From NCBI GenBank assembly GCA_014859305.1, contig JACUUM010000004.1:58-64057 (forward strand): 64,000 nucleotides of DNA, given 5' to 3'. Shown here one piece after another: positions 1 through 64,000 of the stretch. This stretch comes from Coriobacteriia bacterium. GTDB lineage: Bacteria; Actinomycetota; Coriobacteriia; Anaerosomatales; Kmv31. The position numbers were made by a program, and so were the translations under genes. Position 1 is the stretch's first letter. Every line of letters starts with the position of its first letter. The notes beneath the pieces are model-generated. The model searched no databases, was not told the origin of the DNA, and saw only the letters and a list, made by a program, of their open reading frames with translations.

Positions 1-1
1 C

Positions 2-1018
2 ACGTTCACGCGCGCCAAGCAGCTGGTCCCGGTGGCCAACAAGCCCATCCTCTTCTACGCGATCGAGGCGATCCGTGACGCGGGCATCCGGGAGATAGGC
101 GTGATCGTGGGCGACACGGCCGACGAGGTCAGCGAGGCGCTCGGCGACGGCTCGCGCTGGGGTTGCGAGGTCACCTACATCCCCCAGGAGGCGCCGCTCG
201 GTCTGGCGCACGCCGTGCTCATCTCCGAGGAGTTCATGGGCGGCGAGCCGTTCGTCATGTACCTCGGCGACAACCTCATCAAGGACGGCATCAGGCCGTT
301 CGTGCGCGAGTTCGAGGCGAACGATTGCGACGCGCAGATCCTGCTCGCGCACGTGCCCAACGCGTCGCAGTTCGGCGTCGCCGAGCTCGCCGAGGACGGT
401 TCGGTGCTCCGGCTGGTCGAGAAGCCGGCGGACCCTCCGAGCGACCTTGCGCTCGTCGGCGTGTACCTCTTCAACCCGCACGTCTTCGACGCGGTCAAGG
501 CAATCGGGCCCTCGGTGCGCGGCGAGCTGGAGATCACGGACGCGATCCAGTGGCTGGTGGACAACCGCCTCGTCGTGCGGCCTCACGTGATCGAGGGCTG
601 GTGGAAGGACACCGGCAAGCTCGAGGACATGCTGGAGGCCAATCGCATCATGCTCGACACGATCGAGACGGACATCGAGGGCGAGATCGACGCGTCATCG
701 CAGGTGCATGGGCGGGTGCGGTTCGGAGCCGGCAGCAGGCTGGTGAACTCGACCGTGCGCGGCCCGGCGGTGATCGGCGAGGGCTGTGAGATCGTGGACG
801 CCTACATAGGACCGTACACCTCCGTGCACGACGGCTGCGCCGTGCTCGGCAGCGAGATCGAGCACTCCATCATGATGCCTGGCGCGCGCGTGGAGCACGC
901 CGGGGCCCGGATCTCCGACAGCCTGATGGGCTGCAACGCCGTCGTCCGTCGGACCGACGGGAGACCGGCTGCGTTCCACCTCATGCTCGGGGACAACTCC
1001 GAGGTCGAGATCGTCTAG
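2..1018 (+). CDS. rmlA: glucose-1-phosphate thymidylyltransferase, long form; 5' end lies upstream of the window
   Basis: The frame is open from nt 2 (TFTRAKQLVPVANKPILFYAIEAIRDAGI), so the ORF-track Met at 32 is internal. It has a nucleotidyltransferase core (YLGDNL, FGVAEL, VEKP, VGVYLF) and a C-terminal beta-helix-like region. It is the first gene of an rml cluster. Confidence 0.85.
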   Translation, partial: TFTRAKQLVPVANKPILFYAIEAIRDAGIREIGVIVGDTADEVSEALGDGSRWGCEVTYIPQEAPLGLAHAVLISEEFMGGEPFVMYLGDNLIKDGIRPFVREFEANDCDAQILLAHVPNASQFGVAELAEDGSVLRLVEKPADPPSDLALVGVYLFNPHVFDAVKAIGPSVRGELEITDAIQWLVDNRLVVRPHVIEGWWKDTGKLEDMLEANRIMLDTIETDIEGEIDASSQVHGRVRFGAGSRLVNSTVRGPAVIGEGCEIVDAYIGPYTSVHDGCAVLGSEIEHSIMMPGARVEHAGARISDSLMGCNAVVRRTDGRPAAFHLMLGDNSEVEIV

Positions 1019-1027
1019 GAGGCGCGC

Positions 1028-1483
1028 GTGATAGAGGGCGTGAAGGTGAAGGAGCTCAAGGTCATCCCCGACGACCGCGGGATGCTGATGGAGATGTGGC
1101 GCTCGGACGACCCGGACTTCGTCCGCTTCGGCCAGGTGTACATGACGATGGTCTACCCGAGGGTGGTCAAAGCGTGGCACTACCACACGAAGCAGACCGA
1201 CCACTTCGTGTGCGTCTCGGGGATGGCCAAGGTCGCGCTGCACGACCGGCGGGACGGCTCGTCCACCTTCGGCGAGACCGAGACGCACGTCATCGGGTGG
1301 CAGCGCCAGCGGCTCCTGATCATCCCGCCGGGCGTCTACCACGGCTTCACGGCGGTGGGCACCGAGGCGGCCTGCATCATCAACATCCCCAGCGAACCCT
1401 ACGACCACGAGAACCCGGACGAGCACCGGCTGCCCTTCGACGACGAGGTCATCGGGTACGACTGGGGCGTGAGGAACGGATGA
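1028..1483 (+). CDS. rmlC: dTDP-4-dehydrorhamnose 3,5-epimerase-like cupin
   Basis: 151 aa with a GTG start. The pattern VIPDDRGMLMEMWR...AWHYH...DHFVCVSG...PPGVYHGF is typical of short RmlC-family epimerases. It lies between rmlA and rmlB. Confidence 0.7.
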   Translation: MIEGVKVKELKVIPDDRGMLMEMWRSDDPDFVRFGQVYMTMVYPRVVKAWHYHTKQTDHFVCVSGMAKVALHDRRDGSSTFGETETHVIGWQRQRLLIIPPGVYHGFTAVGTEAACIINIPSEPYDHENPDEHRLPFDDEVIGYDWGVRNG

Positions 1484-2502
1484 GGCTGCTCGTCTGCGGG
1501 GGCGCGGGCTTCATCGGCAGCGGCTTCGTGCGCCGGATGCTCGCCAAGCACGCCGACTGGGAGATCGTGACCTTCGACAAGCTCACCTACGCCGGGAACC
1601 GAGAGAACCTCACGACGGTGGCCAAGGATCCGCGGCATACGTTCATCCGGGGAGACATCTGCGACCGGAGGGCGGTGGAGGCGGGCGTCCACCGCCGTGG
1701 ATGCGTGGACGCGATCGTGAACTTCGCGGCCGAGACGCACGTGGACCGTTCGATCGCGGACCCCGAGTCGTTCCTGCGCACCGACATCCTCGGCACGCAC
1801 ACGCTTCTGGAGGTCGTACGGGAGCTGGAGGTCGGCAAGCTCGTGCAGGTGTCCACCGACGAGGTGTACGGCTCGATCGAAAGCGGCAGCTTCTGCGAGG
1901 CGGACCGCCTGGCGCCGAGCAGTCCGTACTCGGCAAGCAAGGCCGGCGGCGACCTGCAGGTGCTCGCGTACCACGCCACCTACGGGACTCCCGCCTGCAT
2001 CACGCGGGGCAGCAACACCTACGGCTCGCACCAATACCCCGAGAAGCTCGTCCCGCTGTTCGTGACCAACGCTCTGGAGGGCAAGCGGCTGCCGATGTAC
2101 GGCGACGGGTTGAACGTGCGCGACTGGCTGCACGTCGACGATCACTGCGACGGTGTCGAGGCCGCTGCGCTGCGGGGGGAACCCGGCGAGGTCTACAACA
2201 TCGGCGGCGGCAACGAGTGCACGAACCGCGAGATCGCCTCCATCATCCTCGACGAGCTCGGGCTTTCCGAGGACATCATCGAGCGCGTAGCGGACCGCCC
2301 GGGCCACGACCGCCGCTACTCGATCGCCTGCGACAAGGCGCGGGAAGCGCTCGAGTGGGAGCCGGCGGTGGAGTTCGAGGCGGGCCTGCGCGAGACGATC
2401 CGGTGGTACCGCGACAACCAGGCGTGGTGGCGCCCGATCAAGCACGCAGCCGGCGAGTTCGCGGCCTGGGAGAAGCGCTGGTATGGGAGCCGGAGTGCCT
2501 GA
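1480..2502 (+). CDS. rmlB: dTDP-glucose 4,6-dehydratase
   Basis: ATGA overlap with the rmlC stop. Motifs: MRLLVCGGAGFIGSGFV Rossmann, YSASKAGGD (YxxxK), DRPGHDRRY. The ORF-track start at 1096 is a spurious upstream extension. Confidence 0.9.
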   Translation: MRLLVCGGAGFIGSGFVRRMLAKHADWEIVTFDKLTYAGNRENLTTVAKDPRHTFIRGDICDRRAVEAGVHRRGCVDAIVNFAAETHVDRSIADPESFLRTDILGTHTLLEVVRELEVGKLVQVSTDEVYGSIESGSFCEADRLAPSSPYSASKAGGDLQVLAYHATYGTPACITRGSNTYGSHQYPEKLVPLFVTNALEGKRLPMYGDGLNVRDWLHVDDHCDGVEAAALRGEPGEVYNIGGGNECTNREIASIILDELGLSEDIIERVADRPGHDRRYSIACDKAREALEWEPAVEFEAGLRETIRWYRDNQAWWRPIKHAAGEFAAWEKRWYGSRSA

Positions 2503-3352
2503 GGAGGCCCCCGGCCGCGTGCTCGTGGCCGGTGCGGGCGGCAGCCTCGGGCGGGCGGTGACACGACTGCTGGGCGGGCGCGCGGTTCCGTTGACACACG
2601 CCGAGCTCGAAGTGGGGGACACCCTCGCCGTGGCTCTCGCGTTCGCCGAAGCGCGTCCCTCACTCGTCGTGAACTGCGTCGCCGCGACCGACGTCGACCG
2701 CTGTGAGACCGACGCGGCGTACCGCGAGGCCGGCAACGTCGTCGGCCCCGCGAACCTCGCCCGCGCTGCCGCCGAGGCGGGCTGCGGGCTCGTGCACGTC
2801 TCGACCGACTTCGTGTTCGACGGCGAGAAGGGCGCGGCCTACACCGAGGAGGACGAGCCGCGGCCGCTGAACGCCTACGGGGAGTCCAAGCTCGCCGGCG
2901 AGCGCGAGGTGCTCGCGTCCGGTGCTGAGGTCCTGGTGGTGCGCTCCTCGTGGGTCTACGGCGACGGGCGCTCCGGCTTCCCGGCGAAGGTGCTGGCCTG
3001 GAGCGAGGAGAGCGATCGCCTTCGGGTGGCCGCCGACCGGTGGGGGAGCCCGACGTTCGCCGAGGACCTCGCGACCGGTCTGCTCGGGTTATGGGAGGCG
3101 GGAGGACGCGGCCTCTTCCACCTGGCCGGCGAGGGGTGCGCTTCGCGCTTCGACCTCGCGACAGCGACGCTGGGGGCGGCGGGCCGGGGCACGGAGGCGG
3201 AGCCCGCCGGCGCGGGCGAGTTCCCGCTGCGGGCCGCGCGCCCTCGCGCGACGTGCCTCGACTGCTCGCGGGCGGCCGCCCACGGGGTGCGGCTGCCTGA
3301 GTGGCGCGACGGGCTGATGCGCTGGGCGGCGAAGCGCGACGCTTTGCGATAA
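2483..3352 (+). CDS. rmlD: dTDP-4-dehydrorhamnose reductase
   Basis: Motifs: RVLVAGAGGSLGRAV Rossmann, NAYGESKLAGE (YxxxK), RSSWVYG. It overlaps the rmlB end by 20 nt; the exact start is uncertain. Confidence 0.8.
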   Translation: MGAGVPEEAPGRVLVAGAGGSLGRAVTRLLGGRAVPLTHAELEVGDTLAVALAFAEARPSLVVNCVAATDVDRCETDAAYREAGNVVGPANLARAAAEAGCGLVHVSTDFVFDGEKGAAYTEEDEPRPLNAYGESKLAGEREVLASGAEVLVVRSSWVYGDGRSGFPAKVLAWSEESDRLRVAADRWGSPTFAEDLATGLLGLWEAGGRGLFHLAGEGCASRFDLATATLGAAGRGTEAEPAGAGEFPLRAARPRATCLDCSRAAAHGVRLPEWRDGLMRWAAKRDALR

Positions 3353-3416
3353 CCTGCCGTTGCGGCGGCCTTACCGGCACGCACGGCCACGTCCCGGCAC
3401 ACGAAGGGGAGGTCTC

Positions 3417-4397
3417 ATGCGCATCCTGGTGACCGGCGGCGCGGGCTACGTCGGATCGATCTCGACACGCGTCCTGCTGGACGCCGGGCACGACGTCGTG
3501 GTTCTGGACACGCTCGAGAACGGGCACGAGCGCGCCGTCGATCCTCGGGCGACCTTCGTCGCAGGCGACGTCGGCGACCCCGCCGCCCTCGCCGAGGCGA
3601 TGCCGGACGTGGAGGCGATCCTTCACTGCGCGGGCTACATCGACGTCGCCGAGTCGGCCGAGCGCCCGTGGCACTACATCGAGAACAACGCGCTCAAGCC
3701 CTCGGTGATGCTCGAGGAGATGGTCCGCCGGGGCATCGGCTCGATCGTCTTCTCCTCCACCGCCGCCGTCTACGGCGAGCCCGCCTCGCTCCCCATATCG
3801 GAGGGCGCCCCGACGTACCCCATCAACGTCTACGGCGCTTCCAAGCTGCTCTTCGAGCGCGCCCTCGACGGCTTCGAGGACCTCGGCATCCGATCGGTGC
3901 GTCTGCGCTACTTCAACGTTGCCGGCGCGTGGCCGGACGGTTCCCTGGGTGAGGCGCACGTGCCCGAGACCCACATCGTCCCGAGGATCCTCGGCGCCAT
4001 GCAGAGCGGGGAGCGCGGCTTCGAGGTCTTCGGCGGGGACTACCGCACCTCGGACGGCACCTGCATCCGCGACTACATCCACGTGATCGACCTCGCCGAG
4101 GCGCACCGCCTGGCGCTGGAACGACTGGCGAAGCACGAGGGAGGCGGCGTCTTCAACCTCGGCAGCGGCACCGGGTACAGCAACCTCGAGGTCGTGCGGA
4201 CGTGCGCCGAGGTGACCGGGGTGGACGTGGACGTCACGACCGGTCCTCGGCGGGCGGGAGACCCCGCCGTGCTCGTCGCCTCGACCGAACGGGTCGAGCG
4301 CGAGCTGGGGTGGAGACCGGACAGCGGTCTCGAGCAGATGATCCGCGACGCGTGGCGCTGGCACGAGAGCCACCCCGAGGGCTACGGCGACCGCTAG
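3417..4397 (+). CDS. galE: UDP-glucose 4-epimerase
   Basis: SD GAAGGGGAGG lies just upstream of ATG 3417. Motifs: MRILVTGGAGYVGS, YGASKLLFE (YxxxK), DGTCIRDYIHVIDLA. Confidence 0.85.
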   Translation: MRILVTGGAGYVGSISTRVLLDAGHDVVVLDTLENGHERAVDPRATFVAGDVGDPAALAEAMPDVEAILHCAGYIDVAESAERPWHYIENNALKPSVMLEEMVRRGIGSIVFSSTAAVYGEPASLPISEGAPTYPINVYGASKLLFERALDGFEDLGIRSVRLRYFNVAGAWPDGSLGEAHVPETHIVPRILGAMQSGERGFEVFGGDYRTSDGTCIRDYIHVIDLAEAHRLALERLAKHEGGGVFNLGSGTGYSNLEVVRTCAEVTGVDVDVTTGPRRAGDPAVLVASTERVERELGWRPDSGLEQMIRDAWRWHESHPEGYGDR

Positions 4398-4431
4398 CGA
4401 GCACCGCCGGTGGCGGTGTACGGATGGGGTG

Positions 4432-4460
4432 CTGACAGGCGGGGGCATCCCCGGTACAAT
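4432..4460 (+). promoter_or_regulatory. candidate sigma-70-type promoter for tRNA-Val
   Basis: CTGACA (4432-4437), a 17-nt spacer, then TACAAT (4455-4460), about 45 nt upstream of the tRNA. Sequence pattern only. Confidence 0.4.
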
Positions 4461-4504
4461 ACCCTTCGCCGCTTCCCGGGCTCGAGCCGGGAGGCAGGCG
4501 CCAC

Positions 4505-4579
4505 GGGCGATTGGCTCAGGGGGAGAGCGCTTCCTTCACACGGAAGAGGTCACTGGTTCAAATCCAGTATCGCCCACCA
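4505..4579 (+). tRNA. tRNA-Val (anticodon CAC), CCA encoded
   Basis: Manual cloverleaf: acceptor GGGCGAT/ATCGCCC, D-arm GCTC/GAGC, anticodon stem CTTCC/GGAAG with loop TTCACAC, T-arm ACTGG-TTCAAAT-CCAGT, discriminator A, then CCA. Confidence 0.93.
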
Positions 4580-4590
4580 TGGATGACAGA

Positions 4591-4633
4591 ACGCCCCTTC
4601 TCGACTTCTCCGAAGGAAGTCGAGAAGGGGCGT
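4591..4633 (+). terminator. perfect 18-bp stem-loop after tRNA-Val (probable terminator or processing hairpin, no U-tract)
   Basis: ACGCCCCTTCTCGACTTC (4591-4608) pairs perfectly with GAAGTCGAGAAGGGGCGT (4616-4633) across a 7-nt loop. Confidence 0.55.
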
Positions 4634-5096
4634 CTTCAGCCGGTAGGCCACTACGTCGCCGTCCCGCAGCTCGGCGTTCCTCCCTGCGTCCGGCTTGCGC
4701 TGCGATCACCGGGCGCCCGGGCTGACTGCGCTCTCGCCCTCCGGGGGAATACGCGTCGCACGGCACCTTAACGTGAAGGGGACGATTCCCGTGGCCCTTG
4801 CCCCCTGGAACGAGTCGTGCGCAACGGGCGATCCACTTCGACGGGCAGCATCGAAGACTGCTCGCCCTGGTCGACGGACTGAGAGGACCAAACCTCAGTG
4901 CATCGGACGAGCAAGCCCTGCGCGCGCTTCGTCGTCGAGCTGACGGGGCGCCACCGCCACCTGGTGCCAACCAAGCCGTTCGAAGCGGTCCAGCATCGCC
5001 GCACCACGCAGACTCAGAAGGCTCCGAAGCGGACGGCTCCGGGGCCTTTCGCTATGCTTGGCTCGGTCGGCGAGGGGATGTCGCCGGCTCGGTCCG

Positions 5097-5342
5097 ATGG
5101 CCGACGGGGAGGCGCGGTTGGACCTTCAGTCGATCGGCAAGATCCTCGTGGCGTTCGCGGTCGTGCTCGCGCTCGCCGGGGCGCTGCTCTGGGTCGGCGG
5201 CCTGCTCGGGCTCGGCAGACTCCCCGGTGACTTGCGCTTCGGCGACGACCGCTGGAGCTGCTATATCCCGATCGCGACGACCCTCATCCTGAGCGTGATC
5301 CTGACGCTCCTTCTGAACCTGCTGTTCCGGCTCTTCCGTTGA
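5097..5342 (+). CDS. small membrane protein, DUF2905 family
   Basis: Two TM helices flank the family-typical LGRLPGDLRFGDDRWSCYIPIATTLILSVILTLLLNL. The start is uncertain (the ORF opens at 5058). Confidence 0.6.
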   Translation: MADGEARLDLQSIGKILVAFAVVLALAGALLWVGGLLGLGRLPGDLRFGDDRWSCYIPIATTLILSVILTLLLNLLFRLFR

Positions 5343-5384
5343 CGGGGGCCGAGCGGCGACGGTGCGGGTCCCGAGCAGCGACCC

Positions 5385-6743
5385 TCAAGCCCACGCGGCC
5401 CAGTTGAGCGCCTCGCAGAAGGCGGGGTGTACGCCGAGGGTGGCGCGCATGTCCTCGGCCGTGGCGCGCACCCGGACCGCCAGCGCCAGCGCCCACACGA
5501 GCTCAGGCGCGGCGACGCCGGCCACGTGCGCCCCGACGAGGCGGCCGTCGTCGGCGGCGAAGAGCAGCTTGACGAAGCCGGTGCGTTCGTCGTCGATGAT
5601 AGCCGCGCCCAGCGGCTCGAACGGCTGGCGTCCGACGCGCACGGCGAGGCCGCGAGCCGCGGCCGCCTCCTCGGTGAGGCCCACCTGGCCGATGGGCGGA
5701 TGCGTGAACGTGACCTGCGGGACGACCGCGTCGTGGGGCAGGGGCCCACCGCCGACGATCGAGCGCGCCGCGAGGCGTCCGTCGTACGAGGCGAGCGGGG
5801 TCAGCATGAGGTCGCCGCGAGCGTCCCCCGCGAAGAACACGCGCGGGTTCGAGACGCTTCGGAGCGCCTCGTCGAGCACCGGCCTCCCGCGCTCGTCCGT
5901 CTCGACGCCTCCGGTGGCGAGGTCGAGCTCGGAGAGCGCCGGGCGGCGTCCCGCTGCCATCAGCACCCGCTGCGAGCCTATCGAGCTCTTCTCCCGCGGG
6001 GTCTCGTAGTAGGTGCGCAGGGCACCCGGCTCGCCCTCGATCGCGCTCACGCGCGCGCCCGTGACGAATCGCGCGCCTGTCGCTGCCATGCGCTTCGTGA
6101 CGACCCCCGCGGCCTCGGCGTCGGCATGCTCCAGCACGCGCACGCCGTCCGTGACGACGGAGACCTCGGTGCCGAACAGCGCGTACGCCGAGGCGAACTC
6201 CATCCCGACGTAGCCCCCGCCGATCACCAGCAGGCTCTCCGGCGGCTCGGGGTAGTGCAGCACGTCGTCCGAGACGTCGGCTAGCTCGGCCCCCGGGATG
6301 CCGAGGACGACCGGCTCCGAGCCGGCGGCCACCACCACGTGGTCCGGCGCCAGGACGCTGCCGCCGACCTCGAGGGTCTCAGGGGAGAGGAAGCGGGCGG
6401 GCGCGTCGACGCGCTCGATGCCGCGTGCCGCCAGCAGCGCCTCCTGGTCGCCCGCGTAGGTCTCCTGCGCGTGCCACTTCCAGGCGAGCACGCCCTGCCA
6501 GTCCAGCGCCGGCTCGCCGGGCAGCACGCCGAACTGCTCGGCGGAGCGGGTCAGCCTAAGCACGTCGGCAGAGCGGTAGAGGGCCTTCTTCGGGACGCAG
6601 CCCCGCCAGAGACACAATCCGCCGAGCTTACCGGGCTCGGCCACGGTGACGCGGAAGTCCGCGTCCGCAAGGATGCGAGCCGCCGCGGTCCCCGCGCTCC
6701 CGCCGCCCACGACCAGCACGGAGCCGCGGACCGCCACTGGCAC
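5385..6743 (-). CDS. class I pyridine nucleotide-disulfide oxidoreductase (dihydrolipoyl dehydrogenase / glutathione-reductase family)
   Basis: Motifs: VLVVGGGSAGTAAA FAD site, redox-active GGLCLWRGCVPKK (CxxxxC), second Rossmann LLVIGGGYVGMEFA, and a dimerisation domain ending LGVHPAFCEAL. The start is set at GTG 6743 behind AGAGGGGG. The remaining ~700 aa of the 1150-aa track ORF is antisense to the ABC-F gene. Confidence 0.8.
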   Translation of the reverse strand: MPVAVRGSVLVVGGGSAGTAAARILADADFRVTVAEPGKLGGLCLWRGCVPKKALYRSADVLRLTRSAEQFGVLPGEPALDWQGVLAWKWHAQETYAGDQEALLAARGIERVDAPARFLSPETLEVGGSVLAPDHVVVAAGSEPVVLGIPGAELADVSDDVLHYPEPPESLLVIGGGYVGMEFASAYALFGTEVSVVTDGVRVLEHADAEAAGVVTKRMAATGARFVTGARVSAIEGEPGALRTYYETPREKSSIGSQRVLMAAGRRPALSELDLATGGVETDERGRPVLDEALRSVSNPRVFFAGDARGDLMLTPLASYDGRLAARSIVGGGPLPHDAVVPQVTFTHPPIGQVGLTEEAAAARGLAVRVGRQPFEPLGAAIIDDERTGFVKLLFAADDGRLVGAHVAGVAAPELVWALALAVRVRATAEDMRATLGVHPAFCEALNWAAWA

Positions 6744-6767
6744 CCCCTCTGCTAGACTCACCCTGCC

Positions 6768-8828
<2,061 letters not shown>

Positions 8829-8834
<6 letters not shown>

Positions 8835-8846
8835 CAATGTTTACAA
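8829..8846 (+). promoter_or_regulatory. AT-rich imperfect palindrome ATGTAACA-AT-GTTTACAA overlapping the ABC-F stop codon (candidate operator, degenerate copy of the 8972 site)
   Basis: It is a low-GC island in ~70% GC DNA and shares the TGTAACA / TTACAA half-sites with the perfect palindrome 140 bp downstream. Confidence 0.35.
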
Positions 8847-8869
8847 TCGTCGTCCTCAATGGCTAGAAT
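8841..8869 (+). promoter_or_regulatory. candidate nuo promoter
   Basis: TTACAA (8841-8846), a 17-nt spacer, then TAGAAT (8864-8869), about 170 nt upstream of nuoA. Sequence pattern only. Confidence 0.35.
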
Positions 8870-8971
8870 CGCGGAGGGGCGCTTCCGCCGGCACGGGGCG
8901 CGTTCCGCCGAACCAGGTGAGGTGACGTCCCGTACCCACGGCATCCTACCTGTTCGGAAACGGCATCTTGG

Positions 8972-8992
8972 CTTGTAACATGCTGTTACAAG
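8972..8992 (+). promoter_or_regulatory. perfect palindrome CTTGTAACA-TGC-TGTTACAAG, candidate operator in the nuoA leader
   Basis: Two 9-bp arms are perfectly complementary across a 3-nt spacer. The site lies 46 nt upstream of the nuoA ATG and is AT-rich in a GC-rich context. Confidence 0.5.
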
Positions 8993-9037
8993 GAGTCGTC
9001 GGGGGCGTCCCGGCCAAGGACGGGGTAAGGAGCGCGA

Positions 9038-9403
9038 ATGCAGGCAGCGGCACCGCAGGACGTGATGCTGGTACTCGGCCTGGCCTTCGCCGCGGTCGCG
9101 TTCATCCTGGTGGTGCTCGGTCTCAACGCCGTTCTGGCGCCGCGCCGACCGACCCCCGAGAAGGTCGAGCCCTACGAGTGCGGCATGCCGCAAGCGGGTG
9201 GGCCATGGGGGCCCGTGAACGTCCGATTCAGCACCATCGCGCTGCTGTTCGTCCTCTTCGACGCCGAGGCCATCCTGCTGTTCGCCGTCGCGCCGCGGCT
9301 GCGCGGCTCGGCGGTCGGACTGCTCGAGGTCGGCGCCTTCGCCGCGCTCCTGGCGTTCGGGCTGTTCTACGCGTGGCGGAAGGGGGCGCTGCAGTGGCGA
9401 TAG
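9038..9403 (+). CDS. nuoA: NADH-quinone oxidoreductase subunit A
   Basis: SD AAGGAG upstream. 121 aa with 3 TM helices and the ND3-type EKVEPYECG...FDAEAILLF motifs. Confidence 0.9.
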
Positions 9404-10011
9404 TGGACGGGCTCGGCAAGGCCCTGGAGCGCATCCCCGGCGGGGGCGTCATCCTGACCTCGCTGGACGCCGTGCTGGACTGGTCCCGGGGGCACTCGTT
9501 GTGGGCGATGCCCATGGGGACGGCGTGCTGCGCGATGGAACTCATCGCGGCGTCGTTCTCCAAGTTCGACTTCGACCGTCACGGCACGTTCCCCAGGCCG
9601 GACCCACGGCACGTAGACGTCATGGTGGTGGCGGGGACCGTCACGCGCAAGATGGCGCCGGCGATAAAGAGGCTCTACGAGCAGATGGCCGAACCCAAGT
9701 GGGTGGTCGCCATGGGCAACTGCGCCGTCTCCGGCGGCATCTTCTACTACGACTCCTACTCGGTGGTGCGCGGCGTGGACGAGTTCCTGCCGGTCGACGT
9801 CTACATCGCGGGGTGCCCGCCGCGGCCGGAGGCCCTGCAGGACGCGATCCTTCGGCTGCGCGAGAAGGTCGCCACCGAGTCGATCTCGGAGGGGCGCCGC
9901 TACGAGCGCAGACTGCTGCTGCCCACTCCCGCCACTCGTCACGACCAGGAGACGCCTGCTGCCGCGTCAGCAGCGGGCGAGCGTGACGGAGGGGAAGGCG
10001 AGGTCGCGTGA
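9403..10011 (+). CDS. nuoB: NADH-quinone oxidoreductase subunit B
   Basis: GTG overlaps the nuoA TAG by 1 nt. N2 cluster ligands are present: [26 protein letters not shown]. There is a C-terminal low-complexity extension of about 40 aa. Confidence 0.9.
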
Positions 10012-10469
10012 ACATCGAAGAGCTGCGCGAGCACCTCTGCGCGACCCATCCGGACCTGTGCCCGCTGTTCTCGACAGAGTTCGGGGACGGGGTGCTCGGC
10101 GTCGAGCGCGGCGAGCTGCACGACGCCGCTTCCGACCTCCGCGACCTGGGCTTCGACCGCCTGGGGATGGTCACGGCGGTGGACCGCGGCGAGACCTTCG
10201 AGCTCGTCTACCGCCTGCAGTCGCGCTCGATGAGCGCCGGCATGTTCCTGAAGTGCGAGGTCCCCCGCTCGGAGCCGCGGGTCCGCTCGCTGACCGACCT
10301 GTGGCCGGCCGCCGATTGGCAGGAGCGCGAGACGTACGACCTCTTCGGCATCGAGTTCGAGGGCCATCCGGACCTGCGGCGCATCCTCCTGCCGCCGGAG
10401 TGGGAGGGCCACCCCTTGCGCAAGGACTACACCGATGACCGCATCGTCCCCCGGCCCGACTTCATCTGA
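10008..10469 (+). CDS. nuoC: NADH-quinone oxidoreductase subunit C
   Basis: GTGA overlap with nuoB. It has the 30-kDa subunit motif [26 protein letters not shown]. Confidence 0.9.
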
Positions 10470-10477
10470 GGTATCCG

Positions 10478-11626
10478 ATGGCTCTGGACATCCATAGCTC
10501 CTGCCCAGCGGTGGACGACGAGGGACGCGCCGTCACCGAGCTCGTCGTCAACGTCGGCCCGTCGCACCCCTCCACCCACGGGGTCTGCCGTGTCATCGCG
10601 CACCTCGACGGCGAGGTGATCACCAAGGCCGAGACGGTCATCGGCTACCTGCACCGCGGCATCGAGAAGATGACCGAGAACCGCACGTACCTCCAGGTCG
10701 TGCCGCTGACGGACCGGTTGGACTACGTCGGATCGATGTACGCGAACTGGGCCTACTGCCGCGCCGTCGAACGACTGGCGGGCATCGCGCTGCCCGAGCG
10801 CGCCGAGTACCTTCGCGTCATCACATGCGAGCTGCAGCGCATCGCCAGCCACATGATGGCGATGGGCTCTGCGGCGGCCGACGCGGGCGCCTTCACGATG
10901 TTCCTGTACGCGTTCAACCAGCGCGACTTCGTCGTGGACCTCTTCGAGCGCCTCTGCGGGGCCCGCCTCACCTACAACTACGTGCGGCCCGGCGGCGTGA
11001 GCTTCGATGTCCCTGACGACGGCTGGCTGGACGACGTGCGGGCCTTCTGCGCCCAGCATCGCGGCGCGGTGGCGGAGATGGACAAGCTCTTCTTCGGCAA
11101 CGTGATCACGCGCGGGCGCCTGAAGGGGATCGGCGTGCTCTCCGCCGAGGACGCGGTCGCATGGGGGGCTTCCGGTCCGGTCGCTCGCGGCAGCGGTGTC
11201 GACTGGGACCTGCGGCGCGACGACACCTACTCGGTCTACCCGCGTTTCGACTTCGAGGTGCCGCTGGGCAGCAACGGAGACGCGTACGACCGCAACCGCG
11301 TGCGGCTCTTCGAGTGCTACGAGTCCGTGAGCATCGTCGAGCAGGCCCTCGAGCAGATGGAGCCCGGGCGGGTGCGTGCCGAGGGGCTGCCGAGGCTGCT
11401 GAGGCCCAGGCCCGGCGACGCCTACGACCACATCGAGTCCGCCCGAGGCTCCCTGGGCGTGTACCTCGTGTCGGACGGCTCGCCCAAGCCCTACCGCATG
11501 AAGGTGCGCTCCCCCGCGTTCTGCAACCTGGCTCTGCTCGAGAAGCTCGCGGTCGGCCACATGATGTCCGACCTGGTGGTCATCCTCGGCTCGCTCGACC
11601 CGGTGTTCGGGGAGGTGGACCGGTGA
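10478..11626 (+). CDS. nuoD: NADH-quinone oxidoreductase subunit D
   Basis: 49-kDa subunit motifs: GPSHPSTHGV, GYLHRGIEK, SARGSLGVYL, RSPAFCNL. Confidence 0.92.
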   Translation: MALDIHSSCPAVDDEGRAVTELVVNVGPSHPSTHGVCRVIAHLDGEVITKAETVIGYLHRGIEKMTENRTYLQVVPLTDRLDYVGSMYANWAYCRAVERLAGIALPERAEYLRVITCELQRIASHMMAMGSAAADAGAFTMFLYAFNQRDFVVDLFERLCGARLTYNYVRPGGVSFDVPDDGWLDDVRAFCAQHRGAVAEMDKLFFGNVITRGRLKGIGVLSAEDAVAWGASGPVARGSGVDWDLRRDDTYSVYPRFDFEVPLGSNGDAYDRNRVRLFECYESVSIVEQALEQMEPGRVRAEGLPRLLRPRPGDAYDHIESARGSLGVYLVSDGSPKPYRMKVRSPAFCNLALLEKLAVGHMMSDLVVILGSLDPVFGEVDR

Positions 11627-12594
11627 GCTTGACGGGCTTCCTCGGAGGGGCAGTATGGGGACTCGCCGCCGGCGTCGCGGTGGCGGTGGCGACCGTCCTC
11701 GGCGTGTGGGGCGAGCGCAAGGTCTCCGCCCGGATACAGCGGCGGTACGGACCGCAGGAGGCCGGGCCGTTCGGGCTGCTGCAGCTCCCGTACGACTTCG
11801 TGAAGCTGCTGACCAAGGAGGACGTGCTGCCCAGGCAGGCCTCGCCCGGCGTGTTCCGGATGGCGCCGCTGCTGGTCACCACACCCATCCTCATGTCGCT
11901 GGTCGTCGTGCCGCTGGCGATGACGAGCGGGAACGAGGGCTGGGCGCCCGTGGACAGCTCGGTGGGCATGCTGTTCTTCCTCGCCGTGCCGTCGATCGCG
12001 GTGCTGGGGGTGCTGCTGGGCGGCTGGTCCTCGCGTAACACCTATGCCACCCTGGGCGGGCTCAGGGCCGCGGCGCAGATGATCTCGTACGAGCTCCCGC
12101 GCTCGCTGGCGGTGCTGAGCATCGTGCTGCTGGCCGGCTCGCTGAGGCCGCTGGCGGTGCTGAGCGAGTGGCGAGTGTGGTGGCTGCCGCTGACGTTCAT
12201 CGGCTTCGTCGTGTTCTTCATCGCTTCGCTGGCCGAGCTCAACCGCGGACCGTTCGACCTGCCGGAAGCGGAGTCCGAGCTCGTGGCGGGCTACTTCGCC
12301 GACTACTCCGGGATGCGGTGGGCGCTGTTCATGATGGCCGAGTACGGCGGGGCGCTGGCCACGTCGCTCTTCGCCGCGGTCGTGTTCTTCGGCGGAGGCT
12401 GGCCGCTCACCGGGGCCGCCGGCGTGGCCGTGCTCATCGTCAAGGCCGTCGTCTTGACGGTAGCGATGATGTGGGTCAAGTGGACGTTCCCGAGGATGCG
12501 CCCCGATCAGCTGATGACCACCGCCTGGAAGGTGCTGACGCCCCTGGCGCTGGTGCAGCTCCTCATCGTCGGGGTGGTGATCCCATGGCTCTAG
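11623..12594 (+). CDS. nuoH: NADH-quinone oxidoreductase subunit H
   Basis: GTGA overlap with the nuoD stop. ND1 motifs: ERKVSARIQRRYGPQEAGPFGLLQ, LAELNRGPFDLPEAESELVAGY. It is polytopic. The track ORF start at 11161 is a spurious extension. Confidence 0.9.
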   Translation: MSLTGFLGGAVWGLAAGVAVAVATVLGVWGERKVSARIQRRYGPQEAGPFGLLQLPYDFVKLLTKEDVLPRQASPGVFRMAPLLVTTPILMSLVVVPLAMTSGNEGWAPVDSSVGMLFFLAVPSIAVLGVLLGGWSSRNTYATLGGLRAAAQMISYELPRSLAVLSIVLLAGSLRPLAVLSEWRVWWLPLTFIGFVVFFIASLAELNRGPFDLPEAESELVAGYFADYSGMRWALFMMAEYGGALATSLFAAVVFFGGGWPLTGAAGVAVLIVKAVVLTVAMMWVKWTFPRMRPDQLMTTAWKVLTPLALVQLLIVGVVIPWL

Positions 12595-14684
12595 AGGAGA
12601 CCGAGGTGGGAGGCGCACCCGAGCCGAAGGGCGAGACGGCGCCGGCCAAGGCCGTCCAGCCGCGGTTGACGGTCACGGACGGGGACGGGCGCGGCGTCGG
12701 CGCGTTCGTCGCCGCCTGGCGCTCGCTCGCGACCGGCCTGGGCATCACCGCCCGGCACGCGTTCCGCAGACCGCTGACTGTACGCTACCCCGCCGAGAAG
12801 GTGGACCTGTCGCCTCGCTGGCGTGGCGCGCTGTCGCTGCGCGGGGCGCTGGGCGCGGACGAGATACCGCTGTTCTCCGTGCTCCCCACGGAGCACAACG
12901 CGGCGGTGGACGCCGCGTATCGGGCCGACCGCCTGCCCCCCTGCGTGGGCAACTGCCCCGCCAACGTCGATGTCCGAGGACAGAACTACCACCTCGCCGA
13001 GGGCCGCGCGGCCGAGGCCTACGAGCTCGTGCGACAGCGCAACATCCTCCCCGGCGTGCTCGGGCGCATCTGCCATCACCCCTGCGAGACCGCATGCCGG
13101 CGCAACTACTACGACGAGCCCGTCGCCGTGCGCCCGCTGCACCGGATCGCCTACGAGGGCTACGTGGACGTGCGAGAGGAGCGCGTGGCGCCGCTGCCGG
13201 TCACGCGGCCGCAGTCCGTCGCCGTCGTCGGTTCGGGACCGTCCGCCCTGGCCGCCGCGTACGACCTGATGACGCTCGGCTACAAGGTCACGATGTTCGA
13301 GAAGGAGGACACGCCCGGCGGGGCCCTGAACTCCGGCGTGCCGAGCTACCGCCTCCCGCGGGAGATCCTTCACGGCGAGATCGAGGACTTCGTCCGCATG
13401 GGCCTGGACCTGCGCTGCGGGATCGAGATAGGGCGCGACGTGCCGCTGGAGCACCTGATCGGCGAGTACGACGTCGTGCTCATCGCCGCCGGCCTGCAGG
13501 TGAGCCGCCTGCTGCCCATCCCGGGCGCGGACGCCGAGGGCGTGCGCGGCGCGCTGGAGTTCCTCAAGGCCGCGAACTGGAGGGGCGAGGCGGGGGTGCG
13601 CGGGAAGCGCGTGCTCGTGATCGGCGGCGGCAACGTGGCCGTCGACGTGGCCCGCTGCGCCCTGCGCGTCGGCGCCACCGAGGTCCGCCTGTCCTGCCTG
13701 GAGGGCGAGACCGAGATGCCCTGCCATCCCTGGGAGATAGAGGAGGCGCTGGACGAGGGCGTGATCGCGATGTGCGGCCAGGGCCCTCAGGAGGTGCTGA
13801 CCGGCGAGGGCGGCAAGGTCCGCGGCATGAAGCTCAGGCAGTGCCTGTCCGTGTTCGACGAGACGGGACGCTTCGCTCCCCAGTTCGGCGACGTGTACAC
13901 GGAGGTGGAGACGGACATCGTGGTCTTCTCGATCGGCCAGGGTTCCGACCTCAAGGGCGTGGTCACGGGCACCGACCTGGAGCTGGACGAGCGCGGCAAC
14001 CTGCCCGTGGACGGCGCGGTGTTCACGACGGCGGTGCCGGGCGTGTTCGCCTGTGGCGAGGTCGTCACCGGCCCCGGCAGTTGCATCGGGTCGATCGCGA
14101 CAGGGCACGAGGCGGCCACGTCCATCCACCGCTACCTCTCCGGCCAGAGCGTCTCCGAGGGGAGGGTGGCCCGGCCCGTGCCGCGCTACGACAAGTACGA
14201 GGCCGCCGTCCTCGACGGCGTCGAGGAGACTCGCCGCCGGGTGGAGATACCGATGGCGCCGGCCGAGGAGCGCGCGCGCGACTTCCGGCAGGTGGAGCTC
14301 GGCTTCACGCACCTCGAGGGGTTGATGGAGGCCGCGCGCTGCCTGCGCTGTCAGTCCGAGGTCTGCGTCGGTTGCCAGTTCTGCGCGCGCACGTGCCCCG
14401 ACTACGCGATCCGCGTCGAGCGGGTCGACGACCCGGGCCAGCGATGCCTGACCCGCTACGAGCTCGATCTCACCAAGTGCTGCTTCTGCGGTCTGTGCGC
14501 CGAGCAGTGTCCGACCGACGCGCTCACCCACACCGGGCAGTACGAGCTGTCCTTCTACCACCGCGACATGATGCTCTTCGACAAGGGTGAGATGCGGCGC
14601 CCGCGCACGGGGACGCGCGCGACCGGTGCCGACGGCGGTGCGGACGCGCCTTGCCCGCCGGTGGCCGAGGAGGGAGCGCTGTGA
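12585..14684 (+). CDS. nuoI: NuoI-type 2x[4Fe-4S] subunit carrying an inserted GltD/NfnB-like NAD(P)H-dependent FAD/Fe-S oxidoreductase module (699 aa)
   Basis: NuoI N-terminal segment at aa ~46-86: GITARHAFRRPLTVRYPAEKVDLSPRWRG. GltD-like part at aa ~118-520: CVGNCP, GRICHHPCETAC, VAVVGSGPSALAAAYDL, GGALNSGVPSYRLP, KRVLVIGGGNVAVDVARCA, VFACGEVVTG. NuoI ferredoxin core at aa ~594-668: CVGCQFCARTCP, CCFCGLCAEQCP, YELSFYHRDMMLFDKGEM. It occupies the nuoI position between nuoH and nuoJ. Confidence 0.85.
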   Translation: MALEETEVGGAPEPKGETAPAKAVQPRLTVTDGDGRGVGAFVAAWRSLATGLGITARHAFRRPLTVRYPAEKVDLSPRWRGALSLRGALGADEIPLFSVLPTEHNAAVDAAYRADRLPPCVGNCPANVDVRGQNYHLAEGRAAEAYELVRQRNILPGVLGRICHHPCETACRRNYYDEPVAVRPLHRIAYEGYVDVREERVAPLPVTRPQSVAVVGSGPSALAAAYDLMTLGYKVTMFEKEDTPGGALNSGVPSYRLPREILHGEIEDFVRMGLDLRCGIEIGRDVPLEHLIGEYDVVLIAAGLQVSRLLPIPGADAEGVRGALEFLKAANWRGEAGVRGKRVLVIGGGNVAVDVARCALRVGATEVRLSCLEGETEMPCHPWEIEEALDEGVIAMCGQGPQEVLTGEGGKVRGMKLRQCLSVFDETGRFAPQFGDVYTEVETDIVVFSIGQGSDLKGVVTGTDLELDERGNLPVDGAVFTTAVPGVFACGEVVTGPGSCIGSIATGHEAATSIHRYLSGQSVSEGRVARPVPRYDKYEAAVLDGVEETRRRVEIPMAPAEERARDFRQVELGFTHLEGLMEAARCLRCQSEVCVGCQFCARTCPDYAIRVERVDDPGQRCLTRYELDLTKCCFCGLCAEQCPTDALTHTGQYELSFYHRDMMLFDKGEMRRPRTGTRATGADGGADAPCPPVAEEGAL

Positions 14685-15178
14685 GCACGCTCGTGGGACA
14701 GACGCTCTTCTGGGGCCTGGCAGCGGTGGCGCTGACCGGCGCGGCGACGGTCGTGCTCACCCGGGACGTGATGCGGCTCGTGCTCGGCCTGGGCGCCTTC
14801 CTGCTCGCCGTGGCGGGGTACTTCCTGCTGTACGGCGCCGCGTTCCTCGCCGTCGCGCAGGTCTTCCTCTACGTGGGGGGCGTGCTCGTGCTCGTGCTGT
14901 TCGCGATCATGCTGCTGCACCGCACCGAGAAGGGCACCCCGGACCTGGACAACCGGCACGACGTCGGTTCCGCGATGGTCGCCGTCGCACTCTTCGTCCT
15001 GCTGGTCACGTCGCTGCAGGGTTCGCTCCCGTCGGGGGCGGCCGCCGCGGGGGCCGGGATCGAGGCGGTGGGCGACCGGCTGCTCGGCGCCCTGTTGCCG
15101 CACTTCGAGCTCGTCGGCGCCTTGCTGCTCGCGGCACTCGTGGCGGTGCTCTCTATCGTCGGAGGTGAGCGGCGGTGA
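14681..15178 (+). CDS. nuoJ: NADH-quinone oxidoreductase subunit J
   Basis: GTGA overlap with the nuoI stop, SD GAGGAGGGAG upstream. ND6-like TM protein (FLAVAQVFLYVGGVLVLVLFAIML). Confidence 0.85.
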   Translation: MSTLVGQTLFWGLAAVALTGAATVVLTRDVMRLVLGLGAFLLAVAGYFLLYGAAFLAVAQVFLYVGGVLVLVLFAIMLLHRTEKGTPDLDNRHDVGSAMVAVALFVLLVTSLQGSLPSGAAAAGAGIEAVGDRLLGALLPHFELVGALLLAALVAVLSIVGGERR

Positions 15179-15486
15179 ACGTGCTCGTCGTATGTGCCGC
15201 GCTGTTCTGCCTGGGGCTCTACGGCGTGCTCGTGAGGCGCGACGTGATCGGCGTGCTCGCCAGCGTCGAGGTCATGCTGGGCGCGGCCAGCGTGCAGCTG
15301 ATCGCGTCGGCGATGACGGCCGCCTCCTCGGTGGCCGGTCCCGATCCCGCCACCGCCGAGGCCCTGGGCCTGCTCGTGCTGGTGCTCGCCGCGGCCGAAG
15401 CCGCGGTGGGCCTCGCGCTGCTCGTCAGCGTCGTGAAGCGGACCGGCAGGGGCCGCGTGGACGAACTCGTCGAGGTGGAGGGGTAG
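15175..15486 (+). CDS. nuoK: NADH-quinone oxidoreductase subunit K
   Basis: GTGA overlap. 103 aa with 3 TM helices, ND4L-like (GLYGVLVRRDVIGVLASVEVML, AAAEAAVGLALLV). Confidence 0.88.
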   Translation: MNVLVVCAALFCLGLYGVLVRRDVIGVLASVEVMLGAASVQLIASAMTAASSVAGPDPATAEALGLLVLVLAAAEAAVGLALLVSVVKRTGRGRVDELVEVEG

Positions 15487-15487
15487 G

Positions 15488-17368
15488 ATGCGGCTTCTTC
15501 TCGACGCTCCCTGGCTGGCCGCGGCAGTGCCCGTGGCGCTCGCCGCTATCGTCGCCGCCGGAGGGTCGCGCCTTGCTCCGGTGACGAGGTGGGTGGCGGC
15601 TCTCGGTCCGCTGGCCGTGCTCCTCACCGGACTCGCGCACATAGCCGGACGCGGCGAAGGAGAGGCGGCGTCGCCGTTCGTCGGCGGGCTCACCGCATCG
15701 GCGTCCGTCCCGTGGATCGAGATCGGGGGGCGTTCGCTGGACGTGGGCTACGCCGTGGACGGCCTCACCTCGATCATGCTGGTCGTCGTGGGCTTCGTGG
15801 CGCTCATGGTCATGGTCTTCTCCGTGGGATACATGGCCGGCGATCGGGGATTGGCGCGCTACTACGCCGTCCTGTCGCTGTTCACCGCTTCGATGACCGG
15901 CCTGGTGCTGGCCGACGGGCTCGTCGGGCTCTTCATCGCGTGGGAGCTCGTGGGCGTGTGCAGCTACCTGCTCATCGGCTTCTGGTTCGAGAAGCCCACC
16001 GCGGCGGCCGCGGCGATGAAGGCGTTCCTCGTGACCCGGGTCGGCGACGTGGGCCTGTTCGTAGCGCTCGCGCTGCTCTGGGGCCACACCGGTGAGACCG
16101 GCTACACCCACGTGATGGCCGCGCTGCCCGACCTCGCACCATGGGCGCTCACCGCGGCTGCGCTGCTGCTGTTCGTGGGGGCCGCGGGCAAGTCGGCGCA
16201 GTTCCCGCTGCACATCTGGCTGCCCGACGCGATGGCCGGCCCCACGCCGGTCTCCGCGCTCATCCACGCCGCCACGATGGTCGCCGCGGGCGTCTTCCTG
16301 GTCGCGCGGACGTGGCCGCTGTTCGAGGCGTCCTCCGCCGCTCTGACGGTGATCCTCGGGATCGGGGCGTTCACCGCGCTCGCCTCGGCTACCATCGCCC
16401 TGGGACAGCACGACATCAAGAAGGTGCTGGCGTACTCGACGATCAGCCAGCTCGGCTTCATGTTCGCCGCGCTGGGCGCCGGCGTGTGGCGTGCCGCGAT
16501 GTTCCACCTGGTCACGCATGCCGCCTTCAAGGCGCTGCTCTTCCTCGGGTCGGGGTCGGTCATCCACGGGACCGACTCGCAGGACATGCGCGAGATGGGC
16601 GGGCTGGCGCGCAGGATGCCCTTCACGGCGGTCACGTGGGTCATCGGCGCCGCGGCGCTGGCCGGCCTCCCGCCCCTGTCAGGATTCTTCAGCAAGGACG
16701 AGGTCGTCCACGGCGTGCTGGGCGCGTCGACGGCCGCCGGCGCGGCGTTGCTCGTCGCCGCCGCCTTCACGGCCTTCTACATCACCCGGGCCACGGTGCT
16801 CACGTTCTTCGGGGAGTACCGGGGCAACGGTCATCCGCACGAGAGCGGCCCGGTGATGTGGCTGCCGCTCGTGGCGCTGGCCGTGCCCGCCGCGGTCCTG
16901 GGCGCCGGAGCCGGCGGGGTGGCGGAGCTGCTCGGAGGTCACGAGGAGGCGATATCGCTCCCCGTCGCGGCGGCCTCGGTGGCGGTGGCGCTCACCGGCA
17001 TCGCCGCGGGCTCGATGCTGTACCGCCGAGGGCCGGAGGCGGACGATCTCTTGGAGGCCCGCCTGGGTACCGCGTGGAGCGCGGCGCGGAACGCCTACGG
17101 CGTGGACGCGGCCGTGGGGCGGTTCGTCGTGGAACCGGTGCTCGGCCTCTCCCGCATGACGTACGCCGTGCTCGACCGCCTGACGTTCGACGGCATCGCG
17201 GAGGGTTCGGCATCGGTCGCGCGCTCCGTCGGCCGCGGACTCGCGCGGCTCCAGAGCGGCGACGGGCAATGGTACGCCGCGCTCATGGGCGCGGGGGTCA
17301 TCGCGCTCATCGCGCTGACGACCGCCGGGAGCGCGCTGGAGACGCTCCTCGGATGGATCGGGAGGTGA
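15488..17368 (+). CDS. nuoL: NADH-quinone oxidoreductase subunit L
   Basis: 626 aa antiporter-like subunit: IAWELVGVCSYLLIGFWFEKP, GKSAQFPLHIWLPDAMAGPTPVSALIHAATMV. Confidence 0.92.
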   Translation: MRLLLDAPWLAAAVPVALAAIVAAGGSRLAPVTRWVAALGPLAVLLTGLAHIAGRGEGEAASPFVGGLTASASVPWIEIGGRSLDVGYAVDGLTSIMLVVVGFVALMVMVFSVGYMAGDRGLARYYAVLSLFTASMTGLVLADGLVGLFIAWELVGVCSYLLIGFWFEKPTAAAAAMKAFLVTRVGDVGLFVALALLWGHTGETGYTHVMAALPDLAPWALTAAALLLFVGAAGKSAQFPLHIWLPDAMAGPTPVSALIHAATMVAAGVFLVARTWPLFEASSAALTVILGIGAFTALASATIALGQHDIKKVLAYSTISQLGFMFAALGAGVWRAAMFHLVTHAAFKALLFLGSGSVIHGTDSQDMREMGGLARRMPFTAVTWVIGAAALAGLPPLSGFFSKDEVVHGVLGASTAAGAALLVAAAFTAFYITRATVLTFFGEYRGNGHPHESGPVMWLPLVALAVPAAVLGAGAGGVAELLGGHEEAISLPVAAASVAVALTGIAAGSMLYRRGPEADDLLEARLGTAWSAARNAYGVDAAVGRFVVEPVLGLSRMTYAVLDRLTFDGIAEGSASVARSVGRGLARLQSGDGQWYAALMGAGVIALIALTTAGSALETLLGWIGR

Positions 17369-17372
17369 GGCC

Positions 17373-18824
17373 GTGCTGAGCGCAGTCGTTCTCGTACCGC
17401 TCGCCGGCGCGGTCCTCGTGGCGCTGGCCGGCAGGGGTTCCGCCGGCCTGGCGCGCGTGCTCGCACTGGCGTCGTCGCTGGCCGCGATGGCGGTCACGGG
17501 CGTCGCGCTGGCGGGCATGTCCGGCGCGCAGGGCCTCGTGGAGCGGCTGCCGGCCGGAGGCGAGGGCGCGACCTGGTGGGTGCTCTCGCTGGACGGCCTG
17601 GCAGCGCCGCTGGTCGCGCTGACGGCCTTCCTCGGCGTGATCTCGATCCTCGCGTCGTGGCGGATCGAGCGCTCGCCCGCGGCCCACCTCGCGCTGCTGC
17701 TCGCCCTGCAAGCGGCGGTGGCCGGCGTCTTCCTCGCCGCGCACGTCCTGCTCTTCTACGTGTTCTGGGAGGCCGTGCTGATCCCGATGTACTTCCTGAT
17801 CGGGCTTTGGGGACACGAGGACCGGCGCCACGCCGCCATGAAGTTCTTCATCTACACCTTCGCCGGCAGCGCGCTGATGCTCGTCGGACTGATGATGGTC
17901 GCGTTCTCCTCGGCGAGCCTGGAGTTCGTCCCGGGCTTCGGGCTGACGGCCGGAGGCATGGCCGACGAGATGCGTGCCACCGTGTTCTGGCTGCTCGCGG
18001 CGGGCTTCCTCGTGAAGATCCCGGTGATGGGACTCCATACGTGGCTCCCTGACGCCCACGTCGAGGCGCCTACCGCCGGCTCGATCATGCTCGCGGGCGT
18101 GCTGCTGAAGATGGGCGGGTACGGGATGATCCGCCTCGCGATGCCCGTGGCGGGCGAGGCCTTCGCCTCGGCACAGCCGGTGCTCGTGGCGCTGGGGATC
18201 GGGGGGATCATCTACGGGGCGCTCGTCGCGCTGGCGCAGAGCGACCTGAAGCGGCTCGTCGCCTACTCTTCCGTCTCGCACATGGGCTTCGTCGTGCTCG
18301 CGCTCGGCGTGGGGACGCCTCTCGCGCTGGGCGCGGCGATGCTCGTCATGGTCAGCCACGGGCTCGTGGCCGGCATGCTCTTCCTCCTGGTGGGTCTGCT
18401 GTACGACCGCACGCACACCCGGGAGATGGACCGCTTCGGCGGGCTCGGGCGAACCCTTCCCGGCTGGGCGACAGCCTTCACGTTCGCGGCGCTCGCCAGC
18501 CTGGGCCTGCCGGGCCTCTCAGGGTTCCCGGGAGAGCTCGTCACGGTGCTCGAGACCTTCGGCTCGATCGGCTGGTGGGCGGCCGTCGCCGCCGCGGGCG
18601 TCGTTCTGGCGGCCGCATACAACCTCGTCGCGGTCCGCCGCGTCAACCACGGGCCCGTCGCACAGGAATGGGCGGGCACCTCGGACCTGCGGGCGGGGGA
18701 GTGGGCCGCCGTCGCGCCGCTCGCGGCGGGGATCGTGGCGCTCGGGGTCTGGCCCGCCCTGGTCGTGGATGCCGCTGGGCCCGTGGTTCGGGCCCTGGCG
18801 GCGACGATCGGGGGTGGCTCGTGA
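17373..18824 (+). CDS. nuoM: NADH-quinone oxidoreductase subunit M
   Basis: 483 aa: FWEAVLIPMYFLIGLWG, HTWLPDAHVEAPTAGSIMLAGVLLKMGGYG. Confidence 0.92.
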   Translation: MLSAVVLVPLAGAVLVALAGRGSAGLARVLALASSLAAMAVTGVALAGMSGAQGLVERLPAGGEGATWWVLSLDGLAAPLVALTAFLGVISILASWRIERSPAAHLALLLALQAAVAGVFLAAHVLLFYVFWEAVLIPMYFLIGLWGHEDRRHAAMKFFIYTFAGSALMLVGLMMVAFSSASLEFVPGFGLTAGGMADEMRATVFWLLAAGFLVKIPVMGLHTWLPDAHVEAPTAGSIMLAGVLLKMGGYGMIRLAMPVAGEAFASAQPVLVALGIGGIIYGALVALAQSDLKRLVAYSSVSHMGFVVLALGVGTPLALGAAMLVMVSHGLVAGMLFLLVGLLYDRTHTREMDRFGGLGRTLPGWATAFTFAALASLGLPGLSGFPGELVTVLETFGSIGWWAAVAAAGVVLAAAYNLVAVRRVNHGPVAQEWAGTSDLRAGEWAAVAPLAAGIVALGVWPALVVDAAGPVVRALAATIGGGS

Positions 18825-20290
18825 GCGACTGGATGGTCCTGCTGCCCACCGGGCTGGTCCTGGCGGGCGCCGTCCTGGGTCTGACGCTGGACGCCGGGGA
18901 GCGCCGGCGCGCCGCCCTGGTCGTGATCGCGGCCGGCCTCGCCGCCGGCGCGACGGCGGCCTTCGTCCTGGCCGCCCGCGACACCGCGGTGCTGGGCTTC
19001 GACGCGTTCGGGTTCGTGCCGGCGCTATGGATGATCGCGGGGCTGGTCCACGCCCTGGCCGCTGTGGCCGTCCTGGGGGGCTACCGCGCGCTCAGCGCGG
19101 CGCCCAACGGGGGGCAGATGGCCGCCCTCGCGGCTCTGTCCGCGGCCGCCGCGGGCCTCCTGCCCGGCGTCGTCGACATAGTCGCGCTCGTCATACTGCT
19201 CGAGGCGGTCGCGCTCACCGGCTACGCGCTCGTGGCGGGCGCGCGCGGCCGGCGCTCCGACGAGGCCGCCATGAAGTACTTCATCCAGGGGGCGGTCGCC
19301 ACGGGGCTGCTGGTCTACGCGCTGGCCGTGCTGTACGGGACGCTGGGCAGCGGGCTGTCGTTGCCGGACATCGCGCGCGCGGTCGGCCCGGGCGACCGGG
19401 CGGCGCTCACCGCGTTCGCGCTCCTGCTCGCGGCCTTCGCGTTCAAGTTGGGCGCGTTCCCGTTCCACTCCTGGGCCCCCGACGCGTACGAGACCGCCCC
19501 GCCTTCGATGGCCTCGTTCCTGGCGAGCGGTCCGAAGCTCGCCGTGCTCGCGATCGCGTTCATCATGTTCCCGGTGGTCTTCTCCGGGGAACCGTTCGAC
19601 GGGCCGGCGCTGTGGATGCTGGGGGCGCTCGCCGTGGCGTCGATCGTCTTCGGGAACCTGGGGGGGCTGAAGCAGACGTCGTACGCGCGGATGCTCGCGT
19701 ACTCCGGCATCGCGCAGGTGGGCTACGCGCTCGTCGGGCTCACCGTGATGCACCTCGTGGGGTTGCCGAACTCGGTCCCGGTGTACCTGCTCGGCTCGAT
19801 GTACGCGGTCGCGGCCGCCGGCGCCTTCCTCGCGGCCCAGGCGTTCAGGGCGTCGGACCCCGCTTGGGACGGGACGATCGCCGGCCTGGCCGGCGCCGGC
19901 AAGCGCCGTCCGCTTCTGGCCGCCGCGGTCACGGTGTGCCTGCTCTCCCTCACGGGGATCCCGCTCACCGGCGGTTTCTGGGGCAAGTTCCTCGTCTTCG
20001 GGGGTGCCGTGACGACGGGCACGGCCTGGCTGGCCGTCGTCGGCGTCTTGGGGTCCGTCGTCTCGTTCGGGTACTACGGCGGCGCCATCCGCGCGATGTA
20101 CCTCGACGAGCCGCGCGTCCCCCCCGTGCCCGCCGCCGGGGCGGGCGAGGCCACCGCCGAGGGTGCTGTCGCGGACAGGACGGCCGAGGCGGCCGTGGTG
20201 GCGGTGGCTCTCGTCGTGGTCGCCGCAGGCGTGCTGCCGCTGTTCGACGGGCTGCGCTTCTTCACGCGATTCCTCGCGCTGCCGTTCTAG
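18821..20290 (+). CDS. nuoN: NADH-quinone oxidoreductase subunit N
   Basis: GTGA overlap with the nuoM stop. 489 aa: KYFIQGAVATG, FKLGAFPFHSWAPDAYETAP. The track ORF start at 18575 is a spurious extension. Confidence 0.9.
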   Translation: MSDWMVLLPTGLVLAGAVLGLTLDAGERRRAALVVIAAGLAAGATAAFVLAARDTAVLGFDAFGFVPALWMIAGLVHALAAVAVLGGYRALSAAPNGGQMAALAALSAAAAGLLPGVVDIVALVILLEAVALTGYALVAGARGRRSDEAAMKYFIQGAVATGLLVYALAVLYGTLGSGLSLPDIARAVGPGDRAALTAFALLLAAFAFKLGAFPFHSWAPDAYETAPPSMASFLASGPKLAVLAIAFIMFPVVFSGEPFDGPALWMLGALAVASIVFGNLGGLKQTSYARMLAYSGIAQVGYALVGLTVMHLVGLPNSVPVYLLGSMYAVAAAGAFLAAQAFRASDPAWDGTIAGLAGAGKRRPLLAAAVTVCLLSLTGIPLTGGFWGKFLVFGGAVTTGTAWLAVVGVLGSVVSFGYYGGAIRAMYLDEPRVPPVPAAGAGEATAEGAVADRTAEAAVVAVALVVVAAGVLPLFDGLRFFTRFLALPF

Positions 20291-20580
20291 CGTCGCCGCG
20301 CTTCGGCATCGGACCCGGGATCCGCCCCGAGAAAAGGGCGAGCCCCAAGGCCGGCACCTTGAGGCTCAGGGGTAAGGGGGCTGCCGAAGCAGCTCTCTAC
20401 GGGTCATTCTAATACCCGCTCATTCGGGAAAGCAAGTGACTTGTGAAGCTTTTCTCTTCGATATGAACGATCCTGCGCCCCATCCCTCAAGCGAGCTCCC
20501 CGCGAAGCGTGAGGCATCTCACAGTAGGCCGACGACCGGCGGTCAAGCGGCCTTCCGGCACTGCCGATAGAACCCCTGAC

Positions 20581-20838
20581 ATGATCATCTCGAACAGGCA
20601 GGCCCGCCTCGCGGCGAAGTACCTGCGGACGTCAGATCCAAGGGGCCGAGAGAGGGCCGAGCAGCCATCGCCCGCCGACGACGAACTGGTCGAGCGGCTG
20701 CGCCGAGAGCTGACAGAGCTCCCCGAGACGCGTGAGGACCGAGTGCGCCGGGGACGGGCCCTGCTGGACATGATGCCCTCGGCTGCCGACGTGGCCCGCA
20801 AGATACTCTCGCGCATCGTCTCGGACTCGCTGCGCTGA
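20581..20838 (+). CDS. hypothetical small protein, possibly FlgM-like anti-sigma factor
   Basis: GC3-rich frame. The 85-aa product has a disordered N-terminus and a C-terminal helix pair (EDRVRRGRALLD...SAADVARKILSRIVSD) that resembles the FlgM C-terminal domain. The similarity is judged from memory and is weak. Confidence 0.4.
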   Translation: MIISNRQARLAAKYLRTSDPRGRERAEQPSPADDELVERLRRELTELPETREDRVRRGRALLDMMPSAADVARKILSRIVSDSLR

Positions 20839-20957
20839 GGGCGTCTGCCGCGAGCCGACTCCCGCGACCGTCAGACCGACACGGACCGCCGCCGCTTCTG
20901 GCGCGAGTGCCCAGGTAGCGGCATAATCCGCTCATAGGCGCATCGACGGAGGGACGA

Positions 20958-21242
20958 ATGGCCGGCAGACCCGTCCGCACGCTCATCACGGTCGTCATGG
21001 ACATCCTCGTGGTGGTCGCCGTGGCCCTCACGATCCACCTCGTCGTGGGGTTCTTCGGCACGATCGCCCAGCAAGAGTGGGCACGCGCCCTCCTCGGCCT
21101 GACGAGATGGCTGGTGCTGCCGCTGGGGTTGGAACCCGTTGAGACGCCCTACGGCGGGGTGTTCGACGTGGACGCGACCGTCTCCATCGTCGCCGTGCTC
21201 ATCGGCGAGTGGGTGCTGTCGATCGTGCGAAGGCAGGCGTGA
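20958..21242 (+). CDS. hypothetical small membrane protein
   Basis: SD GGAGGGA lies before the ATG. 94 aa with predicted TM helices (LITVVMDILVVVAVALTIHLVVGFF; VSIVAVLIGEWVLSIV). It sits immediately upstream of the ATPase gene. Confidence 0.55.
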   Translation: MAGRPVRTLITVVMDILVVVAVALTIHLVVGFFGTIAQQEWARALLGLTRWLVLPLGLEPVETPYGGVFDVDATVSIVAVLIGEWVLSIVRRQA

Positions 21243-21249
21243 CCCGCCG

Positions 21250-22953
21250 ATGAGCGTCCGCGGCAGGCGCGAGCGGGAGGACGCCGGGGACCGCGCGCAC
21301 GGCCGGGAGCGCCTGGGGGAGCTGCTGGTGCGCTCCGGCGTGGTGACCGCCGTGGCCCTCGAGGACGCGCTGGACGTGCAGCGCCGCGAGGGCGGGAAGC
21401 TCGGGGCCGTGCTGGTGCGCCTGGGCATGACCACCGAGGAGCGCATCGCCGAGACGCTCGCGCGCCAGAAGGGGCTCGAGCACGTCGACCTGAGCGTGCG
21501 GAGGATCGACCGCGCCGCCGCGAGCCTTCTGCCCGAACGGCTGGCCCGACGTCACGGGATCATCCCGATCGGCATGGAGGACGGGAGGCTCGTGCTGGCG
21601 ATGGCCGACCCGCTCGACATCGCCTCGATAGACGACACGGAGCTGCGCACGGGCCACAAGGTCCGGCCGGTCGTGGCGACAGCGAGCCAGATCCGGCGCG
21701 CCGTCGACCGGTTCCTCACCTCCAACGACGTCTTCCTCGCCGCGGAGGACGAGCCTGCCGCGCCGCCGCCCGAGGACGAGGTCGCGGCAGGCGAGGACGT
21801 GCCCATCGTCAGGCTGGTCAACCAGCTCATCCGCGACGCGGTACGGGAGGGCGCGACGGACATACACGTGGAGCCGATGGAGCGCTCCGTGCGGATCCGC
21901 TACCGCGTCGACGGCGTGATGCACGAGGTCACTCAGCTGCCCTCCTCGGCGCGTCCCGGCGTCACCAGCAGGTTGAAGATCATGGCCGAGATGGACATCG
22001 CGGAGCGCCGTCTGCCCCAGGACGGGCGGATCGGCATCACCCTCGAGGGGCGTCGGGTGGACATGCGGGTGGCGACCCTGCCCACGCCCTACGGCGAGAG
22101 CGTCGTGATACGGCTGCTCGACACGGACGGCACAGCGAGGTCGCTGGAGGACCTCGGCATGTCCGCGCAGCAGTTGGACGTGGTCCGGGGGTTCCTCGGC
22201 CGGCCGCACGGGGTGGTGCTGCTCACCGGACCGACGGGGTCGGGCAAGACGACCACGCTGTACGCGGCCCTGAACATCCTCAACGTCGCCGAGCGGAAGA
22301 TCTTCACGGTGGAGGATCCCATCGAGTACCGCATGGAGGGCCTCACGCAGATGGCGGTCCATCCTCGCATCGGGCTGACGTTCGCGGCAGGGCTGCGCAC
22401 CATCCTGCGCAGCGACCCGGACGTCGTGATGATCGGGGAGATCCGGGACCCGGAGACCGCCGAGATCGCGGTGCGCGCCGGGCTGACGGGCCACCTCGTG
22501 CTCTCCTCGCTGCACGCCAACGACGCTCCTTCGGCGCTCACGCGCCTCAACGATATCGGCGTGCCGCCCTACATCACCTCCTCGGCGCTGATCGGGATCG
22601 TCGCGCAGCGGCTGGCGCGCAAGCTGTGCGACGGCTGTAAGGCGCCGGCCCTCTTGGGCGCGGAGGAGCTGACCGCCGTCGGCTTCACGGCCGGCGAGGC
22701 GAAGAGGCTCCGGCCGCAGGCGGCAGTGGGGTGCGAGCGGTGCGCCGGCACGGGCTACAAGGGCCGGGTCGGGCTCTTCGAGGTGATGCGGGTGAGCGAC
22801 GAGCTGCGCCGGGAGTCGCTGCGCGACTCGCCCGCCGAGCGGCTGCGCGAGATCGCGCTGGCAGAGGGCATGCGGAGCCTGCGGCGCGACGCTCTGGACA
22901 AGGTGGCCGCGGGCGTGACGAGCATGGAGGAGATGGCGCGGGTGGTCGTGTGA
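21250..22953 (+). CDS. GspE/PilB-family secretion/pilus ATPase with N-terminal MshEN-type domain
   Basis: Motifs: T2SSE_N (RLGELLVRSGVVTAVALEDALDVQ), Walker A LLTGPTGSGKTTTLYA, Asp box, Walker B VVMIGEIRD, His box, and tetracysteine CDGC...CERCAGTGYKGR. Confidence 0.88.
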   Translation: MSVRGRREREDAGDRAHGRERLGELLVRSGVVTAVALEDALDVQRREGGKLGAVLVRLGMTTEERIAETLARQKGLEHVDLSVRRIDRAAASLLPERLARRHGIIPIGMEDGRLVLAMADPLDIASIDDTELRTGHKVRPVVATASQIRRAVDRFLTSNDVFLAAEDEPAAPPPEDEVAAGEDVPIVRLVNQLIRDAVREGATDIHVEPMERSVRIRYRVDGVMHEVTQLPSSARPGVTSRLKIMAEMDIAERRLPQDGRIGITLEGRRVDMRVATLPTPYGESVVIRLLDTDGTARSLEDLGMSAQQLDVVRGFLGRPHGVVLLTGPTGSGKTTTLYAALNILNVAERKIFTVEDPIEYRMEGLTQMAVHPRIGLTFAAGLRTILRSDPDVVMIGEIRDPETAEIAVRAGLTGHLVLSSLHANDAPSALTRLNDIGVPPYITSSALIGIVAQRLARKLCDGCKAPALLGAEELTAVGFTAGEAKRLRPQAAVGCERCAGTGYKGRVGLFEVMRVSDELRRESLRDSPAERLREIALAEGMRSLRRDALDKVAAGVTSMEEMARVVV

Positions 22954-24146
22954 CCCGTGCTGCCCGCGCGATCGTGCTCGTGCTGGACAGCGTGGGCGTC
23001 GGCGCCCTCCCCGACGCGGCGGACTACGGCGACGAGGGCGCCGACACCCTCGGCAACACGGCGCGCGCGGTGGGCGGCCTGCGCATGCCCAACCTCGGCG
23101 CGATGGGGCTGGGTAACCTGAGCGAGGTCCTCGGCGTTCCGCCCGTGCCGGCGCCGATAGGGTCATGGGGGCGCGCGCGGGAGCTCTCCCCGGGCAAGGA
23201 CACCACCACCGGGCACTGGGAGATGATGGGCGTGACGCTCGAGCGGCCCTTCCCGGTCTACCCGGACGGGTTCCCCGCCGAGGTGATGGAGGAGTTCTCG
23301 CGCGTCACCGGCCGGGGCTGGCTGGGCAACGAACCCGCCAGCGGGACCGAGATCATCCAGCGGCTGGGGGACGCCCACGTCGCAAGCGGCGACCCGATCG
23401 TGTACACCTCGGCGGACTCGGTCTTCCAGGTCGCGGCCCACGAGGGCGTGATCCCGGTCGAGGAGCTCTACGCGGTCTGCGAGGCGGCCAGGATGATGCT
23501 CGTCGGCGAGCACGCGGTGGGGAGGGTGATCGCGCGGCCCTTCGCCGGGCCGGATCCCGAAGGGCGCTATGTGCGCACGCACCGCCGCCGCGACTTCGCG
23601 CTGCCGCCGACGGGCCGCACCGCGCTGGACTCGCTGGCCGACGCCGGCGTCCCCGTGCACGGCATCGGAAAGATAGGCGAGATCTTCGCGTGGCGCGGCG
23701 TCCGGGAGTCCCCGCACGTCACCGACAACATGGACGCACTGGACAAGACGGTGGAGCGCGTCGCTTCCGAGGAGCCCGGGCTGGTCTTCGCGAACCTCGT
23801 CGACTTCGACATGCTGTGGGGCCATCGCAACGACGCGCCGGCCTACGCGGCGGGGCTCGAGGCCGTGGACGCGCGCATCCCGGAGCTGCTCGGCGCGATG
23901 GTGCCGGGCGACCTGCTCGTGGTCACGGCGGACCACGGCTGTGACCCGACGACGCCCTCGACCGACCACAGCCGCGAGCATGCGCCGCTGCTGGTCAAGG
24001 TGTCCGGCGTGGACGCGGGGGTAGACCTCGGCGTGAGGGAGACCTTCGCCGACGTCGGCGCGACGCTGCTGCACTTCTACGGCTCGAGCGAGAGGCCGGG
24101 CGGCGGGCGCTCGTTCCTCGGCGAGACGCTGGCGGCGCGACGGTGA
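22950..24146 (+). CDS. deoB: phosphopentomutase
   Basis: GTGA overlap with the ATPase stop. Motifs: IVLVLDSVGVGALPDA, TTGHWEMMG, VVTADHGCDPT. Confidence 0.88.
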   Translation: MTRAARAIVLVLDSVGVGALPDAADYGDEGADTLGNTARAVGGLRMPNLGAMGLGNLSEVLGVPPVPAPIGSWGRARELSPGKDTTTGHWEMMGVTLERPFPVYPDGFPAEVMEEFSRVTGRGWLGNEPASGTEIIQRLGDAHVASGDPIVYTSADSVFQVAAHEGVIPVEELYAVCEAARMMLVGEHAVGRVIARPFAGPDPEGRYVRTHRRRDFALPPTGRTALDSLADAGVPVHGIGKIGEIFAWRGVRESPHVTDNMDALDKTVERVASEEPGLVFANLVDFDMLWGHRNDAPAYAAGLEAVDARIPELLGAMVPGDLLVVTADHGCDPTTPSTDHSREHAPLLVKVSGVDAGVDLGVRETFADVGATLLHFYGSSERPGGGRSFLGETLAARR

Positions 24147-25468
24147 TGGGGAAGGGGCGAGCCGGCATGCCGACGATCGAGGAGCTCATCGCGCGGAAGC
24201 GGGACGGCGGAGGGCTCTCTGCGGAGGAACTGGACCGGTTGGTGCTGGGCTTCACCGCCGGCGAGGTGCCCGACTACCAGATGGCGGCCTGGCTGATGGC
24301 CGCGTGCATCCGGGGGCTGGACGCGGAGGAGACCGTGTGGCTGACGGATGCCATGGTGCGCTCCGGAGAGAGGGTGGACCTGTCCGCGCTGGGGCGGACG
24401 GTGCTGGACAAGCACTCCACGGGCGGTGTGGGCGACACCGTCACACTCGTGGTGGCGCCCCTGGTGGCCGCGTGCGGGGGTACCGTGGCGAAGGTGAGCG
24501 GACACGGCCTCGGGCACACGGGAGGTACCCTGGACAAGCTCGAGTCGATACCGGGGTTCCGGACGGCGCTGTCCATCGGCGAGTTCGTGCGCCAGGCCGA
24601 TGAGGTCGGCGTCGCGGTCATCGCCCAGTCGCCCGAGGTCGACCCGGCGGACGGGGCGATGTACGCGTTGCGCGACGTCACCGCCACGGTGCCGTCGATC
24701 CCGCTGATCGTCGCCTCGATAGTCAGCAAGAAGGTCGCCGGCGGCGCCGACGCCGTCCTGATCGACGTCAAGTCAGGCAGCGGCGCGTTCGCCAAGACCG
24801 GGGACGAGGCTCGAGCGCTCGCGCGGCAGCTCACGAGGGTCGGCGCGGCGCTCGGGCGCTGCATCCGGTGCGTGGTCTCGGACATGGACGAGCCCCTCGG
24901 CGCCGCCGTCGGCAACGCGCTCGAGGTCGCCGAGGCGGTCGCGACGATGCGCTCGGCGACCGGCCGGCTCGCCGAGGTATGCGTCGCCATCGCGGGGCGG
25001 ATGCTCGCGATGGGAGGCGGCGCGCCGACCGCCGCCGCCGGCGAGGCCTTGGCACGTGAGGCGCTGGCCGACGGACGGGCGCTGGAGGCGTTCAGGCGCT
25101 GGGTGCGGGCGCAGGGCGGCGACGAGGCCGTTGCCGAGGACCCCGCCGACGTCCTTCCTCGCGCACGCGAGCGCCGCGTGACGGGTGCGCCGCGGTCCGG
25201 GTACCTTTCCCGTATGGATGCCGAAGGCGTGGGGCGAGCCGCGGCGGCGCTGGGCGCGGGACGCACGACGAAGGACGCGGCCGTGGACCCCGGGGCCGGC
25301 ATCGTGCTGCACGCTCGGGTAGGGGAACCGGTATCGCGGGACGACCCGCTGGCGACCTTGCACGCGGCCGGTCCCGCGCTTCTGGACGAGGGGGAGCGGC
25401 GCCTGCTCGCCGCCGTGGGCGTCACCGATGACCGGCCGGAACCCAGGGCGCTGCTGACGGACGTGTAG
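24143..25468 (+). CDS. deoA: pyrimidine-nucleoside (thymidine) phosphorylase
   Basis: GTGA overlap with deoB (alternative ATG at 24167). Motifs: IARKRDG, DKHSTGGVGD, SGHGLGHTGGTLDKLESIPGF. Confidence 0.88.
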   Translation: MMGKGRAGMPTIEELIARKRDGGGLSAEELDRLVLGFTAGEVPDYQMAAWLMAACIRGLDAEETVWLTDAMVRSGERVDLSALGRTVLDKHSTGGVGDTVTLVVAPLVAACGGTVAKVSGHGLGHTGGTLDKLESIPGFRTALSIGEFVRQADEVGVAVIAQSPEVDPADGAMYALRDVTATVPSIPLIVASIVSKKVAGGADAVLIDVKSGSGAFAKTGDEARALARQLTRVGAALGRCIRCVVSDMDEPLGAAVGNALEVAEAVATMRSATGRLAEVCVAIAGRMLAMGGGAPTAAAGEALAREALADGRALEAFRRWVRAQGGDEAVAEDPADVLPRARERRVTGAPRSGYLSRMDAEGVGRAAAALGAGRTTKDAAVDPGAGIVLHARVGEPVSRDDPLATLHAAGPALLDEGERRLLAAVGVTDDRPEPRALLTDV

Positions 25469-25490
25469 ACCCCCTCCGAGGAGGAGCGCA

Positions 25491-28136
25491 GTGCAGGTCG
25501 TCGTCGGTCATGCGAACCCCGATCTCGACGCGTACGCCGCCACGGTGGCGGCCACCAAGCTGTTCCCTGGCTCCGTGGGCGTCTTCCTCGGCTCGCAGAA
25601 CGACAACGTGAGGGAGTTCCACAACCTGCACCAGGACTTCTTGAACTTCATCGAGCTCAAGGAGCTGGACCTGGACGCCGTGACGCGGCTGGTGATGGTG
25701 GACACGCGCGACGCGGGACGCATCGGCGAGCTGGGACGCGTGGCCACGAGGCCGGGAGTGGAGGTCGTCGTCTACGACCATCACCCGACCGGTCCGGGCG
25801 ACCTCGCCGGCGTCGAGGACCGCTCGAGGCTCGTGGGGGCCACGACGTCCATACTCGTGCACGAGATCCGGGGTCGCGGCGTGGCCCTCACGCCGCTGGA
25901 GGCCTCGGTCATGCTGCTCGGGATCCACGAGGACACGGGCTCCCTGACGTACCCGGGCTCCACGGCCTACGACGCCGACGCGGTGGCCTACCTGATGGCC
26001 GTCGGCGCCGACATGGAGGTGCTGAACCAGTTCCTGGTGCGCACGCTCACGCCCGCCCAGCAGGGGCTGCTCGACCGGCTGATCGCCTCTCTGGAGACGT
26101 GGCGGATCCACGGGCAGGAGGTCGTGGTCGGCCGCGCCCGGCTCGAGGAGTACGTCGATTCCGCGAGCGTGGTGACGCACTACATAGTCGAGGACATGGG
26201 ATACCGCGTGGCCTTCGCCGCGGTCGACATGCCGGACCGGCTGCACGTGGTGGGGCGAAGCCGCCTGACCGACGTGGACGTGGGGCGGGTCCTCGGGCAC
26301 CTGGGCGGGGGAGGCCACCCGCAGGCGGCCTCTGCGGCGCTGAAGGACGCCGACCTGGACGAGACGCTCGCCGAGCTGCGCCGCGCCCTGGAGACCGAGG
26401 TCCGCCCTCCACTGGCCGCCCGCGACATCCTCTCGGCGCCGGTGCGCACCGTGACGCCCGAGGAGACCATGCGGCAGGCCGGCGAGGTGATGGCGGCCTG
26501 GGGTCACGGAGGGCTGCCGGTCGTCGAGGAGGGACGGCTCGTCGGGCTCGTGACGCGCAAGGACTTCGACAAGGCGCGGCGCCACAAGCTCGACCACGCG
26601 CCGGTGAAGGGCTTCATGGCGCGCGACGTCGTGGCCGTCTCGCCCGAGACCGACCTCGGCGAGCTCGAGCGGCTGATGGCGCAGGCGGGCATCGGCCGGG
26701 TGCCGGTGGTGGAGGACGGGCGCCTCGTGGGGATCGTCACGCGCAAGGACCTGCTGCGCGCCGAGCACGGCGACGCGTACCTCGACCGGCGGCTCCCGCA
26801 GGCCACCGCCGAGTCGTCCCAGCGGTTCCTCGCATCCGTGGAAGACCTCCTGCCGACGGAGGCCCGCGAGAGCCTGCACGCGCTCGGGGAGGTGGCGGAC
26901 GACCTCGGCGTGCGCGCCTACGTGGTGGGCGGGTTCGTGCGCGACATGCTGCTCGGCCGGGCGAACCTGGACGTGGACGTGGTCGTGGAGGGCGACGGGG
27001 TGGCCTTCGGCGAGGAGGCCGGACGGCGACTCGGGCATCGGGTGCGGGCCCACCGCCGGTTCGGGACCGCCGTGCTGATTGTGTCGCGCGAGCTGCACGT
27101 CGACATCGCGAGCGCGCGCACCGAGTACTACACGCGTCCCGGCGCGCTGCCCACGGTGGAGCGCTCGTCGCTGCGACAGGACCTGCTGCGGCGCGACTTC
27201 TCGATCAACGCGATGGCGGCCTGCATCAACCCGGAGTGCTTCGGCGCGGTCGCCGACCCCTTCGGCGGCTATCGCGACGTTCGCCGCGGGGTCGTGCGAG
27301 TGCTGCACACGCTGTCGTTCGTCGAGGACCCCACGCGGGTGCTGCGCGCCGCTCGGTTCGAGGAGCGCTACGGGTTCCGCATGGATGCCCACACGGAGGC
27401 GCTCGCGCGCGAGGCGGTGCAGCTGGGGGTGCTCGAGGAGGTGAGCGGCGCGCGCGTGCGCGAGGAGCTGATGGATCTCATCGAGGAGCGGCCGGCCGAC
27501 CCGGCGTTCACGCGCCTGGCCGAGCTGGGCGCGTTGTCCGCGCTGCTGCCCGACGACGTGGAGCAGGAGCGGGCGGTGGAGTCCGTGCGAGCCGCCGAGG
27601 GGGCATACGCCGCGCTGGCGGAGGCGCTGCCCGCGCCGCCCAAGCGGCGTACGGCGCTGCTCGTGGCGCTGGGGGGCGCGGCGAGCGTGCGCGAGGCCGA
27701 CAAGTGGCTGCGGCGGCTGCGCCTGGGGCGCGAGCACACCCCTGCCGTCCGCGCCGCGTCGGAGCGCGGCCCCACCGTGCTGCGCCGCCTGAGGGACCGT
27801 CGCGGGATGCGCGACAGCAGGCTCAACGCGCTGCTCGCGCCGTTACCGCCCGAGACGCTCGTGTGGCTGCTCGTGACCGGCGACGAGGTCGTGCGGGAGC
27901 GCGTCACGCGATACGCCGCGGTCCTCGCGCACGTCCGGGCGGCCGTGACCGGCGACGATCTCGTGGCGATGGGCTTCGAACCGTCCTCGGCGTTCTCTGA
28001 TATCCTTGCGCAGGCCCTCGCGGACAGGCTGGACGAGCGCGCGGTGGGACGTGAGGCCGAACTGGAGAACCTGCGCAGGCTGGCGCTCAAGGCGGGCCTG
28101 AGACCGCGCGACCAGGAGACGTCCTCCCCCCGATGA
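25491..28136 (+). CDS. multidomain tRNA nucleotidyltransferase (CCA-adding / poly(A) polymerase family) with N-terminal DHH-DHHA1 and tandem CBS domains
   Basis: DHH part (VVGHANPDLDA, DHHP). Two CBS repeats (VMAAWGHGGLPVVEEGRLVGLVTRKD; MAQAGIGRVPVVEDGRLVGIVTRKD). PolyA_pol head (VGGFVRDMLLGRANLDVDVVV, RRDFSINAMA). Confidence 0.8.
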   Translation: MQVVVGHANPDLDAYAATVAATKLFPGSVGVFLGSQNDNVREFHNLHQDFLNFIELKELDLDAVTRLVMVDTRDAGRIGELGRVATRPGVEVVVYDHHPTGPGDLAGVEDRSRLVGATTSILVHEIRGRGVALTPLEASVMLLGIHEDTGSLTYPGSTAYDADAVAYLMAVGADMEVLNQFLVRTLTPAQQGLLDRLIASLETWRIHGQEVVVGRARLEEYVDSASVVTHYIVEDMGYRVAFAAVDMPDRLHVVGRSRLTDVDVGRVLGHLGGGGHPQAASAALKDADLDETLAELRRALETEVRPPLAARDILSAPVRTVTPEETMRQAGEVMAAWGHGGLPVVEEGRLVGLVTRKDFDKARRHKLDHAPVKGFMARDVVAVSPETDLGELERLMAQAGIGRVPVVEDGRLVGIVTRKDLLRAEHGDAYLDRRLPQATAESSQRFLASVEDLLPTEARESLHALGEVADDLGVRAYVVGGFVRDMLLGRANLDVDVVVEGDGVAFGEEAGRRLGHRVRAHRRFGTAVLIVSRELHVDIASARTEYYTRPGALPTVERSSLRQDLLRRDFSINAMAACINPECFGAVADPFGGYRDVRRGVVRVLHTLSFVEDPTRVLRAARFEERYGFRMDAHTEALAREAVQLGVLEEVSGARVREELMDLIEERPADPAFTRLAELGALSALLPDDVEQERAVESVRAAEGAYAALAEALPAPPKRRTALLVALGGAASVREADKWLRRLRLGREHTPAVRAASERGPTVLRRLRDRRGMRDSRLNALLAPLPPETLVWLLVTGDEVVRERVTRYAAVLAHVRAAVTGDDLVAMGFEPSSAFSDILAQALADRLDERAVGREAELENLRRLALKAGLRPRDQETSSPR

Positions 28137-28786
28137 TCGCGTACGAGCGCCTGATATGGTTCGCGATGCTCATCCCGTCCGTGATCTGCCACGAGGTCGC
28201 GCACGGCTACGTCGCCTACCGTCTGGGGGACCCGACGGCCAAGGCGGCGGGGCGCATAACGCTCAACCCGATCAAGCACGTCGACCCGGTAGGGACGGTG
28301 ATCCTGCCCGCGATACTGGCGTTCTCGGGCGCGCCGATCTTCGGGTGGGCCAAGCCCGTGCCGTTCAACCCGCGCAACCTGCGCGAACCGCGCACCGGCG
28401 AGCTGCTCATCGGCTTCTCGGGTCCGCTCACGAACCTGGCGCTGGCGCTGGCCGGGACGGCGCTCCTGTGGGTCCTGGGCTTCGCGCCGGGCGGTACGGC
28501 CGCCGCGGTGGCGGCCACGCTCGCGTTCTACCTGATCCTCACCAACCTGGTGCTGATGTTCTTCAACCTGCTGCCGATCCCGCCGCTGGACGGCTCGTCG
28601 TTCTTCCCGCTGCTGCTTCCGCCGTCGGCGATGCCGGCGTACCGGGCCTTCGAGCGCCAGAGCTTCCTCATCCTGATGGTGCTGGTGTTCGTGCTGCCCT
28701 CGGTCGCCGGGGTGAGCCCGATCGGGGAGTACTTCCGCTACACGGTCGACCCGATGCTCGGGTTCCTCCTGCGCCTGGCGAGCTAG
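28133..28786 (+). CDS. site-2 protease family (peptidase M50) membrane metalloprotease
   Basis: ATGA overlap. HExxH motif (ICHEVAHGYVA), NLLPIPPLDGS, multiple TM helices. Confidence 0.78.
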   Translation: MIAYERLIWFAMLIPSVICHEVAHGYVAYRLGDPTAKAAGRITLNPIKHVDPVGTVILPAILAFSGAPIFGWAKPVPFNPRNLREPRTGELLIGFSGPLTNLALALAGTALLWVLGFAPGGTAAAVAATLAFYLILTNLVLMFFNLLPIPPLDGSSFFPLLLPPSAMPAYRAFERQSFLILMVLVFVLPSVAGVSPIGEYFRYTVDPMLGFLLRLAS

Positions 28787-28882
28787 CCGGGCCCCGACGC
28801 TGCGGTATCATTACGGGCGACCTCCGGCCGGGGACATCCCTCGGCCTCACGCGGATCCGACGTCTCGACCGGAAGCGGGAAC

Positions 28883-29881
28883 GTGACCAGGAAGCGAATC
28901 CTCACCGGCTACCGCCCCACCGGCCGTCTCACTCTGGGCCACTGGTTCGGCAACCTGACGAGCATGCGGGAGCTGCAGGAGGAGTACGAGGCGTACTACT
29001 TCGTCGCCGACTGGCACGCGCTCACCTCCGATTGGGCCGACACGTCCGGCGTGCGCCGCTTCACCGAGGAGATGGTGCTCGACTGGGTGGCCGCCGGGAT
29101 CGACCCCGCCAAGGCCACGATCTACCGCCAGTCGGACGTGCCCGAGGTGGCCGAGCTCACGCTGTACCTCGCGATGGTCACGCCGATGCCGTGGCTCGAA
29201 CGCGTACCGTCCTACAAGGAGCAGCGCGAGCAGATCACCGACAAGGACCTCGGCAACGTCGGGTTCTTCGTCTACCCGCTGCTGCAGGCCGCCGACATCA
29301 CGATAGTGCGCGGCGACGTCGTGCCCGTGGGCGAGGACCAGCTCCCCCACCTCGAGCTCACGCGCGAGGTGGTGCGCCGATTCAACGGCGTCTACGGCGA
29401 GCTGCTGACCGAGCCGCAGGCCAAGGTCGCCGAGGAGGGCGCGCGCGTGCCGGGCACCGACGGTCGCAAGATGTCCAAGTCCTACGGCAACGCCATCTAC
29501 ATCTCGGAGACCGAGGAGGAGACGGCGTCGAAGGTGATGGGGATGCTCACCGACCCGGCGCGCAAGCTCAAGACCGACCCGGGCGACCCAGACGTCTGCC
29601 CGCTCCAGCAGATCCACAAGCTGGTGGGGGAGCCGGACGTGGTCGCGGAGTTCGACGCGTGCTGCCGTACGGCGGAGTGCGGGTGCGTGGCGCACAAGCG
29701 TGAGCTCGTGGAGGACCTCAACGCGTACCTGCGCCCGTTCCGCACCCGGCGCGACGAGCTCGGGGCGGACCCGTCCTTCGCCTGGGACGTCCTGGCCGAG
29801 GGCGCCTCGCGGGTGCGCCCGGCGGTCGAGGAGCTGATGTCCTCGGTGCGCCGGGCGATGCACGTCGACGCGGACGCGTAG
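28883..29881 (+). CDS. trpS: tryptophan--tRNA ligase
   Basis: Class I motifs: TGYRPTGRLTLGHWFG (HIGH-like) and KMSKS (RKMSKSYGN). Confidence 0.92.
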   Translation: MTRKRILTGYRPTGRLTLGHWFGNLTSMRELQEEYEAYYFVADWHALTSDWADTSGVRRFTEEMVLDWVAAGIDPAKATIYRQSDVPEVAELTLYLAMVTPMPWLERVPSYKEQREQITDKDLGNVGFFVYPLLQAADITIVRGDVVPVGEDQLPHLELTREVVRRFNGVYGELLTEPQAKVAEEGARVPGTDGRKMSKSYGNAIYISETEEETASKVMGMLTDPARKLKTDPGDPDVCPLQQIHKLVGEPDVVAEFDACCRTAECGCVAHKRELVEDLNAYLRPFRTRRDELGADPSFAWDVLAEGASRVRPAVEELMSSVRRAMHVDADA

Positions 29882-29890
29882 GAGCGCCCC

Positions 29891-30634
29891 GTGTCGTACC
29901 GCGTCAGCACCGAGGTCTTCGAAGGGCCGTTCGACCTGCTGCTGCACCTGGTCTCCAAGCAGAAGCTCGACGTCAGCGCGATCTCGATCTCCGACGTCGC
30001 CGACCAGTACCTGGCCTACGTGGACCGGATGCGCGAGCTGGACCTGGACGTGGCGAGCGACTTCCTGCTCGTGGCCGCGACGCTGCTGGAGATCAAGGCG
30101 GCGGGCCTGCTGCCCTCCGAGGAGACCGTCGAGCTGGAGGAGTTCGAGGACCTCTCGCCCGAGGAGGCGCGAGAGCTGCTGATCGCGCGTCTGCTCGCCT
30201 ACAAACAGTTCAAGAACGTGGCGGCCGAGCTCGCGGCGCGCATGGAGTCCACCGCGCGGACGCACCCCCGGCAGGCCGGGCTCGAGGAGCCCTTCCTCGG
30301 GCTCATGCCGGATTTCCTGGAAGGCGTGACCCTGCACGGCCTGGCGGTGGTCTGCGCCGACCTCGAGCACCGGCGACGCACGTTCCTGCTGGAGGCCGAG
30401 CACGTCGCTGCGGCGCCGATAAGCCTGGAGCTGCACGTCGCCGGGGTCGAGCGGGCGCTGAGGGGCCGGCGCGGCCCGACGCGCTTCACGGAGCTGCTGT
30501 CCTCGGCGACTCCCGAGGAGGTCGTGGTGACGCTGCTGGCCGTGCTGGAGCTGTACAAGCGCGGCAGGGCGGACGTCCGGCAGGAGGCGCTCTTCGGCGA
30601 GATCGAGGTCGTGCTCGTGGAGGAGGTGGCGTAG
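29891..30634 (+). CDS. scpA: segregation and condensation protein A
   Basis: FEGPFDLLLHLVSKQKLDVSAISISDVADQYL, and it lies adjacent to scpB. Confidence 0.88.
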   Translation: MSYRVSTEVFEGPFDLLLHLVSKQKLDVSAISISDVADQYLAYVDRMRELDLDVASDFLLVAATLLEIKAAGLLPSEETVELEEFEDLSPEEARELLIARLLAYKQFKNVAAELAARMESTARTHPRQAGLEEPFLGLMPDFLEGVTLHGLAVVCADLEHRRRTFLLEAEHVAAAPISLELHVAGVERALRGRRGPTRFTELLSSATPEEVVVTLLAVLELYKRGRADVRQEALFGEIEVVLVEEVA

Positions 30635-30637
30635 GCG

Positions 30638-31255
30638 GTGACGTTCGAGGAGAACCTGCGCGGCGCCGTGGAGGCGATGCTGTTCGTCTCGGACGAGCCG
30701 GTCTCGGCGTCGCGGATGGCCAAGGTGCTCGAGGCCGACGCGGGGGAGGTGGAGACGACACTGCGCTCGCTGGCCGAGGAGTACCGCGACGCCGAGCGGG
30801 GCTTCCAGTTGCGCGAGGTGGCCGGCGGATGGCGCCTGTACACGCACCCCGCCTACCACGAGGCCGTAGAGAGCTACGTGCTGTCGTGGGACACGAGGCG
30901 GCTCTCGCAAGCGTCCCTCGAGGCGCTCGCCGTGATCGCGTACCACCAGCCCGTGACCCGATCCGGCGTGAACGCGGTGCGCGGGGTGAACTCCGAGGGG
31001 GTGATCTCCTCGCTCGTGGACAAGGGGCTGGTGCGCGAGGTCGGGCGCGACCGCGACGCCGGCAACGCCATACTGTACGCGACGACGCGCGCCTTCCTGG
31101 AGAAGTTCGGTCTGAAGGACCTCACGGAACTGCCTCCGCTGGAGGAGTTCTCCCCGGACCCGGAGACCGAGTCGGCGATCAAGGAGCGCCTCAGCGCCAT
31201 GCGGGGGCCGGCCCTGGAAGCCGAGGACGACGACGAGCTCGCCGAGGTCGACTAG
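30638..31255 (+). CDS. scpB: segregation and condensation protein B
   Basis: VEAMLFVSDEPVS, GFQLREVAGGWRLYT, LAVIAYHQPVTRSGVNAVRGV. Confidence 0.88.
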   Translation: MTFEENLRGAVEAMLFVSDEPVSASRMAKVLEADAGEVETTLRSLAEEYRDAERGFQLREVAGGWRLYTHPAYHEAVESYVLSWDTRRLSQASLEALAVIAYHQPVTRSGVNAVRGVNSEGVISSLVDKGLVREVGRDRDAGNAILYATTRAFLEKFGLKDLTELPPLEEFSPDPETESAIKERLSAMRGPALEAEDDDELAEVD

Positions 31256-31258
31256 GGC

Positions 31259-32053
31259 GTGGGCGGACGCAGGGAGGAACGCGGGCGCGCGGGGGAGACG
31301 CCGGTGACCATGCGGCTGCAGCGCTTCCTGTCGCGCGCGGGGGCCGCTTCCAGGCGGGGCGCCGAGGACCTCATGACCGCGGGCCGCGTGACGGTGAACG
31401 GCGCGGTCGTCACCGAGCTGGGCGCGAAGGTGGACCCGGCGGCGGACACGGTGGCCGTCGACGGACGGCCCGTGGTACTCGGCGAGGGCCCGTACCACTA
31501 CGTGCTCGACAAGCCGGCGGGGTACCTCACGACGATGTCGGACCCCCGCGGGCGACCGACGGTCGCGGAGCTCCTGCCGCGCCTGGCCGACGGGACCGTC
31601 CCGCCGGGTCTGTTCCCCGTCGGGCGGCTGGACAAGGACACCACCGGCCTGCTGCTGCTCACGAGCGACGGGGAGCTCGGGCACCGTTTGGCGCACCCGC
31701 GCTTCCACGTGCCCAAGACGTACCTCGCCGTGGTGCGCGGCGAGCTGCGCGAGCCCGACGCCGAGCGGCTGCGGCGCGGGGTGATGCTGGAGGACGGGCC
31801 GACGCAGCCCGCCGAGGTCCGGCTGCTGCACTCCGGCCCGGACCGCTCGGAGGCGGAGATCACGATCCGGGAGGGACGCAAGCGCCAGGTGAGGCGTATG
31901 CTCGACGCTGTCGGCCATCCGGTGCTGGGACTGCGCCGGACGCGGTTCGGGCCCGTGGAGGCCGGCGGGCTCGGTCCCGGTCAGGCTCGCCCGCTCATGC
32001 CCGAGGAGGTCGCGGCGTTGCGCGAGGCGGCGGGATCGGGAGGGGAGGCGTAG
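31259..32053 (+). CDS. rluB: pseudouridine synthase, RsuA/RluB family
   Basis: S4 domain (MRLQRFLSRAGAASRRGAEDLMTAGRVTVNG) and catalytic GRLDKDTTGLLLLTSDG. The start may be ATG 31310. Confidence 0.85.
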   Translation: MGGRREERGRAGETPVTMRLQRFLSRAGAASRRGAEDLMTAGRVTVNGAVVTELGAKVDPAADTVAVDGRPVVLGEGPYHYVLDKPAGYLTTMSDPRGRPTVAELLPRLADGTVPPGLFPVGRLDKDTTGLLLLTSDGELGHRLAHPRFHVPKTYLAVVRGELREPDAERLRRGVMLEDGPTQPAEVRLLHSGPDRSEAEITIREGRKRQVRRMLDAVGHPVLGLRRTRFGPVEAGGLGPGQARPLMPEEVAALREAAGSGGEA

Positions 32054-32667
32054 TGCTGTACGTGCTCACGGGAGGCGCGCGTTCGGGCAAGTCCTCCGCC
32101 GCCGAGGGGCTGGCCGCCGAGCTCGGAGGCGCCGTCGTCGTCGCCGCGGCGGGGTCGGCCGCGGGCGACGAGGAGATGGCGGCACGGATCGAGGCGCATC
32201 GTGAGGCGCGCCCGAAGGCATGGCGCGTTCGGGAGGTCCGGGACGCGGGCGCCTGGACGCCAGGGGCGCGACCAGGGGAGACGGTCGTGCTGGAGTGCCT
32301 CGGCACGCTGCTGGGCCGGTTGATGGACGAGACGGCGGCGCGCGGGGCGCTCGCCGGCCCGTGGGACGCCGAGGCGCTGCCCGAGGAGTTCGCCGACGAG
32401 GTCGAGGCGCGGATGAACGCGGTCACCGAGGCGTGCGCCGCCGCCGCCGGTTCACGCGACCGCCACCTGGTCGTGGTGACGAACGAGGTGGGTGACGGAG
32501 TCGTGCCGGCGCACGCGTCGGGTCGGCTCTTCCGCGACGTGCTCGGGCGCGCCAACCGGCGGCTGGTCGAGGCGGCGGACGCCGCTTGGTTGGTGGTAGC
32601 CGGGCGTTGCCTGGACCTGAAGAGCCTGCCGGCGGTCGCAGCGCCGACGGCGCGAGAGGAGACGTAG
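32053..32667 (+). CDS. cobU: adenosylcobinamide kinase / adenosylcobinamide-phosphate guanylyltransferase
   Basis: GTG overlaps the rluB TAG by 1 nt. Motifs: P-loop LTGGARSGKSSAAE, VVVTNEVGDGVVP. It heads a cobUTSC cluster. The track ORF start at 30829 is spurious. Confidence 0.8.
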   Translation: MLYVLTGGARSGKSSAAEGLAAELGGAVVVAAAGSAAGDEEMAARIEAHREARPKAWRVREVRDAGAWTPGARPGETVVLECLGTLLGRLMDETAARGALAGPWDAEALPEEFADEVEARMNAVTEACAAAAGSRDRHLVVVTNEVGDGVVPAHASGRLFRDVLGRANRRLVEAADAAWLVVAGRCLDLKSLPAVAAPTAREET

Positions 32668-33741
32668 GTGACGAGGGACCGACGACGAGTGCTGGCCGAG
32701 GCGTGCGCGGCCGTCCGGCCGGCCGACACCGGGGTCGAGGAGTCCGCCTGGGCGCGGCTCGACTCGCTCACCAAGCCCCCGAGGAGCCTCGGCCGGTTGG
32801 AGGAGCTCGCGGCGCGGCTCTCGGCCATCACGGGGAGCGTGCCGCCGGTCCTCGGCGAGAAGGCCGTGCTCGTGGCCGCCGCGGACCACGGCGTGGTCGC
32901 AAGGGGGGTGGCCGCGTACCCGCAGGAGGTCACGCGCCAGATGACCGCGAACTTCGCCGCCGGCGGGGCGGCGATCAACGCGATCGCGCGTAGCGTGGGG
33001 GCTCGTCTGGTCGTCGCCGACGTTGGGGTGCGGGCCGGCGACGTCCCCGAAGGCGTGCGCGACCTGCGGGTCGCCGCCGGCACGCGCGACATGACGGCCG
33101 GCCCCGCGATGAGCGGGGACGAGGCGCTCGCAGCGATCTGCGCCGGGATCGGCCTGGCACGGGAGCTCGTCGACGACGGCGTAGGCGTGCTGGGGCTGGG
33201 CGAGATGGGGATCGGCAACACGACCGCGGCGGCCGCGCTGGTGGCGGCGTTCGCGGGTGCGGGGCCGGAGCACGTGGCGGGGCCGGGGACGGGCTTGGAC
33301 GCCGAGGGAGTGGCCCGCAAGGCCGCGGTGGTGCGCGCCGCGCTGGAGCGCAACGGCGCCGACGGCCGCGACCCGCTGGCGACGCTGGCGGGCGTGGGCG
33401 GCCTGGAGATAGCGACGTTGGCCGGAGCCGCCATCGGCGCCGCCGGACGCGGGTGCGTGACCGTGGCCGATGGCTTCGTCTCGACGGCCGCCGTGGTGGC
33501 CGCCGCGGCGATGTGTCCCGCGCTACGCGAGCGAGTCGTGGCGTCGCACCTCTCGCCGGAGCCCGGTCACGCCGTGGCGCTGCGCTGGCTCGCGCTCGAG
33601 CCGCTGCTGGACCTGCGAATGCGCCTCGGCGAGGGCACCGGGGCGGCACTGGCCATGCCGGCGATCGAGGCCGCCGCGGCCGTCCTGCGCGACATGGCGA
33701 GCTTCGAGGAGGCAGGCGTGTCCGGTGGGGGCGTAGGGTGA
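32668..33741 (+). CDS. cobT: nicotinate-nucleotide--dimethylbenzimidazole phosphoribosyltransferase
   Basis: LTKPPRSLGRLEEL, AADHGV, GEMGIGNTTAAAAL. Confidence 0.9.
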   Translation: MTRDRRRVLAEACAAVRPADTGVEESAWARLDSLTKPPRSLGRLEELAARLSAITGSVPPVLGEKAVLVAAADHGVVARGVAAYPQEVTRQMTANFAAGGAAINAIARSVGARLVVADVGVRAGDVPEGVRDLRVAAGTRDMTAGPAMSGDEALAAICAGIGLARELVDDGVGVLGLGEMGIGNTTAAAALVAAFAGAGPEHVAGPGTGLDAEGVARKAAVVRAALERNGADGRDPLATLAGVGGLEIATLAGAAIGAAGRGCVTVADGFVSTAAVVAAAAMCPALRERVVASHLSPEPGHAVALRWLALEPLLDLRMRLGEGTGAALAMPAIEAAAAVLRDMASFEEAGVSGGGVG

Positions 33742-34487
33742 CCGCGGCCCGAGGAGCGCTCGCCGCGCTGGCGCTGCTGACCCGGGTCCCGGTGCCCCGG
33801 CATCCCGCGCCGGGCCCGGGCGCAGTGGGCTGGTTCGGGCCCGTCGGTCTGCTCCTGGGGTCCTCGGCCGCGCTGCCGGCTTGGCTCGCGCTTCGATGGG
33901 GCTGGCGCGGTCAGGCCTCGATGATCGCCGCGGTGCTCGTCGTGGCGTGGTGGGCGTGGGGCACGCGGATGCTGCACTGGGACGGGCTGGCCGACGCGGC
34001 GGACGCCGCGTGGGGGGCGGCCGATCCGGCATCCCGCCTCGCCGTGATGGCCGACACCCGCACGGGCGCGTTCGGCGCCACCGCCGTGGCACTCGTCGCG
34101 CTCGGACAGGCATCCGCGATCGGTGCGTCGCTGACGGCGGGCCGCGTGTGGCCGCTCGTGCTCGCTCCCGTGCTCGGGCGGAGCGCGGCCTCGCTCCTGG
34201 TCTGGGGGCTTCGCCCGGCGCGCTCCGGGGGGCTCGGCGCCGCGCTCGCCGGCCCCGCGCCCGTCGGAGGCGTGCTCGCCTCGTCGGCCGCCGTCGCCGT
34301 CGCCGTGGCGCTCGTGCGGCTGGAGGAGCCCTCCGCCGCGGCGGCCGCGGCGTTCACGGGGCTGGCCGTCGCGATAGCCGTGCCCTTCGTCGTGGCGCGG
34401 CCGTTCCGGGGATACACCGGCGACGTGCTCGGAGCCTCGGTCCTGCTTGTCGAGACGGCGGCGTTGATGATCGCGGGGATCCTCTAG
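33738..34487 (+). CDS. cobS: adenosylcobinamide-GDP ribazoletransferase (cobalamin synthase)
   Basis: GTGA overlap with cobT. Polytopic, with HWDGLADAADA and DTRTGAFG motifs. Confidence 0.82.
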   Translation: MTAARGALAALALLTRVPVPRHPAPGPGAVGWFGPVGLLLGSSAALPAWLALRWGWRGQASMIAAVLVVAWWAWGTRMLHWDGLADAADAAWGAADPASRLAVMADTRTGAFGATAVALVALGQASAIGASLTAGRVWPLVLAPVLGRSAASLLVWGLRPARSGGLGAALAGPAPVGGVLASSAAVAVAVALVRLEEPSAAAAAAFTGLAVAIAVPFVVARPFRGYTGDVLGASVLLVETAALMIAGIL

Positions 34488-34490
34488 GCG

Positions 34491-35132
34491 ATGGGAGGCG
34501 ACGGGGATACGACGACGCGGCGGGTGCTGATCGCGCGGCATCCCGAGACCGTCGCGAACCGCGAGGGGCGCTACATCGCCGAGGCGGATTCGCCCTACAC
34601 GCCCCGAGGGGCGCGGCAGGCCGCCTCCCTGGCCCGCTGCATCGGGGCCTTCCGCCCCGACGCGGTGCTCGCCTCGCCCGCGCGGCGGGCCTTGGAGCCG
34701 GCGAGCTCAGGCGCGGCCGCGGCGGGCGCACGCCTGTTGGTCGAGGAGCGGCTCCGCGAGGTGGGCTGGGGGGACGCCGAGGGGCTCACCTACGCGGAGG
34801 TGCGGCGCGCCGGCGTACCGATGGACTACCTCGGCGGCCCGGATGCGGGGGAGATCGCCGGCGGCGGCGAGAGCTGGGCCTCGTTCACCCGTCGCATCCG
34901 GGAGGCCGCGGGACTCATCGCGGAGGCGGGGGAGAGGGTCGCCGTCGTCACCCACGGGGGTGTGGTCCGCGCCCTGCTGGTGACCTGGCTCGGGTTGCCG
35001 GCGGAAGCGGCATGGCGCTTCGCGATCCGTCCGGCGTCGGTCACCGTCGTCAAGCTCGCCGACGGGCACGGGGCGCTGGAGGTCTTCGGCATGACGCCCG
35101 GTACGTGCGTCCGCACGCCGGGGAGGGACTGA
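34491..35132 (+). CDS. cobC: histidine phosphatase family protein, probable alpha-ribazole phosphatase
   Basis: RHPET (RHG-type) motif and THGGVVRALL. It is the last gene of the cobUTS cluster. Confidence 0.7.
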   Translation: MGGDGDTTTRRVLIARHPETVANREGRYIAEADSPYTPRGARQAASLARCIGAFRPDAVLASPARRALEPASSGAAAAGARLLVEERLREVGWGDAEGLTYAEVRRAGVPMDYLGGPDAGEIAGGGESWASFTRRIREAAGLIAEAGERVAVVTHGGVVRALLVTWLGLPAEAAWRFAIRPASVTVVKLADGHGALEVFGMTPGTCVRTPGRD

Positions 35133-35253
35133 CCCCCTCGCTCCGCCCGCCTGGGCGTCCCGCCCCTGAGACCGCTTGCCACCGCGCGCCCCCCTGCGGG
35201 AGAATCCTTCGCAACCTCCGGCCGCGGCTCGCGGTGAGCCGTGCGCCGACGGA

Positions 35254-36381
35254 ATGGGAGGCGCCTTGGGAAGCGGAAGCAGCGCGTGGGAGCGGATCGT
35301 GCGCGACGACCTGGCCGGTCTCGTGCCGTACGCGCCCGGCCTGCGTGCGAGCGAGGTGCGGGAGCGCTGCGGCAGGCCGCGAGTGCTGAAGCTGTCCAGC
35401 AACGAGAGCCCGCATCCGCCCTTCCCGGCCGCGCTCCGGGCGATCCGGGCCGTGGCCCCCCGGGTCAACCGCTATCCGGACGGGTCGGCGCGAGCACTCC
35501 GGGGCGCCCTCGCCGAGCGGCTCGGCGTGCCGGCGGAGAACCTCGTCGTCGCCAACGGCAGCAACGAGCTGCTCGTGCTCATCGCGCAGGCCGTCCTTCG
35601 CCCCGGCGACGAGGTCGTGTTCGCCTGGCCCAGCTTCGTCGTCTACCCCATGGCCTGCGAGATGTTCGGCGCGACGGCCGTGCGCGTGCCGCTCGCCGAC
35701 GACACCCACGACGTGGAGGCGATGGCCGGCGCGATCACGGAACGGACGCGCGTCGTGTTCCTGTGCAACCCCAACAACCCGACGGGCACGGTGTACCGCC
35801 GCGAGGCGCTCGAGCGCTTCCTTCGCCGCGCGCCCGAGCACGTGCTGGTCGTGGCCGACGAGGCGTACTTCGAGTACGTGACGGACCCCGGCTACCCCGA
35901 CTCGCTGGCCTTCTTCGACGGGGATCGCCCGCTGGCCGTGCTGCGCACGTTCTCGAAGATGTACTCGCTGGCCGGCTTGCGCGTCGGCTACGGCGCCCTG
36001 CCGGCGCCGCTGGCCGACGCCGTGCACCGCCTGCGCGCCCCGTTCAACGTCAACACCGTCGCCCAGGCGGCGGCGTACCATTCCCTCGGCGACGAGGCCG
36101 AGGTGAGGCGCCGGCGCGCCGAGAACCAGGAGCAGAAGACCTACCTCTATTCGGCCTTCGACCGGCTCGGGGTCTCCTACGCGCCTTCGGAGGCCAACTT
36201 CGTGTACTTCCACACGTCCAGGCCGGCCGAGGTGTTCGAGGCACTCCTCGAGGAGGGCGTCATCGTCAGGGGATTCGGGACCGCGCCCGCGCTGCGCATG
36301 ACCGTGGGCACCCCCGCGGAAACCCTGGATGCCGTCCAGGCCCTCGAGGCGGCCGCGGAGAGGCTGCGCGGGCTGGCCTGA
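35254..36381 (+). CDS. hisC: histidinol-phosphate / aromatic aminotransferase (class II PLP)
   Basis: LSSNESP, RYPDGSA, NPNNPTG, and FSKMYSLAGLRVGY (PLP lysine). It lies between the cob and aro clusters. Confidence 0.78.
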   Translation: MGGALGSGSSAWERIVRDDLAGLVPYAPGLRASEVRERCGRPRVLKLSSNESPHPPFPAALRAIRAVAPRVNRYPDGSARALRGALAERLGVPAENLVVANGSNELLVLIAQAVLRPGDEVVFAWPSFVVYPMACEMFGATAVRVPLADDTHDVEAMAGAITERTRVVFLCNPNNPTGTVYRREALERFLRRAPEHVLVVADEAYFEYVTDPGYPDSLAFFDGDRPLAVLRTFSKMYSLAGLRVGYGALPAPLADAVHRLRAPFNVNTVAQAAAYHSLGDEAEVRRRRAENQEQKTYLYSAFDRLGVSYAPSEANFVYFHTSRPAEVFEALLEEGVIVRGFGTAPALRMTVGTPAETLDAVQALEAAAERLRGLA

Positions 36382-36464
36382 CGGCCGCCACGGACGACCT
36401 CCGCGGGCCGGGGCGGGCCGGGGACCGGCAGTGAGCAGGCGGGCGAAGAGAGGGTGATCGAGCG

Positions 36465-37487
36465 ATGCTCGTGGTGATGAGGGACCGTGCGACCTCCTCG
36501 GAGGTCGAACACGTGGTGGACCTGCTGCGGGAAGCGGGGGCCGAGGCGCACCTGTCGCGCGGCGAGGTCAAGACGATCATCGGCGTCATCGGTGACCGGG
36601 AGACCATCTACAGCCTGGAGCTGGAGGGCCTCCCCGGCGTCGAAGAGGTCGTGCGCGTGCTCAAGCCCTATAAGCTGGTCAGCCGCGACTTCCAGGCGGA
36701 GGACACCGTGGTGGACGTGCGCGGGGCGGTGGTCGGGGGCGGGGCGGTGGCGATGATCGCAGGCCCCTGCTCCGTTGAATCGGCCGAGCAGGTGCTCGCC
36801 GCGGCGCGGGCGGTGAAGGCCGGAGGCGCCACGATGATGCGAGGCGGGGCCTACAAGCCCCGGACGAGCCCGTACGCGTTCCAGGGCATGGGCGTGGAGG
36901 GCCTCAAGCTGCTACGCGAGGCGGCGGACGAGGTCGACCTGCCGGTGGTCACCGAGGTGCTGGACGTGCGCGACACCGACGTGGTGGCCGAGCATGCCGA
37001 CGTGCTCCAGGTCGGAGCGCGCAACATGCAGAACTTCATGATGCTGGACGAGCTCGGACGGACGAGCAAGCCGATCCTTCTGAAGAGGGGCCTGTCGGCC
37101 ACGATAGAGGAGCTGCTCTCCGCCGCCGAGTACGTGCTCAAGGGAGGCAACCGCGACGTGATGCTGTGCGAGCGCGGCATCAGGACGTTCGAGAGCTACA
37201 CGCGCAACACGCTCGACCTCGCGGCCGTGGCCGCGCTGAAGTCGCTGACGCACCTGCCCGTGGTCGCGGACCCCTCCCACGCGACCGGCCGTCGGGACCT
37301 CGTGGCGCCGATGTGCCGCGCTGCGCTCGCCGCGGGAGCGGACGGTCTGATGGTCGAGGTCCACCCCGACCCCGAGCACGCTCGCTGCGACGGCCCGCAG
37401 TCGCTCACCGCGGAGGGGTTCGCCGAGGCGATGGCCTCGCTCGGACCCTACGTCGAGCTCGGGGGCAGGCGGTGGGGGCGGCCGTGA
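36465..37487 (+). CDS. aroF: 3-deoxy-7-phosphoheptulonate synthase (type I-beta) with N-terminal ferredoxin-like regulatory domain
   Basis: N-terminal ~70-aa FL/ACT-like domain, then [36 protein letters not shown]. Confidence 0.88.
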
Positions 37488-38611
37488 GCGGCTTCTCGCG
37501 CATCATCGTCGTCGGTGTGGGGCTGATCGGCGGGTCGCTGGCCGCCGCCGTGCGCGCCCTTGCGGAGGCGCCGCCGGTCCTCGGCGTGGATACCGACGAG
37601 GAGGCGCTGGCCTGGGCCGTCGAGCACGGCGTTCTCGACGAGGGCCTCTCGCCGGAAGCCGCCGAGGCCGCCGGGTGGCTGGCAGGCGGGCCGGCGGACC
37701 TCGTCGTGCTGGCCACGCCGGCGGCGGCGGCCGAGGAATGGCTCCGCCGGCTCGGCGAGGTGGGCTACCGGGGTACGGTGACCGACGTCGCGTCGACCAA
37801 GACGGGCGTGACCGCGGCCGCCCGGGCGTGGCTCGCCCCCGGGGCCGCGTTCGTGGGAGGGCACCCGATGGCCGGCTCCGAGCGCAGTGGCGTGCGCAAC
37901 GCCACGCACGCGCTCTTCCGCGGGGCGTACTACGTGCTCACGCCGGATCAGTCGACCGACATGGAGGCGTACCGGCGCCTGCACGCGCTCGTGGGGGCGC
38001 TCGGCGCCCGCGCGATGTCCGTCGACCCCGATCGCCACGACGAGGCGGTCGCCGTCGTCAGCCACGTGCCGCACGTCGCGGCGTCCGCGCTCACGAACCT
38101 CGCCGCCGAGCGCGGCGGTGAGGCGTTGCGGCTGGCGGCTGGCGGCTTCAAGGACATGACCCGCGTCGCCGCAGGCTCGCCGGACCTGTGGACGGGCATC
38201 TGCCTGGACAACCGCGAGGCCATCGGGGTGGCGCTACGCGGCCTCGGCCGCGAGCTGGACGCGTTCTCCTCGGCCCTGCGCCACGGGGACGTCGCCCGAG
38301 TGCGGGCGTGGCTCGCCCGGGCCGCCGACACGCGTTCCTCCCTGCCCGCGGAGTGGGTGCCCGCGACCGAGCGCCTCACCGAGGTGACCATCCCGGTCAT
38401 CGACCGGCCCGGCGTCATAAGCGAGGTCACGATGGCCGTCGGCCGCGCGGGATGCAACATCGAGGACATCGAGATACTGCACCAGACCGAGTCGAGCGCG
38501 ATGCTGCGGCTGGTGCTGACCGACGAGGGAGACCTGCCCGCGCTGCTGGACGCCCTTCTCTCTCTCGGCTACGAACCGGAAGCCGGTCCGCTCTCCACCG
38601 AGGAGGCCTGA
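37484..38611 (+). CDS. tyrA: prephenate dehydrogenase with C-terminal ACT domain
   Basis: GTGA overlap. Motifs: IIVVGVGLIGGSLA, DVASTK, GGHPMAGSE, ACT-like tail. Confidence 0.85.
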   Translation: MSGFSRIIVVGVGLIGGSLAAAVRALAEAPPVLGVDTDEEALAWAVEHGVLDEGLSPEAAEAAGWLAGGPADLVVLATPAAAAEEWLRRLGEVGYRGTVTDVASTKTGVTAAARAWLAPGAAFVGGHPMAGSERSGVRNATHALFRGAYYVLTPDQSTDMEAYRRLHALVGALGARAMSVDPDRHDEAVAVVSHVPHVAASALTNLAAERGGEALRLAAGGFKDMTRVAAGSPDLWTGICLDNREAIGVALRGLGRELDAFSSALRHGDVARVRAWLARAADTRSSLPAEWVPATERLTEVTIPVIDRPGVISEVTMAVGRAGCNIEDIEILHQTESSAMLRLVLTDEGDLPALLDALLSLGYEPEAGPLSTEEA

Positions 38612-39928
38612 ATGCAGCACATCGTCGAGCCCCCCGCCTTTCCCGCTCGAGGAACCCTTCGGGTACCGGGCGACAAGTCCATCTCGCACCGCGCGGTGCT
38701 GCTGGCGGCCATGGCCGAGGGCACCAGCAGGCTGCACGGCGTGCTCGGCGGCGCGGACGTGCGCGCGACGATAGGCGCGGTGAGAGCGCTGGGCGCCGAG
38801 GTCGTCGAGGAGGAGGGGGAGCACGGCCTGGAGCTCGCGGCCACGGGCTGGGGCGAGCGCGGCCCCTCGGAGCCCGCGGGGCCAATCGACTGCGGCAACA
38901 GCGGCACGACGGCGCGCCTGCTGGCCGGCGTTCTGGCGCCGTGGCCGGTGACGGTCACCCTGGTCGGCGACGAGTCCCTGTCCCGCCGGCCGATGCGGCG
39001 CGTCACGCGCCCCCTCGTGGAGACGGGCGCGCGCTTCGAGCTGACCGAGGACGGCACGCTGCCGATGACGATCCGCGGCGCCGCATCGGCGATCGGCTTC
39101 AGCTACGACCTGCACGTGGCCTCCGCCCAGGTCAAGAGCGCCGTCCTGCTCGCCGGCTGCCGCGCGGAGGGCCGCACCCTGGTCACCGAGCCCGCCCCCA
39201 GCCGCGACCACACCGAGCGGATGCTGCCCGCCTTCGGCGTGCCGGTGGGCCGCGAGGGGCTCGCCGCCTGGGTGGACGGGCCGGTCGTGCCCGCCGCGAC
39301 GGAGCTGTCGGTCCCGGCCGATCCGTCCTCGGCGGCGTTCATGGCGGGAGCGGCGCTCATGCACGAGGGCGGAGAGGTGACGCTGCCCGGCTTGTCCGTG
39401 AACCCGACGCGCACGGGGTTCCTGCGCGTGATGGAGCGCATGGGGGCCCGTGTCGAGTACGCGAACGAGCGCGACGAGGGCGGGGAGTCCGTCGCCGACG
39501 TGACGGTGGCGCGCGACGGGGCGCTACAGGCCGCCGAGGTCGCCGCCGAGGAGGTGCCGTCGCTGGTCGACGAGGTCCCGCTGCTCGCGGTCGTGGCGAC
39601 GCAAGCGGAGGGCACCACGCGCTTCCGGGGCGTGGAGGAGCTGCGGCTCAAGGAGTCGGACCGGCTCGACGGTATCGTGGGGGTGTTCTCCGCGCTGTAC
39701 GTTGGCGCCAAGATCGACGAGGAGGGCACGCTCGTGATCGTGGGGCGTTCGCACGCCCCCCTGCGCGGCGACGTGGCGCTGGACAGCCGGGGGGACCACC
39801 GTCTCGCGATGGCCTACGCCGTGGCGGCGCTGGCCGCCGACGCGACGGTCGGCATCGACGGATTCGAGTGCGTGGAGGTGTCGTACCCGCGCTTCGCCGA
39901 GGACCTCGCGTCGCTGGTGTCGGGCTGA
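38612..39928 (+). CDS. aroA: 3-phosphoshikimate 1-carboxyvinyltransferase (EPSP synthase)
   Basis: VPGDKSISHRAVLLAA, CGNSGTTARLL, LKESDRL, DHRLAMA. Confidence 0.92.
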   Translation: MQHIVEPPAFPARGTLRVPGDKSISHRAVLLAAMAEGTSRLHGVLGGADVRATIGAVRALGAEVVEEEGEHGLELAATGWGERGPSEPAGPIDCGNSGTTARLLAGVLAPWPVTVTLVGDESLSRRPMRRVTRPLVETGARFELTEDGTLPMTIRGAASAIGFSYDLHVASAQVKSAVLLAGCRAEGRTLVTEPAPSRDHTERMLPAFGVPVGREGLAAWVDGPVVPAATELSVPADPSSAAFMAGAALMHEGGEVTLPGLSVNPTRTGFLRVMERMGARVEYANERDEGGESVADVTVARDGALQAAEVAAEEVPSLVDEVPLLAVVATQAEGTTRFRGVEELRLKESDRLDGIVGVFSALYVGAKIDEEGTLVIVGRSHAPLRGDVALDSRGDHRLAMAYAVAALAADATVGIDGFECVEVSYPRFAEDLASLVSG

Positions 39929-39985
39929 GGGGCGCGCGTCTGCTATCCTCTCCTCGGTCCGTCCCCCCGACCAGGAGTCCCGCCG

Positions 39986-40660
39986 ATGATCGTAGCCATA
40001 GACGGCCCGGCCGCCTCGGGCAAGTCGACCGTGGCCAAGGCCGTCGCCCGACGCCTCGGGCTGCACTACCTGGACACCGGCGCGATGTACCGCTCCGTGG
40101 CGCTGAAGGCGCTGCGGACCGGGACCCCCTTGGACGACGAGGCGGCGCTCGCCTCCCTGGCGGAGGCGTCGCGGGTGGCGTTCGCGCACGCTCCGGGCGA
40201 GCCGTTGCCCGCTGCCGTCATCCTCGACGGCGAGGACGTCACCGCCGCCATCCGCACGCCGGAGGTCGATGCGGCCGTCAGCGCCGTCGCGCGGGCACCG
40301 GGCGTGCGGGAGGCGATGGTCCGAGAGCAGCGCCGCCTGGGCCGCAGCGACGACCTGGTGGTTGAGGGCCGCGACATCGGCACGGTCGTGTTCCCGGAAG
40401 CCGAGGTCAAGGTGTACCTCTCGGCCGCGCCCGGGGAGCGGGCCCGCAGGCGCCACGCCGAGCATGCGGCGGCCGGGCACGAGGCGGAGGCCCGCGACGT
40501 GTTGGAGCGCCTGGAGGCCCGGGACGCCGCGGACTCCAGCCGGGCCGCGAGCCCTCTCGCGGTCGCCGCCGATGCCGTACGGATAGACACCACGGGAGCC
40601 GGCGTGGAACAGGTCGTCGATCGCGTCGTCGGCTTGGCGCAGCGGGCGAGGAGGCGTTGA
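39986..40660 (+). CDS. cmk: cytidylate kinase
   Basis: IVAIDGPAASGKSTVAK, LDTGAMYR. Confidence 0.9.
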   Translation: MIVAIDGPAASGKSTVAKAVARRLGLHYLDTGAMYRSVALKALRTGTPLDDEAALASLAEASRVAFAHAPGEPLPAAVILDGEDVTAAIRTPEVDAAVSAVARAPGVREAMVREQRRLGRSDDLVVEGRDIGTVVFPEAEVKVYLSAAPGERARRRHAEHAAAGHEAEARDVLERLEARDAADSSRAASPLAVAADAVRIDTTGAGVEQVVDRVVGLAQRARRR

Positions 40661-40661
40661 C

Positions 40662-41273
40662 GTGCTCTATCGCGCGTGCTGGTTCCTCGCGCAGGCCCTC
40701 CTGCGCCCGTTCTTCCGCATCCGCTGGGTCGGGCAGGGTAACGTGCCGCGCGCGGGCGGCGTCATCCTCGCGGGCAACCACGTGTCGTACCTCGACCCGA
40801 TCGTGATCCCGGCGGGGTTGTGGCGTCCGGTGAGCTTCATGGCCAAGGCGGAGCTCTTCGCCATCCCCGTGCTGGGGTGGCTCCTGCGGGCGCTGCACTC
40901 GTTCCCGGTGCGGCGGGATACCGCCGACAGGGGGGCGATCGCGAAGGCGAGCCGGCGTCTGGAAGGCGGCTGGGCGGTGGGTATCTTCCCCGAGGGGACG
41001 CGCGTCCGAGAGGGAGGCGGGCAAGGTCAGGAGGGGGCGGCGTTCCTTGCGATGCGCACGGGCGCCCCGATCGTACCGGTGGGCATCGACGGTACGGGCG
41101 GGGTGCGGCCTCCGGGCGTGCGCTCCGTGCGCTTTCCGCGGATCTCGGTGGCCTACGGCGAGCCGATCGAGCCGGGCGCCTTCGCCGGAGGGAGCCGCGA
41201 ACGCGTCTCGGCGATGACCGCGGAGCTGATGGCCGGGATCGGGGCCGCGCTCGACGAAGCGAGGAGGGTCTAG
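40662..41273 (+). CDS. plsC: 1-acyl-sn-glycerol-3-phosphate acyltransferase
   Basis: NHVSYLDP (HxxxxD) and FPEGTR motifs. Confidence 0.85.
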   Translation: MLYRACWFLAQALLRPFFRIRWVGQGNVPRAGGVILAGNHVSYLDPIVIPAGLWRPVSFMAKAELFAIPVLGWLLRALHSFPVRRDTADRGAIAKASRRLEGGWAVGIFPEGTRVREGGGQGQEGAAFLAMRTGAPIVPVGIDGTGGVRPPGVRSVRFPRISVAYGEPIEPGAFAGGSRERVSAMTAELMAGIGAALDEARRV

Positions 41274-42118
41274 TGCGCGTCGAGGTCGCGCGGTACGCGG
41301 GGGTCTGCTACGGGGTCGAGCGCGCGCTGCGGCTGGCCGAGGAGGCGGCGGAGGCCGGGGGCAGGGTGCGCACGCTGGGGCCGCTGATCCACAACCCCCA
41401 GGCGGTCGCGGCGCTGCGCGAGAAGGGCGTCGAGGTCGCCGCGTGCCTTCACGAGGCCGACGACGGCACGCTGGTGATCCGCTCCCACGGGGTCGACCCC
41501 GCGATCATCGAAGCCGCTCGCGAGAAGGGTCTCGACGTCGTCGACGCGACGTGCCCGTTCGTGTCCGCCGCGCATCAGTGCGCTCGCGAGCTCGCCGAGC
41601 AGGGCTACTCCGTCGTCATCGTGGGCGAGGCGGAGCACCCGGAGGTCGAGGGCATCATGGCCCACGCGCCCGGAGAGGCGCTCATCGTCCAGGCCGCCGA
41701 GGACCTGCCCGACAAGCTTCCCTCGCGCAAGGTGGGAGTCGTGGTTCAGACGACGCAGTCCCTCTCCAGGCTCAACGAGGTCGTCACCGCGCTGCTCCCC
41801 CGCGTGTCGGAGCTGCGCGTATGCAACACGATCTGCAGCGCCACCGCCAAGCGCCAGCGCGCCGCCGAGGAGCTCGCCAGAGACGTCGACGTCATGGTCG
41901 TGGTAGGGGGGCACAACTCCGGCAACACCAACCGGCTGGCCGAGATCTGCAGGTCGGTGAACGACCGCGTGCACCACGTCGAGACCGCCGACGAGCTCGA
42001 CCCGGGCTGGTTCGCCGGCGCTCGCGTCGTGGGTGTGACGGCCGGTGCCTCGACGCCCCAGGAGCAGGTGTCCGGCGTGGTCCGCGCGGTCGAATCGTTC
42101 GGAGGAGGGCATGGGTGA
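41273..42118 (+). CDS. ispH: 4-hydroxy-3-methylbut-2-enyl diphosphate reductase
   Basis: GTG overlaps the plsC TAG by 1 nt. Motifs: GVCYGVERAL, LGPLIHNP, ATCPFV, NTICSAT, VVGGHNSGNTNRL. Confidence 0.9.
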   Translation: MRVEVARYAGVCYGVERALRLAEEAAEAGGRVRTLGPLIHNPQAVAALREKGVEVAACLHEADDGTLVIRSHGVDPAIIEAAREKGLDVVDATCPFVSAAHQCARELAEQGYSVVIVGEAEHPEVEGIMAHAPGEALIVQAAEDLPDKLPSRKVGVVVQTTQSLSRLNEVVTALLPRVSELRVCNTICSATAKRQRAAEELARDVDVMVVVGGHNSGNTNRLAEICRSVNDRVHHVETADELDPGWFAGARVVGVTAGASTPQEQVSGVVRAVESFGGGHG

Positions 42119-43457
42119 GAGCCGCACCCGCGGGGGTCTGATCGCCTCCGTGGCGCCGGGGTCGCCCGCCGAGGGCGCCGGCTTGCGCCCGGGCGACCGC
42201 ATCCTGGCTGCGGAGGACCGCCCGCTGCGCGACGTGCTGGACTGGCGCTGGCACGCTTCGGGAAGCGAGGTCTCGCTCCGCGTGACCGGAGGTGCCGCGG
42301 AGCGCACGGTTCGCATGCGCCGCGAGGGCGGGGAGTGGGGGGTCCTGTTCGCCGAGGCGCTCTTCGACGGCGTGCGGGAGTGCGCCAACGCATGCGCCTT
42401 CTGCTTCATCTCCCAGCTCCCGCAGGGTCTGCGGCCCTCGCTGTACGTGCGCGACGACGACTTCCGTCTCTCCTTCCTGCAGGGCAACTTCATCACCCTC
42501 ACCAACCTCGACGACACCGACGTTCGCCGCATACTCACCCAGAAGCTGAGCCCGCTGTACGTCTCGATCCACGCGGTCACCACCGCCGTGAGGCGCCGCC
42601 TGATGTCTCCCGCCGCCGGGGACGGAGCGCTGGGGAACCTCGATCGGCTCCTGCGCGGGGGGATCGACGTCCACCTGCAGGTGGTCCTCGTCCCGGGCCT
42701 GAACGACGGAGAGGAGCTCGACGAGACGCTGTCGTGGGCATCGCGGCGCGACCGCGTGCTCTCCGTGGGCGTCGTCCCGATGGGCTACACGGCACACCAG
42801 AGCCGGTTCACCTCCTCCTATGAGGACCCCTCTCGAGCCGCGGCGGTCCTTGACAGGCTGCGATCCTGGCAAGCCGTCACGCGCGTGGAGAGGGGTGAGA
42901 CCTGGGTGCAGGCCGCCGACGAGCTCTACCTCGGCGCCGGCATCGAGCTGCCGCCCTGGTCGGAGTACGACGGCTTCCCCCAGTACGAGAACGGCGTCGG
43001 TCCGTCGCGGGCGTTCGTCGACGAGGTGCGCGACGCGGTCCGCGAGGCCCATGCCGAGTCCAGCGGGGGGCGGCCCGTGCCCGTCACGCTGGTCACCGGC
43101 GCGCTGTTCGCGCCGCTGCTGCGTCGCGTGGCACCGTCGCTCAGGGCGCTGGGCGCCGCGGCGGACGTCCTGCCGGTCGCCAACTCGCTGTTCGGGGGGA
43201 ACGTGTCCGTCGCCGGTCTGCTCGGGAGGGGGGACGTCCTCGGCGGTGTCCGCGGACACGCCGGGCCGGGCCCGTACCTCGTCCCCGACGTAGTGGTAAA
43301 CTCCGACGGGCTCCTCCTCGACGACCTGGAGCACCGGGGCGATGCGGCCGACACCCTCTCCGCCGAGACGGGCAGGGACGTCCTGGTCGTGCCCAGCGAG
43401 GGGCGGGCGTTCGCGGAGCGCCTGGCGGACATCGTCGGACGGTACCGGGAGGCGTGA
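42111..43457 (+). CDS. DUF512 family protein (PDZ-like N-terminus plus radical-SAM-like core)
   Basis: GSPAEGAGLRPGDRIL and CANACAFCFISQLPQGLRPSLYVRDDDFRLSFLQGNFITLTNL. It occupies the usual position directly upstream of der. Confidence 0.75.
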   Translation: MGESRTRGGLIASVAPGSPAEGAGLRPGDRILAAEDRPLRDVLDWRWHASGSEVSLRVTGGAAERTVRMRREGGEWGVLFAEALFDGVRECANACAFCFISQLPQGLRPSLYVRDDDFRLSFLQGNFITLTNLDDTDVRRILTQKLSPLYVSIHAVTTAVRRRLMSPAAGDGALGNLDRLLRGGIDVHLQVVLVPGLNDGEELDETLSWASRRDRVLSVGVVPMGYTAHQSRFTSSYEDPSRAAAVLDRLRSWQAVTRVERGETWVQAADELYLGAGIELPPWSEYDGFPQYENGVGPSRAFVDEVRDAVREAHAESSGGRPVPVTLVTGALFAPLLRRVAPSLRALGAAADVLPVANSLFGGNVSVAGLLGRGDVLGGVRGHAGPGPYLVPDVVVNSDGLLLDDLEHRGDAADTLSAETGRDVLVVPSEGRAFAERLADIVGRYREA

Positions 43458-43460
43458 GGC

Positions 43461-44774
43461 ATGGCGCTGCCGCTCGTGGCGGTCGTCGGCAGGCCGAACG
43501 TGGGCAAGTCGACGATGGTCAACCGCATAGCGCAGGCCTCGGAAGCGATCGTGCACGAGGCGCCCGGCGTCACTCGCGACCGCAGCTACCACCGCGCCGA
43601 CTGGAACGGGCGCGACTTCATGCTGGTGGACACGGGAGGCATCGAGTTCGGGCGCCAGGACGTCTTCGCCCCGTCCATCCGCGCGCAGGCCATGGCCGCG
43701 ACCGAGGAGGCCGACGTGATCGTCTTCCTCGTCGACGGCAAGACCGGGGTGACCACCACCGACGAGGACGTGGCCAGGATCCTCAAGCGCAGCGGCAAGC
43801 CGGTCTTCCTCGCCGTGAACAAGATGGACGACCCGTCGCGGGAGGAGGCCGTCCACGAGTTCTGGGCCCTCGGTCTCGGCGAGCCCCGGCCTGTATCCGC
43901 CACCCACGGTCACGGCTCGGGCGACCTCCTCGACGCGGTCGTCGCGGCCCTTCCCGACCTGGAGGCCGCCGAGGAGGCCGGACGGGTCGACGTCGCGATC
44001 ATAGGGCGACCGAACTCGGGGAAGTCGTCGCTGCTCAACCGCCTGGTGGGCGAGGAGCGCGCCATCGTGTCGGAGGTTCCGGGGACGACCCGCGACGCGC
44101 TGGACACGGTGATCGAGCGCGACGGCGCCCGCTACCGGCTAGTGGACACCGCCGGCATCCGCAGGCAGGCCAGGATCGACGAGTCGGTGGAGTACTACGG
44201 GTTCGTGCGCGCGATGCGCGCGATAGACCGCGCCGACGTGGCTCTGCTGGTCGTGGACGCCACCATCGGCGTGACCGACGGCGACCAGCGCGTGGCGCGC
44301 TTCGCCGAGGAGCGGGGATGCGCGCTCGTGGTGCTGCTGAACAAGTGGGACGCACTGGCCACGCCCGAGGAGAAGGAGGAGGTCTACGACGATCTGGTGC
44401 GCAAGCTCGGGTTCGTCGGCTACGCGCCCGTCCTGCGGATCAGCGCGCTCACGGGCCGAGGGGTCGGCCGTGTCCTGCAGGCCGTGGACACGGTCTACGA
44501 GTCGTACGTCTCCGAGATCCCGACCAGCCGGCTCAACAAGTTGCTGACCGAGTTGCGCGACGTCGGTCACACCGTCTCCAAGGGCGGCCGCACGCTCAAG
44601 GTCAACTACGTCACCCAGACCGGCACCAAGCCGCCCGTCTTCACGTTCTTCGCGAACCAGCCCAAGCTGGCCGACGACAGCTTCCGCCGCTACCTGGAGA
44701 ACCGGATGCGCGAACGGTTCGACCTGACCGGGACGCCGGTCGTCCTGAGGTTCAAGGCCAAGGAGCGGCCGTGA
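43461..44774 (+). CDS. der: ribosome biogenesis GTPase Der (EngA)
   Basis: Two tandem G domains (GRPNVGKST / GRPNSGKSS, DTGG / DTAG, NKMD / NKWD) and a KH-like C-terminus. Confidence 0.93.
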   Translation: MALPLVAVVGRPNVGKSTMVNRIAQASEAIVHEAPGVTRDRSYHRADWNGRDFMLVDTGGIEFGRQDVFAPSIRAQAMAATEEADVIVFLVDGKTGVTTTDEDVARILKRSGKPVFLAVNKMDDPSREEAVHEFWALGLGEPRPVSATHGHGSGDLLDAVVAALPDLEAAEEAGRVDVAIIGRPNSGKSSLLNRLVGEERAIVSEVPGTTRDALDTVIERDGARYRLVDTAGIRRQARIDESVEYYGFVRAMRAIDRADVALLVVDATIGVTDGDQRVARFAEERGCALVVLLNKWDALATPEEKEEVYDDLVRKLGFVGYAPVLRISALTGRGVGRVLQAVDTVYESYVSEIPTSRLNKLLTELRDVGHTVSKGGRTLKVNYVTQTGTKPPVFTFFANQPKLADDSFRRYLENRMRERFDLTGTPVVLRFKAKERP

Positions 44775-45448
44775 CCTACGGGATGGCGGGCATCCTGGCC
44801 GCACTGCTGATCGCGTACCTGGCGGGCGGGATCCCGGTCGCCTACATCGTCGGCCGCGTCCACCGGGGCATCGACATCCGGGAGCACGGCTCCGGCAACG
44901 TCGGCACGACGAACGCATGGCGTGTCCTGGGGCCGGCGGCCGGAGTCGCGGTGCTGGTGCTCGACGTCGTGAAGGGGGCGGTCGCGGTCCTGGCCGCGCC
45001 GTACGCGGCCGCGGCCGTGTCCTGGCAGGCGTCAGGCGCGGCGCCGGCCGGGGTCTCGGCCGCCCTGCCGGTGCTGGCGGGCCTCACCGCCGTCCTCGGC
45101 CACACGTACACGCCCTTCCTGCGCTTCCGTGGCGGCAAGGGCATCGCCACCGCCGCAGGGGTCCTGCTCGTCGTCACGCCGCTGGCCGTCCCGATACTCC
45201 TCGGCGTGTTCGCCGTGGTGGTGGCTCTCACGCGCATGGTCTCCGCGGGCTCGCTGGTGATCGCGTTGCTCTATCCGGGTGTCGTGGGGCTGTTCTACAG
45301 GGACGTGCCGGGCGCGCTGCCCTTCGCGGTCGCAGCCGCGGCGCTGTTGACGTGGAGGCATCGCGGCAACATCGCGCGCATCGCGCGGGGACAGGAACGT
45401 AAGGTAGTCTGGAGGAGGGCGACCAGGGAGAGCGGAGGCGAGCGGTGA
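44771..45448 (+). CDS. plsY: glycerol-3-phosphate acyltransferase PlsY
   Basis: GTGA overlap. Motifs: GSGNVGTTN, FRGGKGIAT; polytopic. Confidence 0.88.
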   Translation: MTYGMAGILAALLIAYLAGGIPVAYIVGRVHRGIDIREHGSGNVGTTNAWRVLGPAAGVAVLVLDVVKGAVAVLAAPYAAAAVSWQASGAAPAGVSAALPVLAGLTAVLGHTYTPFLRFRGGKGIATAAGVLLVVTPLAVPILLGVFAVVVALTRMVSAGSLVIALLYPGVVGLFYRDVPGALPFAVAAAALLTWRHRGNIARIARGQERKVVWRRATRESGGER

Positions 45449-46479
45449 CGCGGACCGTCGCGGTGGTGGGAGCCGGCTCGTGGGGGACGGCCGTCGCCTG
45501 GATGCTCGGCGGCAAGGGCCACGACGTGCGGCTGTGGGCGCGGCGGCCCGAGACCGCGGAGGCCATCGAGGCGGAGCGCCGGAACCCGCGCTACCTCACG
45601 GACGTCCTGCTGCCCGAGACCGTCGGGGCGTACTCGGACCTCGCCCGGGCGACCTCGGGCGCCGAGCTCGTCGTGATCGTCACGCCCAGCCACGGCGTGC
45701 GAGAAGCAGCAGGTGCGCTGCGGCCGCTCCTGTCCTCCGAGGTGCCCGTCGTCAGCCTCGCCAAGGGCCTCGAGCGCGGGACGCTGCTGCGGATGACCGA
45801 GGTGCTCGCCGAGGAGCTCGGCGGGCCGGAACGACTGGCGGCGCTCTCCGGCCCCAACCACGCCGAGGAGGTCTCGCGCGGCATCCCGTCGGCCACCGTC
45901 GCCGCCGCGCACGACGAGGGGCTCGCGGCCTTCGTCCGTGATGCGTTCATGACACCGTTCTTCCGCGTGTACACGAATCCGGACATCGTGGGCGTGGAGT
46001 TGTGCGGCGCCTCCAAGAACGTGATCGCCGTGGCGGCGGGGATATCGGACGGTCTGGGCTTCGGCGACAACACGAAGGCCTCGCTCATGACCCGCGGGCT
46101 CGCGGAGATGTCCCGGCTCGGCAAGACTGCCGGAGCGAGGCAGCTGACCTTCATGGGGCTGGCGGGCATGGGCGACCTGATCGCTACGTGCACCTCGCGC
46201 CACAGCAGGAACCGCTCGGTCGGCGAGGCGGTCGGCAAGGGCGGTACGGTGGCGGAGTGGGAGGCGTCCACGCGCATGGTCGCCGAGGGCACGACCGCGG
46301 CCCTCACGATCGGGCAGCTCGCCGGCCGCTACGGGGTCGAGCTGCCCATCACCTCGCTCGTGAGGCGTATCCTGTACGAGGGGCTGCCGGCGCGAGAGGC
46401 CGTCGAGAAGCTGATGACGCGCACGGCGGTCGACGAGATGCACGGCATGGGGCTGCTCGAGGGAGGGGAGCGCAGGTGA
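45445..46479 (+). CDS. gpsA: NAD(P)H-dependent glycerol-3-phosphate dehydrogenase
   Basis: GTGA overlap. Motifs: VAVVGAGSWGTAVA, NPRYL, GASKNVIAVAAG. Confidence 0.92.
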   Translation: MTRTVAVVGAGSWGTAVAWMLGGKGHDVRLWARRPETAEAIEAERRNPRYLTDVLLPETVGAYSDLARATSGAELVVIVTPSHGVREAAGALRPLLSSEVPVVSLAKGLERGTLLRMTEVLAEELGGPERLAALSGPNHAEEVSRGIPSATVAAAHDEGLAAFVRDAFMTPFFRVYTNPDIVGVELCGASKNVIAVAAGISDGLGFGDNTKASLMTRGLAEMSRLGKTAGARQLTFMGLAGMGDLIATCTSRHSRNRSVGEAVGKGGTVAEWEASTRMVAEGTTAALTIGQLAGRYGVELPITSLVRRILYEGLPAREAVEKLMTRTAVDEMHGMGLLEGGERR

Positions 46480-47171
46480 GCATCGACCCGTCCGTCTTCG
46501 GAGGTGAGCGCGTGGTGCTCGCACCGTCGATCCTCGCGGCGGACTTCACGCGTCTCGCCGAGGCCGTCTCGCTGGCCGAGGAGGCCGGAGCGGACCTCGT
46601 GCACGTGGACGTCATGGACGGGTGTTTCGTGCCTAACGTCACCGTGGGACCGCCGGTGGTGCGCGCCCTGAAGCGAGTCACCTCGCTGCCGTTGGACGTC
46701 CACCTCATGGTCGCGGACCCCGACGGCACCGTGGAATGGTACCTCGACGCCGGCGCGGACATCGTCACGGTGCACGTCGAGGCCTCCACCCACCTGCACC
46801 GAACGCTCGGAGCGGTCAAGGAAGCGGGGGCCTCCGCCGGCGTCACCTTGAACCCGGCCACGCCCGTGCACTCGCTCCGGGACGCCGTCGGCTACGCCGA
46901 CCTCGTGCTCGTGATGAGCGTCAACCCCGGCTTCGGCGGCCAGCGCTTCATCCCGCGGTCCGTCGAACGGGTTCGCGAGATCGCGGAACTGTGCGCCGAC
47001 GAGGGGGCCGCCCCGGTCATCCAGGTCGACGGCGGCATAGACGTCGCGACCGCGCCGCTGGTGGTGGAGGCGGGCGCCCGGGTCCTGGTGGCCGGCAACG
47101 CCGTGTTCGGAGACGGCGACCCCGCGGCGGCGCTCGCGGCGATCCGGCAGGCCGGTGAGTCGGCGCTCTAG
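46476..47171 (+). CDS. rpe: ribulose-phosphate 3-epimerase
   Basis: GTGA overlap. Motifs: APSILAADF, HVDVMDGCFVPN, MSVNPGFGGQ. Confidence 0.92.
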   Translation: MSIDPSVFGGERVVLAPSILAADFTRLAEAVSLAEEAGADLVHVDVMDGCFVPNVTVGPPVVRALKRVTSLPLDVHLMVADPDGTVEWYLDAGADIVTVHVEASTHLHRTLGAVKEAGASAGVTLNPATPVHSLRDAVGYADLVLVMSVNPGFGGQRFIPRSVERVREIAELCADEGAAPVIQVDGGIDVATAPLVVEAGARVLVAGNAVFGDGDPAAALAAIRQAGESAL

Positions 47172-47189
47172 CCGTGTGGTATCCTCATA

Positions 47190-47315
47190 TGCGCTTTCTT
47201 CAGGGCGGGGTGGAAGTCCCCACCGGCGGTGAGAGCCCGCGAGCCCCGATCGAAGGGGCAGACCCGGTGGAATCCCGGGGCCGACGGTGACAGTCCGGAT
47301 GGGAGAAGGAAGGTC
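47190..47315 (+). promoter_or_regulatory. FMN riboswitch (RFN element)
   Basis: The conserved core is present: CTTCAGGGCGGGGTGGAAGTCCCCACCGGCGGTGAGAGCCCGCGAGC ... GACCCGGTGGAATCCCGGGGCCGACGGTGACAGTCCGGATGGGAGAAGGAAGG. P1 pairs CTTTCTTC (47194-47201) with GAAGGAAG (47305-47312). It lies directly upstream of ribD. Confidence 0.93.
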
Positions 47316-47324
47316 GTCGCGCGC

Positions 47325-48446
47325 ATGCGCCTGTTCAGCGACCCCGCCGCGTCCGTGGCAGAGCCGATGCTCGCCCGAGCCTACCGCCTCGCGGAGCGAG
47401 GACGAGGGGCGACGTCCCCGAACCCCATGGTCGGGTGCGTCCTCGTCCGCGAAGGCGCCGTGGTCGGTGAGGGCTTCCACGAGCGCGCGGGGGCGCCGCA
47501 CGCCGAAGCCGTCGCGCTGGAGGCGGCCGGCGGGCGGGCGCGCGGAGCGACCGCCTATGTGACCCTCGAGCCCTGCAACCACCACGGACGCACGCCGCCG
47601 TGTGCAGAGGCGCTTGTCGCGGCAGGGGTGGCCGAGGTGGTCATCGGGATGCCCGACCGGAACCCGGACGTCGAAGGCGGCGGCGCCCAGGCGCTGAGCG
47701 ACGAGGGCGTCGAGGTGCGCTTCGCCGAGGACCCGGGACCGTTCGAGCAGCTGAACGAGGCGTGGCTGAAGCGCACACGCACCGGCCTGCCGTGGCTGGA
47801 CGTGAAGGTCGCCCTGACGCTCGACGGCCGGCCTGCGCTCGCAGCGCAGCGGCGGACGGCGATCTCGAGTCCGGAGGCCGCTCGCCTGACGATGCGACTG
47901 CGCGCGGCAGCGGACGCCGTCGCGGTGGGGGCCGCCACGCAGCGCGCAGACGACCCGCTGCTCACCGTGCGCGACGAGGGCGGCGTCCCCGCGGCCCGCC
48001 AGCCGCTTCGCGTCGTCGTGTGCCGTACGGCTTGTCCCGAGCCCGGCGCGCGGGTGCTGGACCCCGGGCTCGGCCCGTCGCTCGTTCTGATCCCCGAGGA
48101 CCGCCCCAGCGGCTGCGACGCGCTGAGCGCGTCGGGTGTGGAGTGCGAGACGTACCCGCGCGCGGACGGCCTCCTAGGCGCGCTTCGCGCGCTGAGCGGG
48201 CGCGGGCTCTCCCGCGTCCTGCTCGAGGCCGGACCCGGCTTGTTCACCTCGGCGTGGGAGGACGATCTCGTCGACCGGCTCATCCTGGTTCATGCCGGTG
48301 GCGTAGGGGGCGTCTCGGCCCCGGTGCTGTACCTCGGGCAGGGCAGCGAGGCGCACGGGCGGCTGGAGAGGGAGATGCGCTGCGTAGAGACCGGCGTTCT
48401 CGGTCCCGACGCGGTCACCGTCTGGGAGAGGCGCGCGGCCGGGTAG
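47325..48446 (+). CDS. ribD: bifunctional diaminohydroxyphosphoribosylaminopyrimidine deaminase / 5-amino-6-(5-phosphoribosylamino)uracil reductase
   Basis: PNPMVGCVLV, HAEAVAL, TLEPCNHHGRTPPC, then the reductase domain. The track start at 47229 lies inside the riboswitch. Confidence 0.9.
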   Translation: MRLFSDPAASVAEPMLARAYRLAERGRGATSPNPMVGCVLVREGAVVGEGFHERAGAPHAEAVALEAAGGRARGATAYVTLEPCNHHGRTPPCAEALVAAGVAEVVIGMPDRNPDVEGGGAQALSDEGVEVRFAEDPGPFEQLNEAWLKRTRTGLPWLDVKVALTLDGRPALAAQRRTAISSPEAARLTMRLRAAADAVAVGAATQRADDPLLTVRDEGGVPAARQPLRVVVCRTACPEPGARVLDPGLGPSLVLIPEDRPSGCDALSASGVECETYPRADGLLGALRALSGRGLSRVLLEAGPGLFTSAWEDDLVDRLILVHAGGVGGVSAPVLYLGQGSEAHGRLEREMRCVETGVLGPDAVTVWERRAAG

Positions 48447-48473
48447 GCCGCGCGGAAAGGAAGGGAGCACGCC

Positions 48474-49139
48474 GTGTTCACCGGACTTGTCGAGTCGCAG
48501 GGCGTCATCACGCGTGTCGAGCGGGTCCCGGGCGGGGTCCGGCTGGAGGTCTACGCTCCCGAGTTCGGGCGCGACATGTCGATCGGCGATTCGATAGCGG
48601 TCGATGGGGTGTGCCTGACCGTCGTGAAGTTCATCCGCGGCGCGTTCCTCGCCGACGTGAGCGACGAGACCTTGAGGGTGACCACGCTGGGCCGCCTTCA
48701 GCAGGCGGGGAAGGTGAACCTGGAGCGTGCGCTCCGGCTCTCCGACCGCCTCGGCGGGCACCTCGTCACCGGGCATGTCGACGGCGTCGGGCGGCTCGAG
48801 AGGCGGCTACCGGCCGGCAACTCGACCGTGTACACGTTCAGCGCCCCCGCGGGCGTGGCCGAGTACCTCGTGCCGAAGGGCTCGGTGGCGGTGGACGGCA
48901 TCTCGCTGACGGTGGCCTCCCTGCGACACACCGACTTCACCGCCGCCGTCGTGCCGCACACCGAGGAGGTCACCACGCTGAAGGAGAAGGCGATCGGCTC
49001 CCCGGTGAACCTGGAGGCCGACATGCTCGCCAAGTACGTCAGGCGCTACGTCGCACTGTACGAGGGAGCCGAGGAGTCCGCCGGCGAGACCCGCCGCGGG
49101 CTGGGCGAGATGCTGCGGGACTTCACGGAGGGCAGGTGA
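48474..49139 (+). CDS. ribE: riboflavin synthase (alpha chain)
   Basis: MFTGLVE, GDSIAVDGVCLTV, and the repeated lumazine-binding half (GSVAVDGISLTV). Confidence 0.92.
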   Translation: MFTGLVESQGVITRVERVPGGVRLEVYAPEFGRDMSIGDSIAVDGVCLTVVKFIRGAFLADVSDETLRVTTLGRLQQAGKVNLERALRLSDRLGGHLVTGHVDGVGRLERRLPAGNSTVYTFSAPAGVAEYLVPKGSVAVDGISLTVASLRHTDFTAAVVPHTEEVTTLKEKAIGSPVNLEADMLAKYVRRYVALYEGAEESAGETRRGLGEMLRDFTEGR

Positions 49140-50407
49140 GGGCTGACGTGGCCCACTGCGCGAACACGCCGTTCTCCTCCGTCGACGAGGCGCTGGACGA
49201 GATCCGGGCGGGGCGGATGCTCATCGTGGTCGACGACGAGGACCGGGAGAACGAGGGCGACTTCGTCATGGCCGCCGAGAAGGTCACGCCCGAGGCGGTG
49301 AACTTCATGGCCGCCAACGGCCGTGGCCTGATCTGTCTGCCGCTGACCGCCGAGCGGCTCGACGAGCTGCGCATACCCCCGATGACGCAGACCAACACCT
49401 CCGCGCAGGGGACCGCGTTCCACGTCTCGATCGGGGCCAAGGGACGCATCACCACCGGCATCTCGGCCGCCGACCGCTCCGCGACCATCCAGGCGGCGAT
49501 CGACCCCGCCACCGGTCCGGAGGACGTCTCGATGCCCGGCCACGTCTTCCCGCTGCGCGCCAAGCCCGGAGGCGTGCTCGAACGCGCCGGGCACACGGAG
49601 GCGGCGGTGGACCTGGCGCGCCTCGCGGGGCTGTACCCGGCGGGCGTCATCTGCGAGATCATGAACGCCGACGGCTCGATGGCCCGGCGGCCGCAGCTCG
49701 AGCGCGTCGCGGCGGAGCGGGGTCTCAAGATGGTGACCGTGGCCGACCTGATCCGCTACCGGCGGCGGACGGAGCGCCTCGTGGAGCGCAGCTCCACGGT
49801 ATTCCTGCCTACGGCGCACGGGGACTTCACGGCCTACGGATACACCTCCGTACTGGACGGCGCGACCCATATCGCGCTGGTGGCGGGCGACGTCTCCGGT
49901 GCGCGAGACGTGCTGGTCAGGGTGCACTCCGAGTGCCTCACCGGCGACGTCTTCGGCTCCCTGCGCTGCGACTGCGGGTCCCAGCTGCAAGAGGCCATGC
50001 GGCTCATCCAGAGCGAGCGGCGCGGGGTCATCCTCTACATCGTCGGTCATGAGGGCCGCGGCATCGGGCTGGCGAACAAGCTCAGGGCTTACGAGCTCCA
50101 GGAGCGCGGCCACGACACGGTGGAGGCGAACGAGGCGCTCGGCTTTCCTGCCGACCTGCGCGACTACGGCATCGGCGCGCAGATACTCGCGGACCTCGGC
50201 CTGTCCTCGATGAGGCTGCTGACGAACAACCCCACCAAGATCGTCGGGCTCGAGGGATACGGGCTCGAGGTGGTCGAGCAGGTCCCGCTCGAAGTACCGG
50301 CATGCCCGCACAACCTGGAGTACCTCCACACGAAGCGCGACAAGATGGCCCACACCCTGACGCTCCCCCCGGGCCGCCCCGGAGGGTCCCTGACGGAAGG
50401 AGAGTGA
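49136..50407 (+). CDS. ribBA: bifunctional 3,4-dihydroxy-2-butanone-4-phosphate synthase / GTP cyclohydrolase II
   Basis: GTGA overlap (alternative GTG at 49148). Motifs: [43 protein letters not shown]. Confidence 0.92.
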
Positions 50408-50411
50408 CCGG

Positions 50412-50876
50412 ATGGCGACGTACCAAGGCGACTTCATCGGCACCGACCTCAAGATCGGCGTCGTCGTGAGCCGCTTCAACGAGCTCCTGTCCGCGCGTCT
50501 GCTCGACGGCGCCCGCGACGCGCTGGCGCGCCACGGGACGGCGCCGGAAGCGGTCGACGTCGCCTGGGTGCCCGGCGCCTTCGAGCTGCCGCTGGCGGCC
50601 AAACGTATGGCTGCCTCGGGCGCCTACGATGCCGTGATAGCTCTCGGCGTGGTGATCAGAGGCGGGACCCCGCACTTCGAGTACGTAGCCGCCGAGGTGA
50701 GCAAGGGCGTGGCTTCCACGTCGCTGGACACCGGGGTCCCCGTGATCTTCGGCGTCGTCACCGCCGACACGATCGAACAAGCGGTGGAACGGGCAGGCAC
50801 CAAGGCCGGCAACAAGGGATGGGACGCGGCGCTGTCGGCCATCGAGATGGCGAACCTGCTGAAGGCGATGCCGTAG
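50412..50876 (+). CDS. ribH: 6,7-dimethyl-8-ribityllumazine synthase
   Basis: [31 protein letters not shown]. Confidence 0.93.
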
Positions 50877-50897
50877 GCCTTCTCCTCGGGCGGTCGC

Positions 50898-50932
50898 GAG
50901 GCCCCGTCCTCCCGACCGGAGAGCGGGGCCTC
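50898..50932 (+). terminator. GC-rich stem-loop after ribH (candidate terminator, no U-tract)
   Basis: GAGGCCCCG (50898-50906) pairs with CGGGGCCTC (50924-50932). Inner CTCC/GGAG pairing extends the stem. Confidence 0.45.
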
Positions 50933-51227
50933 ACCGTCCGTGGAAGACCCAGAGGGCCCTCGCCACCCTGTGGCTGTCGGCCGTGGGTCCTCTTGCCGCT
51001 TCGCACCCTCTCGCGGGGGGTCCGAGGAGAGACGGAACCAGAATCTAGCACCGGCCGGCCCGGCCGACAAGCGACGCTGTGTTCGATTCGACGAACGGCG
51101 ACGCGGGCCGCCGGAGCGGGTCGAGCGGGTGGACCCGCGGCGACCCGGACCACTTGTCCGTCGGCCAGGCCCTCCGATTGCGCTAAGATGGGCGGGGCTG
51201 TTCCGACCGCGCGGAAGGGAGCCTGCG

Positions 51228-51968
51228 ATGCTGGAGGACGATACCGTCCCGGCCGGCCCCCCCGACCAGGACGAGGGCACGACCGAGGAGCGACAGGAGC
51301 GTTCCCGCTTCGCCGTGCTCGACGTCTTCGGCCTGAAGCTGGAGGTCAGCAACCCGCGCCTGGCCGAGCTGCTCACCATGGACGCCAAGGACGCCCTCGG
51401 CGCCGACGTGCGCGAGTTCGTCGGCGCCGCGCCCCAGGTCCACACCGGGGCGGGAACGGAGGCCGTGCCGGAGGTCGTCCTCTCGGTCCCGAGAGCCCGA
51501 GACGAGCAGGAGGCGCGGCTGAGGCGGGAGTTCCGCGCGCGGGTAGAGGCCGACGGGGCTGCGATCGGCTTCGCGACGAGCGGCGAGGGGATGTGGAAGT
51601 CCGCCTCGGGTCTGTCGATCCTCACGCGCGCCATCGAGCGGCCGGTCTCCCTCGCGGCCGCGAGCCACTACGTCTCGGAGGTCGCGAACCGGCGGGAGAC
51701 CGTCGCGGGCCCGGACTCCACGGCGCTGTTCATCGTCGACGGCCAGCAGACCGCCGACGTCTTCAAGGTCGCCATCCGGCAACGGCGCCTGTACGACCTC
51801 ATGCGGACGATCGCCGTCGAGAACCTCGAAGAGATCCGGGCGCTGGTGGAGCACGGGACGATCGACCACGCCCAGGCGGTCGTGCTGCTCGTCCCGATCG
51901 CCAACATCGACGTGGGCGAGGTCCTGTCGATCATCCGCTCGGCGGCTCCGGAGGCCGAAGCCGGCTGA
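51228..51968 (+). CDS. hypothetical protein (246 aa), no family recognised
   Basis: SD GGAAGGGAG lies before ATG 51228. The frame is GC3-rich, with an acidic N-terminus and an ordered-looking C-terminal half. The track ORF start at 50940 is probably an extension. Confidence 0.6.
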   Translation: MLEDDTVPAGPPDQDEGTTEERQERSRFAVLDVFGLKLEVSNPRLAELLTMDAKDALGADVREFVGAAPQVHTGAGTEAVPEVVLSVPRARDEQEARLRREFRARVEADGAAIGFATSGEGMWKSASGLSILTRAIERPVSLAAASHYVSEVANRRETVAGPDSTALFIVDGQQTADVFKVAIRQRRLYDLMRTIAVENLEEIRALVEHGTIDHAQAVVLLVPIANIDVGEVLSIIRSAAPEAEAG

Positions 51969-52030
51969 GCCGCGCCCGGACCGAGCTGCCGCTTCACGCG
52001 TCTCGGCGAGCGCGGGAAGCACCTCCAGGC

Positions 52031-52089
52031 TTGACATGCCCGCCGTCGCGTTTTAAACCTTACCTATTCGGTAAGGATTCACCTTACGG
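52031..52089 (+). promoter_or_regulatory. candidate iscR promoter (TTGACA -35) with overlapping inverted repeat CCTTACC-TATTC-GGTAAGG and a third ACCTTAC half-site
   Basis: TTGACA at 52031-52036. Perfect 7-bp inverted repeat at 52058-52076. ACCTTAC occurs at both 52057-52063 and 52081-52087. This is an AT-rich island 25-55 nt upstream of the Rrf2 gene. Confidence 0.45.
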
Positions 52090-52112
52090 CGGCGACTGCG
52101 AGGACGGGCGGC

Positions 52113-52541
52113 ATGCGGCTCACGGCGAAGAGCGAGTACGGTCTCCTCGCGCTGATCGACCTCGCGTGCCGTCACGGCGCAGGCCCTATCAGCGTGCGGG
52201 AGATCTCGGAGCGCCAGGGCGTCCCGGCGAACTTCCTCGAGCAGCTGCTGGTCTCGTTGCGCCGCGCGGGCATCGTCACGTCCGTGCGCGGCGCCAGGGG
52301 CGGTTTCGAGCTCGGGAAGGACCCGGACGCGATCACCGTGCTCGACGCCGTCGAGGCTCTCGAGGGGCCGCTCGTGCCCACCCTGTGCTCGCCGGACCGC
52401 GAGTGCGGCCGCAGCCACGCGTGCGCCGCCGCCGTCGTGTGGGAGAGGGCGGCGGACGGCCTGCGGGGCGTGCTGCAGGGTACCACGCTGTCGGATCTGG
52501 CCTCGGCGCAGACGCGTCTCGACGCGGGAAAGGGAGCGTGA
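52113..52541 (+). CDS. iscR: Rrf2-family transcriptional regulator (IscR-like, three-Cys cluster motif)
   Basis: MRLTAKSEYGLLALIDL, wHTH ISVREISERQGVPANFLEQLLVSLRRAGIV, and CSPDRECGRSHAC (C-x5-C-x5-C). Confidence 0.85.
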   Translation: MRLTAKSEYGLLALIDLACRHGAGPISVREISERQGVPANFLEQLLVSLRRAGIVTSVRGARGGFELGKDPDAITVLDAVEALEGPLVPTLCSPDRECGRSHACAAAVVWERAADGLRGVLQGTTLSDLASAQTRLDAGKGA

Positions 52542-53731
52542 TCGGCGTGGAGCGGCTGGTGTATCTGGACTACGCGGCGACCACCCCGGTGGACCCCCGC
52601 GTCGTAGAGGTGATGGCGCCCTTCCACACGGAGCGCTACGGCAACCCGAACAGTCTCTACGCGCTGGGCCGCGACGCCCACAAGGCCCTCGAGGACGCGC
52701 GGGAGAGCGTCATGGCCTCCATCAGCGCCGCGAGTCCCAACGAAGTGCTCTTCACCGGCGGCGGCACCGAATCGGACAACGCGGTGCTCCTCGGGGTCAC
52801 CGCCGCGGCGAGCGAGCGGAAGGGCCGCCATGTGGTCGTCTCGGCGTTCGAGCACCACGCGGTGCTGGAGCCGGCGCACTGGCTCGAGAAGCACGGGTAC
52901 GAGGTCTCCTATCTCAAGCCCCACGAGGACGGCGTGGTCCACCCCGAGGACCTGGCCGCGGCGTTGCGTGACGATACCGTCCTCGTCTCGATCATGCACG
53001 CGAACAACGAGATCGGCACGCTGCAGCCGATCGCCCGCCTGGCCGAGGTCGCGCACGAGCGCGGCGCGTACTTCCACACGGATGCCGCGCAGTCCCTCGG
53101 CAAAGTGGCCTTCGACGTCGGTGCCCTCGGTGTGGACGCGGCCTCCTTCTCCGCCCACAAGGTCTACGGCCCCAAAGGCGTCGGCGGCCTCTACCTCAAG
53201 CGAGGAACCCCGTTCGCGGCGCTGCTTCGCGGGGGGGGTCAGGAGTTCCGCAAGCGGTCCGGCACGCAGAACGTCGCCGGCGCGGCGGGCTTCGCCGAGG
53301 CGCTGCGGATCATGGACGAGGAACGCACCGCCGAGGCGCCCCGGCTGGAGGCGCTGCGGGACCGGGTCGCAGAGGGCGTCCTGGCCATGGAGAACACGCG
53401 ACTGTCGGCGGCCGACTCGCAGGAGCGATTGCCGAACATCGCGAACCTGATCGTCCTCGGCGTGGAGGGAGAGGCGATGCTGCTCCAGCTCGACGCCAAG
53501 GGCATCGCGGTCTCCACGGGATCGGCGTGCTCCTCGGGCTCACTGGAGCCCAGCCACGTGCTGCTCTCCATCGGATGCAAGCCCGAGCATGCGCACGGGT
53601 CGCTGCGCGTCACCGTGGGGAGGTACACCACCGAGGAGGATGTCGAGTACTTCGTCGAGACGCTGCCGCCGATCGTCGAGCGCCTGCGTGCGATGTCGCC
53701 GGTCTACGCGAGGATGTTCGGGCGGAGCTAG
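52538..53731 (+). CDS. nifS: cysteine desulfurase (NifS/IscS type)
   Basis: GTGA overlap with iscR. Motifs: YLDYAATTP, SAHKVYGPKGVGGLY (PLP Lys), SGTQNV, GSACSSG (catalytic Cys). Confidence 0.9.
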   Translation: MIGVERLVYLDYAATTPVDPRVVEVMAPFHTERYGNPNSLYALGRDAHKALEDARESVMASISAASPNEVLFTGGGTESDNAVLLGVTAAASERKGRHVVVSAFEHHAVLEPAHWLEKHGYEVSYLKPHEDGVVHPEDLAAALRDDTVLVSIMHANNEIGTLQPIARLAEVAHERGAYFHTDAAQSLGKVAFDVGALGVDAASFSAHKVYGPKGVGGLYLKRGTPFAALLRGGGQEFRKRSGTQNVAGAAGFAEALRIMDEERTAEAPRLEALRDRVAEGVLAMENTRLSAADSQERLPNIANLIVLGVEGEAMLLQLDAKGIAVSTGSACSSGSLEPSHVLLSIGCKPEHAHGSLRVTVGRYTTEEDVEYFVETLPPIVERLRAMSPVYARMFGRS

Positions 53732-53766
53732 CGGCGCCGGCACGCCGCCACGCGAGAAGGAGAGGC

Positions 53767-54198
53767 ATGTACAGCGAGAAGGTCATGGAGCACTTCGCGA
53801 ACCCGCACAACGTCGGCGTGATAGAGGACGCGGACGGCGTGGGCGAGGTGGGCAACCCCGTCTGCGGCGACGTCATGAAGATCACGATCAGGGTCGATGA
53901 CGACCGGATCGACGACATCAAGTTCCAGACGCTCGGTTGCGGGGCCGCGATCGCGACCTCGTCGATCGTGACCGAGATGGCAAAGGGCATGTCGCTCGCC
54001 GACGCGGTGAGGATCTCCAAGCAGCAGGTCGCGGACGAGCTCGGCGGCCTGCCGCCGGTCAAGATGCACTGCTCCGTCCTGGCGACCGACGGCCTGAAGA
54101 AGGCCGTGGACGACTACCTGGTCAAGCAGGGACGCGAGCCCATCGCGGGACCCATACGCTCCGAGGACCCTCACTTCGACCCGCATGGCGAGGAGTAG
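53767..54198 (+). CDS. iscU: Fe-S cluster assembly scaffold (IscU / NifU N-terminal type)
   Basis: HFANPHNVG, NPVCGDVM, FQTLGCGAAIATSS, KMHCSVLA. Confidence 0.9.
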   Translation: MYSEKVMEHFANPHNVGVIEDADGVGEVGNPVCGDVMKITIRVDDDRIDDIKFQTLGCGAAIATSSIVTEMAKGMSLADAVRISKQQVADELGGLPPVKMHCSVLATDGLKKAVDDYLVKQGREPIAGPIRSEDPHFDPHGEE

Positions 54199-54203
54199 TC
54201 CCC

Positions 54204-55256
54204 TTGGCCCGCCTCTTCGTCGCGATGAGCGGAGGCGTCGACAGCTCGGTTGCGGCCGCCCTGCTCGTGGAGGAGGGCCACGAGGTCGTGGGCGTGACCA
54301 TGCGGCTGCTCGCGGCACCCGACGCCGAGAGCGGCTGCTGCTCGGCCGCCGCCGCCCGGGACGCGAAGAGGGTGTGCCACGCCCTGGGCATCCCGCACTA
54401 CACGATGGACTTCCGCGACACGTTCTCGCGCGAGGTCGCCGCGCCCTTCGCCGAGGCCTACGCCGTCGGGAGGACGCCGAACCCCTGTGTCGCCTGCAAC
54501 GACCGGGTCAAGTTCGACGAGCTGCTGCGGCGGTGTCTCGCCGCGGGGGCGGAAGGGCTCGCGACGGGGCACTACGCGCGCATCGTAGAGGATCCCGCGG
54601 GGAAGCGCTGGCTGGTGCGCGGCGCCGACGCCGGCAAGGACCAGAGCTACTTCCTGTATCGCATGACCTCCGAGCACCTCGCGCTCGCACGCTTCCCCGT
54701 CGGAGGCCTGACGAAGGACCGGGTGCGCCGGATCGCAGCCGAACGGGCGCTCCCCACCGCCGAGAAGCCCGACAGCCAGGAGATCTGCTTCGTGCCCGAC
54801 GACGACTACGGGGCGTTCGTGGCCCAGGCGTATCCCGGTGCGCTGACCCCGGGTCCCGTGCTCGATACGGCTGGCCGCGTCGTGGGCGAGCACGGCGGGC
54901 TCGCGCGCTACACGGTCGGGCAGCGCCGTGGGCTCGGCGGCGGGGCCGACCGGAGGCGTTACGTGGTCGCCCTGCTGCCCGAACGCAACGCCGTCGTCGT
55001 CGGCGAGGCGCGCGAGTTGGAGGCGCGCGAGCTGGTGGCCGACGACGTCGTCTGGCGCGCGGGGGCCGCCGAGCGAGGGGGGGTGGCGATCCGCCACCGC
55101 GCCCGCCCGGTCCCCGGGCTGATCCGGCTCGGCGAGGACGGGACTCTGCGGATCGCGCTCGACGAGCCGGTGGTCGGCGCGGCACCAGGGCAGTCCGTCG
55201 TATGCTACGCGGGAGAGCGCGTGCTCGGCGGCGGGGTGCTGAGGGAGGCGCGATGA
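54204..55256 (+). CDS. mnmA: tRNA 2-thiouridine(34) synthase
   Basis: Probable TTG start. Motifs: VAMSGGVDSSVAA PP-loop, TPNPCVACN, DQSYFLY. Confidence 0.88.
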   Translation: MARLFVAMSGGVDSSVAAALLVEEGHEVVGVTMRLLAAPDAESGCCSAAAARDAKRVCHALGIPHYTMDFRDTFSREVAAPFAEAYAVGRTPNPCVACNDRVKFDELLRRCLAAGAEGLATGHYARIVEDPAGKRWLVRGADAGKDQSYFLYRMTSEHLALARFPVGGLTKDRVRRIAAERALPTAEKPDSQEICFVPDDDYGAFVAQAYPGALTPGPVLDTAGRVVGEHGGLARYTVGQRRGLGGGADRRRYVVALLPERNAVVVGEARELEARELVADDVVWRAGAAERGGVAIRHRARPVPGLIRLGEDGTLRIALDEPVVGAAPGQSVVCYAGERVLGGGVLREAR

Positions 55257-56068
55257 GGGTCGACCTGCACGTGCACACGTCGCTGTGCCGACACGCGGAG
55301 GGCACCGCCGCGGAGATGGCCGAGGCCGCTCGCGCCGCGGGCCTGGATGTCGTGGCGATCACCGACCACCTGCCGCTTCCCCCGGGCTTCGACCCCGGCT
55401 ACGCCATGGGCGCCGACGAGCTCGAGGCCTACGTCTCCGAGGTGCTGGTCGCCGCCGAGGGCATGCGCTCCGCCGGCGGACCCGAGGTCCTCCTCGGCAT
55501 CGAGGCCGACTGGCTGCCGGGGGCCGAGGAGCGCGTCGGCGACGCCGTCGCGGCGTACCCGTTCGACGTCGTCCTGGGGTCGGTCCATTTCCTCGACGGC
55601 TGGGCCTTCGACGACCCGCGCCTGGCGGGCGAGTGGGACCGCCGCGACGCGGGGGATGTGTGGCGCGCCTACTTCGGCCGGCTCTGCGCGGCGGCCCGCA
55701 GCGGTCTCTTCGACGCCATGGCGCATCCCGACCTGGTCAAGAAGTTCGGGCATCGCCCGGGTTTCGACGCGCTGCCGCTGTACGAGGAAGCCGCGTCCGT
55801 CTTCGCGGGCGCGGGCGTGGCGGTGGAGGTGAACACTGCCGGGCTGCGCAAGCCGGTGGGCGAGGCGTACCCCTCGCTCGACTTCCTCGCCGCCTGCCGC
55901 AGAGCCGGAGTGAGCGTGGTGACCGGATCCGACGCGCACCACCCCCTGGAGGTCGGCTTCCGGCTGGACGCGGCCGAGGAGCTGCTGCGCGCGGCCGGGT
56001 ACGAGAGCATCGCCGTCGTACGTGGACGCCGGATCGAGGAGATCCCGATGGGGGTGGCACGCCGATGA
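55253..56068 (+). CDS. PHP-family histidinol-phosphatase-like hydrolase
   Basis: ATGA overlap. Motifs: VDLHVHT, ITDH, GIEADW, GSVHFL, AHPD, GSDAH. Confidence 0.78.
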   Translation: MRVDLHVHTSLCRHAEGTAAEMAEAARAAGLDVVAITDHLPLPPGFDPGYAMGADELEAYVSEVLVAAEGMRSAGGPEVLLGIEADWLPGAEERVGDAVAAYPFDVVLGSVHFLDGWAFDDPRLAGEWDRRDAGDVWRAYFGRLCAAARSGLFDAMAHPDLVKKFGHRPGFDALPLYEEAASVFAGAGVAVEVNTAGLRKPVGEAYPSLDFLAACRRAGVSVVTGSDAHHPLEVGFRLDAAEELLRAAGYESIAVVRGRRIEEIPMGVARR

Positions 56069-57156
56069 GCGGTGCTACGATCGCCGATGTCGTGGGGGTG
56101 CTCGAGGAGCGGTTCCCCTCGCAGTGGACGGAGCCGTGGGACGCGGTCGGGCTGCTGGCGGGGAGGGCGGACGCGCAGGTCACGGGCGTGCTGGTGACGC
56201 TCGACCCGACGGTCGACGCCGTCGAGCGCGCGGCCTCCGCGGGCGCGAACCTGCTCGTGACGCATCACCCGGCCTACCTGGGGCCCGGGCCTCGACCGAC
56301 CGAGACCGCGAGCCCGCTTCTGCCCGCGTTGCAGTCCGGTGTCGCGCTCGCCTGCGCGCACACCAACCTCGACCGCTCGCCTGCCGGCGCGGAGGCGCTG
56401 CCGGCGGTCCTCGGGCTGCGGGTGCTGCGGCCGCTGGAGGACGGGCTCCAGCCCGTCGACGTCGTGACCGTGTTCGTCCCCCCGGAGGCCGAGGACGCAG
56501 TCGTGGACTCCATGGCGGCGGCAGGCGCGGGGCGCATCGGCCTCTACGGGGGCTGCGCCTTCTGCGGCAGCGGCATCGGCCGCTACACGCCGCTGCGCGG
56601 CTCCTCCCCGTCGGTCGGGACGCACGGGCGGGAGGAGCGGGTGGCCGAGTCGCGCGTGGAGATGGTGGCCCCGCGCGGAAGCGGTCCGGGCGTAGCCTCG
56701 GCGGCGGCAGCGGCCCACCCCTACGACGAGCCGCTCATCATGGTGCAGGAGTCCTCTACCGCCCGCGGAGCCGCGCGGATGGGACGTCTGTGCGCCACCG
56801 GCGGCCGGACCCTGCAGGAGCTCGTCTTCGACGTCGCATGCAGGCTGCAGGTGGCGCCGCGCGCGCTCGGCGAGCCCGAGCGGCTCGTGGAGACCGTCGC
56901 CGTGGCGAACGGGTCCGCGGGCTCGCTCCTGGGCGCGGCGCTGTCCTCGAGCGCCGACGCGTTCCTGGTGGGCGAGCTGAGGTATCATGACGCGTTGGAC
57001 GCCGTGGCCGCGGGTCTGTGCGTGATCGAGGTCGGCCACGACGCCAGCGAGTGGCCGATGGTGACCGTGCTCGCCGAGGCGGTGCGCGCGACTCCGTCGC
57101 TCGGGACCACGGCGGTCCACGTGGACGCGCCGGGAACGCTGTACTGGTCGCCGTGA
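56065..57156 (+). CDS. Nif3-like dinuclear metal centre protein (YqfO type with PII-like insert)
   Basis: ATGA overlap. Motifs: DAVGLL, LLVTHHPA, AHTNLD, central insert VVTVFVPPEAEDAVVDSMAAAGAG, C-terminal GELRYHD...EVGHDASE. Confidence 0.82.
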   Translation: MSGATIADVVGVLEERFPSQWTEPWDAVGLLAGRADAQVTGVLVTLDPTVDAVERAASAGANLLVTHHPAYLGPGPRPTETASPLLPALQSGVALACAHTNLDRSPAGAEALPAVLGLRVLRPLEDGLQPVDVVTVFVPPEAEDAVVDSMAAAGAGRIGLYGGCAFCGSGIGRYTPLRGSSPSVGTHGREERVAESRVEMVAPRGSGPGVASAAAAAHPYDEPLIMVQESSTARGAARMGRLCATGGRTLQELVFDVACRLQVAPRALGEPERLVETVAVANGSAGSLLGAALSSSADAFLVGELRYHDALDAVAAGLCVIEVGHDASEWPMVTVLAEAVRATPSLGTTAVHVDAPGTLYWSP

Positions 57157-57911
57157 GCCGCGAGGGGAGCGGGGAGAACCGCGTGGAGCGATCCGAGACG
57201 CTCGTCAGGCTGCAGGAGGCGGACCTCGTCGAGGTCCGGACCCGCAAGCGCCTGGACGAGCTGCCCGAGAAGCGCGCCATACTCGATGCGCGCAAGAAGC
57301 GCCGCGAGGTCGAGCAGCTCCGCGGGCGAGCCGAGGAGTTCCTCGGCGGGCTGCGCAGCGAGCTCTCCCGCTTGGAGGATGAAGCCTCAGGGGTCGAGGC
57401 CAAGATCGGCTCCGAGCAGGCCAGGGTGATGTCGGGTGAGGTCGTCAATCCCAAAGAGGTGCAGAACATCACGCGCGAGATGGACGCGCTGAAGCGGCGC
57501 AAGGACAAGCTGGAGATCGAGGAGCTCCGGGTGATGGAGAAGGTCGAGAAGGCCGAGGGGCAGCTGGCGCGCATCGACGGCGCGCTGACGGCGCTGGACG
57601 CGCGCGAGGGCGAGCTCACGCAGGCCTTCACCTCCAAGGGGGGCGAGTTGCAGAACGACATCGACCGCGCGCACCGGGAGCGCGAGGCGCTCGCGGCGGC
57701 GCTCGACCCGGAGACGCTCGACGCCTACGAGGAGGCGCGCGCCTCCAAGGGCGGGATAGGAGTGGGCGTGCTCGAGGGCGACACCTGCAGCGCGTGCCGC
57801 GTCCAGCTGCCCGCGGAGAAGCTCCACTCCCTGCGTTCGGGCGAGGACGTCGCTCGCTGCCCCAACTGCCGCCGCCTGCTCGTCGTGCGGCGCGGGGGGA
57901 GCTCCGCGTGA
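57153..57911 (+). CDS. zinc-ribbon/coiled-coil protein (DUF164 / COG1579 family)
   Basis: GTGA overlap. A long coiled coil is followed by CSACRVQLP...CPNCRRLL. It is the conserved partner of Nif3 genes. Confidence 0.78.
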   Translation: MSREGSGENRVERSETLVRLQEADLVEVRTRKRLDELPEKRAILDARKKRREVEQLRGRAEEFLGGLRSELSRLEDEASGVEAKIGSEQARVMSGEVVNPKEVQNITREMDALKRRKDKLEIEELRVMEKVEKAEGQLARIDGALTALDAREGELTQAFTSKGGELQNDIDRAHREREALAAALDPETLDAYEEARASKGGIGVGVLEGDTCSACRVQLPAEKLHSLRSGEDVARCPNCRRLLVVRRGGSSA

Positions 57912-58714
57912 GCCGTCACACGCTGTTCACGGACGGGGCGGCCAGGGGCAACCCCGGACCGGCGGCCTCCGCGTACCTGCTGCGGGACCCGGAAGGAAGC
58001 ATCGTCGCCTCCGCGGGGAGGTTCCTCGGCGTATCCACGAACAACGCCGCGGAGTACCAGGCCCTCATCGACGGCCTCGAGGCCGCGCTCGCCCGCGGGG
58101 TTCGCGCCTTGGACGTCCGCTCCGACAGCGAGCTGATGGTCCGGCAGCTGTCCGGCGAGTACCGCGTGAGGAACGAAGGGTTGCGCCCGCTGTACGAACG
58201 GGCGACCGAGCTGCTCGCCGCGATCGAGGAAACGAGCGTCGTCCACGTCCGGCGTGAGGACAACGCCGAGGCGGACGCGCTCGCCAACCGCGCCATCGGC
58301 GCCCGGGCCGAAGCCGCGGACATGAGACGGGAGCCGCCGGGCGGGTCGTGGGACCTGACGGTGCGCGGCCACTTCGACGCGGCGCACGCTCTCAGGGGCT
58401 ACGAAGGGGAGTGCCGCGAGCTCCACGGCCACACGTGGGACGTGGAGGCGACGGTGCGTGGCGAGGCGCTCGACGACATCGGGATCGTGTACGACTTCAA
58501 GACGCTCAAGGACGACCTCGCGGCGGTGCTGGATCCCTTCGACCACGCGTACCTCAACGACGTGCCGCCCTTCGACGGCCTCAACGCCACGGCCGAGAAC
58601 CTCGCGCGCGTGATCTTCGAGGCGCTGCAGGCACGCGTGGCTCCCACCGTGACGGTGACCGAGGTCGCCGTGTGGGAGTCGCCGGTGGCTCGCATCGCGT
58701 ACCGGAAGGCGTAG
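57908..58714 (+). CDS. fusion protein: RNase HI (N-terminal) plus 6-carboxytetrahydropterin synthase QueD / PTPS-family domain (C-terminal)
   Basis: GTGA overlap. RNase H part at aa 1-~135: LFTDGAARGNPGPAA, NNAAEYQALI, RSDSELMV, REDNAEADALAN. QueD part at aa ~148-268: HFDAAHAL, ECRELHGHTWDVE (CxxxHGH), YDFKTLK, DHAYLND, VWESP. Confidence 0.85.
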   Translation: MSRHTLFTDGAARGNPGPAASAYLLRDPEGSIVASAGRFLGVSTNNAAEYQALIDGLEAALARGVRALDVRSDSELMVRQLSGEYRVRNEGLRPLYERATELLAAIEETSVVHVRREDNAEADALANRAIGARAEAADMRREPPGGSWDLTVRGHFDAAHALRGYEGECRELHGHTWDVEATVRGEALDDIGIVYDFKTLKDDLAAVLDPFDHAYLNDVPPFDGLNATAENLARVIFEALQARVAPTVTVTEVAVWESPVARIAYRKA

Positions 58715-59124
58715 GGAACCGGATCGCCCGCGGGCGCGGTGACCCGTGGTCAGCGTCCGCGGATGCGGTCCGGAGGTGGGTCCCGAGGAACGAGAGTGTC
58801 CCAAGAAACCTCGCCCGCGGTGTCCTTACTCCCCAGCTTCCCGTTTCACGCCTTTGAGGTACCCTCCGCCCAGGAAGACTCGCGTCTGCCTTTCGGTCGG
58901 GCCCCTCGCCGGCAGCTACTGGTACGCTGGCTTTCGAGACTCGCTCAGTCCGGCTTCTTGGGACGAGCCATACGCTACACCCGGCCCGCACGGGCGGTCA
59001 ATGGCTTTCGTCGAGATTGCGGACACTTCTGACCACCGGTCGTGGATGTATGCCGAACGGGCGCCCGCGGGGGTTGAGCGGACGGAACGCCGTTTCGGTG
59101 CCCGCGGTGCCGGATCGGGAGGTC

Positions 59125-59143
59125 TTAGGTTATACTAATCGTA
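59125..59143 (+). promoter_or_regulatory. DtxR/IdeR-type iron-box-like operator overlapping a TATACT -10 element
   Basis: TTAGGTTATACTAATCGTA matches 14 of 19 positions of the IdeR/DtxR consensus TTAGGTTAGGCTAACCTAA; the left half is perfect. TATACT lies at 59131-59136, about 30 nt upstream of the dtxR-like gene. Confidence 0.55.
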
Positions 59144-59170
59144 CTGCGACGCCTTTCAGAAGGAGTGGCG

Positions 59171-59854
59171 ATGCCATCGGCTACCATGGAGGAATACCTC
59201 GAGCTCGTCTACAAGCTGTCCGAGAAGGGCGACGTCAGGCCGACGCAGATCGCGGAGGCGCTCGGCGTCTCGGGACCGACCGTGACGTCCGCGCTCAAGC
59301 GCCTCGAGATCCGCGGTCTCATCACCCGGCCGGACGGTGCCGTCGTGCTGACGGAGGAGGGCCGCCGGGAGGCGCTGGACATCATCCGGCGACACCGGCT
59401 GTCGGAGCGGTTCCTCGTCGACGTCCTCGGCTTGTCGTGGGAGGAAGTGCACGACGAGGCCTGCCGTCTGGAGCACGCGCTGTCGCCGAAGGTGATGGAG
59501 GCCCTCGAGGCGTTCATGGAGCGCCCGGAGTCCTGTCCGCACGGACACCCGATCCCGACCGCGGCGGGAGAGGTGCGCGAGGTCGAGGGCGTACCGCTGT
59601 GCGAGAGCGGCGGAGGTCAACGCGTGGAGATCGTGCAGGTCTCCGAGGACGATCACGAGTTGCTGCCCTACCTCGCGTCTCTCGGGATGTTCCCGGGTCG
59701 TGAGGTCGAGGTCTGCGAGGTCGCTCCGTTCCGCGGCCCCCTGCTCGTCAACGTCGCGGGGTCGCAGTACGCGCTCGGCCGCGAGGTCGCGGCGAAGATC
59801 CTCGTGCGGCCCGCGGGCAAGGGCCGCCTCGGGATGGGCCGCCGCAAGAGATGA
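59171..59854 (+). CDS. DtxR/MntR-family metal-dependent repressor with C-terminal FeoA/SH3-like domain
   Basis: SD AGAAGGAG upstream. Motifs: MEEYLELVYKL, wHTH IAEALGVSGPTVTSALKRLE, metal site RRHRLSERFL...EACRLEH, FeoA-like tail VEIVQVSEDDHELLPYLASLGMFPGREVEV. A GTG at 59165 is also possible. Confidence 0.85.
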   Translation: MPSATMEEYLELVYKLSEKGDVRPTQIAEALGVSGPTVTSALKRLEIRGLITRPDGAVVLTEEGRREALDIIRRHRLSERFLVDVLGLSWEEVHDEACRLEHALSPKVMEALEAFMERPESCPHGHPIPTAAGEVREVEGVPLCESGGGQRVEIVQVSEDDHELLPYLASLGMFPGREVEVCEVAPFRGPLLVNVAGSQYALGREVAAKILVRPAGKGRLGMGRRKR

Positions 59855-61815
59855 CGCTGACGGTCGCGCTCGCCGGCAACCCGAACGTCGGTAAATCGAC
59901 GCTCTTCAATCAGCTGACCGGGTCGCGGGTGGAGACCGCTCACTACGCGGGCACGACCCTGGAGGTCGCCGTCGCCGAGACGCAGGCGGGTAAGCGCCGG
60001 GTCCGCATCGTCGACCTGCCGGGCGCCTACTCCTTACTGGGCCGAGACGAAGCCGAGGTAGCCGCACGCGAGGCGCTCCTGCAAGCACACCCCGACTCCG
60101 TCGTCGTGGTCGTCGACGCCGGCAACCTCGCCCGAAACCTCGCGCTCGTCCTCGAACTGGGCGACGCCGGCGCGCCGGTCGTCGTGGCGCTCAACCTGAT
60201 CGACGAGGCGGCCCGCTCGGGCACGGCCGTGGACGCCGACGCGCTCGCCTCGGCTCTGGGCGTGCCCGTGGTGCCGACGGTGGCGGTCCAGGGGACGGGC
60301 GTCGCGGAGCTCTTCGACGCAGCGCTCCGGGCCGCCGAGAGCGGATGGTCCGACCCTCTCCCGCGGTACGACGCGAAGGTGGAGACGGCGCTGGCCGAGG
60401 TCGCCTCCTCCGCCGCTCGCATGCCTCAGAGGCCCTGGGGGCTGCCGCCACGCGCGCTGGCGTTGCAGGCGGTGGAAGGCAGGGAGCCGGTCCTGACGGC
60501 GACGGCGGCGCTGCCGGGCGGGCGGGAGACGGTTGCGGCGGCGCTGCTCGTCAGAGGACGGATCGCCCTTGGGGGCCGCGCCGCGATCGCCGCGAAGCTG
60601 GCCCGCGAGCGCCATTCGCGGGCCCGCCGCTTCGCCGAGGGGGCGGTCTCGCACGCGCCGCCCGCACGCCGTCGCACGCTGGCTTCGATCACGACCTCGC
60701 CGCTGACGGGCGTGCCGATTCTGCTGGCCATGCTGGCAGGCGTCTTCGGCATGTTGTTCGTCGTCGGGGGCGCCCTGGCGACGGGGTTCGAGGCGTTCTG
60801 GAGCGCCGCCGCGTCCCCGCCGATCCAAGCGGCCGTCCACGCCACGGCAGGCGAAGGCATCCTGGGGCGCACGCTCCTGTGGGGGCTGGACGCGGGCGTG
60901 GAGGCCTCTCTCTCGATCGGCCTGCCGTACATCCTGACCTTCTACGTGATGCTCGCCCTGCTGGAGGACAGCGGCTACCTGGGGTCCGCGGCGTTCCTCG
61001 CGGACAGGGTGATGCACCGCTTCGGCCTGCACGGACGCGCGGTGATCCCGTTGGTCGCCGCGGCGGGCTGCAACGTGCCGGCCGTCATCGGGACCCGCTC
61101 GCTGGGCGACGGCCGGGAGCGTACGATCGCGGCCACGCTGGCGGTGATGGTTCCGTGCAGCGCGCGTTCCGCCGTGATCCTCGGCGCCGCCGGGCGCTTC
61201 CTCGGCTGGGCGCCGGCGGCCGGCGTCTTCGCCGTCACCGCGGTGCTGACGTTCGGGGTGGGGCTCGCGCTCGACCGCTGGATGCCGGGGCGCGGCGGCG
61301 GGCTCGTGATGGAGGTCTTCCCGTTCCGGCGTCCGGCGTGGAGGCCGGTCCTGCGCAAGGCGTGGGACCGGTTCCGCGAGTTCCTCTTCGTGGCCACGCC
61401 GATCGTGATCGTCGGCAGCCTGGTGCTCGGCGGCCTCTACGAGACGGACCGGTTGTGGGCGCTCACCGGCCCCCTCGAGCCCGTCGTGGAGGGCTGGCTG
61501 GGTCTGCCGGCGGTCGCGGGGCTCACGCTGCTGTTCGGGCTGCTGCGCAAGGAGCTCGCGCTGCAGCTGCTGGCCACGCTCGCCATCGCGCGGTTCGGTG
61601 CCACGGGTCACGACCTGCTCGGGTTCATGTCGCGGAGCGACGTCTTCGTCTACGCGCTCGTGAACACGCTCGCGATCCCGTGCATCTCCACGGTGGCGGT
61701 CCTCGGACGGGAGCTGGGGGTGCGAAAGGCCGCTCTCGTGGTCGCGATGACGATCGCGATCGCCCTGGCCGCCGGCGGCGCTTTCGCGCGGGCGCTGCCG
61801 CTCCTGGGCTGGTAG
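59851..61815 (+). CDS. feoB: ferrous iron transporter FeoB
   Basis: ATGA overlap with the repressor gene. G domain (GNPNVGKSTLFN, DLPGAYSL, NLID) and a polytopic gate domain. Confidence 0.9.
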   Translation: MTLTVALAGNPNVGKSTLFNQLTGSRVETAHYAGTTLEVAVAETQAGKRRVRIVDLPGAYSLLGRDEAEVAAREALLQAHPDSVVVVVDAGNLARNLALVLELGDAGAPVVVALNLIDEAARSGTAVDADALASALGVPVVPTVAVQGTGVAELFDAALRAAESGWSDPLPRYDAKVETALAEVASSAARMPQRPWGLPPRALALQAVEGREPVLTATAALPGGRETVAAALLVRGRIALGGRAAIAAKLARERHSRARRFAEGAVSHAPPARRRTLASITTSPLTGVPILLAMLAGVFGMLFVVGGALATGFEAFWSAAASPPIQAAVHATAGEGILGRTLLWGLDAGVEASLSIGLPYILTFYVMLALLEDSGYLGSAAFLADRVMHRFGLHGRAVIPLVAAAGCNVPAVIGTRSLGDGRERTIAATLAVMVPCSARSAVILGAAGRFLGWAPAAGVFAVTAVLTFGVGLALDRWMPGRGGGLVMEVFPFRRPAWRPVLRKAWDRFREFLFVATPIVIVGSLVLGGLYETDRLWALTGPLEPVVEGWLGLPAVAGLTLLFGLLRKELALQLLATLAIARFGATGHDLLGFMSRSDVFVYALVNTLAIPCISTVAVLGRELGVRKAALVVAMTIAIALAAGGAFARALPLLGW

Positions 61816-61859
61816 GAACGCCGCCGTCGGAGGGGGGTCCGCCGCCCGGGTGCGCGAAG

Positions 61860-61889
61860 TTGTCTATCGAACACGTGTTCGGGTACAAT
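61860..61889 (+). promoter_or_regulatory. SOS promoter: TTGTCT -35, LexA box CGAACACGTGTTCG in the spacer, TACAAT -10
   Basis: TCGAACACGTGTTCGG (61867-61882) matches the actinobacterial / Gram-positive LexA consensus TCGAAC-N4-GTTCGA. TTGTCT lies at 61860-61865 and TACAAT at 61884-61889, with an 18-nt spacer. Confidence 0.8.
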
Positions 61890-61971
61890 CTCGTCCCGGG
61901 CCCGGGGGACGCGCACCAGGACCGCCGGCGCCTCCGGACCCCGCCGCCTCCCCTCGCGTGAAAGACCTCGC

Positions 61972-62388
61972 ATGGGCCGCAACCCCGCCATCAAACGCTA
62001 CCGGACGCACACGCGCGGTCAGTCCGCCGACCTCTTCGGCGACAAGCGCGGGCGCCTGCCGGTCGTCATGGAGCTGCTGCGCAGCCCTTGGGTCGTGCGC
62101 GGCTCCGAGTTGCCCGGCTGCGACGGCGCGGCGCCGGGCAAGCGCGTCGAGCGCGAGGTCGAGGTCGAATGGGACGGCGAGAGGCGGGTGCCGGCCATGT
62201 TCTCCTGGGGAGGACGGCGATACCGCGTCGACGCGCTCGCGCAGGCCTGGGCGGTCGAGCGCGCGTGGTGGGACCCTCGGGAGCGCGTGAGCCGCCGCTG
62301 CTTCCGCGTGCTCGCGCGCGGCGGCGTCTACGACCTCGCCTACGACCGCCTCACGAACCGCTGGCTGCTCGTGGGCATCGTCGACTAG
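61972..62388 (+). CDS. hypothetical 138-aa protein with C-terminal WW-motif domain (ImuB C-terminal-like?), co-transcribed with dnaE2
   Basis: GC3-rich ORF between the LexA-box promoter and the polymerase gene. The C-terminal FSWGGRRYRVDALAQAWAVERAWWDPRERVSRRCFRVLARGGVYDLAYDRLTNRWLLVGIVD looks like a folded domain. The start codon is uncertain. Confidence 0.65.
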   Translation: MGRNPAIKRYRTHTRGQSADLFGDKRGRLPVVMELLRSPWVVRGSELPGCDGAAPGKRVEREVEVEWDGERRVPAMFSWGGRRYRVDALAQAWAVERAWWDPRERVSRRCFRVLARGGVYDLAYDRLTNRWLLVGIVD

Positions 62389-62408
62389 GGCGGGACTCGG
62401 GACCGCCG

Positions 62409-64000
62409 ATGGCCTTCGTCCACCTGCACACGCACTCGCGCTTCTCGTTCGCCGACGGGGCGGCAGACCTCGACGACCTCGTCACGGCCGCCGCCGGACG
62501 CGGCATGCCGGCACTTGCGCTCACGGACCATCAGGGCCTCTACGGCGCGATCCGCTTCTACCGCGCCGCGCTCACCGCCGGGGTGAGGCCGATCGTCGGC
62601 GCGGAGGTGGTGGTGGAGGCCGCCGGCATCCGTGGCCACGAGGGAGACCTCCCTCCCGAGGAGCGTCTGCCGCTCTCCGCCCCCGTGGGCTTCGGGCGCG
62701 CCTCGGGCGCCGGGTTCCACCTCACCCTGCTCGCCGAGGACGTCACGGGCTACCGCAACCTGTGCCGCCTGCTCTCCCGCATGCACCTGCGTCGCGGGCC
62801 GGACAGCTTCGGCGCGCACTCGTCGGTCGTGACGCTGGCGGAGCTCGCGCGCTGTTCGGAGGGCATGATCGCGCTCTCCGGCTGTCAGCGGGGCGAGGCG
62901 GGTGCGGCGGTGCTGGCGCGACGCCCGTGGCGTGCGCGCGCGGCTCTGGAGCGGCTCGCGCGCTGCTTCGCGCCGGGGAGCTTCTACGTCGAGCTCGTGC
63001 ATGCGATGGCGCCGCAGGCGCCGCGCTACGTCGCCGGGCTGGCGGAGCTCGCCGGGGTGCTCGGCCTGCCGGTGGTGGCGACCAACGACGTCCACTACGT
63101 GCGCTCCGAGGAGTTCCGGCTCGCCGACGTGCTCGCAGCCGCCGGCACCGGAGTCCCGCTGCCCGGGCCCTACGACCGGCCCAACGGCGAGCTGTACCTC
63201 AAGAGCGGCAGCGAGATGCGGCGCCTGTTCGCCGGCGTGCCGGGCGCGTGCGACGCGACGCTCGAGATCGCCGCGCGCTGCGAGTTGGACCTGGGCCTGG
63301 GCGGGTTCCACTTCCCGAGCGTGGAGGTCCCGCCCGGCGAGACGGCGTACTCGGCGCTGTCCAAGGCCGCCTGGCGCGGACTGGAGGAGAGGTACCGGCC
63401 GCTCACGCCCGAGGCCGTCGCGCGGCTGCAACGGGAGCTGGGTGCCATCTGCGACCTGGGCTTCGCGGAGTACTTCCTCGTGGTCAAGGACGTGGTCGAC
63501 TTCGCCCGTTCCCGCGGCATCCGATACTCGGGGCGCGGCAGCGCCGGCGACTCGATCGTGAGCTACGTGCTGGGCGTGACGGACGCGGACCCCATCGAGC
63601 ACGACCTGCTGTTCGAGCGTTTCCTCAACCCCGCGCGGCGCCAGATGCCCGACATCGACGTGGACTTCGACGCGGCGCGCCGTGACGAGGTGATCGCCTA
63701 CATCTACCGCCGCTTCGGCTCGGAGCACGTCGCGATGGTCGCCACCGTGAACACGATGACGGCGCGCTCGGCGGTGCGCTGCGCGGCCCGCGCGCTGGGA
63801 CACCCTCCGGCCGAGGTGGACGAGCTCTCGCGGTACCTGCCCTGGGTGTCGGCATCCAAGGTGCGCGAGGTGCTCGCCGCCTACCCCGAGTGCGCGAACC
63901 ACCCGCTGCGCGACGAGCGGCGCCACTCGATGCTGCTGGACATCGCCGAGCGGCTGGACGCCTGCCCGATGCACCTGGGCACGCACCTGGGCGGCTTCCT
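62409..64000 (+). CDS. dnaE2: error-prone DNA polymerase III alpha-type subunit (DnaE2-like), 3' end beyond the window
   Basis: This ORF is not in the track because it runs off the window; I translated it by hand. Motifs: MAFVHLHTHSRFSFADGA (PHP), ALTDHQGLYG, HLTLLAEDVTGYRNLCRL, ATNDVHY, GFAEYFLVVKDVV, GRGSAGDSIVSYVLGVTDADP, LLFERFLNPARRQMPDIDVDF. It lies downstream of the LexA box. Confidence 0.85.
   Translation, partial: MAFVHLHTHSRFSFADGAADLDDLVTAAAGRGMPALALTDHQGLYGAIRFYRAALTAGVRPIVGAEVVVEAAGIRGHEGDLPPEERLPLSAPVGFGRASGAGFHLTLLAEDVTGYRNLCRLLSRMHLRRGPDSFGAHSSVVTLAELARCSEGMIALSGCQRGEAGAAVLARRPWRARAALERLARCFAPGSFYVELVHAMAPQAPRYVAGLAELAGVLGLPVVATNDVHYVRSEEFRLADVLAAAGTGVPLPGPYDRPNGELYLKSGSEMRRLFAGVPGACDATLEIAARCELDLGLGGFHFPSVEVPPGETAYSALSKAAWRGLEERYRPLTPEAVARLQRELGAICDLGFAEYFLVVKDVVDFARSRGIRYSGRGSAGDSIVSYVLGVTDADPIEHDLLFERFLNPARRQMPDIDVDFDAARRDEVIAYIYRRFGSEHVAMVATVNTMTARSAVRCAARALGHPPAEVDELSRYLPWVSASKVREVLAAYPECANHPLRDERRHSMLLDIAERLDACPMHLGTHLGGF

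Follow-up and report, generated by a model that had tools for sequence, protein, structure and literature searches.

The 64,000-nucleotide stretch of DNA analysed here (the window) carries a nuo operon, and the question it raises is what delivers electrons to the encoded complex. An earlier note on this DNA had described an operon lacking nuoEFG and a 699-aa product at the nuoI position, and had hypothesised that an NAD(P)H:FAD/Fe-S module in this product feeds the N6a/N6b-to-N2 chain instead of the N-module. Our analysis, in which function is deduced from sequence comparison, supported this hypothesis. The open reading frame 12585-14684 (+) was translated without interruption into 699 aa, as the note had stated, and it sits between nuoH and nuoJ in the middle of an operon of the order nuoABCDH-I*-JKLMN (I*, the fused gene):

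9038..9403, + strand: nuoA (NCBIfam matches to NuoA / NAD(P)H-quinone oxidoreductase subunit 3)
9394..10011, + strand: nuoB (NF005012 NuoB, 224 bits against a cut-off of 116)
10008..10469, + strand: nuoC (TIGR01961 NuoC_fam, 124 bits against a cut-off of 122)
10478..11626, + strand: nuoD (NF004739, 460 bits against a cut-off of 360)
11623..12594, + strand: nuoH (NF004741 NuoH, 315 bits against a cut-off of 305)
12585..14684, + strand: fused nuoI, predicted from sequence searches to be NuoI interrupted by a circularly permuted FAD, 2x[4Fe-4S] NAD(P)H dehydrogenase of the NfnB/StnC type
14681..15178, + strand: nuoJ (NCBIfam NuoJ matches)
15175..15486, + strand: nuoK (NF004320, 64 bits against a cut-off of 57)
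15488..17368, + strand: nuoL (NF005141, 621 bits against a cut-off of 556)
17373..18824, + strand: nuoM (TIGR01972, 464 bits against a cut-off of 264)
18821..20290, + strand: nuoN (TIGR01770, 258 bits, below the cut-off of 333 yet the best family by far)

The ATG start of the fused nuoI overlaps the stop codon of nuoH. An alternative start, GTG 12606, is preceded by GAGGAG and gives 692 aa; the NCBI entry for this gene is a 692-aa product with 100% identity (P0001). GTG 9394 and GTG 9403 are both start candidates for nuoB, and nuoJ likely starts at GTG 14681, with GGAGG ahead of it, in a frame open from 14651. Judged by their family matches, the ten remaining subunits (A, B, C, D, H, J, K, L, M, and N) are bona fide canonical Nuo proteins. 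No NuoE/F/G-type domain was detected in the window ORFs scanned (the larger ORFs and part of the small ones), in line with the claim that the operon lacks nuoEFG. The best PDB matches of NuoD were quinone-reducing 49-kDa subunits, with which its His and Tyr motifs align; the quinone-site His (HPSTHG, H34) was present in 73/73 related loci and the Tyr (TDRLDY, Y83) in 72/73. The GTACCA sequence of NuoB corresponds to the tandem-Cys motif of cluster N2, and its CC was kept across related loci. These features are consistent with a quinone as the electron acceptor.

The fused product can be divided into the following parts:

12693..12845, + strand: NuoI N-terminal segment, aa 37-87, with an amphipathic helix, TVRYPAEK, and SPRWRG (NDUFS8 alignment)
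12846..12929, + strand: entry linker from NuoI to the cassette, aa 88-115, matching no family
12930..13169, + strand: most of the Fer4_20 domain, aa 116-195 (Pfam; NfnB/StnC alignment)
13206..14147, + strand: two Rossmann domains, for FAD and for NAD(P)H, aa 208-521 (Pyr_redox_2, 92 bits; Foldseek)
13608..13715, + strand: nicotinamide-nucleotide Rossmann motif, aa 342-377 (GGGNVAVD...; gap-free NfnB alignment)
14148..14255, + strand: return linker, aa 522-557, from the C-terminal end of the flavoprotein to the permuted N-terminal segment (low pLDDT; no family match)
14256..14351, + strand: permuted N-terminal segment of the Fer4_20/NfnB fold, aa 558-589, ending ...EAARCLRC (NfnB alignment)
14352..14594, + strand: NuoI 2x[4Fe-4S] core, aa 590-670 (NDUFS8 alignment, TIGR01971)
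14595..14684, + strand: C-terminal tail, aa 671-699 (GTRATGxD), with the stop codon, Coriobacteriia-specific and overlapping the nuoJ start

The host of the insertion was identified by a PDB sequence search, in which NDUFS8 23-69 aligned with residues 41-87 (34 bits) and NDUFS8 73-154 with residues 590-670 (59 bits), confirming the canonical NuoI flanks proposed earlier. Approximately 503 aa stand in place of a NuoI loop of about 4 residues, directly upstream of the first CxxCxxCxxxCP, and the joins are seamless on either side at the residue level. The NCBIfam NuoI model matched the native protein in two separate stretches, and the native scores of both the NuoI model and PRK12771 fell below the curated NCBIfam cut-offs, which counts against our reading. 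When the insert was excised in silico, TIGR01971 scored 122.3 bits against a cut-off of 113.05 and covered model positions 1-120 of 121. In the N-terminal segment, Y68, P69, R78, W79, R80, and G81 were invariant, and the core is followed by a YELSFYHRD...FDKGEM tail. The entry linker was partly conserved within Coriobacteriia and shorter in locus L078; in the C-terminal tail, R678, T680, and G681 were invariant in Coriobacteriia, and the tail was missing from L070, L073, and L078.

All motifs that the note had quoted were found, namely CVGNCP (C120, C124), GRICHHPCETAC (C163, C167, C171), VAVVGSGPSALAAAYDL, GGALNSGVPSYRLP, KRVLVIGGGNVAVDVARCA, VFACGEVVTG, CVGCQFCARTCP, and CCFCGLCAEQCP. The Pfam scan returned the expected arrangement of Fer4_20 (117-190, 56 bits), Pyr_redox_2 (211-505, 92 bits), and Fer4_7 (594-646). 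In the PDB sequence search, the insert matched 9bov_A (308 bits), StnC 8oh5_C (292), NfnB (250), GltD (160), and DPD (96); the ranking agreed with that of Foldseek, whose best matches were StnC, NfnABC, NfnB, GltD, and DPD. The AF2 pLDDT was mostly above 85 over aa 208-521 and did not reach 50 in the Fe-S regions or the parts derived from NuoI. Among the NCBIfam models, PRK12771 fitted the insert best, with 433 and 398 bits where the cut-off is 516. A GltD/NfnB-type flavoprotein in the middle region was thus borne out by HMM, sequence, and structure searches, and the label GltD/NfnB-like held for the flavoprotein type, with the insert lying nearer to StnC/NfnB than to GltD. These results confirmed that a full FAD/iron-sulfur NAD(P)H dehydrogenase is encoded in one loop of nuoI.

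The order of the insert differs from that of NfnB. NfnB 11-48 aligned with query residues 558-595, and NfnB 46-462 with residues 119-521. A construct de-permuted in silico matched Fer4_20 positions 1-105 with 77 bits (56 native) and NfnB 11-462 as one stretch with 278 bits (250 native), and StnC has a counterpart of the return linker. On these alignments, the insert is an NfnB/StnC-type flavoprotein in circular permutation, with one Rossmann fold for FAD, another for NAD(P)H, and two predicted [4Fe-4S] sites.

The iron-sulfur ligands were mapped from the NfnB list (PMC7596348) through the NfnB/StnC alignment. The predicted proximal ligands are C124, C163, C167, and H186, with His rather than Cys at the fourth position, and the predicted distal ligands are C120, C171, C586, and C589; the RCLRC strand after the flavoprotein brings C586 and C589, the two ligands that the distal cluster lacks otherwise. 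By the usual ferredoxin pattern, N6a would be held by C594, C597, C600, and C642, and N6b by C604, C632, C635, and C638. Across 72 aligned sequences, the cassette Fer4_20 Cys residues (72/72), C586, C589, and all 8 NuoI-core Cys were invariant and the His was present in 71/72, so that the ligands of four clusters (15 Cys and 1 His) were invariant or nearly so. The sites are presumably occupied. C589, the last distal ligand, stands 5 residues ahead of C594, the first N6a ligand, and this spacing does bound the predicted distance from the distal cluster to N6a.

Taken together, the fused gene quite probably encodes the NuoI of an 11-subunit quinone-reducing complex I that carries a complete permuted NfnB/StnC-type flavoprotein as its electron input. 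NADH would bind to the second Rossmann fold and transfer a hydride to FAD, from which single electrons would leave through the proximal cluster to the distal cluster. Because its last ligand lies so close to the first of N6a, the distal cluster would sit at the host junction in place of NuoG cluster N5. Electrons would then pass through N6a and N6b to N2 in NuoB and on to menaquinone at the NuoD/NuoH site, and this flow would power the proton pumps of the membrane arm (NuoH, A, J, K, L, M, and N). With electrons running from FAD through the cassette clusters to N6a, one 699-aa subunit would therefore replace the three-subunit NuoEFG N-module. The insert is thus probably a built-in input module for an EFG-less respiratory complex, which bears on the question of what feeds such complexes.

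Complex I is generally reversible, and the machine proposed here would likewise allow NAD+ reduction by quinol, driven by the proton-motive force. It is conceivable, if less likely, that reverse electron transport is its physiological role, with quinol from a membrane-bound uptake hydrogenase as donor in these anaerobes of the subsurface, which oxidise H2 and formate, and the fused module acting as an NAD(P)+ reductase for CO2 fixation. In culture, Anaerosomatales are lithotrophs that use H2 or formate; a group 1i [NiFe] hydrogenase with cytochrome b and the reductive glycine pathway are present, and complexes II and III are absent (PMC9686372). AvDsrL-1A, a relative without the YRR motif treated below, is biased to NAD+ reduction (PMC7596348). 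On the other hand, the sequence holds nothing that sets the direction, and a heterotrophic, fermentative life is probable for many of the organisms with the fusion (MAGs of Dehalococcoidales, Firmicutes, and Elusimicrobia). This alternative differs in physiology; the anatomy is the same.

A second alternative concerns the nucleotide. In the fused NuoI, C371-L372-E373 occupy the place of NfnB Y310-R311-R312. Relatives have C/S/A-L-E in place of YRR, and L372 and E373 do not vary (72/72); Leu-Glu thus stands where arginines hold the 2'-phosphate, in the window protein and all 72 aligned relatives. An acidic residue ending this Rossmann strand is a classic NAD determinant. Because C-L-E replaces the YRR 2'-phosphate pocket, the cassette of the window lineage probably uses NADH rather than NADPH, according to a motif rule carried over from DsrL and NfnB. 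By measurement, DsrL-2, with YRR, is NADP(H)-only, whereas DsrL-1 enzymes, without YRR, prefer or require NAD(H) (PMC7596348). The proposed NAD(P)H input module therefore stood as to flavoprotein type and was narrowed to NADH as the probable donor. That the window module instead uses NADPH like StnC, NfnB, and GltD, giving a proton-pumping NADPH:quinone oxidoreductase, is unlikely in the face of these residues. It would fit the fact that every solved close relative binds NADPH, the nearest (StnC and NfnB) being NADPH enzymes, which counts against our reading, and the retention of YRR in other NuoI-fused lineages (P0125, P0127, P0129, P0142, P0151, and P0164). Since several fused lineages keep YRR, an NADPH-driven version very probably exists in them.

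It is improbable that the complex reduces no quinone and works as an Rnf/Mbx-type ion-translocating ferredoxin:NAD(P)+ oxidoreductase, or with another acceptor, with the GltD module as its NAD(P)+-reducing output. Such a role was proposed by Degli Esposti (2015) for mbx-like operons (Thermotoga), in which a gltD-related flavoprotein substitutes for NuoI and reduces NAD(P)+ (PMC4758237). Moreover, the published description of the two Anaerosomatales in culture gives respiratory quinones as "not detected", yet their genomes encode quinone-dependent enzymes (PMC9686372); the failure to detect quinones also speaks against the reading that we prefer. However, NuoD is of the 49-kDa quinone type (NDUFS2 343 bits, MBS 230, MBH 190), every fusion-bearing lineage keeps its two quinone ligands (His, Tyr) as well as the tandem Cys for N2 in NuoB, and the membrane arm is a canonical NuoHAJKLMN, not Mrp-like. 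A complete rnf operon adjoins one fused operon, where a second Fd:NAD+ pump would be redundant, and with the flavoprotein at the N6a end, coupling would still need a terminal acceptor at the NuoB/D site.

A bifurcating complex I, in which an NfnB-like flavin bifurcates or confurcates to link NAD(P)H, ferredoxin, and quinone, is very improbable. In its favour, NfnB, to which the cassette is homologous, is a bifurcating subunit, R256 (equivalent to NfnB R201 and StnC R239) is invariant, and authors studying related organisms have proposed a ferredoxin donor. Against this, the flavin has a single visible exit wire, towards N6a; no NfnA-like or HydBC-like partner was present in any operon examined; the proximal ligand is His, versus Glu in NfnB; and bifurcation has been lost in the same cassette of StnC (PMC10482914).

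The fusion is widespread. The three parts lay in one frame and one ORF in 79/80 related, independent species-level genomes. Across several phyla, hundreds of genomes kept the fusion as one ORF, always at the nuoI position, and relatives occurred in 285 genomes; >120 clusters (90% identity) were 66-78% identical over the full length. MAGs of Aquicultoria, Dehalococcoidales, Firmicutes, and Elusimicrobia also carried it, and one variant had a different insertion site. The nuo synteny of the 80 loci was shared without change by MAGs of Dehalococcoidales, Firmicutes, and other groups. No description of a NuoI-flavoprotein fusion was found in the searchable literature. The fusion is real, and a joining of a flavoprotein gene to nuoI by frameshift, mis-assembly, or pseudogene decay, for which only the MAG origin of the window and a frame break in one MAG (L061, the sole exception among the 80) could be cited, is refuted by these comparative data together with the conserved cluster ligands, invariant cofactor motifs, coding-typical GC3 of the gene, and seamless joins.

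Compared with known systems, the host parts resemble canonical NuoI/Nqo9/NDUFS8 (TYKY) in the N-terminal helix with YPxEK...RFRG, both CxxCxxCxxxCP motifs (one each for N6a and N6b), the YEL... tail at the C-terminus, and the gene's place between nuoH and nuoJ. Canonical NuoI has ~160-210 aa rather than 699, without the insert four residues before the first cluster motif, and takes electrons from NuoG cluster N5, whereas the fused NuoI would take them from its own flavoprotein. The best sequence and fold match is StnC of the Sporomusa-type transhydrogenase StnABC (PDB 8OH5), together with the NfnABC large subunits (9BOV, 9N5U). In StnC the GltD/NfnB cassette shows the same circular permutation, again with an RCLxC strand following the flavoprotein, and is lodged in a NuoG-like host, where a non-bifurcating FAD passes electrons from NADPH to a linear Fe-S wire (PMC10482914). 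Its host is soluble rather than a membrane-complex subunit, it has YRR and, at the proximal cluster, Lys170 where the fused NuoI has C-L-E and His186, and its StnAB/HydBC partner has no equivalent here. NfnB, the large subunit of NADH-dependent ferredoxin:NADP+ oxidoreductase (PDB 4YLF / 5JCA), agrees with the cassette in its fold and in its sites for FAD and nucleotide, and the ligand sets correspond one to one (C39/C42/C47/C100 for C586/C589/C120/C171, and C51/C90/C96/E117 for C124/C163/C167/H186). It differs in its linear order, its Glu ligand, and an NADPH pocket with YRR; it is also a bifurcating enzyme that depends on NfnA, for which the window's nuo operon has no gene. DsrL, an NAD(P)H:acceptor oxidoreductase from dissimilatory sulfur metabolism with YRR (NADPH) and non-YRR (NADH) forms of measured specificity (PMC7596348), and PRK12771-type GltD-ferredoxin proteins likewise place a 2x[4Fe-4S] ferredoxin domain after an NfnB-like module. 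These proteins are soluble; in the fused protein, the corresponding domain is of the NuoI type and comes with the N-terminal segment and tail of NuoI. Mbx-like operons (Thermotoga, some proteobacteria) also have a GltD-family flavoprotein with or in place of a NuoI-type subunit (PMC4758237). By their published description, they are Mbx/Mrp-type with vestigial NiFe ligands in the NuoD homologue and a proposed reduction of NAD(P)+ by ferredoxin, whereas the Nuo11 complex encoded in the window is canonical and its quinone site intact. Finally, the nuoABCDHIJKLMN core without NuoEFG is shared with other 11-subunit enzymes (cyanobacterial NDH-1 with ferredoxin, Fpo with FpoF, and the Desulfitobacterium complex I-like enzyme), which likewise receive electrons from a source other than the N-module and whose electron donor is an acknowledged open question (PMC11238625). 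In those enzymes the donor is a separate protein or unknown, whereas in the window the putative donor module is covalently part of NuoI.

The open reading frame (ORF) at 12585-14684 on the forward strand runs without interruption for 699 amino acids (aa), and its ATG overlaps the stop codon of the upstream gene. Translation could equally well begin at a GTG at 12606 with GAGGAG ahead of it; the product is then 692 aa long, as in the NCBI protein P0001 from a 'Coriobacteriia bacterium' metagenome-assembled genome (MAG), which is 100% identical to the window protein. The G+C content of the window is 72%, and the third-position G+C of this ORF is high, as in real genes. Upstream lie nuoA, B, C, D, and H, and downstream nuoJ, K, L, M, and N; the best NCBIfam family of each of these ten neighbors was the corresponding Nuo subunit, in most cases above the curated cut-off. 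The operon is of the 11-subunit type (Nuo11; nuoABCDHIJKLMN without nuoEFG). The earlier note had described an operon lacking nuoEFG and had quoted a series of motifs from the fused product. Every motif was found at its place in the 699-aa translation, and no NuoE/F/G-type domain was detected in the nuo operon or in the other ORFs scanned across the 64 kb window. Neither gltB nor HydBC-like (StnAB-type) genes were found in the nuo operon, and no NfnA-like gene was found in it or among the window ORFs scanned.

The remaining ORFs scanned were of a housekeeping nature, including rhamnose biosynthesis, an ABC-F protein, the shikimate pathway, a riboflavin operon, FeoB, and others. The following features were recorded around the nuo operon:

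4505-4579, forward strand: tRNA-Val (CAC), the sole tRNA of the window
5385-6782, reverse strand: class-I pyridine nucleotide-disulfide oxidoreductase (Pyr_redox_2 and Pyr_redox_dim, lipoamide dehydrogenase/MerA-like), about 2 kb upstream of the nuo operon and on the opposite strand, within a much longer mechanical ORF
47192-47314, forward strand: FMN riboswitch (RF00050, 112.5 bits) upstream of the riboflavin operon
about 47.3-48.4 kb: ribD-like gene of the riboflavin operon
48474-49139: riboflavin synthase, same operon
50412-50876: lumazine synthase, same operon
57794-58714, forward strand: single ORF with the unusual pairing of an RNase H-like domain (RVT_3, aa 46-167) and 6-pyruvoyl-tetrahydropterin synthase/QueD (aa 188-305)

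The mechanical ORF start at 47229 falls inside the riboswitch, so the true ribD start must lie further downstream. The start of the 57794-58714 ORF is uncertain because its upstream part overlaps the preceding gene.

The two ends of the fused product align with NuoI. Using PDB sequences, residues 23-69 of NDUFS8 aligned to query residues 41-87 (the helix, TVRYPAEK, and SPRWRG), and residues 73-154 aligned to query residues 590-670, which contain the two CxxCxxCxxxCP motifs and the YELSF...FDKGEM tail. The N-terminal amphipathic helix with its YPxEK...RFRG segment is present at 41-87, and a helix was predicted at 38-59 in the AF2 model. The two NuoI blocks are separated by about four residues in the canonical protein versus about 503 here. 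The native protein scored 101 bits in two stretches against the NuoI model TIGR01971, below the cut-off of 113.05; after excision of residues 91-589, the score was 122.3 bits in one stretch covering profile positions 1-120 of 121, above that cut-off. All 72 sequences keep the eight motif cysteines of N6a and N6b, C594/597/600/604 and C632/635/638/642. In size, the product departs from NuoI, a small single-domain protein of about 160-210 aa, since it has 699 aa including a 503-aa insert. An extra C-terminal tail (aa 671-699, window 14595-14681) with a conserved GTRATGxD, in which R678, T680, and G681 are invariant, was observed in the Coriobacteriia fused NuoI; it is missing in the Elusimicrobia and Aquicultoria versions and overlaps the 5' end of the nuoJ ORF.

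The insert was matched by Pfam Fer4_20 at 117-190 (56 bits, gathering cut-off 25.8) and by Pyr_redox_2 at 211-505 (92.3 bits, gathering cut-off 26.1). Its top NCBIfam model was PRK12771 ('NAD(P)-binding protein'), with a score below the model's cut-off. Among PDB sequences, the highest scores were obtained with the large subunit of NfnABC (9BOV_A, 308 bits), StnC (8OH5_C, 292 bits), and T. sibiricus NfnA (9N5U, 268 bits), followed by NfnB (4YLF_B, 250 bits), P. furiosus NfnI (224 bits), GltD (160 bits), and DPD (96 bits). An AF2 model of the 699-aa protein, built from a 46-sequence alignment and used for fold search only, had a mean pLDDT of 67, the flavoprotein core being confident and the Fe-S regions and NuoI parts below 50; Foldseek with this model returned the same ranking. 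The label 'GltD/NfnB/SudA-like' was therefore right, as Pfam, the PDB sequence ranking, and Foldseek agree, and by sequence and modeled fold the closest relatives of the cassette are in the NfnB/StnC branch. Putative FAD and NAD(P)H binding and oxidation sites were recognized from GxGxxG and GxGxxA motifs and from the fold. The insert is not a glutamate synthase small subunit proper, as it scored 200 and 185 bits against TIGR01317 and TIGR01318 (cut-offs 448 and 483) and has no GltB partner encoded in the operon.

The cassette does not follow the linear order of the family, in which the N-terminal CxxC segment comes first. The Fer4_20 match begins at profile position 29, and the first two cysteines of the family motif C-x2-C-x4-C-x3-CP are missing upstream of C120. 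HMMER aligned NfnB in two pieces, NfnB 46-462 with query 119-521 and NfnB 11-48 with query 558-595; the latter is the N-terminal segment ending in RCLQC, and its query counterpart comes after the flavoprotein domains. A de-permuted construct, composed of query residues 549-589 followed by 116-525, recreated C-x2-C-x4-C-x3-CP exactly. It matched Fer4_20 over positions 1-105 with 77 bits (native 56) and NfnB 11-462 in one stretch with 278 bits (native 250), and the scores for P. furiosus NfnI and GltD rose too. These alignments confirm that the insert is circularly permuted, which accounts for its odd cysteine count. In NfnB numbering, the chain joins the fold immediately ahead of the position of Cys47 and exits just after that of Cys42; such neighboring entry and exit points are what a domain inserted in a short host loop requires.

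In NfnB, the distal cluster is bound by Cys39/42/47/100 and the proximal cluster by Cys51/90/96 and Glu117 (PMC7596348). Mapping this published set through the residue-level alignment gave the following ligands in the query:

Distal [4Fe-4S] cluster: C586, C589, C120, and C171, mapped from NfnB
Proximal [4Fe-4S] cluster: C124, C163, C167, and H186, mapped from NfnB

The cassette ligands are thus seven invariant cysteines and His186, with C586 and C589 supplied by the permuted strand. Among 72 aligned full-length relatives, all seven cysteines are invariant, and His186 is shared by 71, the remaining one having Lys. Together with the eight invariant NuoI cysteines, the tally is 15 Cys and one His for four [4Fe-4S] clusters. 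The column of H186 (window 13140-13142) holds Lys170 in StnC and Glu in NfnB; in a set of 150 representatives from the wider family, it is His in most NuoI-fused proteins and in none of the approximately 135 non-fused ones. A His at the proximal cluster may tune its potential to suit electron transfer to N6a. The NAD-binding domain has two additional cysteines, C397 (window 13773-13775) and C420 (13842-13844), that are invariant in 72 of 72 Coriobacteriia-type relatives and have no cluster-ligand counterpart in NfnB or StnC.

C589 lies five residues from C594, where the ligands of the first NuoI motif begin, so the distal cassette cluster would have to adjoin N6a. In canonical complex I, N6a is the cluster that takes electrons from N5 of NuoG. 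From the sequence, we infer both the assignment of the eight NuoI cysteines to N6a and N6b and the implied distance of at most 14 Å between the distal cluster and N6a.

The alignment with NfnB across the second Rossmann fold was gap-free and placed C371-L372-E373 opposite Y310-R311-R312 (YRR). The YRR pocket is absent from the window protein, and all 72 relatives share L372 and E373. An acidic residue ending this Rossmann strand is a classic NAD determinant. In NfnB, YRR holds the 2'-phosphate of NADPH (PMC7596348). Measurements on DsrL enzymes have shown that DsrL-2 proteins, which carry YRR, use NADP(H) only, and that DsrL-1 proteins, in which YRR is replaced by S/T-L/V/...-F/E/..., strongly prefer or require NAD(H) (PMC7596348). 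Based on the absence of YRR, the invariant L372-E373, the DsrL rule, and the acidic strand-end residue, the window enzyme probably uses NADH. YRR is kept in the other NuoI-fused proteins P0125, P0127, P0129, P0142, P0151, and P0164, and these lineages are predicted to use NADPH.

In the proposed mechanism, NADH would deliver a hydride to the FAD of the cassette, and electrons would then pass through the His-ligated proximal cluster to the distal cluster. From there, they would reach menaquinone by way of N6a, N6b, and N2 in a transfer coupled to proton pumping, and a single fused NuoI subunit would replace NuoEFG. The machine would be reversible; in lithoautotrophs grown on H2 or formate, it may mainly run backwards, with the proton-motive force driving NADH formation from quinol.

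An alternative is that the fused NuoI bifurcates electrons, as NfnAB does. The protein does not belong with NfnAB, given that no NfnA-like gene was found in the operon or among the window ORFs scanned, the proximal ligand is His186 and not Glu, and the nucleotide pocket reads C-L-E and not YRR. The FAD of StnC does not bifurcate and passes its electrons to a linear Fe-S wire (PMC10482914). Bifurcation by the fused NuoI is unlikely, by analogy with this cassette and because a single flavin exit wire is visible and the operons contain neither NfnA nor HydBC.

A second alternative is an Mbx-/Rnf-like, quinone-independent complex. Anaerosoma tenue and Parvivirga hydrogeniphila, the only relatives in culture, are reported to have an 11-gene nuo operon without NuoEFG and to be strains with 'respiratory quinones not detected'; their genomes encode quinone-dependent enzymes all the same (PMC9686372). 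That study named ferredoxin as the proposed donor and is silent on the insert in nuoI (PMC9686372). The window NuoD scored 343 bits against mitochondrial NDUFS2 versus 230 for MBS and 190 for MBH, and it keeps the quinone head-group His (HPSTHG) and Tyr (TDRLDY). Both residues, and the tandem-Cys N2 motif of NuoB, are kept across the related loci, every distant lineage included. This quinone-type NuoD with its His and Tyr, together with the N2 motif, argues against the quinone-independent reading. An Mbx/MBS-like complex, expected to have Mrp-type antiporter subunits and a NuoD homolog that carries vestigial NiFe cysteines and lacks a quinone site, was rejected on the same NuoD features and on the canonical Nuo membrane subunits, and the rest of the complex is predicted to be a quinone reductase.

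The fused gene is widespread. In the protein collection, more than 120 clusters (90% identity) of full-length homologs, 66-78% identical, were found; an organism was named for a minority only, in every case a Coriobacteriia or Actinobacteria MAG. Relatives are encoded in 285 genomes, counted as one genome per GTDB species. The order nuoA-B-C-D-H-[NuoI-N/cassette/NuoI-C]-J-K-L-M-N was kept in 80 loci fetched from related genomes, as far as the contigs reach; the position between nuoH and nuoJ is shared by the window, these 80 loci, and the additional loci L081-L083, L085, and L086. NuoI-N, cassette, and NuoI-C formed one ORF in 79 of the 80, and a frameshift or assembly join of two genes, which the earlier note had named as a finding that would refute its hypothesis, was rejected on this ground. 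In the sole exception (L061:9970-12102), the N-terminal part of NuoI is out of frame with the cassette, and this break probably reflects an indel introduced by sequencing or assembly of the MAG and not a split gene.

Two MAGs labeled Anaerosomatales (loci L025 and L052) carry the fused gene, whereas a homolog search seeded with an Anaerosomatales MAG and a look-up of cluster members named no isolate. Other carriers include the genomes OY968780.1 and BDLO01000001.1. Two more divergent loci, at 45-49% identity, shared the synteny and motifs of the window: L070 of an Elusimicrobia MAG and L078 of a Ca. Geothermocultoraceae MAG, which belongs to class Aquicultoria of Actinomycetota. In an exhaustive search of 1.84 billion representatives, NuoI-fused proteins made up about a dozen clusters at 50% identity, and a profile search added MAGs of Ca. 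Subteraquimicrobiales, Ca. Aquicultor, Firmicutes, Anaerolineae, and Dehalococcoidales. The neighborhoods of five distant members again read nuoABCDH-I*-JKL(MN), where I* is the fused NuoI. On the short metagenome contig L084 (1-2584), the fused gene for P0126 directly follows nuoD with no nuoH between them, an order unlike that of all other loci.

In the homolog P0221 (L082:8001-9902), the cassette is inserted between the two NuoI Fe-S motifs, after CTGCFTCARSCP, and not before the first motif, which points to an independent insertion. Its nuoABCDH-I*-JK operon lies directly beside a divergent rnf operon with ApbE. In a rough neighbor-joining tree of cassettes, computed with no bootstrap, NuoI-fused proteins fell into several groups among non-fused relatives; the tree was given no weight beyond the independent-site variant P0221. 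Directly upstream of nuoA in the operon of P0164 (L083:132-4301), a 1389-aa StnC/NfnABC-like protein with Fer2_4, Fer4_20, Pyr_redox_2, and molybdopterin domains is encoded, so that the cassette occurs twice in one locus, in two hosts.

EFG-less 11-subunit complex I is common in anaerobes; its donor is usually assumed to be ferredoxin and is an acknowledged open problem, as no common partner has been found (PMC11238625, PMC9686372). On balance, we lean slightly towards a minimal complex I in which NuoI, carrying a mobile, permuted NfnB/StnC cassette, replaces the three-subunit FMN N-module; this design would have arisen more than once, occur in at least four anaerobe phyla, and exist in NADH (C-L-E) and NADPH (YRR) flavors. 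More than one origin appears so because of the two different insertion sites in NuoI. If true, this would be a concrete answer, in these lineages, to the donor question, and complex I-type proton-pumping NADPH:quinone oxidoreductases would exist too, in the YRR lineages. If the model is correct, this would also be the simplest NADH-oxidizing complex I known, with five Fe-S clusters and one flavin versus eight to nine and FMN, and such a small cofactor set would be attractive for structural and mechanistic work.

The finding also corrects the annotation of the database copies, which are labeled 'FAD-dependent oxidoreductase', 'glutamate synthase beta-like', or 'formate dehydrogenase beta subunit' and never NuoI. 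With the current labels, metabolic reconstructions of OPB41/Anaerosomatales, Aquicultoria, and Dehalococcoidales MAGs miss NuoI and the NADH link.

No description of a NuoI-cassette fusion in bona fide Nuo operons was found in the searchable literature, outside which subscription journals lie. The nearest precedent is a remark in a 2015 comparative paper on gltD-related flavoproteins at the NuoI position of mbx-like operons (PMC4758237); in PMC5736913 and PMC6338057, gltD and nuo occur in unrelated passages only. The building blocks and the principle are already known, from the modular inputs of complex I and from the GltD cassette in the Fe-S hosts StnC and NfnABC. In StnC, a GltD-like NADPH domain (aa 102-565) is joined to a NuoG-like domain by domain insertion (PMC10482914). 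The fused NuoI resembles it in having a permuted GltD cassette inserted in an Fe-S host, with a layout matching StnC 95-590. In contrast, the host in StnC and NfnABC is NuoG/FdhF-like, has StnAB (HydBC-like) partners, and uses a Lys ligand, whereas here the host is NuoI, no such partner is encoded in the operon, and the ligand is His186. Read as a Rosetta stone, the fusion suggests that at least one Nuo11 class takes its electrons from pyridine nucleotide by way of a module with FAD and two clusters, that the entry point is N6a, and that the complex I core takes input modules by domain insertion, using a cassette shared with StnC and NfnABC.

Follow-up and report, generated by a model that had tools for sequence, protein, structure and literature searches.

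The nuoI gene of an 11-gene complex I operon, located in a 64,000-nucleotide stretch of a Coriobacteriia genome (the window), encodes a NuoI protein into which an NfnL/GltD-like flavoprotein cassette is inserted, and the Fe-S subdomain of this cassette is circularly permuted relative to canonical GltD, NfnB and DPD. The initial annotation had noticed the odd order of the cysteine motifs and had implied that it is peculiar to this insert; however, the permuted order is inherited and typical of a large, already known GltD subfamily with solved structures, and 148 of the 150 closest representatives share it. We put the probability of the complete reading, in which the insert belongs to this large, pre-existing class of permuted NfnL/GltD-like modules, its two ends share the distal cluster and it provides NAD(P)H input to NuoI, at roughly 80%. 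The result is mainly one of clarification: the cysteines do follow an unusual order, yet this order is standard in the subfamily that donated the insert.

A flavoprotein cassette inside NuoI

The gene (Table 1) is flanked by nuoH (PF00146) and nuoJ (PF00499), the position of a nuoI gene, while Pfam searches on every gene found nuoE, nuoF and nuoG to be absent from the operon. The identical NCBI protein (P0001) is 692 residues long, with a start seven codons downstream of the ATG at 12585. Both CxxCxxCxxxCP motifs of NuoI are present (C594, C597, C600 and C604; C632, C635, C638 and C642) and invariant; in fact, all 15 cluster cysteines of the protein are invariant in an alignment of 50 close homologues (65 to 77% identity).

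The native protein matched TIGR01971 in two stretches with 101 bits, below the cut-off of 113.05. When residues 93 to 589 were excised in silico, the match became a single stretch covering profile positions 1 to 120 (of 121) and its score rose to 120 bits. The insertion is thus clean, and the cassette takes the place of a short loop that joins RGxxxL to the first cysteine of motif 1. The excised segment is itself colinear, up to its last residue, with PRK12771 (profile positions 37 to 511) and PRK12814 (98 to 572). Since approximately 40 solved NuoI chains align to the protein only from residues 588 to 592 onward and the excised NuoI is complete, we ruled out that the RCLRC pair preceding motif 1 is an ordinary NuoI extension.

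The window originates from a metagenome-assembled genome, and if the gene were a chimera created during assembly or annotation (a MAG artifact or a frameshift fusion), its motif order would be meaningless. We regard such an origin as virtually inconceivable: the ORF is single and uninterrupted, with a third-position GC content of 0.86 that is like that of the neighboring genes, more than 100 proteins with 66 to 78% identity come from independent samples, and relatives occur in 285 species-level genomes. Additionally, the nuoH-nuoI-nuoJ context recurs in Coriobacteriia and, with the same Pfam-confirmed architecture and operon position, in an Elusimicrobia MAG (locus L070); a Geothermocultoraceae MAG matches by gene-size pattern only.

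Table 1. Features of the nuoI gene and its cassette (positions in the window; residue numbering from the ATG at 12585)
Feature	Residues	Position	Strand	Remarks
Operon nuoA-B-C-D-H-[I with insert]-J-K-L-M-N		9038..20290	+	All genes identified by Pfam hits
nuoI gene carrying the insert	699 aa	12585..14684	+	From ATG at 12585
NuoI N-terminal part, including TVRYPAEK...RWRGALSLRG	37-92	12693..12860	+	TIGR01971 match when spliced to aa 590-699
Inserted NfnL/GltD-like flavoprotein cassette	93-589	12861..14351	+	Permuted: beta element, FAD/NAD(P)H domains, linker, alpha element
Beta element of Fe-S subdomain	117-190	12933..13154	+	C120-x3-C124-P and C163-x3-C167-x3-C171; Fer4_20
CVGNCP	120-125	12942-12959	+	Before FAD/NAD(P)H domains
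GRICHHPCETAC	160-171 (G160-C171)	13062-13097	+	Before FAD/NAD(P)H domains
His186	186	13140..13142	+	At the site of the fourth, non-Cys ligand of the predicted FAD-proximal cluster; ungapped alignment to 8oh5_C
FAD and NAD(P)H dinucleotide-binding domains	211-505	13215..14099	+	Pyr_redox_2, 92 bits; fold match agrees
C371-L372-E373	371-373	13695-13703	+	In place of NADPH-phosphate motif YRR; alignment to StnC
Linker from flavin domain end back to Fe-S subdomain	520-564	14142..14276	+	Conserved R527, R530, P531, V532, P533
Alpha element, RDFRQVELGF...EAARC586LRC589	565-589	14277..14351	+	Translocated N-terminal element of canonical GltD/NfnB
NuoI 2x[4Fe-4S] ferredoxin core and tail	590-669	14352..14591	+	TIGR01971 positions 40-120
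NuoI motif 1	C594-P605	14364-14399	+	CxxCxxCxxxCP
NuoI motif 2	C632-P643	14478-14513	+	CxxCxxCxxxCP

Circular permutation of the Fe-S subdomain

The initial annotation had placed CVGNCP, GRICHHPCETAC and the RDFRQVELGF...EAARCLRC element exactly where Table 1 lists them and had proposed that their order is a circular permutation of that in canonical GltD/NfnB proteins, and in both respects it was right. It had also let the insert open at CVGNCP; that motif does precede the flavin domains, but the opening does not coincide with C120, since about 25 residues of the insert come before it.

In the canonical order, captured by Fer4_20, a C-x2-C-x4-C-x3-CP motif and a subsequent C-x(3-5)-C-x3-C motif both lie N-terminal to the flavin domains, an arrangement that the native protein does not show: residues 117 to 190 matched the profile from position 29 to 105 (of 113), leaving its N-terminal third unmatched. 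Searched by itself against 177,635 PDB sequences, the late segment (residues 546 to 593) matched only NfnB-type proteins, aligning with residues 6 to 48 of canonical NfnB (5vj7_A and 5jca_L) and 11 to 44 of 4ylf_B (E, ~3e-4), as well as with the post-flavin residues 525 to 566 of 9bov_A and 8oh5_C. C586 and C589 thereby align to NfnB Cys39 and Cys42, and residues 118 to 521 align to NfnB residues 46/50 to 462/472.

We then un-permuted the protein in silico by placing the late element ahead of C120, with a tight junction reproducing C-x2-C-x4-C; the same segment in reversed form served as control. The un-permuted construct completed Fer4_20 (profile positions 1 to 105) with 79.7 bits, versus 51.3 for the native protein (positions 19 to 105) and 49.9 for the control. 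On TIGR01316, TIGR01317 and TIGR01318, which the native protein matched with 262, 200 and 185 bits without reaching the respective cut-offs (472, 448 and 483), the construct gained 22 to 35 bits and aligned end to end; for TIGR01316, the match spanned positions 1 to 449 of 449 with 283.7 bits (248.4 bits for the reversed control). An earlier construct, in which the 27-residue native leader was kept between the two elements, lengthened the TIGR01317 alignment without raising its score. In summary, the Fe-S subdomain is circularly permuted, with the break point between the second and third cysteines of the canonical C-x2-C-x4-C-x3-CP. An element of ~40 residues with which canonical GltD, NfnB and DPD begin (F-x-E-V...EA-x-R-C-x2-C) follows the flavin domains here, connected to them by a linker of ~45 residues.

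An AF2 model based on 50 close homologues (65 to 77% identity) was discarded, as pLDDT stayed below 50 in every Fe-S segment, while AF2 on 71 diverse sequences reached a pLDDT of 88.6. In the second AF2 model, a confident helix (residues 101 to 113) lies within the ~25 residues upstream of C120, and the linker has pLDDT values of 82 to 95. The best Foldseek matches were 9bov_A, 8oh5_C and 9n5u_A (TMq, 0.62 over ~600 columns), ahead of canonical NfnB (0.53 over 426 columns). Gap artifacts dominated a mean-field DCA of 269 sequences (Neff, ~200), which gave no usable contacts between residues 553 to 592 and 117 to 190.

Predicted cluster ligands and proposed electron path

According to PMC7596348, citing Demmer 2015, the distal cluster of Thermotoga maritima NfnB is bound by Cys39, Cys42, Cys47 and Cys100 and the proximal cluster by Cys51, Cys90, Cys96 and Glu117. 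The first set aligns to C586, C589, C120 and C171, and the second to C124, C163, C167 and H186. Judging from these alignments, a distal [4Fe-4S] cluster would draw two ligands from the beginning of the module (C120 and C171) and two from its end (C586 and C589), and a proximal cluster would be bound by C124, C163, C167 and, probably, His186. In StnC, the GltD domain (residues 102 to 565) holds two [4Fe-4S] clusters, and the non-cysteine ligand of the proximal one is Lys170, which is strictly conserved (PMC10482914); we found no list of distal-cluster ligands of StnC/NfnA in the structural papers or the Stn supplementary files. In line with the earlier suggestion that the two ends of the insert come together in the same Fe-S subdomain, homology thus places them at a single [4Fe-4S] site immediately ahead of NuoI motif 1. 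Because the first and last ligands would hold the same cubane, the module ends should be only a few angstroms apart, which would allow a host Fe-S protein to accommodate the ~500-residue cassette in one of its loops.

The alpha element adjoins NuoI motif 1, with a spacing of four residues between C589 and C594, and C586-x2-C589-x4-C594 copies the canonical C-x2-C-x4-C, so C594 could in principle be its third cysteine. This leaves room for an alternative, in which C586 and C589 serve the NuoI part (for example, as alternative or additional ligands of its first cluster, or at a fifth metal site) and the distal GltD cluster is missing or incomplete. However, NuoI homology begins no earlier than residues 588 to 592, NuoI is complete without the pair, and the pair is kept in relatives that apparently lack a following ferredoxin (such as P0169, P0170 and P0206). 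It also aligns to the NfnB cysteines named as distal-cluster ligands in PMC7596348, and the invariant C120 and C171 would otherwise have no partners. We therefore consider a NuoI role for the pair improbable and retain the shared distal cluster.

With such ligands, electrons would probably pass from NAD(P)H via FAD, first the proximal and then the distal cluster, and the two NuoI clusters to NuoB cluster N2 and on to quinone, and the cassette would stand in for the missing NuoEFG module. The donor is probably NADH, since Cys-Leu-Glu replaces Tyr-Arg-Arg at the nucleotide motif. An NAD(P)H input function is what we infer here, along with cofactor binding, nucleotide preference and the direction of electron flow. 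In Anaerosomatales (OPB41), whose complex I lacks NuoEFG, the cassette is a candidate electron donor of the complex; a previous isolate description suggested ferredoxin as the donor (PMC9686372).

Alternatively, the cassette might be real and permuted but act as a side branch or an outlet for electrons, or serve another partner; the complex could, for example, be a ferredoxin:NAD(P)+ oxidoreductase operating in reverse, in the manner of Mbx-type complexes. Related GltD-bearing Mbx-like complexes have been proposed to reduce NAD(P)+ (PMC4758237), the organisms live anaerobically and lack complexes II and III (PMC9686372), and both CLE and YRR occur at the nucleotide motif among the NuoI fusions in our census. 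Nevertheless, Pfam revealed no evident second electron input site among the 11 operon genes, and the cluster chain suggested by homology connects FAD directly with the NuoI clusters. An output role thus seems possible but rather doubtful, and we prefer NAD(P)H input to NuoI.

Distribution and relation to known systems

The spread of the permuted order was assessed from HMM columns over the 150 closest 50%-identity cluster representatives. Equivalents of C586 and C589 were found in 148 and 145 of these, respectively, and the beta-element cysteines in 145 to 149; in alignments A1 and A2, both the pair and the beta-element cysteines are invariant. A CxxC upstream of the C120 equivalent, as in the canonical order, occurred in only 1 of 145 representatives. 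In 64 of 145, the module is N-terminal rather than inserted. The fourth-ligand position is occupied by lysine in 130 of 150 and by histidine only in the 8 nearest NuoI fusions. Finally, colinearity with the insert extends through the late element in the solved structures nearest to it (9bov_A, 8oh5_C and 9n5u_A), and the profiles PRK12771, PRK12814 and YgfK (TIGR03315) are colinear as well, post-flavin element included.

These observations bear on how the permutation arose. An inserted domain needs adjacent termini, and the four-residue spacing between the CxxC and motif 1 is specific to the NuoI fusions (13 representatives); it would be sound logic, then, for the permutation to have arisen as a specific adaptation when a canonical GltD-type module entered NuoI. 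We consider this highly improbable, however, as nearly all of the closest representatives have the permuted order in many other hosts or in none, as do the NfnA/StnC structures and the three profiles. Because the order is normal across a known GltD subfamily, often without any insertion, the permutation is older than the insertion into NuoI and represents a pre-adaptation, not a response to insertion.

A literature search on circular permutation in the GltD/NfnB families and on NuoI combined with GltD retrieved a description of neither the permutation nor an insertion into NuoI, only of the Mbx-like substitution (PMC4758237), and the word permutation was not found in the structural papers on StnC/NfnA. 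We lean slightly toward a broader view, in which the permuted module forms a separate topological class, not named in the literature searched, of "plug-in" whose chain ends meet on one [4Fe-4S] cluster and so fit into loops of unrelated Fe-S hosts, NuoI is a host not described before and the 11-subunit, NuoEFG-less complex I is a self-contained NAD(P)H:quinone oxidoreductase, found in Anaerosomatales and a few other lineages and possibly arisen more than once.

The closest known systems are the NfnL-like domains of NfnA/StnC in Bfu-type transhydrogenases (8OH5 chain C, 9BOV chain A and 9N5U chain A), which are also the best fold matches. They share C-x3-CP, C-x3-C-x3-C, the FAD/NADPH domains, the linker and NF-x-E-V...EA-x-RCL-x-C in this order; residues 111 to 590 are colinear with their residues 95 to 566 (9bov_A and 8oh5_C; E, 1e-85 to 1e-90), with 33 to 34% identity. 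In these enzymes, too, the module sits inside a host Fe-S domain (PMC12018979), and the two [4Fe-4S] clusters and FAD of StnC (PMC10482914) are predicted here as well. Their host subunit, however, is HydA/NuoG-like and belongs to a soluble bifurcating enzyme, whereas here it is NuoI of a membrane complex; moreover, they carry lysine instead of His186 at the proximal cluster and YRR instead of CLE. Canonical NfnB/NfnL, GltD, SudA and DPD (Fer4_20 plus Pyr_redox_2; 4YLF, 5JCA, 6S6S and 1H7X) have the same fold, the same seven cysteine positions and one non-cysteine ligand position, but their alpha element, with the first two cysteines, is N-terminal, and they are free-standing subunits or terminal fusions.

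Among the profiles, PRK12771 likewise runs on into a 2x[4Fe-4S] ferredoxin (residues 105 to 648 versus profile positions 35 to 561/566). In contrast to our protein, PRK12771, PRK12814 and TIGR03315 (YgfK) lack the NuoI N-terminal part and C-terminal tail, and their CxxC-ferredoxin spacing is 10 or 2, not 4. No cut-off was reached (PRK12771, 432.8 versus 516 bits; PRK12814, 341 versus 916; likewise for YgfK), and the fourth-ligand lysine of PRK12771-type proteins and StnC is replaced by His186. PRK13984 also combines, in one polypeptide of a complex-I-like system, a NuoI-like ferredoxin and a GltD-like NAD(P)H flavoprotein. Going by the profile alone, however, the ferredoxin comes first (19 to 115), followed by a GltD part in canonical order (158 to 609), and our protein matched it in two stretches in the wrong order (337.7 bits; cut-off, 946). 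The permutation would explain why the flavoprotein can sit inside host Fe-S domains, while tandem fusions such as PRK13984, with no internal permuted cassette, keep the canonical order. In Thermotoga Mbx-like operons, a GltD-related flavoprotein is said to replace NuoI (PMC4758237). Our protein shares with other NuoI/Nqo9/TYKY proteins the N-terminal TxxYPxEK...RxRG segment, the two CxxCxxCxxxCP motifs, the RYxLDxxKC spacer, the C-terminal tail and the nuoH/nuoJ flanks, and it differs from them in the ~500 extra residues within the loop that immediately precedes the first cluster cysteine.

A nuoI gene with a flavoprotein cassette

The open reading frame (ORF) carrying the insert is preceded by nuoA, nuoB, nuoC, nuoD, and nuoH and followed by nuoJ, nuoK, nuoL, nuoM, and nuoN, as assigned by Pfam, and since no nuoE, nuoF, or nuoG was found with Pfam in the operon (9038 to 20290), the ORF holds the nuoI position of a complex-I operon. 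Its ATG at 12585 shares the last codons of nuoH; residues are counted from this ATG, as in the initial annotation, in which every motif position was correct. The identical deposited protein P0001 (692 amino acids [aa]; "FAD-dependent oxidoreductase [Coriobacteriia bacterium]") begins 7 codons downstream (12585 to 12605).

Features of the insert-bearing gene and its surroundings
Feature	Position	Strand	Remark
ABC-F ATPase	6768-8834		Flanks operon upstream
nuoABCDHIJKLMN operon	9038-20290	+	11 genes; nuoN ends at 20290
nuoA	9038-9403	+	Pfam
ORF with insert	12585-14684	+	699 aa from ATG overlapping nuoH end
C120-x3-C124-P	12942-12959
G160...C163-x3-C167-x3-C171	13062-13097
His186	13140-13142		Non-Cys fourth ligand position, FAD-proximal cluster (Lys170 in StnC, Glu117 in NfnB)
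FAD and NAD(P)H domains	aa 211-505		Pyr_redox_2; after C163-C171 motif
C371-L372-E373	13695-13703		In place of NADPH 2'-phosphate motif YRR
R565-D-F-R-Q-V-E...E-A-A-R-C586-L-R-C589	14277-14351		After FAD/NAD(P)H domains
C594-x2-C597-x2-C600-x3-C604-P			NuoI motif, four residues past C589
Cys633	14481-14483		Extra, nearly invariant; adjoins ligand C632 in NuoI motif 2, K-C-C-F-C-G-L-C
Type II/IV secretion ATPase	21139-22953		Flanks operon downstream

When aa 93 to 589 were removed in silico, the resulting 166-aa protein matched positions 1 to 120 (of 121) of the NuoI model TIGR01971 in one stretch, with 120 bits against a cutoff of 113.05. Hence, the cassette interrupts NuoI cleanly, in a short loop that follows RGxxxL and precedes the first cluster Cys, and the host part, judged by its sequence after removal of the insert, is NuoI. 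The RCLRC pair is not simply an N-terminal extension of ordinary NuoI, the reading that the initial annotation had set against its own: with approximately 40 solved NuoI/TYKY/Nqo9 sequences, the alignment begins no earlier than aa 588 to 592.

Circular permutation of the cassette

The proposal that the Cys motifs of the insert are circularly permuted relative to the canonical GltD-type order was borne out by four independent sequence tests. Fer4_20, a Pfam profile with the canonical order, matched only through its positions 29 to 105 (of 113), at aa 117 to 190, where the portion usually bearing the first CxxC is missing. Compared on its own with all PDB sequences, the segment of aa 546 to 593 matched five and no others: the N termini of the canonical NfnB-type proteins 5vj7_A (6 to 48), 5jca_L (7 to 48), and 4ylf_B (11 to 44, with C586 aligned to Cys39 and C589 to Cys42), and residues 525 to 566, past the flavin domains, of 9bov_A and 8oh5_C. 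Since the remainder of the module (aa 118 to 521) pairs with NfnB residues 46/50 to 462/472, the two pieces are swapped. An un-permuted construct, with aa 552 to 589 fused straight to aa 116 onward (restoring C-x2-C-x4-C-x3-CP), was matched by Fer4_20 at positions 1 to 105 in a single stretch with 79.7 bits, compared with 51.3 bits for the native order and 49.9 bits for a control in which the transferred residues ran backward. TIGR01316 matched this construct end to end (1 to 449 of 449) with 283.7 bits (control, 248.4 bits), and the TIGR01317 and TIGR01318 scores rose by 22 to 26 bits. The break falls after the second Cys and before the third in the canonical four-Cys motif. The protein is not a canonical GltD/NfnB, since it was found to lack the colinear order of Fe-S motifs that defines this group.

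The main correction to the initial annotation concerns its implication that the permuted order is peculiar to this insert: the order is normal in solved structures, NCBIfam families, and nearly all homologs surveyed. The top PDB sequence matches were 9bov_A (Caldicellulosiruptor NfnA), 8oh5_C (Sporomusa StnC), and 9n5u_A (Thermococcus NfnA); in 9bov_A and 8oh5_C, colinearity extends across aa 111 to 643 and takes in the post-flavin NF-x-E-V...EA-x-RCL-x-C, an element matched in 9n5u_A in a separate, weaker second stretch. The same three were the top Foldseek matches to a confident AF2 model (pLDDT, 88.6; pTM, 0.85), with a TMq of 0.62 over about 600 columns; canonical NfnB reached 0.53 over 426 columns. 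NCBIfam PRK12771 (the top match, aa 105 to 648), PRK12814, and YgfK are likewise colinear with the permuted order; the protein is not a scoring member of PRK12771. A library of 1.84 billion proteins, clustered at 50% identity, supplied the 150 best-matching representatives. In these, Cys occupies the C586 column in 148 and the C589 column in 145, a CxxC shortly before the counterpart of C120 occurs in only 1 of 145, and the module forms the start of the protein, rather than an insert, in 64 of 145. The CxxC is followed by a ferredoxin at a spacing of 10 (49 representatives) or 2 (31), by NuoI at a spacing of 4 (13), by NuoG-like domains, or by nothing. Some representatives (P0169, P0170, and P0206) end at or just past the post-flavin RC-x2-C, P0170 exactly at ...RCFQC, and could be either the permuted module in a minimal, free-standing form or genes called too short. 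Given this occurrence in structures, families, and representatives, the permutation is older than the NuoI insertion. Thus, the initial observation and its structural rationale are correct, and the feature is inherited, already present in solved structures; the word "permut" is absent from three structural papers on StnC/NfnA. What is new is the host, NuoI.

Predicted cluster ligands and a possible electron path

In Thermotoga maritima NfnB, the distal cluster is bound by Cys39, 42, 47, and 100 and the FAD-proximal cluster by Cys51, 90, 96, and Glu117 (PMC7596348, citing Demmer 2015). By homology, the corresponding ligands here would be C586, C589, C120, and C171 (distal) and C124, C163, C167, and position 186 (proximal). 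With the two NuoI motifs, four [4Fe-4S] sites are predicted in the subunit, and all 15 ligand Cys residues are invariant in its alignments. Because the segment with the first ligands of the cassette and the segment with its last ones would share one cubane, both insert ends could fit one NuoI loop, which would also explain why C589 lies so near C594 (four residues). Position 186 aligns without gaps with Lys170 of StnC, an unusual ligand of cluster C7 (PMC10482914). It is Lys in 130 and Glu in 8 of the 150 representatives, and His, the residue found here, in the 8 nearest NuoI fusions only; His186 might adjust the first cluster's potential.

In the most likely model, electrons would pass from NAD(P)H via FAD, the proximal and distal clusters, and the two NuoI clusters to N2 of NuoB and on to quinone, a path that would stand in for the missing NuoEFG input module. 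Tyr-Arg-Arg is the NADPH-phosphate motif of NfnB and StnC (PMC7596348), and its replacement by CLE suggests NADH as the substrate. CLE is found in 106 and YRR in 28 of the 150 representatives; NuoI fusions occur with either, some of the others retaining YRR.

Distribution and comparison with known systems

A scan of species-level genomes placed relatives in 285, the majority from Coriobacteriia/Anaerosomatales. One Elusimicrobia MAG (49% identity) and one Geothermocultoraceae MAG (45%) also carry a relative, each with the gene-size pattern of the present locus; in the former, nuoH and nuoJ flank the gene (Pfam). In a crude neighbor-joining tree of the module, the Lys186/YRR NuoI fusions P0142, P0151, and P0164 stand apart from the His-type fusions P0121 to P0127 and among non-NuoI proteins, which hints that the cassette was fused to NuoI more than once independently.

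A study of Anaerosomatales isolates recorded nuoNMLKJIHDCBA without NuoEFG and proposed an alternative donor, e.g., ferredoxin, with no mention of an insert (PMC9686372). In the NCBIfam profile PRK13984, a NuoI-like ferredoxin (19 to 115) is followed by a canonical-order GltD part (158 to 609), an arrangement resembling the Mbx-like one in PMC4758237. This profile is the tandem-fusion counterpart of the internal insertion described here: the tandem fusion retains the canonical order, whereas the internal insertion takes the permuted cassette.

Follow-up and report, generated by a model that had tools for sequence, protein, structure and literature searches.

RNase HI enzymes cut the RNA strand of RNA:DNA hybrids, as in R-loops and primers. 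In the Actinomycetales, one subtype occurs as RnhC (Rv2228c, MSMEG_4305; NCBIfam family NF005567), in which an N-terminal RNase HI domain is tethered, through a disordered linker of variable length, to a small-molecule enzyme at the C terminus, a CobC-like acid phosphatase of the His_Phos_1 type. The domains of mycobacterial RnhC are autonomous, are separated by linkers of 24 to 162 amino acids, and have been reported to be functionally disassociated (PMC7466739; bioRxiv 10.1101/2022.11.09.515703), and the CobC domain of Rv2228c has been reported to affect RNase activity in vitro (PMC7466739). The gene for MSMEG_4306 (COG1579) adjoins that for MSMEG_4305, and an operon association of COG0327, COG1579, and COG0328 has been published (PMC8469502). 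Single-domain RNases HI from archaea and metagenomes, such as those of Halobacterium, LC11, and Sulfolobus tokodaii, stand alone or carry different N-terminal extensions and lack a PTPS partner.

The second described system of relevance is Escherichia coli QueD (PDB accession numbers 4ntk, 4ntm, and 3qn0), a PTPS-I member of COG0720. QueD is a zinc enzyme that makes 6-carboxy-tetrahydropterin from 7,8-dihydroneopterin triphosphate, which is the first committed step toward preQ0 and queuosine. The enzyme is a homohexamer with its active sites at the subunit interfaces (PMC5699537), and the signature motif of PTPS-I is CxxxHGH, within a family, COG0720, that is known for promiscuous catalysis and frequent misannotation (PMC5041015).

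Here, we examine a 64,000-nucleotide stretch of a Coriobacteriia bacterium contig (JACUUM010000004.1; hereafter, the window) in which one ORF joins an RNase HI domain to a QueD domain, an arrangement of which a literature search returned no description.

Results

Two complete enzyme domains in one ORF

The rnhA::queD fusion ORF (57908..58714, forward strand) encodes 268 amino acids from a GTG start codon, which overlaps the stop of the upstream COG1579 gene by 4 nt. An initial annotation, made from the sequence without database searches, had described it as a single ORF uniting a type 1 RNase H domain, its acidic catalytic residues in place, with a full PTPS domain. Profile searches (Pfam and NCBIfam) bear this out: the RNase_H/RVT_3 and PTPS models both match, both domains are complete, and every motif that had been quoted is found in the ORF.

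The RNase H domain (amino acids 8 to 129; 57929..58294, forward strand) is recognized by RVT_3 (PF13456; E value of 1e-25, 90.3 bits against a cutoff of 21.6) and by RNase_H (PF00075; E value of 1e-9, 38.8 bits against a cutoff of 25.8). Residues D9, E49, D73, N119, and D123 are invariant across 121 fused homologues, down to approximately 40% identity; we take D9, E49, D73, and D123 to be the counterparts of E. coli D10, E48, D70, and D134 from the established motifs TDG, AE, DS, and (N)xxxD. The best sequence and structure matches of the domain, which is modeled by AlphaFold2 (AF2) at a pLDDT of approximately 97, are Halobacterium RNase H1 (4e19), LC11-RNase H1 (3u3g), and the Sulfolobus tokodaii enzyme (2ehg); with such single-domain RNases HI it shares 45% identity and the DEDD active site, and its Foldseek target TM-scores are 0.95 to 4e19 and 0.94 to 3hst, the N-terminal domain of Rv2228c. 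The domain belongs to the RnhC/Halobacterium/LC11 subtype of type 1 RNase H, the same subtype as in RnhC itself, and NF005567 matches the ORF at profile positions 8 to 141 of 378 only, at 114.9 bits against a cutoff of 326. As an enzyme, the N-terminal module would be an RNase HI of the RnhC type, cleaving the RNA strand of hybrids.

The QueD/PTPS-I domain (amino acids 150 to 267; 58355..58708, forward strand) covers positions 2 to 120 of the 121 in the PTPS profile PF01242 (E value of 1e-39) and exceeds the cutoff of the QueD equivalog model TIGR03367 (102.5 bits against 89.25). There is no sign of the loss of catalytic Cys, His, or Glu residues that the initial annotation had raised as a possibility: H155, H160, C169, H173, G174, H175, D212, H213, and E257 are invariant in the 121 fused homologues (again to approximately 40% identity) and align to the E. 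coli QueD segments FEAAH, CGRLHGH, LDHHYLND, and KE (4ntm/4ntk). Going by established structural work on QueD, we take H160, H173, and H175 to be the zinc ligands, C169, D212, and H213 to be catalytic, and E257 to bind the pterin. The window domain thus has the signature motif, the three zinc histidines, the Cys-Asp-His set, the pterin-binding Glu, and the fold of the E. coli enzyme (target TM-score of approximately 0.9), although the two are only approximately 33% identical.

The signature itself reads C169-R-E-L-H173-G-H175, with its C, H, G, and H invariant in all 121 sequences, and the motifs of the other PTPS classes are absent. The ExxHGH of PTPS-III (the folate FolB bypass) is excluded by R170 at position -3 to H173, a site occupied in the family by R, K, A, Q, or S and never by E, and the CxxxxxHGH of PTPS-II (biopterin) by a Cys that lies 4 residues ahead of the first His, not 6. 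Mean pairwise identity is higher for the QueD domain (66%) than for the RNase H domain (56%). From these features, the C-terminal module is predicted to be a zinc-dependent PTPS-I/QueD that makes 6-carboxy-tetrahydropterin for queuosine.

The AF2 monomer model resolves two confident folds (pLDDT of 94 inside the domains) with a disordered linker between them (58295..58354, forward strand; pLDDT below 50 at amino acids 138 to 144) and places no confident contact between the domains (pTM of 0.56). Across the family, linkers range from 15 to 151 amino acids and are of low complexity and unconserved; the internal ATG in the window linker (M139, nucleotides 58322 to 58324) is not kept in relatives.

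Operon and neighboring genes

The fusion ORF is the last of four cistrons on the forward strand that are joined by 4-nt start/stop overlaps, after genes for a PHP-domain phosphoesterase (55253..56068), Nif3 (DUF34/NIF3; 56065..57156), and a COG1579/DUF164 protein with a CT398 coiled coil and a C4 zinc ribbon, Zn_ribbon_9 (57153..57911), the last of these translationally coupled to the fusion gene. The start of the PHP gene in turn overlaps the stop of mnmA. Pfam agrees with the initial annotation that Nif3 and DUF164 are the upstream neighbors, and the likeness that it noted to the mycobacterial rnhC locus is upheld by these assignments and by the published operon association (PMC8469502).

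Neither the window nor 84 related loci (approximately 0.96 Mb in total) yielded a homologue when searched by tblastn with E. coli QueA, Tgt, QueC, QueE, QueF, and FolE; the single QueC hit corresponds to the PP-loop of MnmA. Neither inspection by eye of all high-GC3 ORFs of the window nor Pfam spot checks revealed a nearby que gene, in line with what had been noted from the sequence at the outset. Unlike E. coli QueD, the window domain has an RNase H at its N terminus, and none of queC, queE, folE, and the other que genes is clustered with it. The genes iscS, iscU, and mnmA neighbor the locus and lend it a theme of tRNA wobble modification, with which a role in queuosine synthesis is consistent.

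The same absence of que, folE, and tgt genes, along with the constant location of queD in a nif3-COG1579 operon, could instead mean that the PTPS domain serves some other pterin reaction or acts as a partner of the co-operonic NIF3, for which the idea of DUF34 as a metal insertase offers a further possible link, QueD being a zinc enzyme. Against this, que genes are often dispersed in bacterial genomes, the PTPS-I motif is diagnostic and those of the other two classes are missing, and the equivalog model is matched above its curated cutoff. In the literature, DUF34 has been linked to metal-dependent partners (PMC8469502) and COG0720 proteins are promiscuous and often misannotated (PMC5041015), whereas the annotation of NIF3 as a GTP cyclohydrolase is strongly challenged (PMC8469502). 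On balance, we regard a function outside queuosine synthesis as unlikely.

On the far side of queD, and convergent with it, we observed a conserved structured small RNA gene of approximately 175 nt (58796..58966, reverse strand), rod-like and with strong covariation, which is a neighbor of queD only. Its promoter (58972..59001, reverse strand) consists of TTGACC, an 18-nt spacer, and TAGCGT, and all 49 copies have TTGAC-N16-18-TAnnnT in the same place; a generic promoter and terminator scan, the -10 rule of which is stricter than the actinobacterial TAnnnT, returned nothing for this gene. No Rfam 15 family, RNase P and other known RNAs included, matches the 450-nt gap that holds it, whether at gathering thresholds, at an E value of ≤1, or at an E value of ≤10. 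The RNA is reminiscent of 6S RNA: it is rod-like and approximately 180 nt long, its 5' and 3' ends pair with each other, and it has a large internal loop and a promoter of its own. This is resemblance only, and the Rfam 6S models find no match even at an E value of ≤10.

Fused and unfused relatives

The order nif3, COG1579, rnhA, queD is conserved across approximately 79 loci of Coriobacteriia and "Candidatus Aquicultoria." A search for the same fusion in other genomes, suggested at the outset, finds it in approximately 32 of these, and in the other 47 or so rnhA and queD are separate ORFs. Status was assigned by per-domain tblastn with manual checks, alternative frames often being open at 72% GC; larger fusions suspected from long, multistretch hits proved to be proteins with RVT_3 repeats in tandem, a SAP domain being present in some. 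In unfused loci, the distance from the rnhA stop to the queD start is -1 to 46 nt. By tblastn and manual checks, the RNase H ends in a conserved ...VGD...LF*, and queD begins, with (M/V)YELTVK, after -1 to 22 nt. On one 581-kb contig, independent gene calls give a 151-amino-acid RNase H and a 123-amino-acid PTPS 46 nt apart, and in a single locus (L079), a histidine kinase gene sits between the two, both of which are intact. The unfused pairs of other Coriobacteriia (e.g., L089, L056, and L057) occupy the same operon and have orthologous domains, at 65 to 76% identity per domain, but a stop after the conserved ...LF tail and a separate queD start yield two proteins where the window has one. 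The pair is unfused in OY968780.1 (L056) and OY969691.1 (L083) and fused in BAAHFR010000001.1.

In many fused linkers, a vestige of the RNase H tail (...SLF) and the residues with which QueD once began (G-M/V-YELTVK) can still be read, and a domain tree shows the fused state to be polyphyletic. Since both remnants persist within the linkers, fusion came about by stop codon loss, several times. In the scheme that we propose, rnhA and queD were the last two genes of a tight, translationally coupled operon, (mnmA)-PHP-nif3-COG1579-rnhA-queD, and loss of the rnhA stop would have let translation run on, across a short spacer, into the neighboring queD. The window lies within a fused subclade that has lost the start codon once used by QueD; QueD is therefore probably made only as the fusion, and its hexamer would then have to tolerate six appended RNase H domains.

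These relatives also bear on whether the single ORF could be an artifact of assembly or sequencing, an indel having merged two genes. The genes are separate in most close relatives, and at least one locus from a metagenome-assembled genome (L050) has frameshifts that compensate one another, as is typical for indel errors in long reads. At the window junction, however, the ORF has neither a stop nor a frameshift, the two alternative frames hold no trace of a vanished RNase H tail or stop, and no frame has a ...LF* tail or an (M/V)YELTVK start. The window junction, SWDLTV, also recurs in fused relatives (P0001 to P0003, P0005, P0007, P0008, and P0036) assembled independently and drawn from ENA, Logan, NCBI, and JGI; its form SW[DE]L[TS]V is common to the nearest protein relatives (P0001 to P0003 and P0005), all likewise fused, and the sister of the window on the tree (L004) is fused as well. 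The junction frames and the shared motif lead us to reject a frameshift, a concern already voiced in the initial annotation, or a pseudogene, and make an artifact of any kind highly improbable.

The initial annotation had further proposed that the CobC-like partner of RNase H was swapped for a pterin enzyme. Its domain identities and synteny hold, but the swap does not: queD is mostly a separate gene directly downstream of a stand-alone rnhA, fused linkers keep the old tail and start, and the window has a separate gene for a CobC-like histidine phosphatase (34488 to 35129), which stands free within a cobU-cobT-cobS cluster. As judged from these sequences, the protein is the product of repeated fusion of two neighboring genes, not of the replacement of a CobC domain. 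The window fusion and RnhC share their place downstream of nif3 and COG1579 and their layout of N-terminal RNase HI, variable disordered linker, and C-terminal small-molecule enzyme. They differ in the partner, a T-fold PTPS/QueD in one and a phosphatase in the other, and in that the partner of the window fusion is demonstrably a former downstream gene, still unfused in most relatives.

Discussion

Our preferred reading, to which we assign a probability of roughly 70%, is that the product of the ORF is genuinely bifunctional, two autonomous enzymes on a flexible tether, and that the fusion arose by loss of the rnhA stop and serves coexpression only. Because the same two genes lie unfused, side by side, in most relatives, they most likely specify two independent enzymes that share an operon; fusion would make their expression strictly equal and do nothing more, with neither activity depending on the other.

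There is a counterpoint, in that the conserved order of rnhA and then queD, with its tight spacing, across the class and in "Candidatus Aquicultoria" hints that the two may be functionally linked, as chance adjacency would not predict such an order. One form of coupling would have the T-fold hexamer of QueD present as many as six RNase HI domains, forming a multivalent platform for R-loop or primer removal, or have a pterin or GTP-derived metabolite regulate the RNase H by binding to QueD, with adjacency and repeated fusion the outcome of selection for physical association. The persistence of the order in approximately 79 loci, the several independent fixations of the fusion, the hexameric state with interface active sites (PMC5699537), and the reported influence of the CobC domain on Rv2228c RNase activity in vitro (PMC7466739) all fit this proposal. 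The genes are nevertheless separate in most lineages and tolerate an inserted gene in one, the linkers are long, variable, and disordered, no confident interdomain contact is predicted, and the RnhC precedent favors independence, such that we consider coupling of this kind rather unlikely. Also unlikely is a broader proposal, in which class-wide conservation and repeated fusion would reflect a real functional link, either with the QueD hexamer as a scaffold or regulator of RNase HI or with the orphan proteins NIF3/DUF34 and COG1579 supplying QueD with its GTP-derived substrate or zinc; were the latter form true, it would offer a way into the long-standing question of what DUF34/NIF3 does.

Under the preferred reading of two independent enzymes, the finding reveals no new mechanism. 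It has a practical side, in that public pipelines label the fusion proteins just "QueD" and so mask the only recognizable RNase HI of the locus; relatives that lack the fusion have this pair annotated as two genes. It also adds queD to the conserved nif3-COG1579-rnhA neighborhood, possibly a useful clue to DUF34/NIF3 function. After RnhC, this is a second, independent case of an actinobacterial RNase HI gaining a C-terminal small-molecule enzyme, and it lends support to the idea that fusions of this kind either are neutral or serve coexpression. The family offers a clean natural case of recurrent gene fusion through stop codon loss, in which the tail of one protein, the spacer, and the start of the next are still legible in the linker.

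Domain architecture and active sites

The window has a G+C content of 72%, and its forward strand carries nearly all of its real genes, among them a 268-aa ORF (57908-58714, + strand, GTG start) that the initial annotation described as RNase HI joined to a complete QueD/PTPS domain. Scans with Pfam and NCBIfam HMMs recover both domains, with an RVT_3 match at aa 8-129 (E 1e-25), an RNase_H match (E 1e-9), and a PTPS match at aa 150-267 (E 1e-39, profile positions 2-120 of 121). The protein scores 102.5 bits against the QueD equivalog TIGR03367 (NCBIfam; cutoff, 89.25) and matches the N-terminal third alone of the NCBIfam “bifunctional RNase H/acid phosphatase” model (positions 8-141 of 378). 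Sequence and fold searches of the PDB place the N-terminal domain closest to Halobacterium RNase H1, LC11-RNase H1, and the N-terminal domain of Rv2228c (target TM-scores of 0.94 to 0.95) and the C-terminal domain closest to E. coli QueD and other PTPS proteins (target TM-score of ~0.9); these searches returned no solved chain spanning both RNase H and PTPS domains. Since the AlphaFold model has a pLDDT of 94 but a pTM of only 0.56, with residues 138-144 below a pLDDT of 50, the protein is predicted to consist of two confidently modelled folds linked by a flexible tether.

The catalytic residues, already noted as intact in both domains, proved invariant across 121 fused homologues with identities down to ~40%: D9, E49, D73, N119, and D123 in RNase H, and H155, H160, C169, H173, G174, H175, D212, H213, N217, W256, and E257 in QueD. 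In an alignment with E. coli QueD, the zinc-binding histidines, the catalytic Cys/Asp/His, and the pterin-binding Glu all correspond. A case study of COG0720 gives CxxxHGH as the diagnostic motif of PTPS-I/QueD, CxxxxxHGH as that of PTPS-II, and ExxHGH as that of PTPS-III (PMC5041015); the motif in the window, C-R-E-L-H-G-H, fits PTPS-I alone, which rules out the other two assignments.

Fused and separate forms among relatives

A search for the same fusion in other genomes found it in Coriobacteriia metagenome-assembled genomes (MAGs), from which all of the best 120 database matches derive, each with two domains. NCBI and JGI name these matches “QueD” only; the architecture is already in public databases under that name alone, and we found no paper describing it in the open-access literature. 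A scan of species-representative genomes yielded at least 539 relatives. Nearly all of the best 80 are from Coriobacteriia (Anaerosomatales, Raoultibacter, Eggerthellales UBA lineages, and a Slackia MAG), together with “Candidatus Geothermocultor” (class “Candidatus Aquicultoria”). At 50% clustering, two-domain proteins make up ~15 of the best 150 representatives. The scanned examples of other multi-stretch matches were set aside as tandem RNase H repeat proteins: P0126-P0145 of the representative library (313 to 931 aa) contain RVT_3/RNase H domains in tandem, two or three per protein, preceded in some by a SAP domain at the N terminus, and their high scores are against the query's RNase H half.

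When the state of rnhA and queD was scored by per-domain tblastn on 79 loci, 33 (window included) appeared fused, 17 had an in-frame stop between the domains, 28 had the domains in different frames, and 1 (L079) had a histidine-kinase gene inserted between them. One of the 33, the long-read MAG locus L050, is really separate: two compensating frameshifts (5941-6900, frame 0 to 2 to 0) leave protein similarity unbroken, jumps that are typical of assembly indels and call for caution in scoring fusion from MAGs. L079 is a natural “fission” control, in which a 601-aa PAS/histidine-kinase gene (4200-6005) separates an rnhA gene (150 aa) from a queD gene (121 aa), both intact and stand-alone, within 3678-6363. 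At unfused loci, RNase H terminates in a conserved ...VGD...(Q)G(S/T)LF[GE]* tail, and queD begins with (M/V)YELTVK.HFDAAH, −1 to 22 nt after the RNase H end. On a 581-kb contig, genes called independently encode a 151-aa RNase H and, 46 nt away in the same operon, a PTPS of 123 aa, and the closest relatives of the QueD domain are hundreds of stand-alone QueDs of 121 to 125 aa from Coriobacteriales MAGs.

The linkers of many fused proteins still read ...SLF[DE]...G(M/V)YELTVK, which is the signature left when a stop codon is lost and the old spacer is then read through. The proposal that the partner domain of RNase H had been swapped therefore does not hold: most relatives have queD as an adjacent separate gene, and the linkers retain the old tail and start. 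Neighbour joining on the concatenated domains gives a tree in which fusion is polyphyletic: a large gut/termite clade of Coriobacteriales is wholly fused, and scattered fused tips lie amid unfused environmental lineages, so that fusion or fission must have taken place several times. The RNase H-QueD protein is thus a labile fusion of neighbouring genes.

In the window itself, the fusion is real, since no remnant of an RNase H tail, stop, or QueD start exists at the junction in any frame, and the protein belongs to a fused sub-clade sharing the junction SW[DE]L[TS]V (P0001-P0003, P0005, P0007, P0008, and P0036), with L004 as its sister in the tree. A ...SLF/ALF vestige is still visible in P0001 and P0002, and the 16-residue linker of the window is a shortened version. 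Its internal ATG (M139, nt 58322) is not conserved in relatives, so that QueD is presumably made only as a fusion in this clade.

Gene neighbourhood

Four 4-nt start/stop overlaps link mnmA, a PHP gene (55253-56068), nif3 (56065-57156), the COG1579/DUF164 gene (57153-57911), and the fusion gene. Ahead of this set come an Rrf2-family gene, iscS, and iscU and, further upstream, a ribD-ribE-ribBA-ribH operon preceded by an ordinary FMN riboswitch (47192-47314; Rfam RF00050, 112.5 bits); downstream are a 450-nt gap, dtxR/feoA, feoB, DUF6504, and dnaE. Related loci repeat this order, the COG0327-COG1579-COG0328 association has been published (PMC8469502), and in mycobacteria, MSMEG_4306 (COG1579) adjoins the RnhC gene MSMEG_4305, so that the RNase H gene of the window is the positional counterpart of rnhC, in keeping with the initial comparison to the mycobacterial locus. 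The reported lack of que genes nearby was also borne out, as neither the window nor any of 84 related loci contains a homologue of QueA, Tgt, QueC, QueE, QueF, or FolE.

Several other features of the window merit mention. Between the rib operon and Rrf2/iscS is a conserved protein of ~240 to 263 aa without a Pfam match (51249-51965), syntenic in L001 (3971-4762) and L004 (3239-4030). At 61999-64000, a PHP/DNA_pol3_alpha (DnaE-type) polymerase gene, truncated by the window end, has the DUF6504 gene immediately before it; the pairing is kept in relatives, with an IMS-family (Y-family polymerase, ImuB/DinB-like) gene near it in L004 and L089, and these genes may form a mutasome-type cassette. Within an apparent nuoA-B-C-D-H...J-K-L-M-N operon (roughly 9180-20260), one gene (12636-14627) encodes a NuoI-like 2x[4Fe-4S] ferredoxin fused at its N terminus to a GltD-like module (Fer4_20 plus Pyr_redox_2) of the NAD(P)H-flavin oxidoreductase type. 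Translations of the window, inspected by eye, showed no nuoE, nuoF, or nuoG, and the fusion may serve an 11-subunit complex I as an alternative module for electron input.

A candidate structured sRNA 3′ of the fusion gene

The 450-nt gap contains a candidate new structured sRNA of ~175 nt (core, 58796-58966, − strand; promoter, 58972-59001). By blastn and nhmmer, the element occurs once in the window and in ~55 of 84 related loci, with one or two copies per locus (window, L004-L084, and L091-L163). A metagenome motif scan returned 73 stretches, 72 containing the element, which in ~47 of the 72 lies 16 to 166 nt from a convergent queD. The alignment of 49 sequences describes a rod-like RNA with 36 pairs, a 13-bp closing helix, large conserved internal loops, and a GNRA apex (minimum free energy of −79 kcal/mol, z = −3.5). 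Support from covariation is strong, with pairing in 95.3% of cells versus 24 to 49% once partner columns are slid, and with 203 double-change cells versus no more than 73 after sliding; in 500 shuffles, the observed values were never attained. The RNA is placed on the minus strand of the window by G-U and U-G pairs of the closing helix that do not vary. All 49 copies have a promoter of their own, TTGAC-N16-18-TAnnnT, whose end lies 5 nt ahead of the first alignment column and 7 nt ahead of the first closing-helix pair; hairpin-plus-T-run terminators follow many copies. Rfam 15 gave no family match, even at E ≤ 10; 6S RNA is alike in size and shape, but the element matched no 6S model of Rfam.

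Parallels with RnhC and possible function

Like RnhC, the fusion protein pairs RNase HI with a metabolic enzyme at the C terminus, in apparently autonomous domains joined by a variable linker (15 to 151 aa, median of 56, in the RNase H-QueD family). In RnhC, the RNase HI and acid-phosphatase/CobC domains are autonomous, the linker is 24 to 162 aa, phenotypes are assigned to one domain only, and the fusion was concluded to be drift-fixed (PMC7466739; bioRxiv 10.1101/2022.11.09.515703). The partner differs, being PTPS/QueD in the window, where the CobC-like domain is a separate gene: a free-standing His_Phos_1 gene of the alpha-ribazole phosphatase type (34488-35129) lies within the cob cluster (32260-35129). 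Over 32260-36378, cobU-cobT-cobS is followed by this gene and then by a class I/II aminotransferase.

The most economical reading is that one cistron would yield an RNase HI and a CPH4 synthase that act autonomously. The class-wide stability of rnhA-queD adjacency, which this reading does not account for, keeps alive two rivals, both of which appear unlikely: functional coupling of RNase H and QueD, and service of the PTPS domain in something other than queuosine, perhaps with NIF3. The iscS-iscU-mnmA neighbours lend the region a tRNA-wobble-modification flavour, which fits a putative queuosine role of queD. Since QueD is a homohexamer with active sites at its interfaces (PMC5699537), the fused protein should, by analogy, be hexavalent for RNase H.
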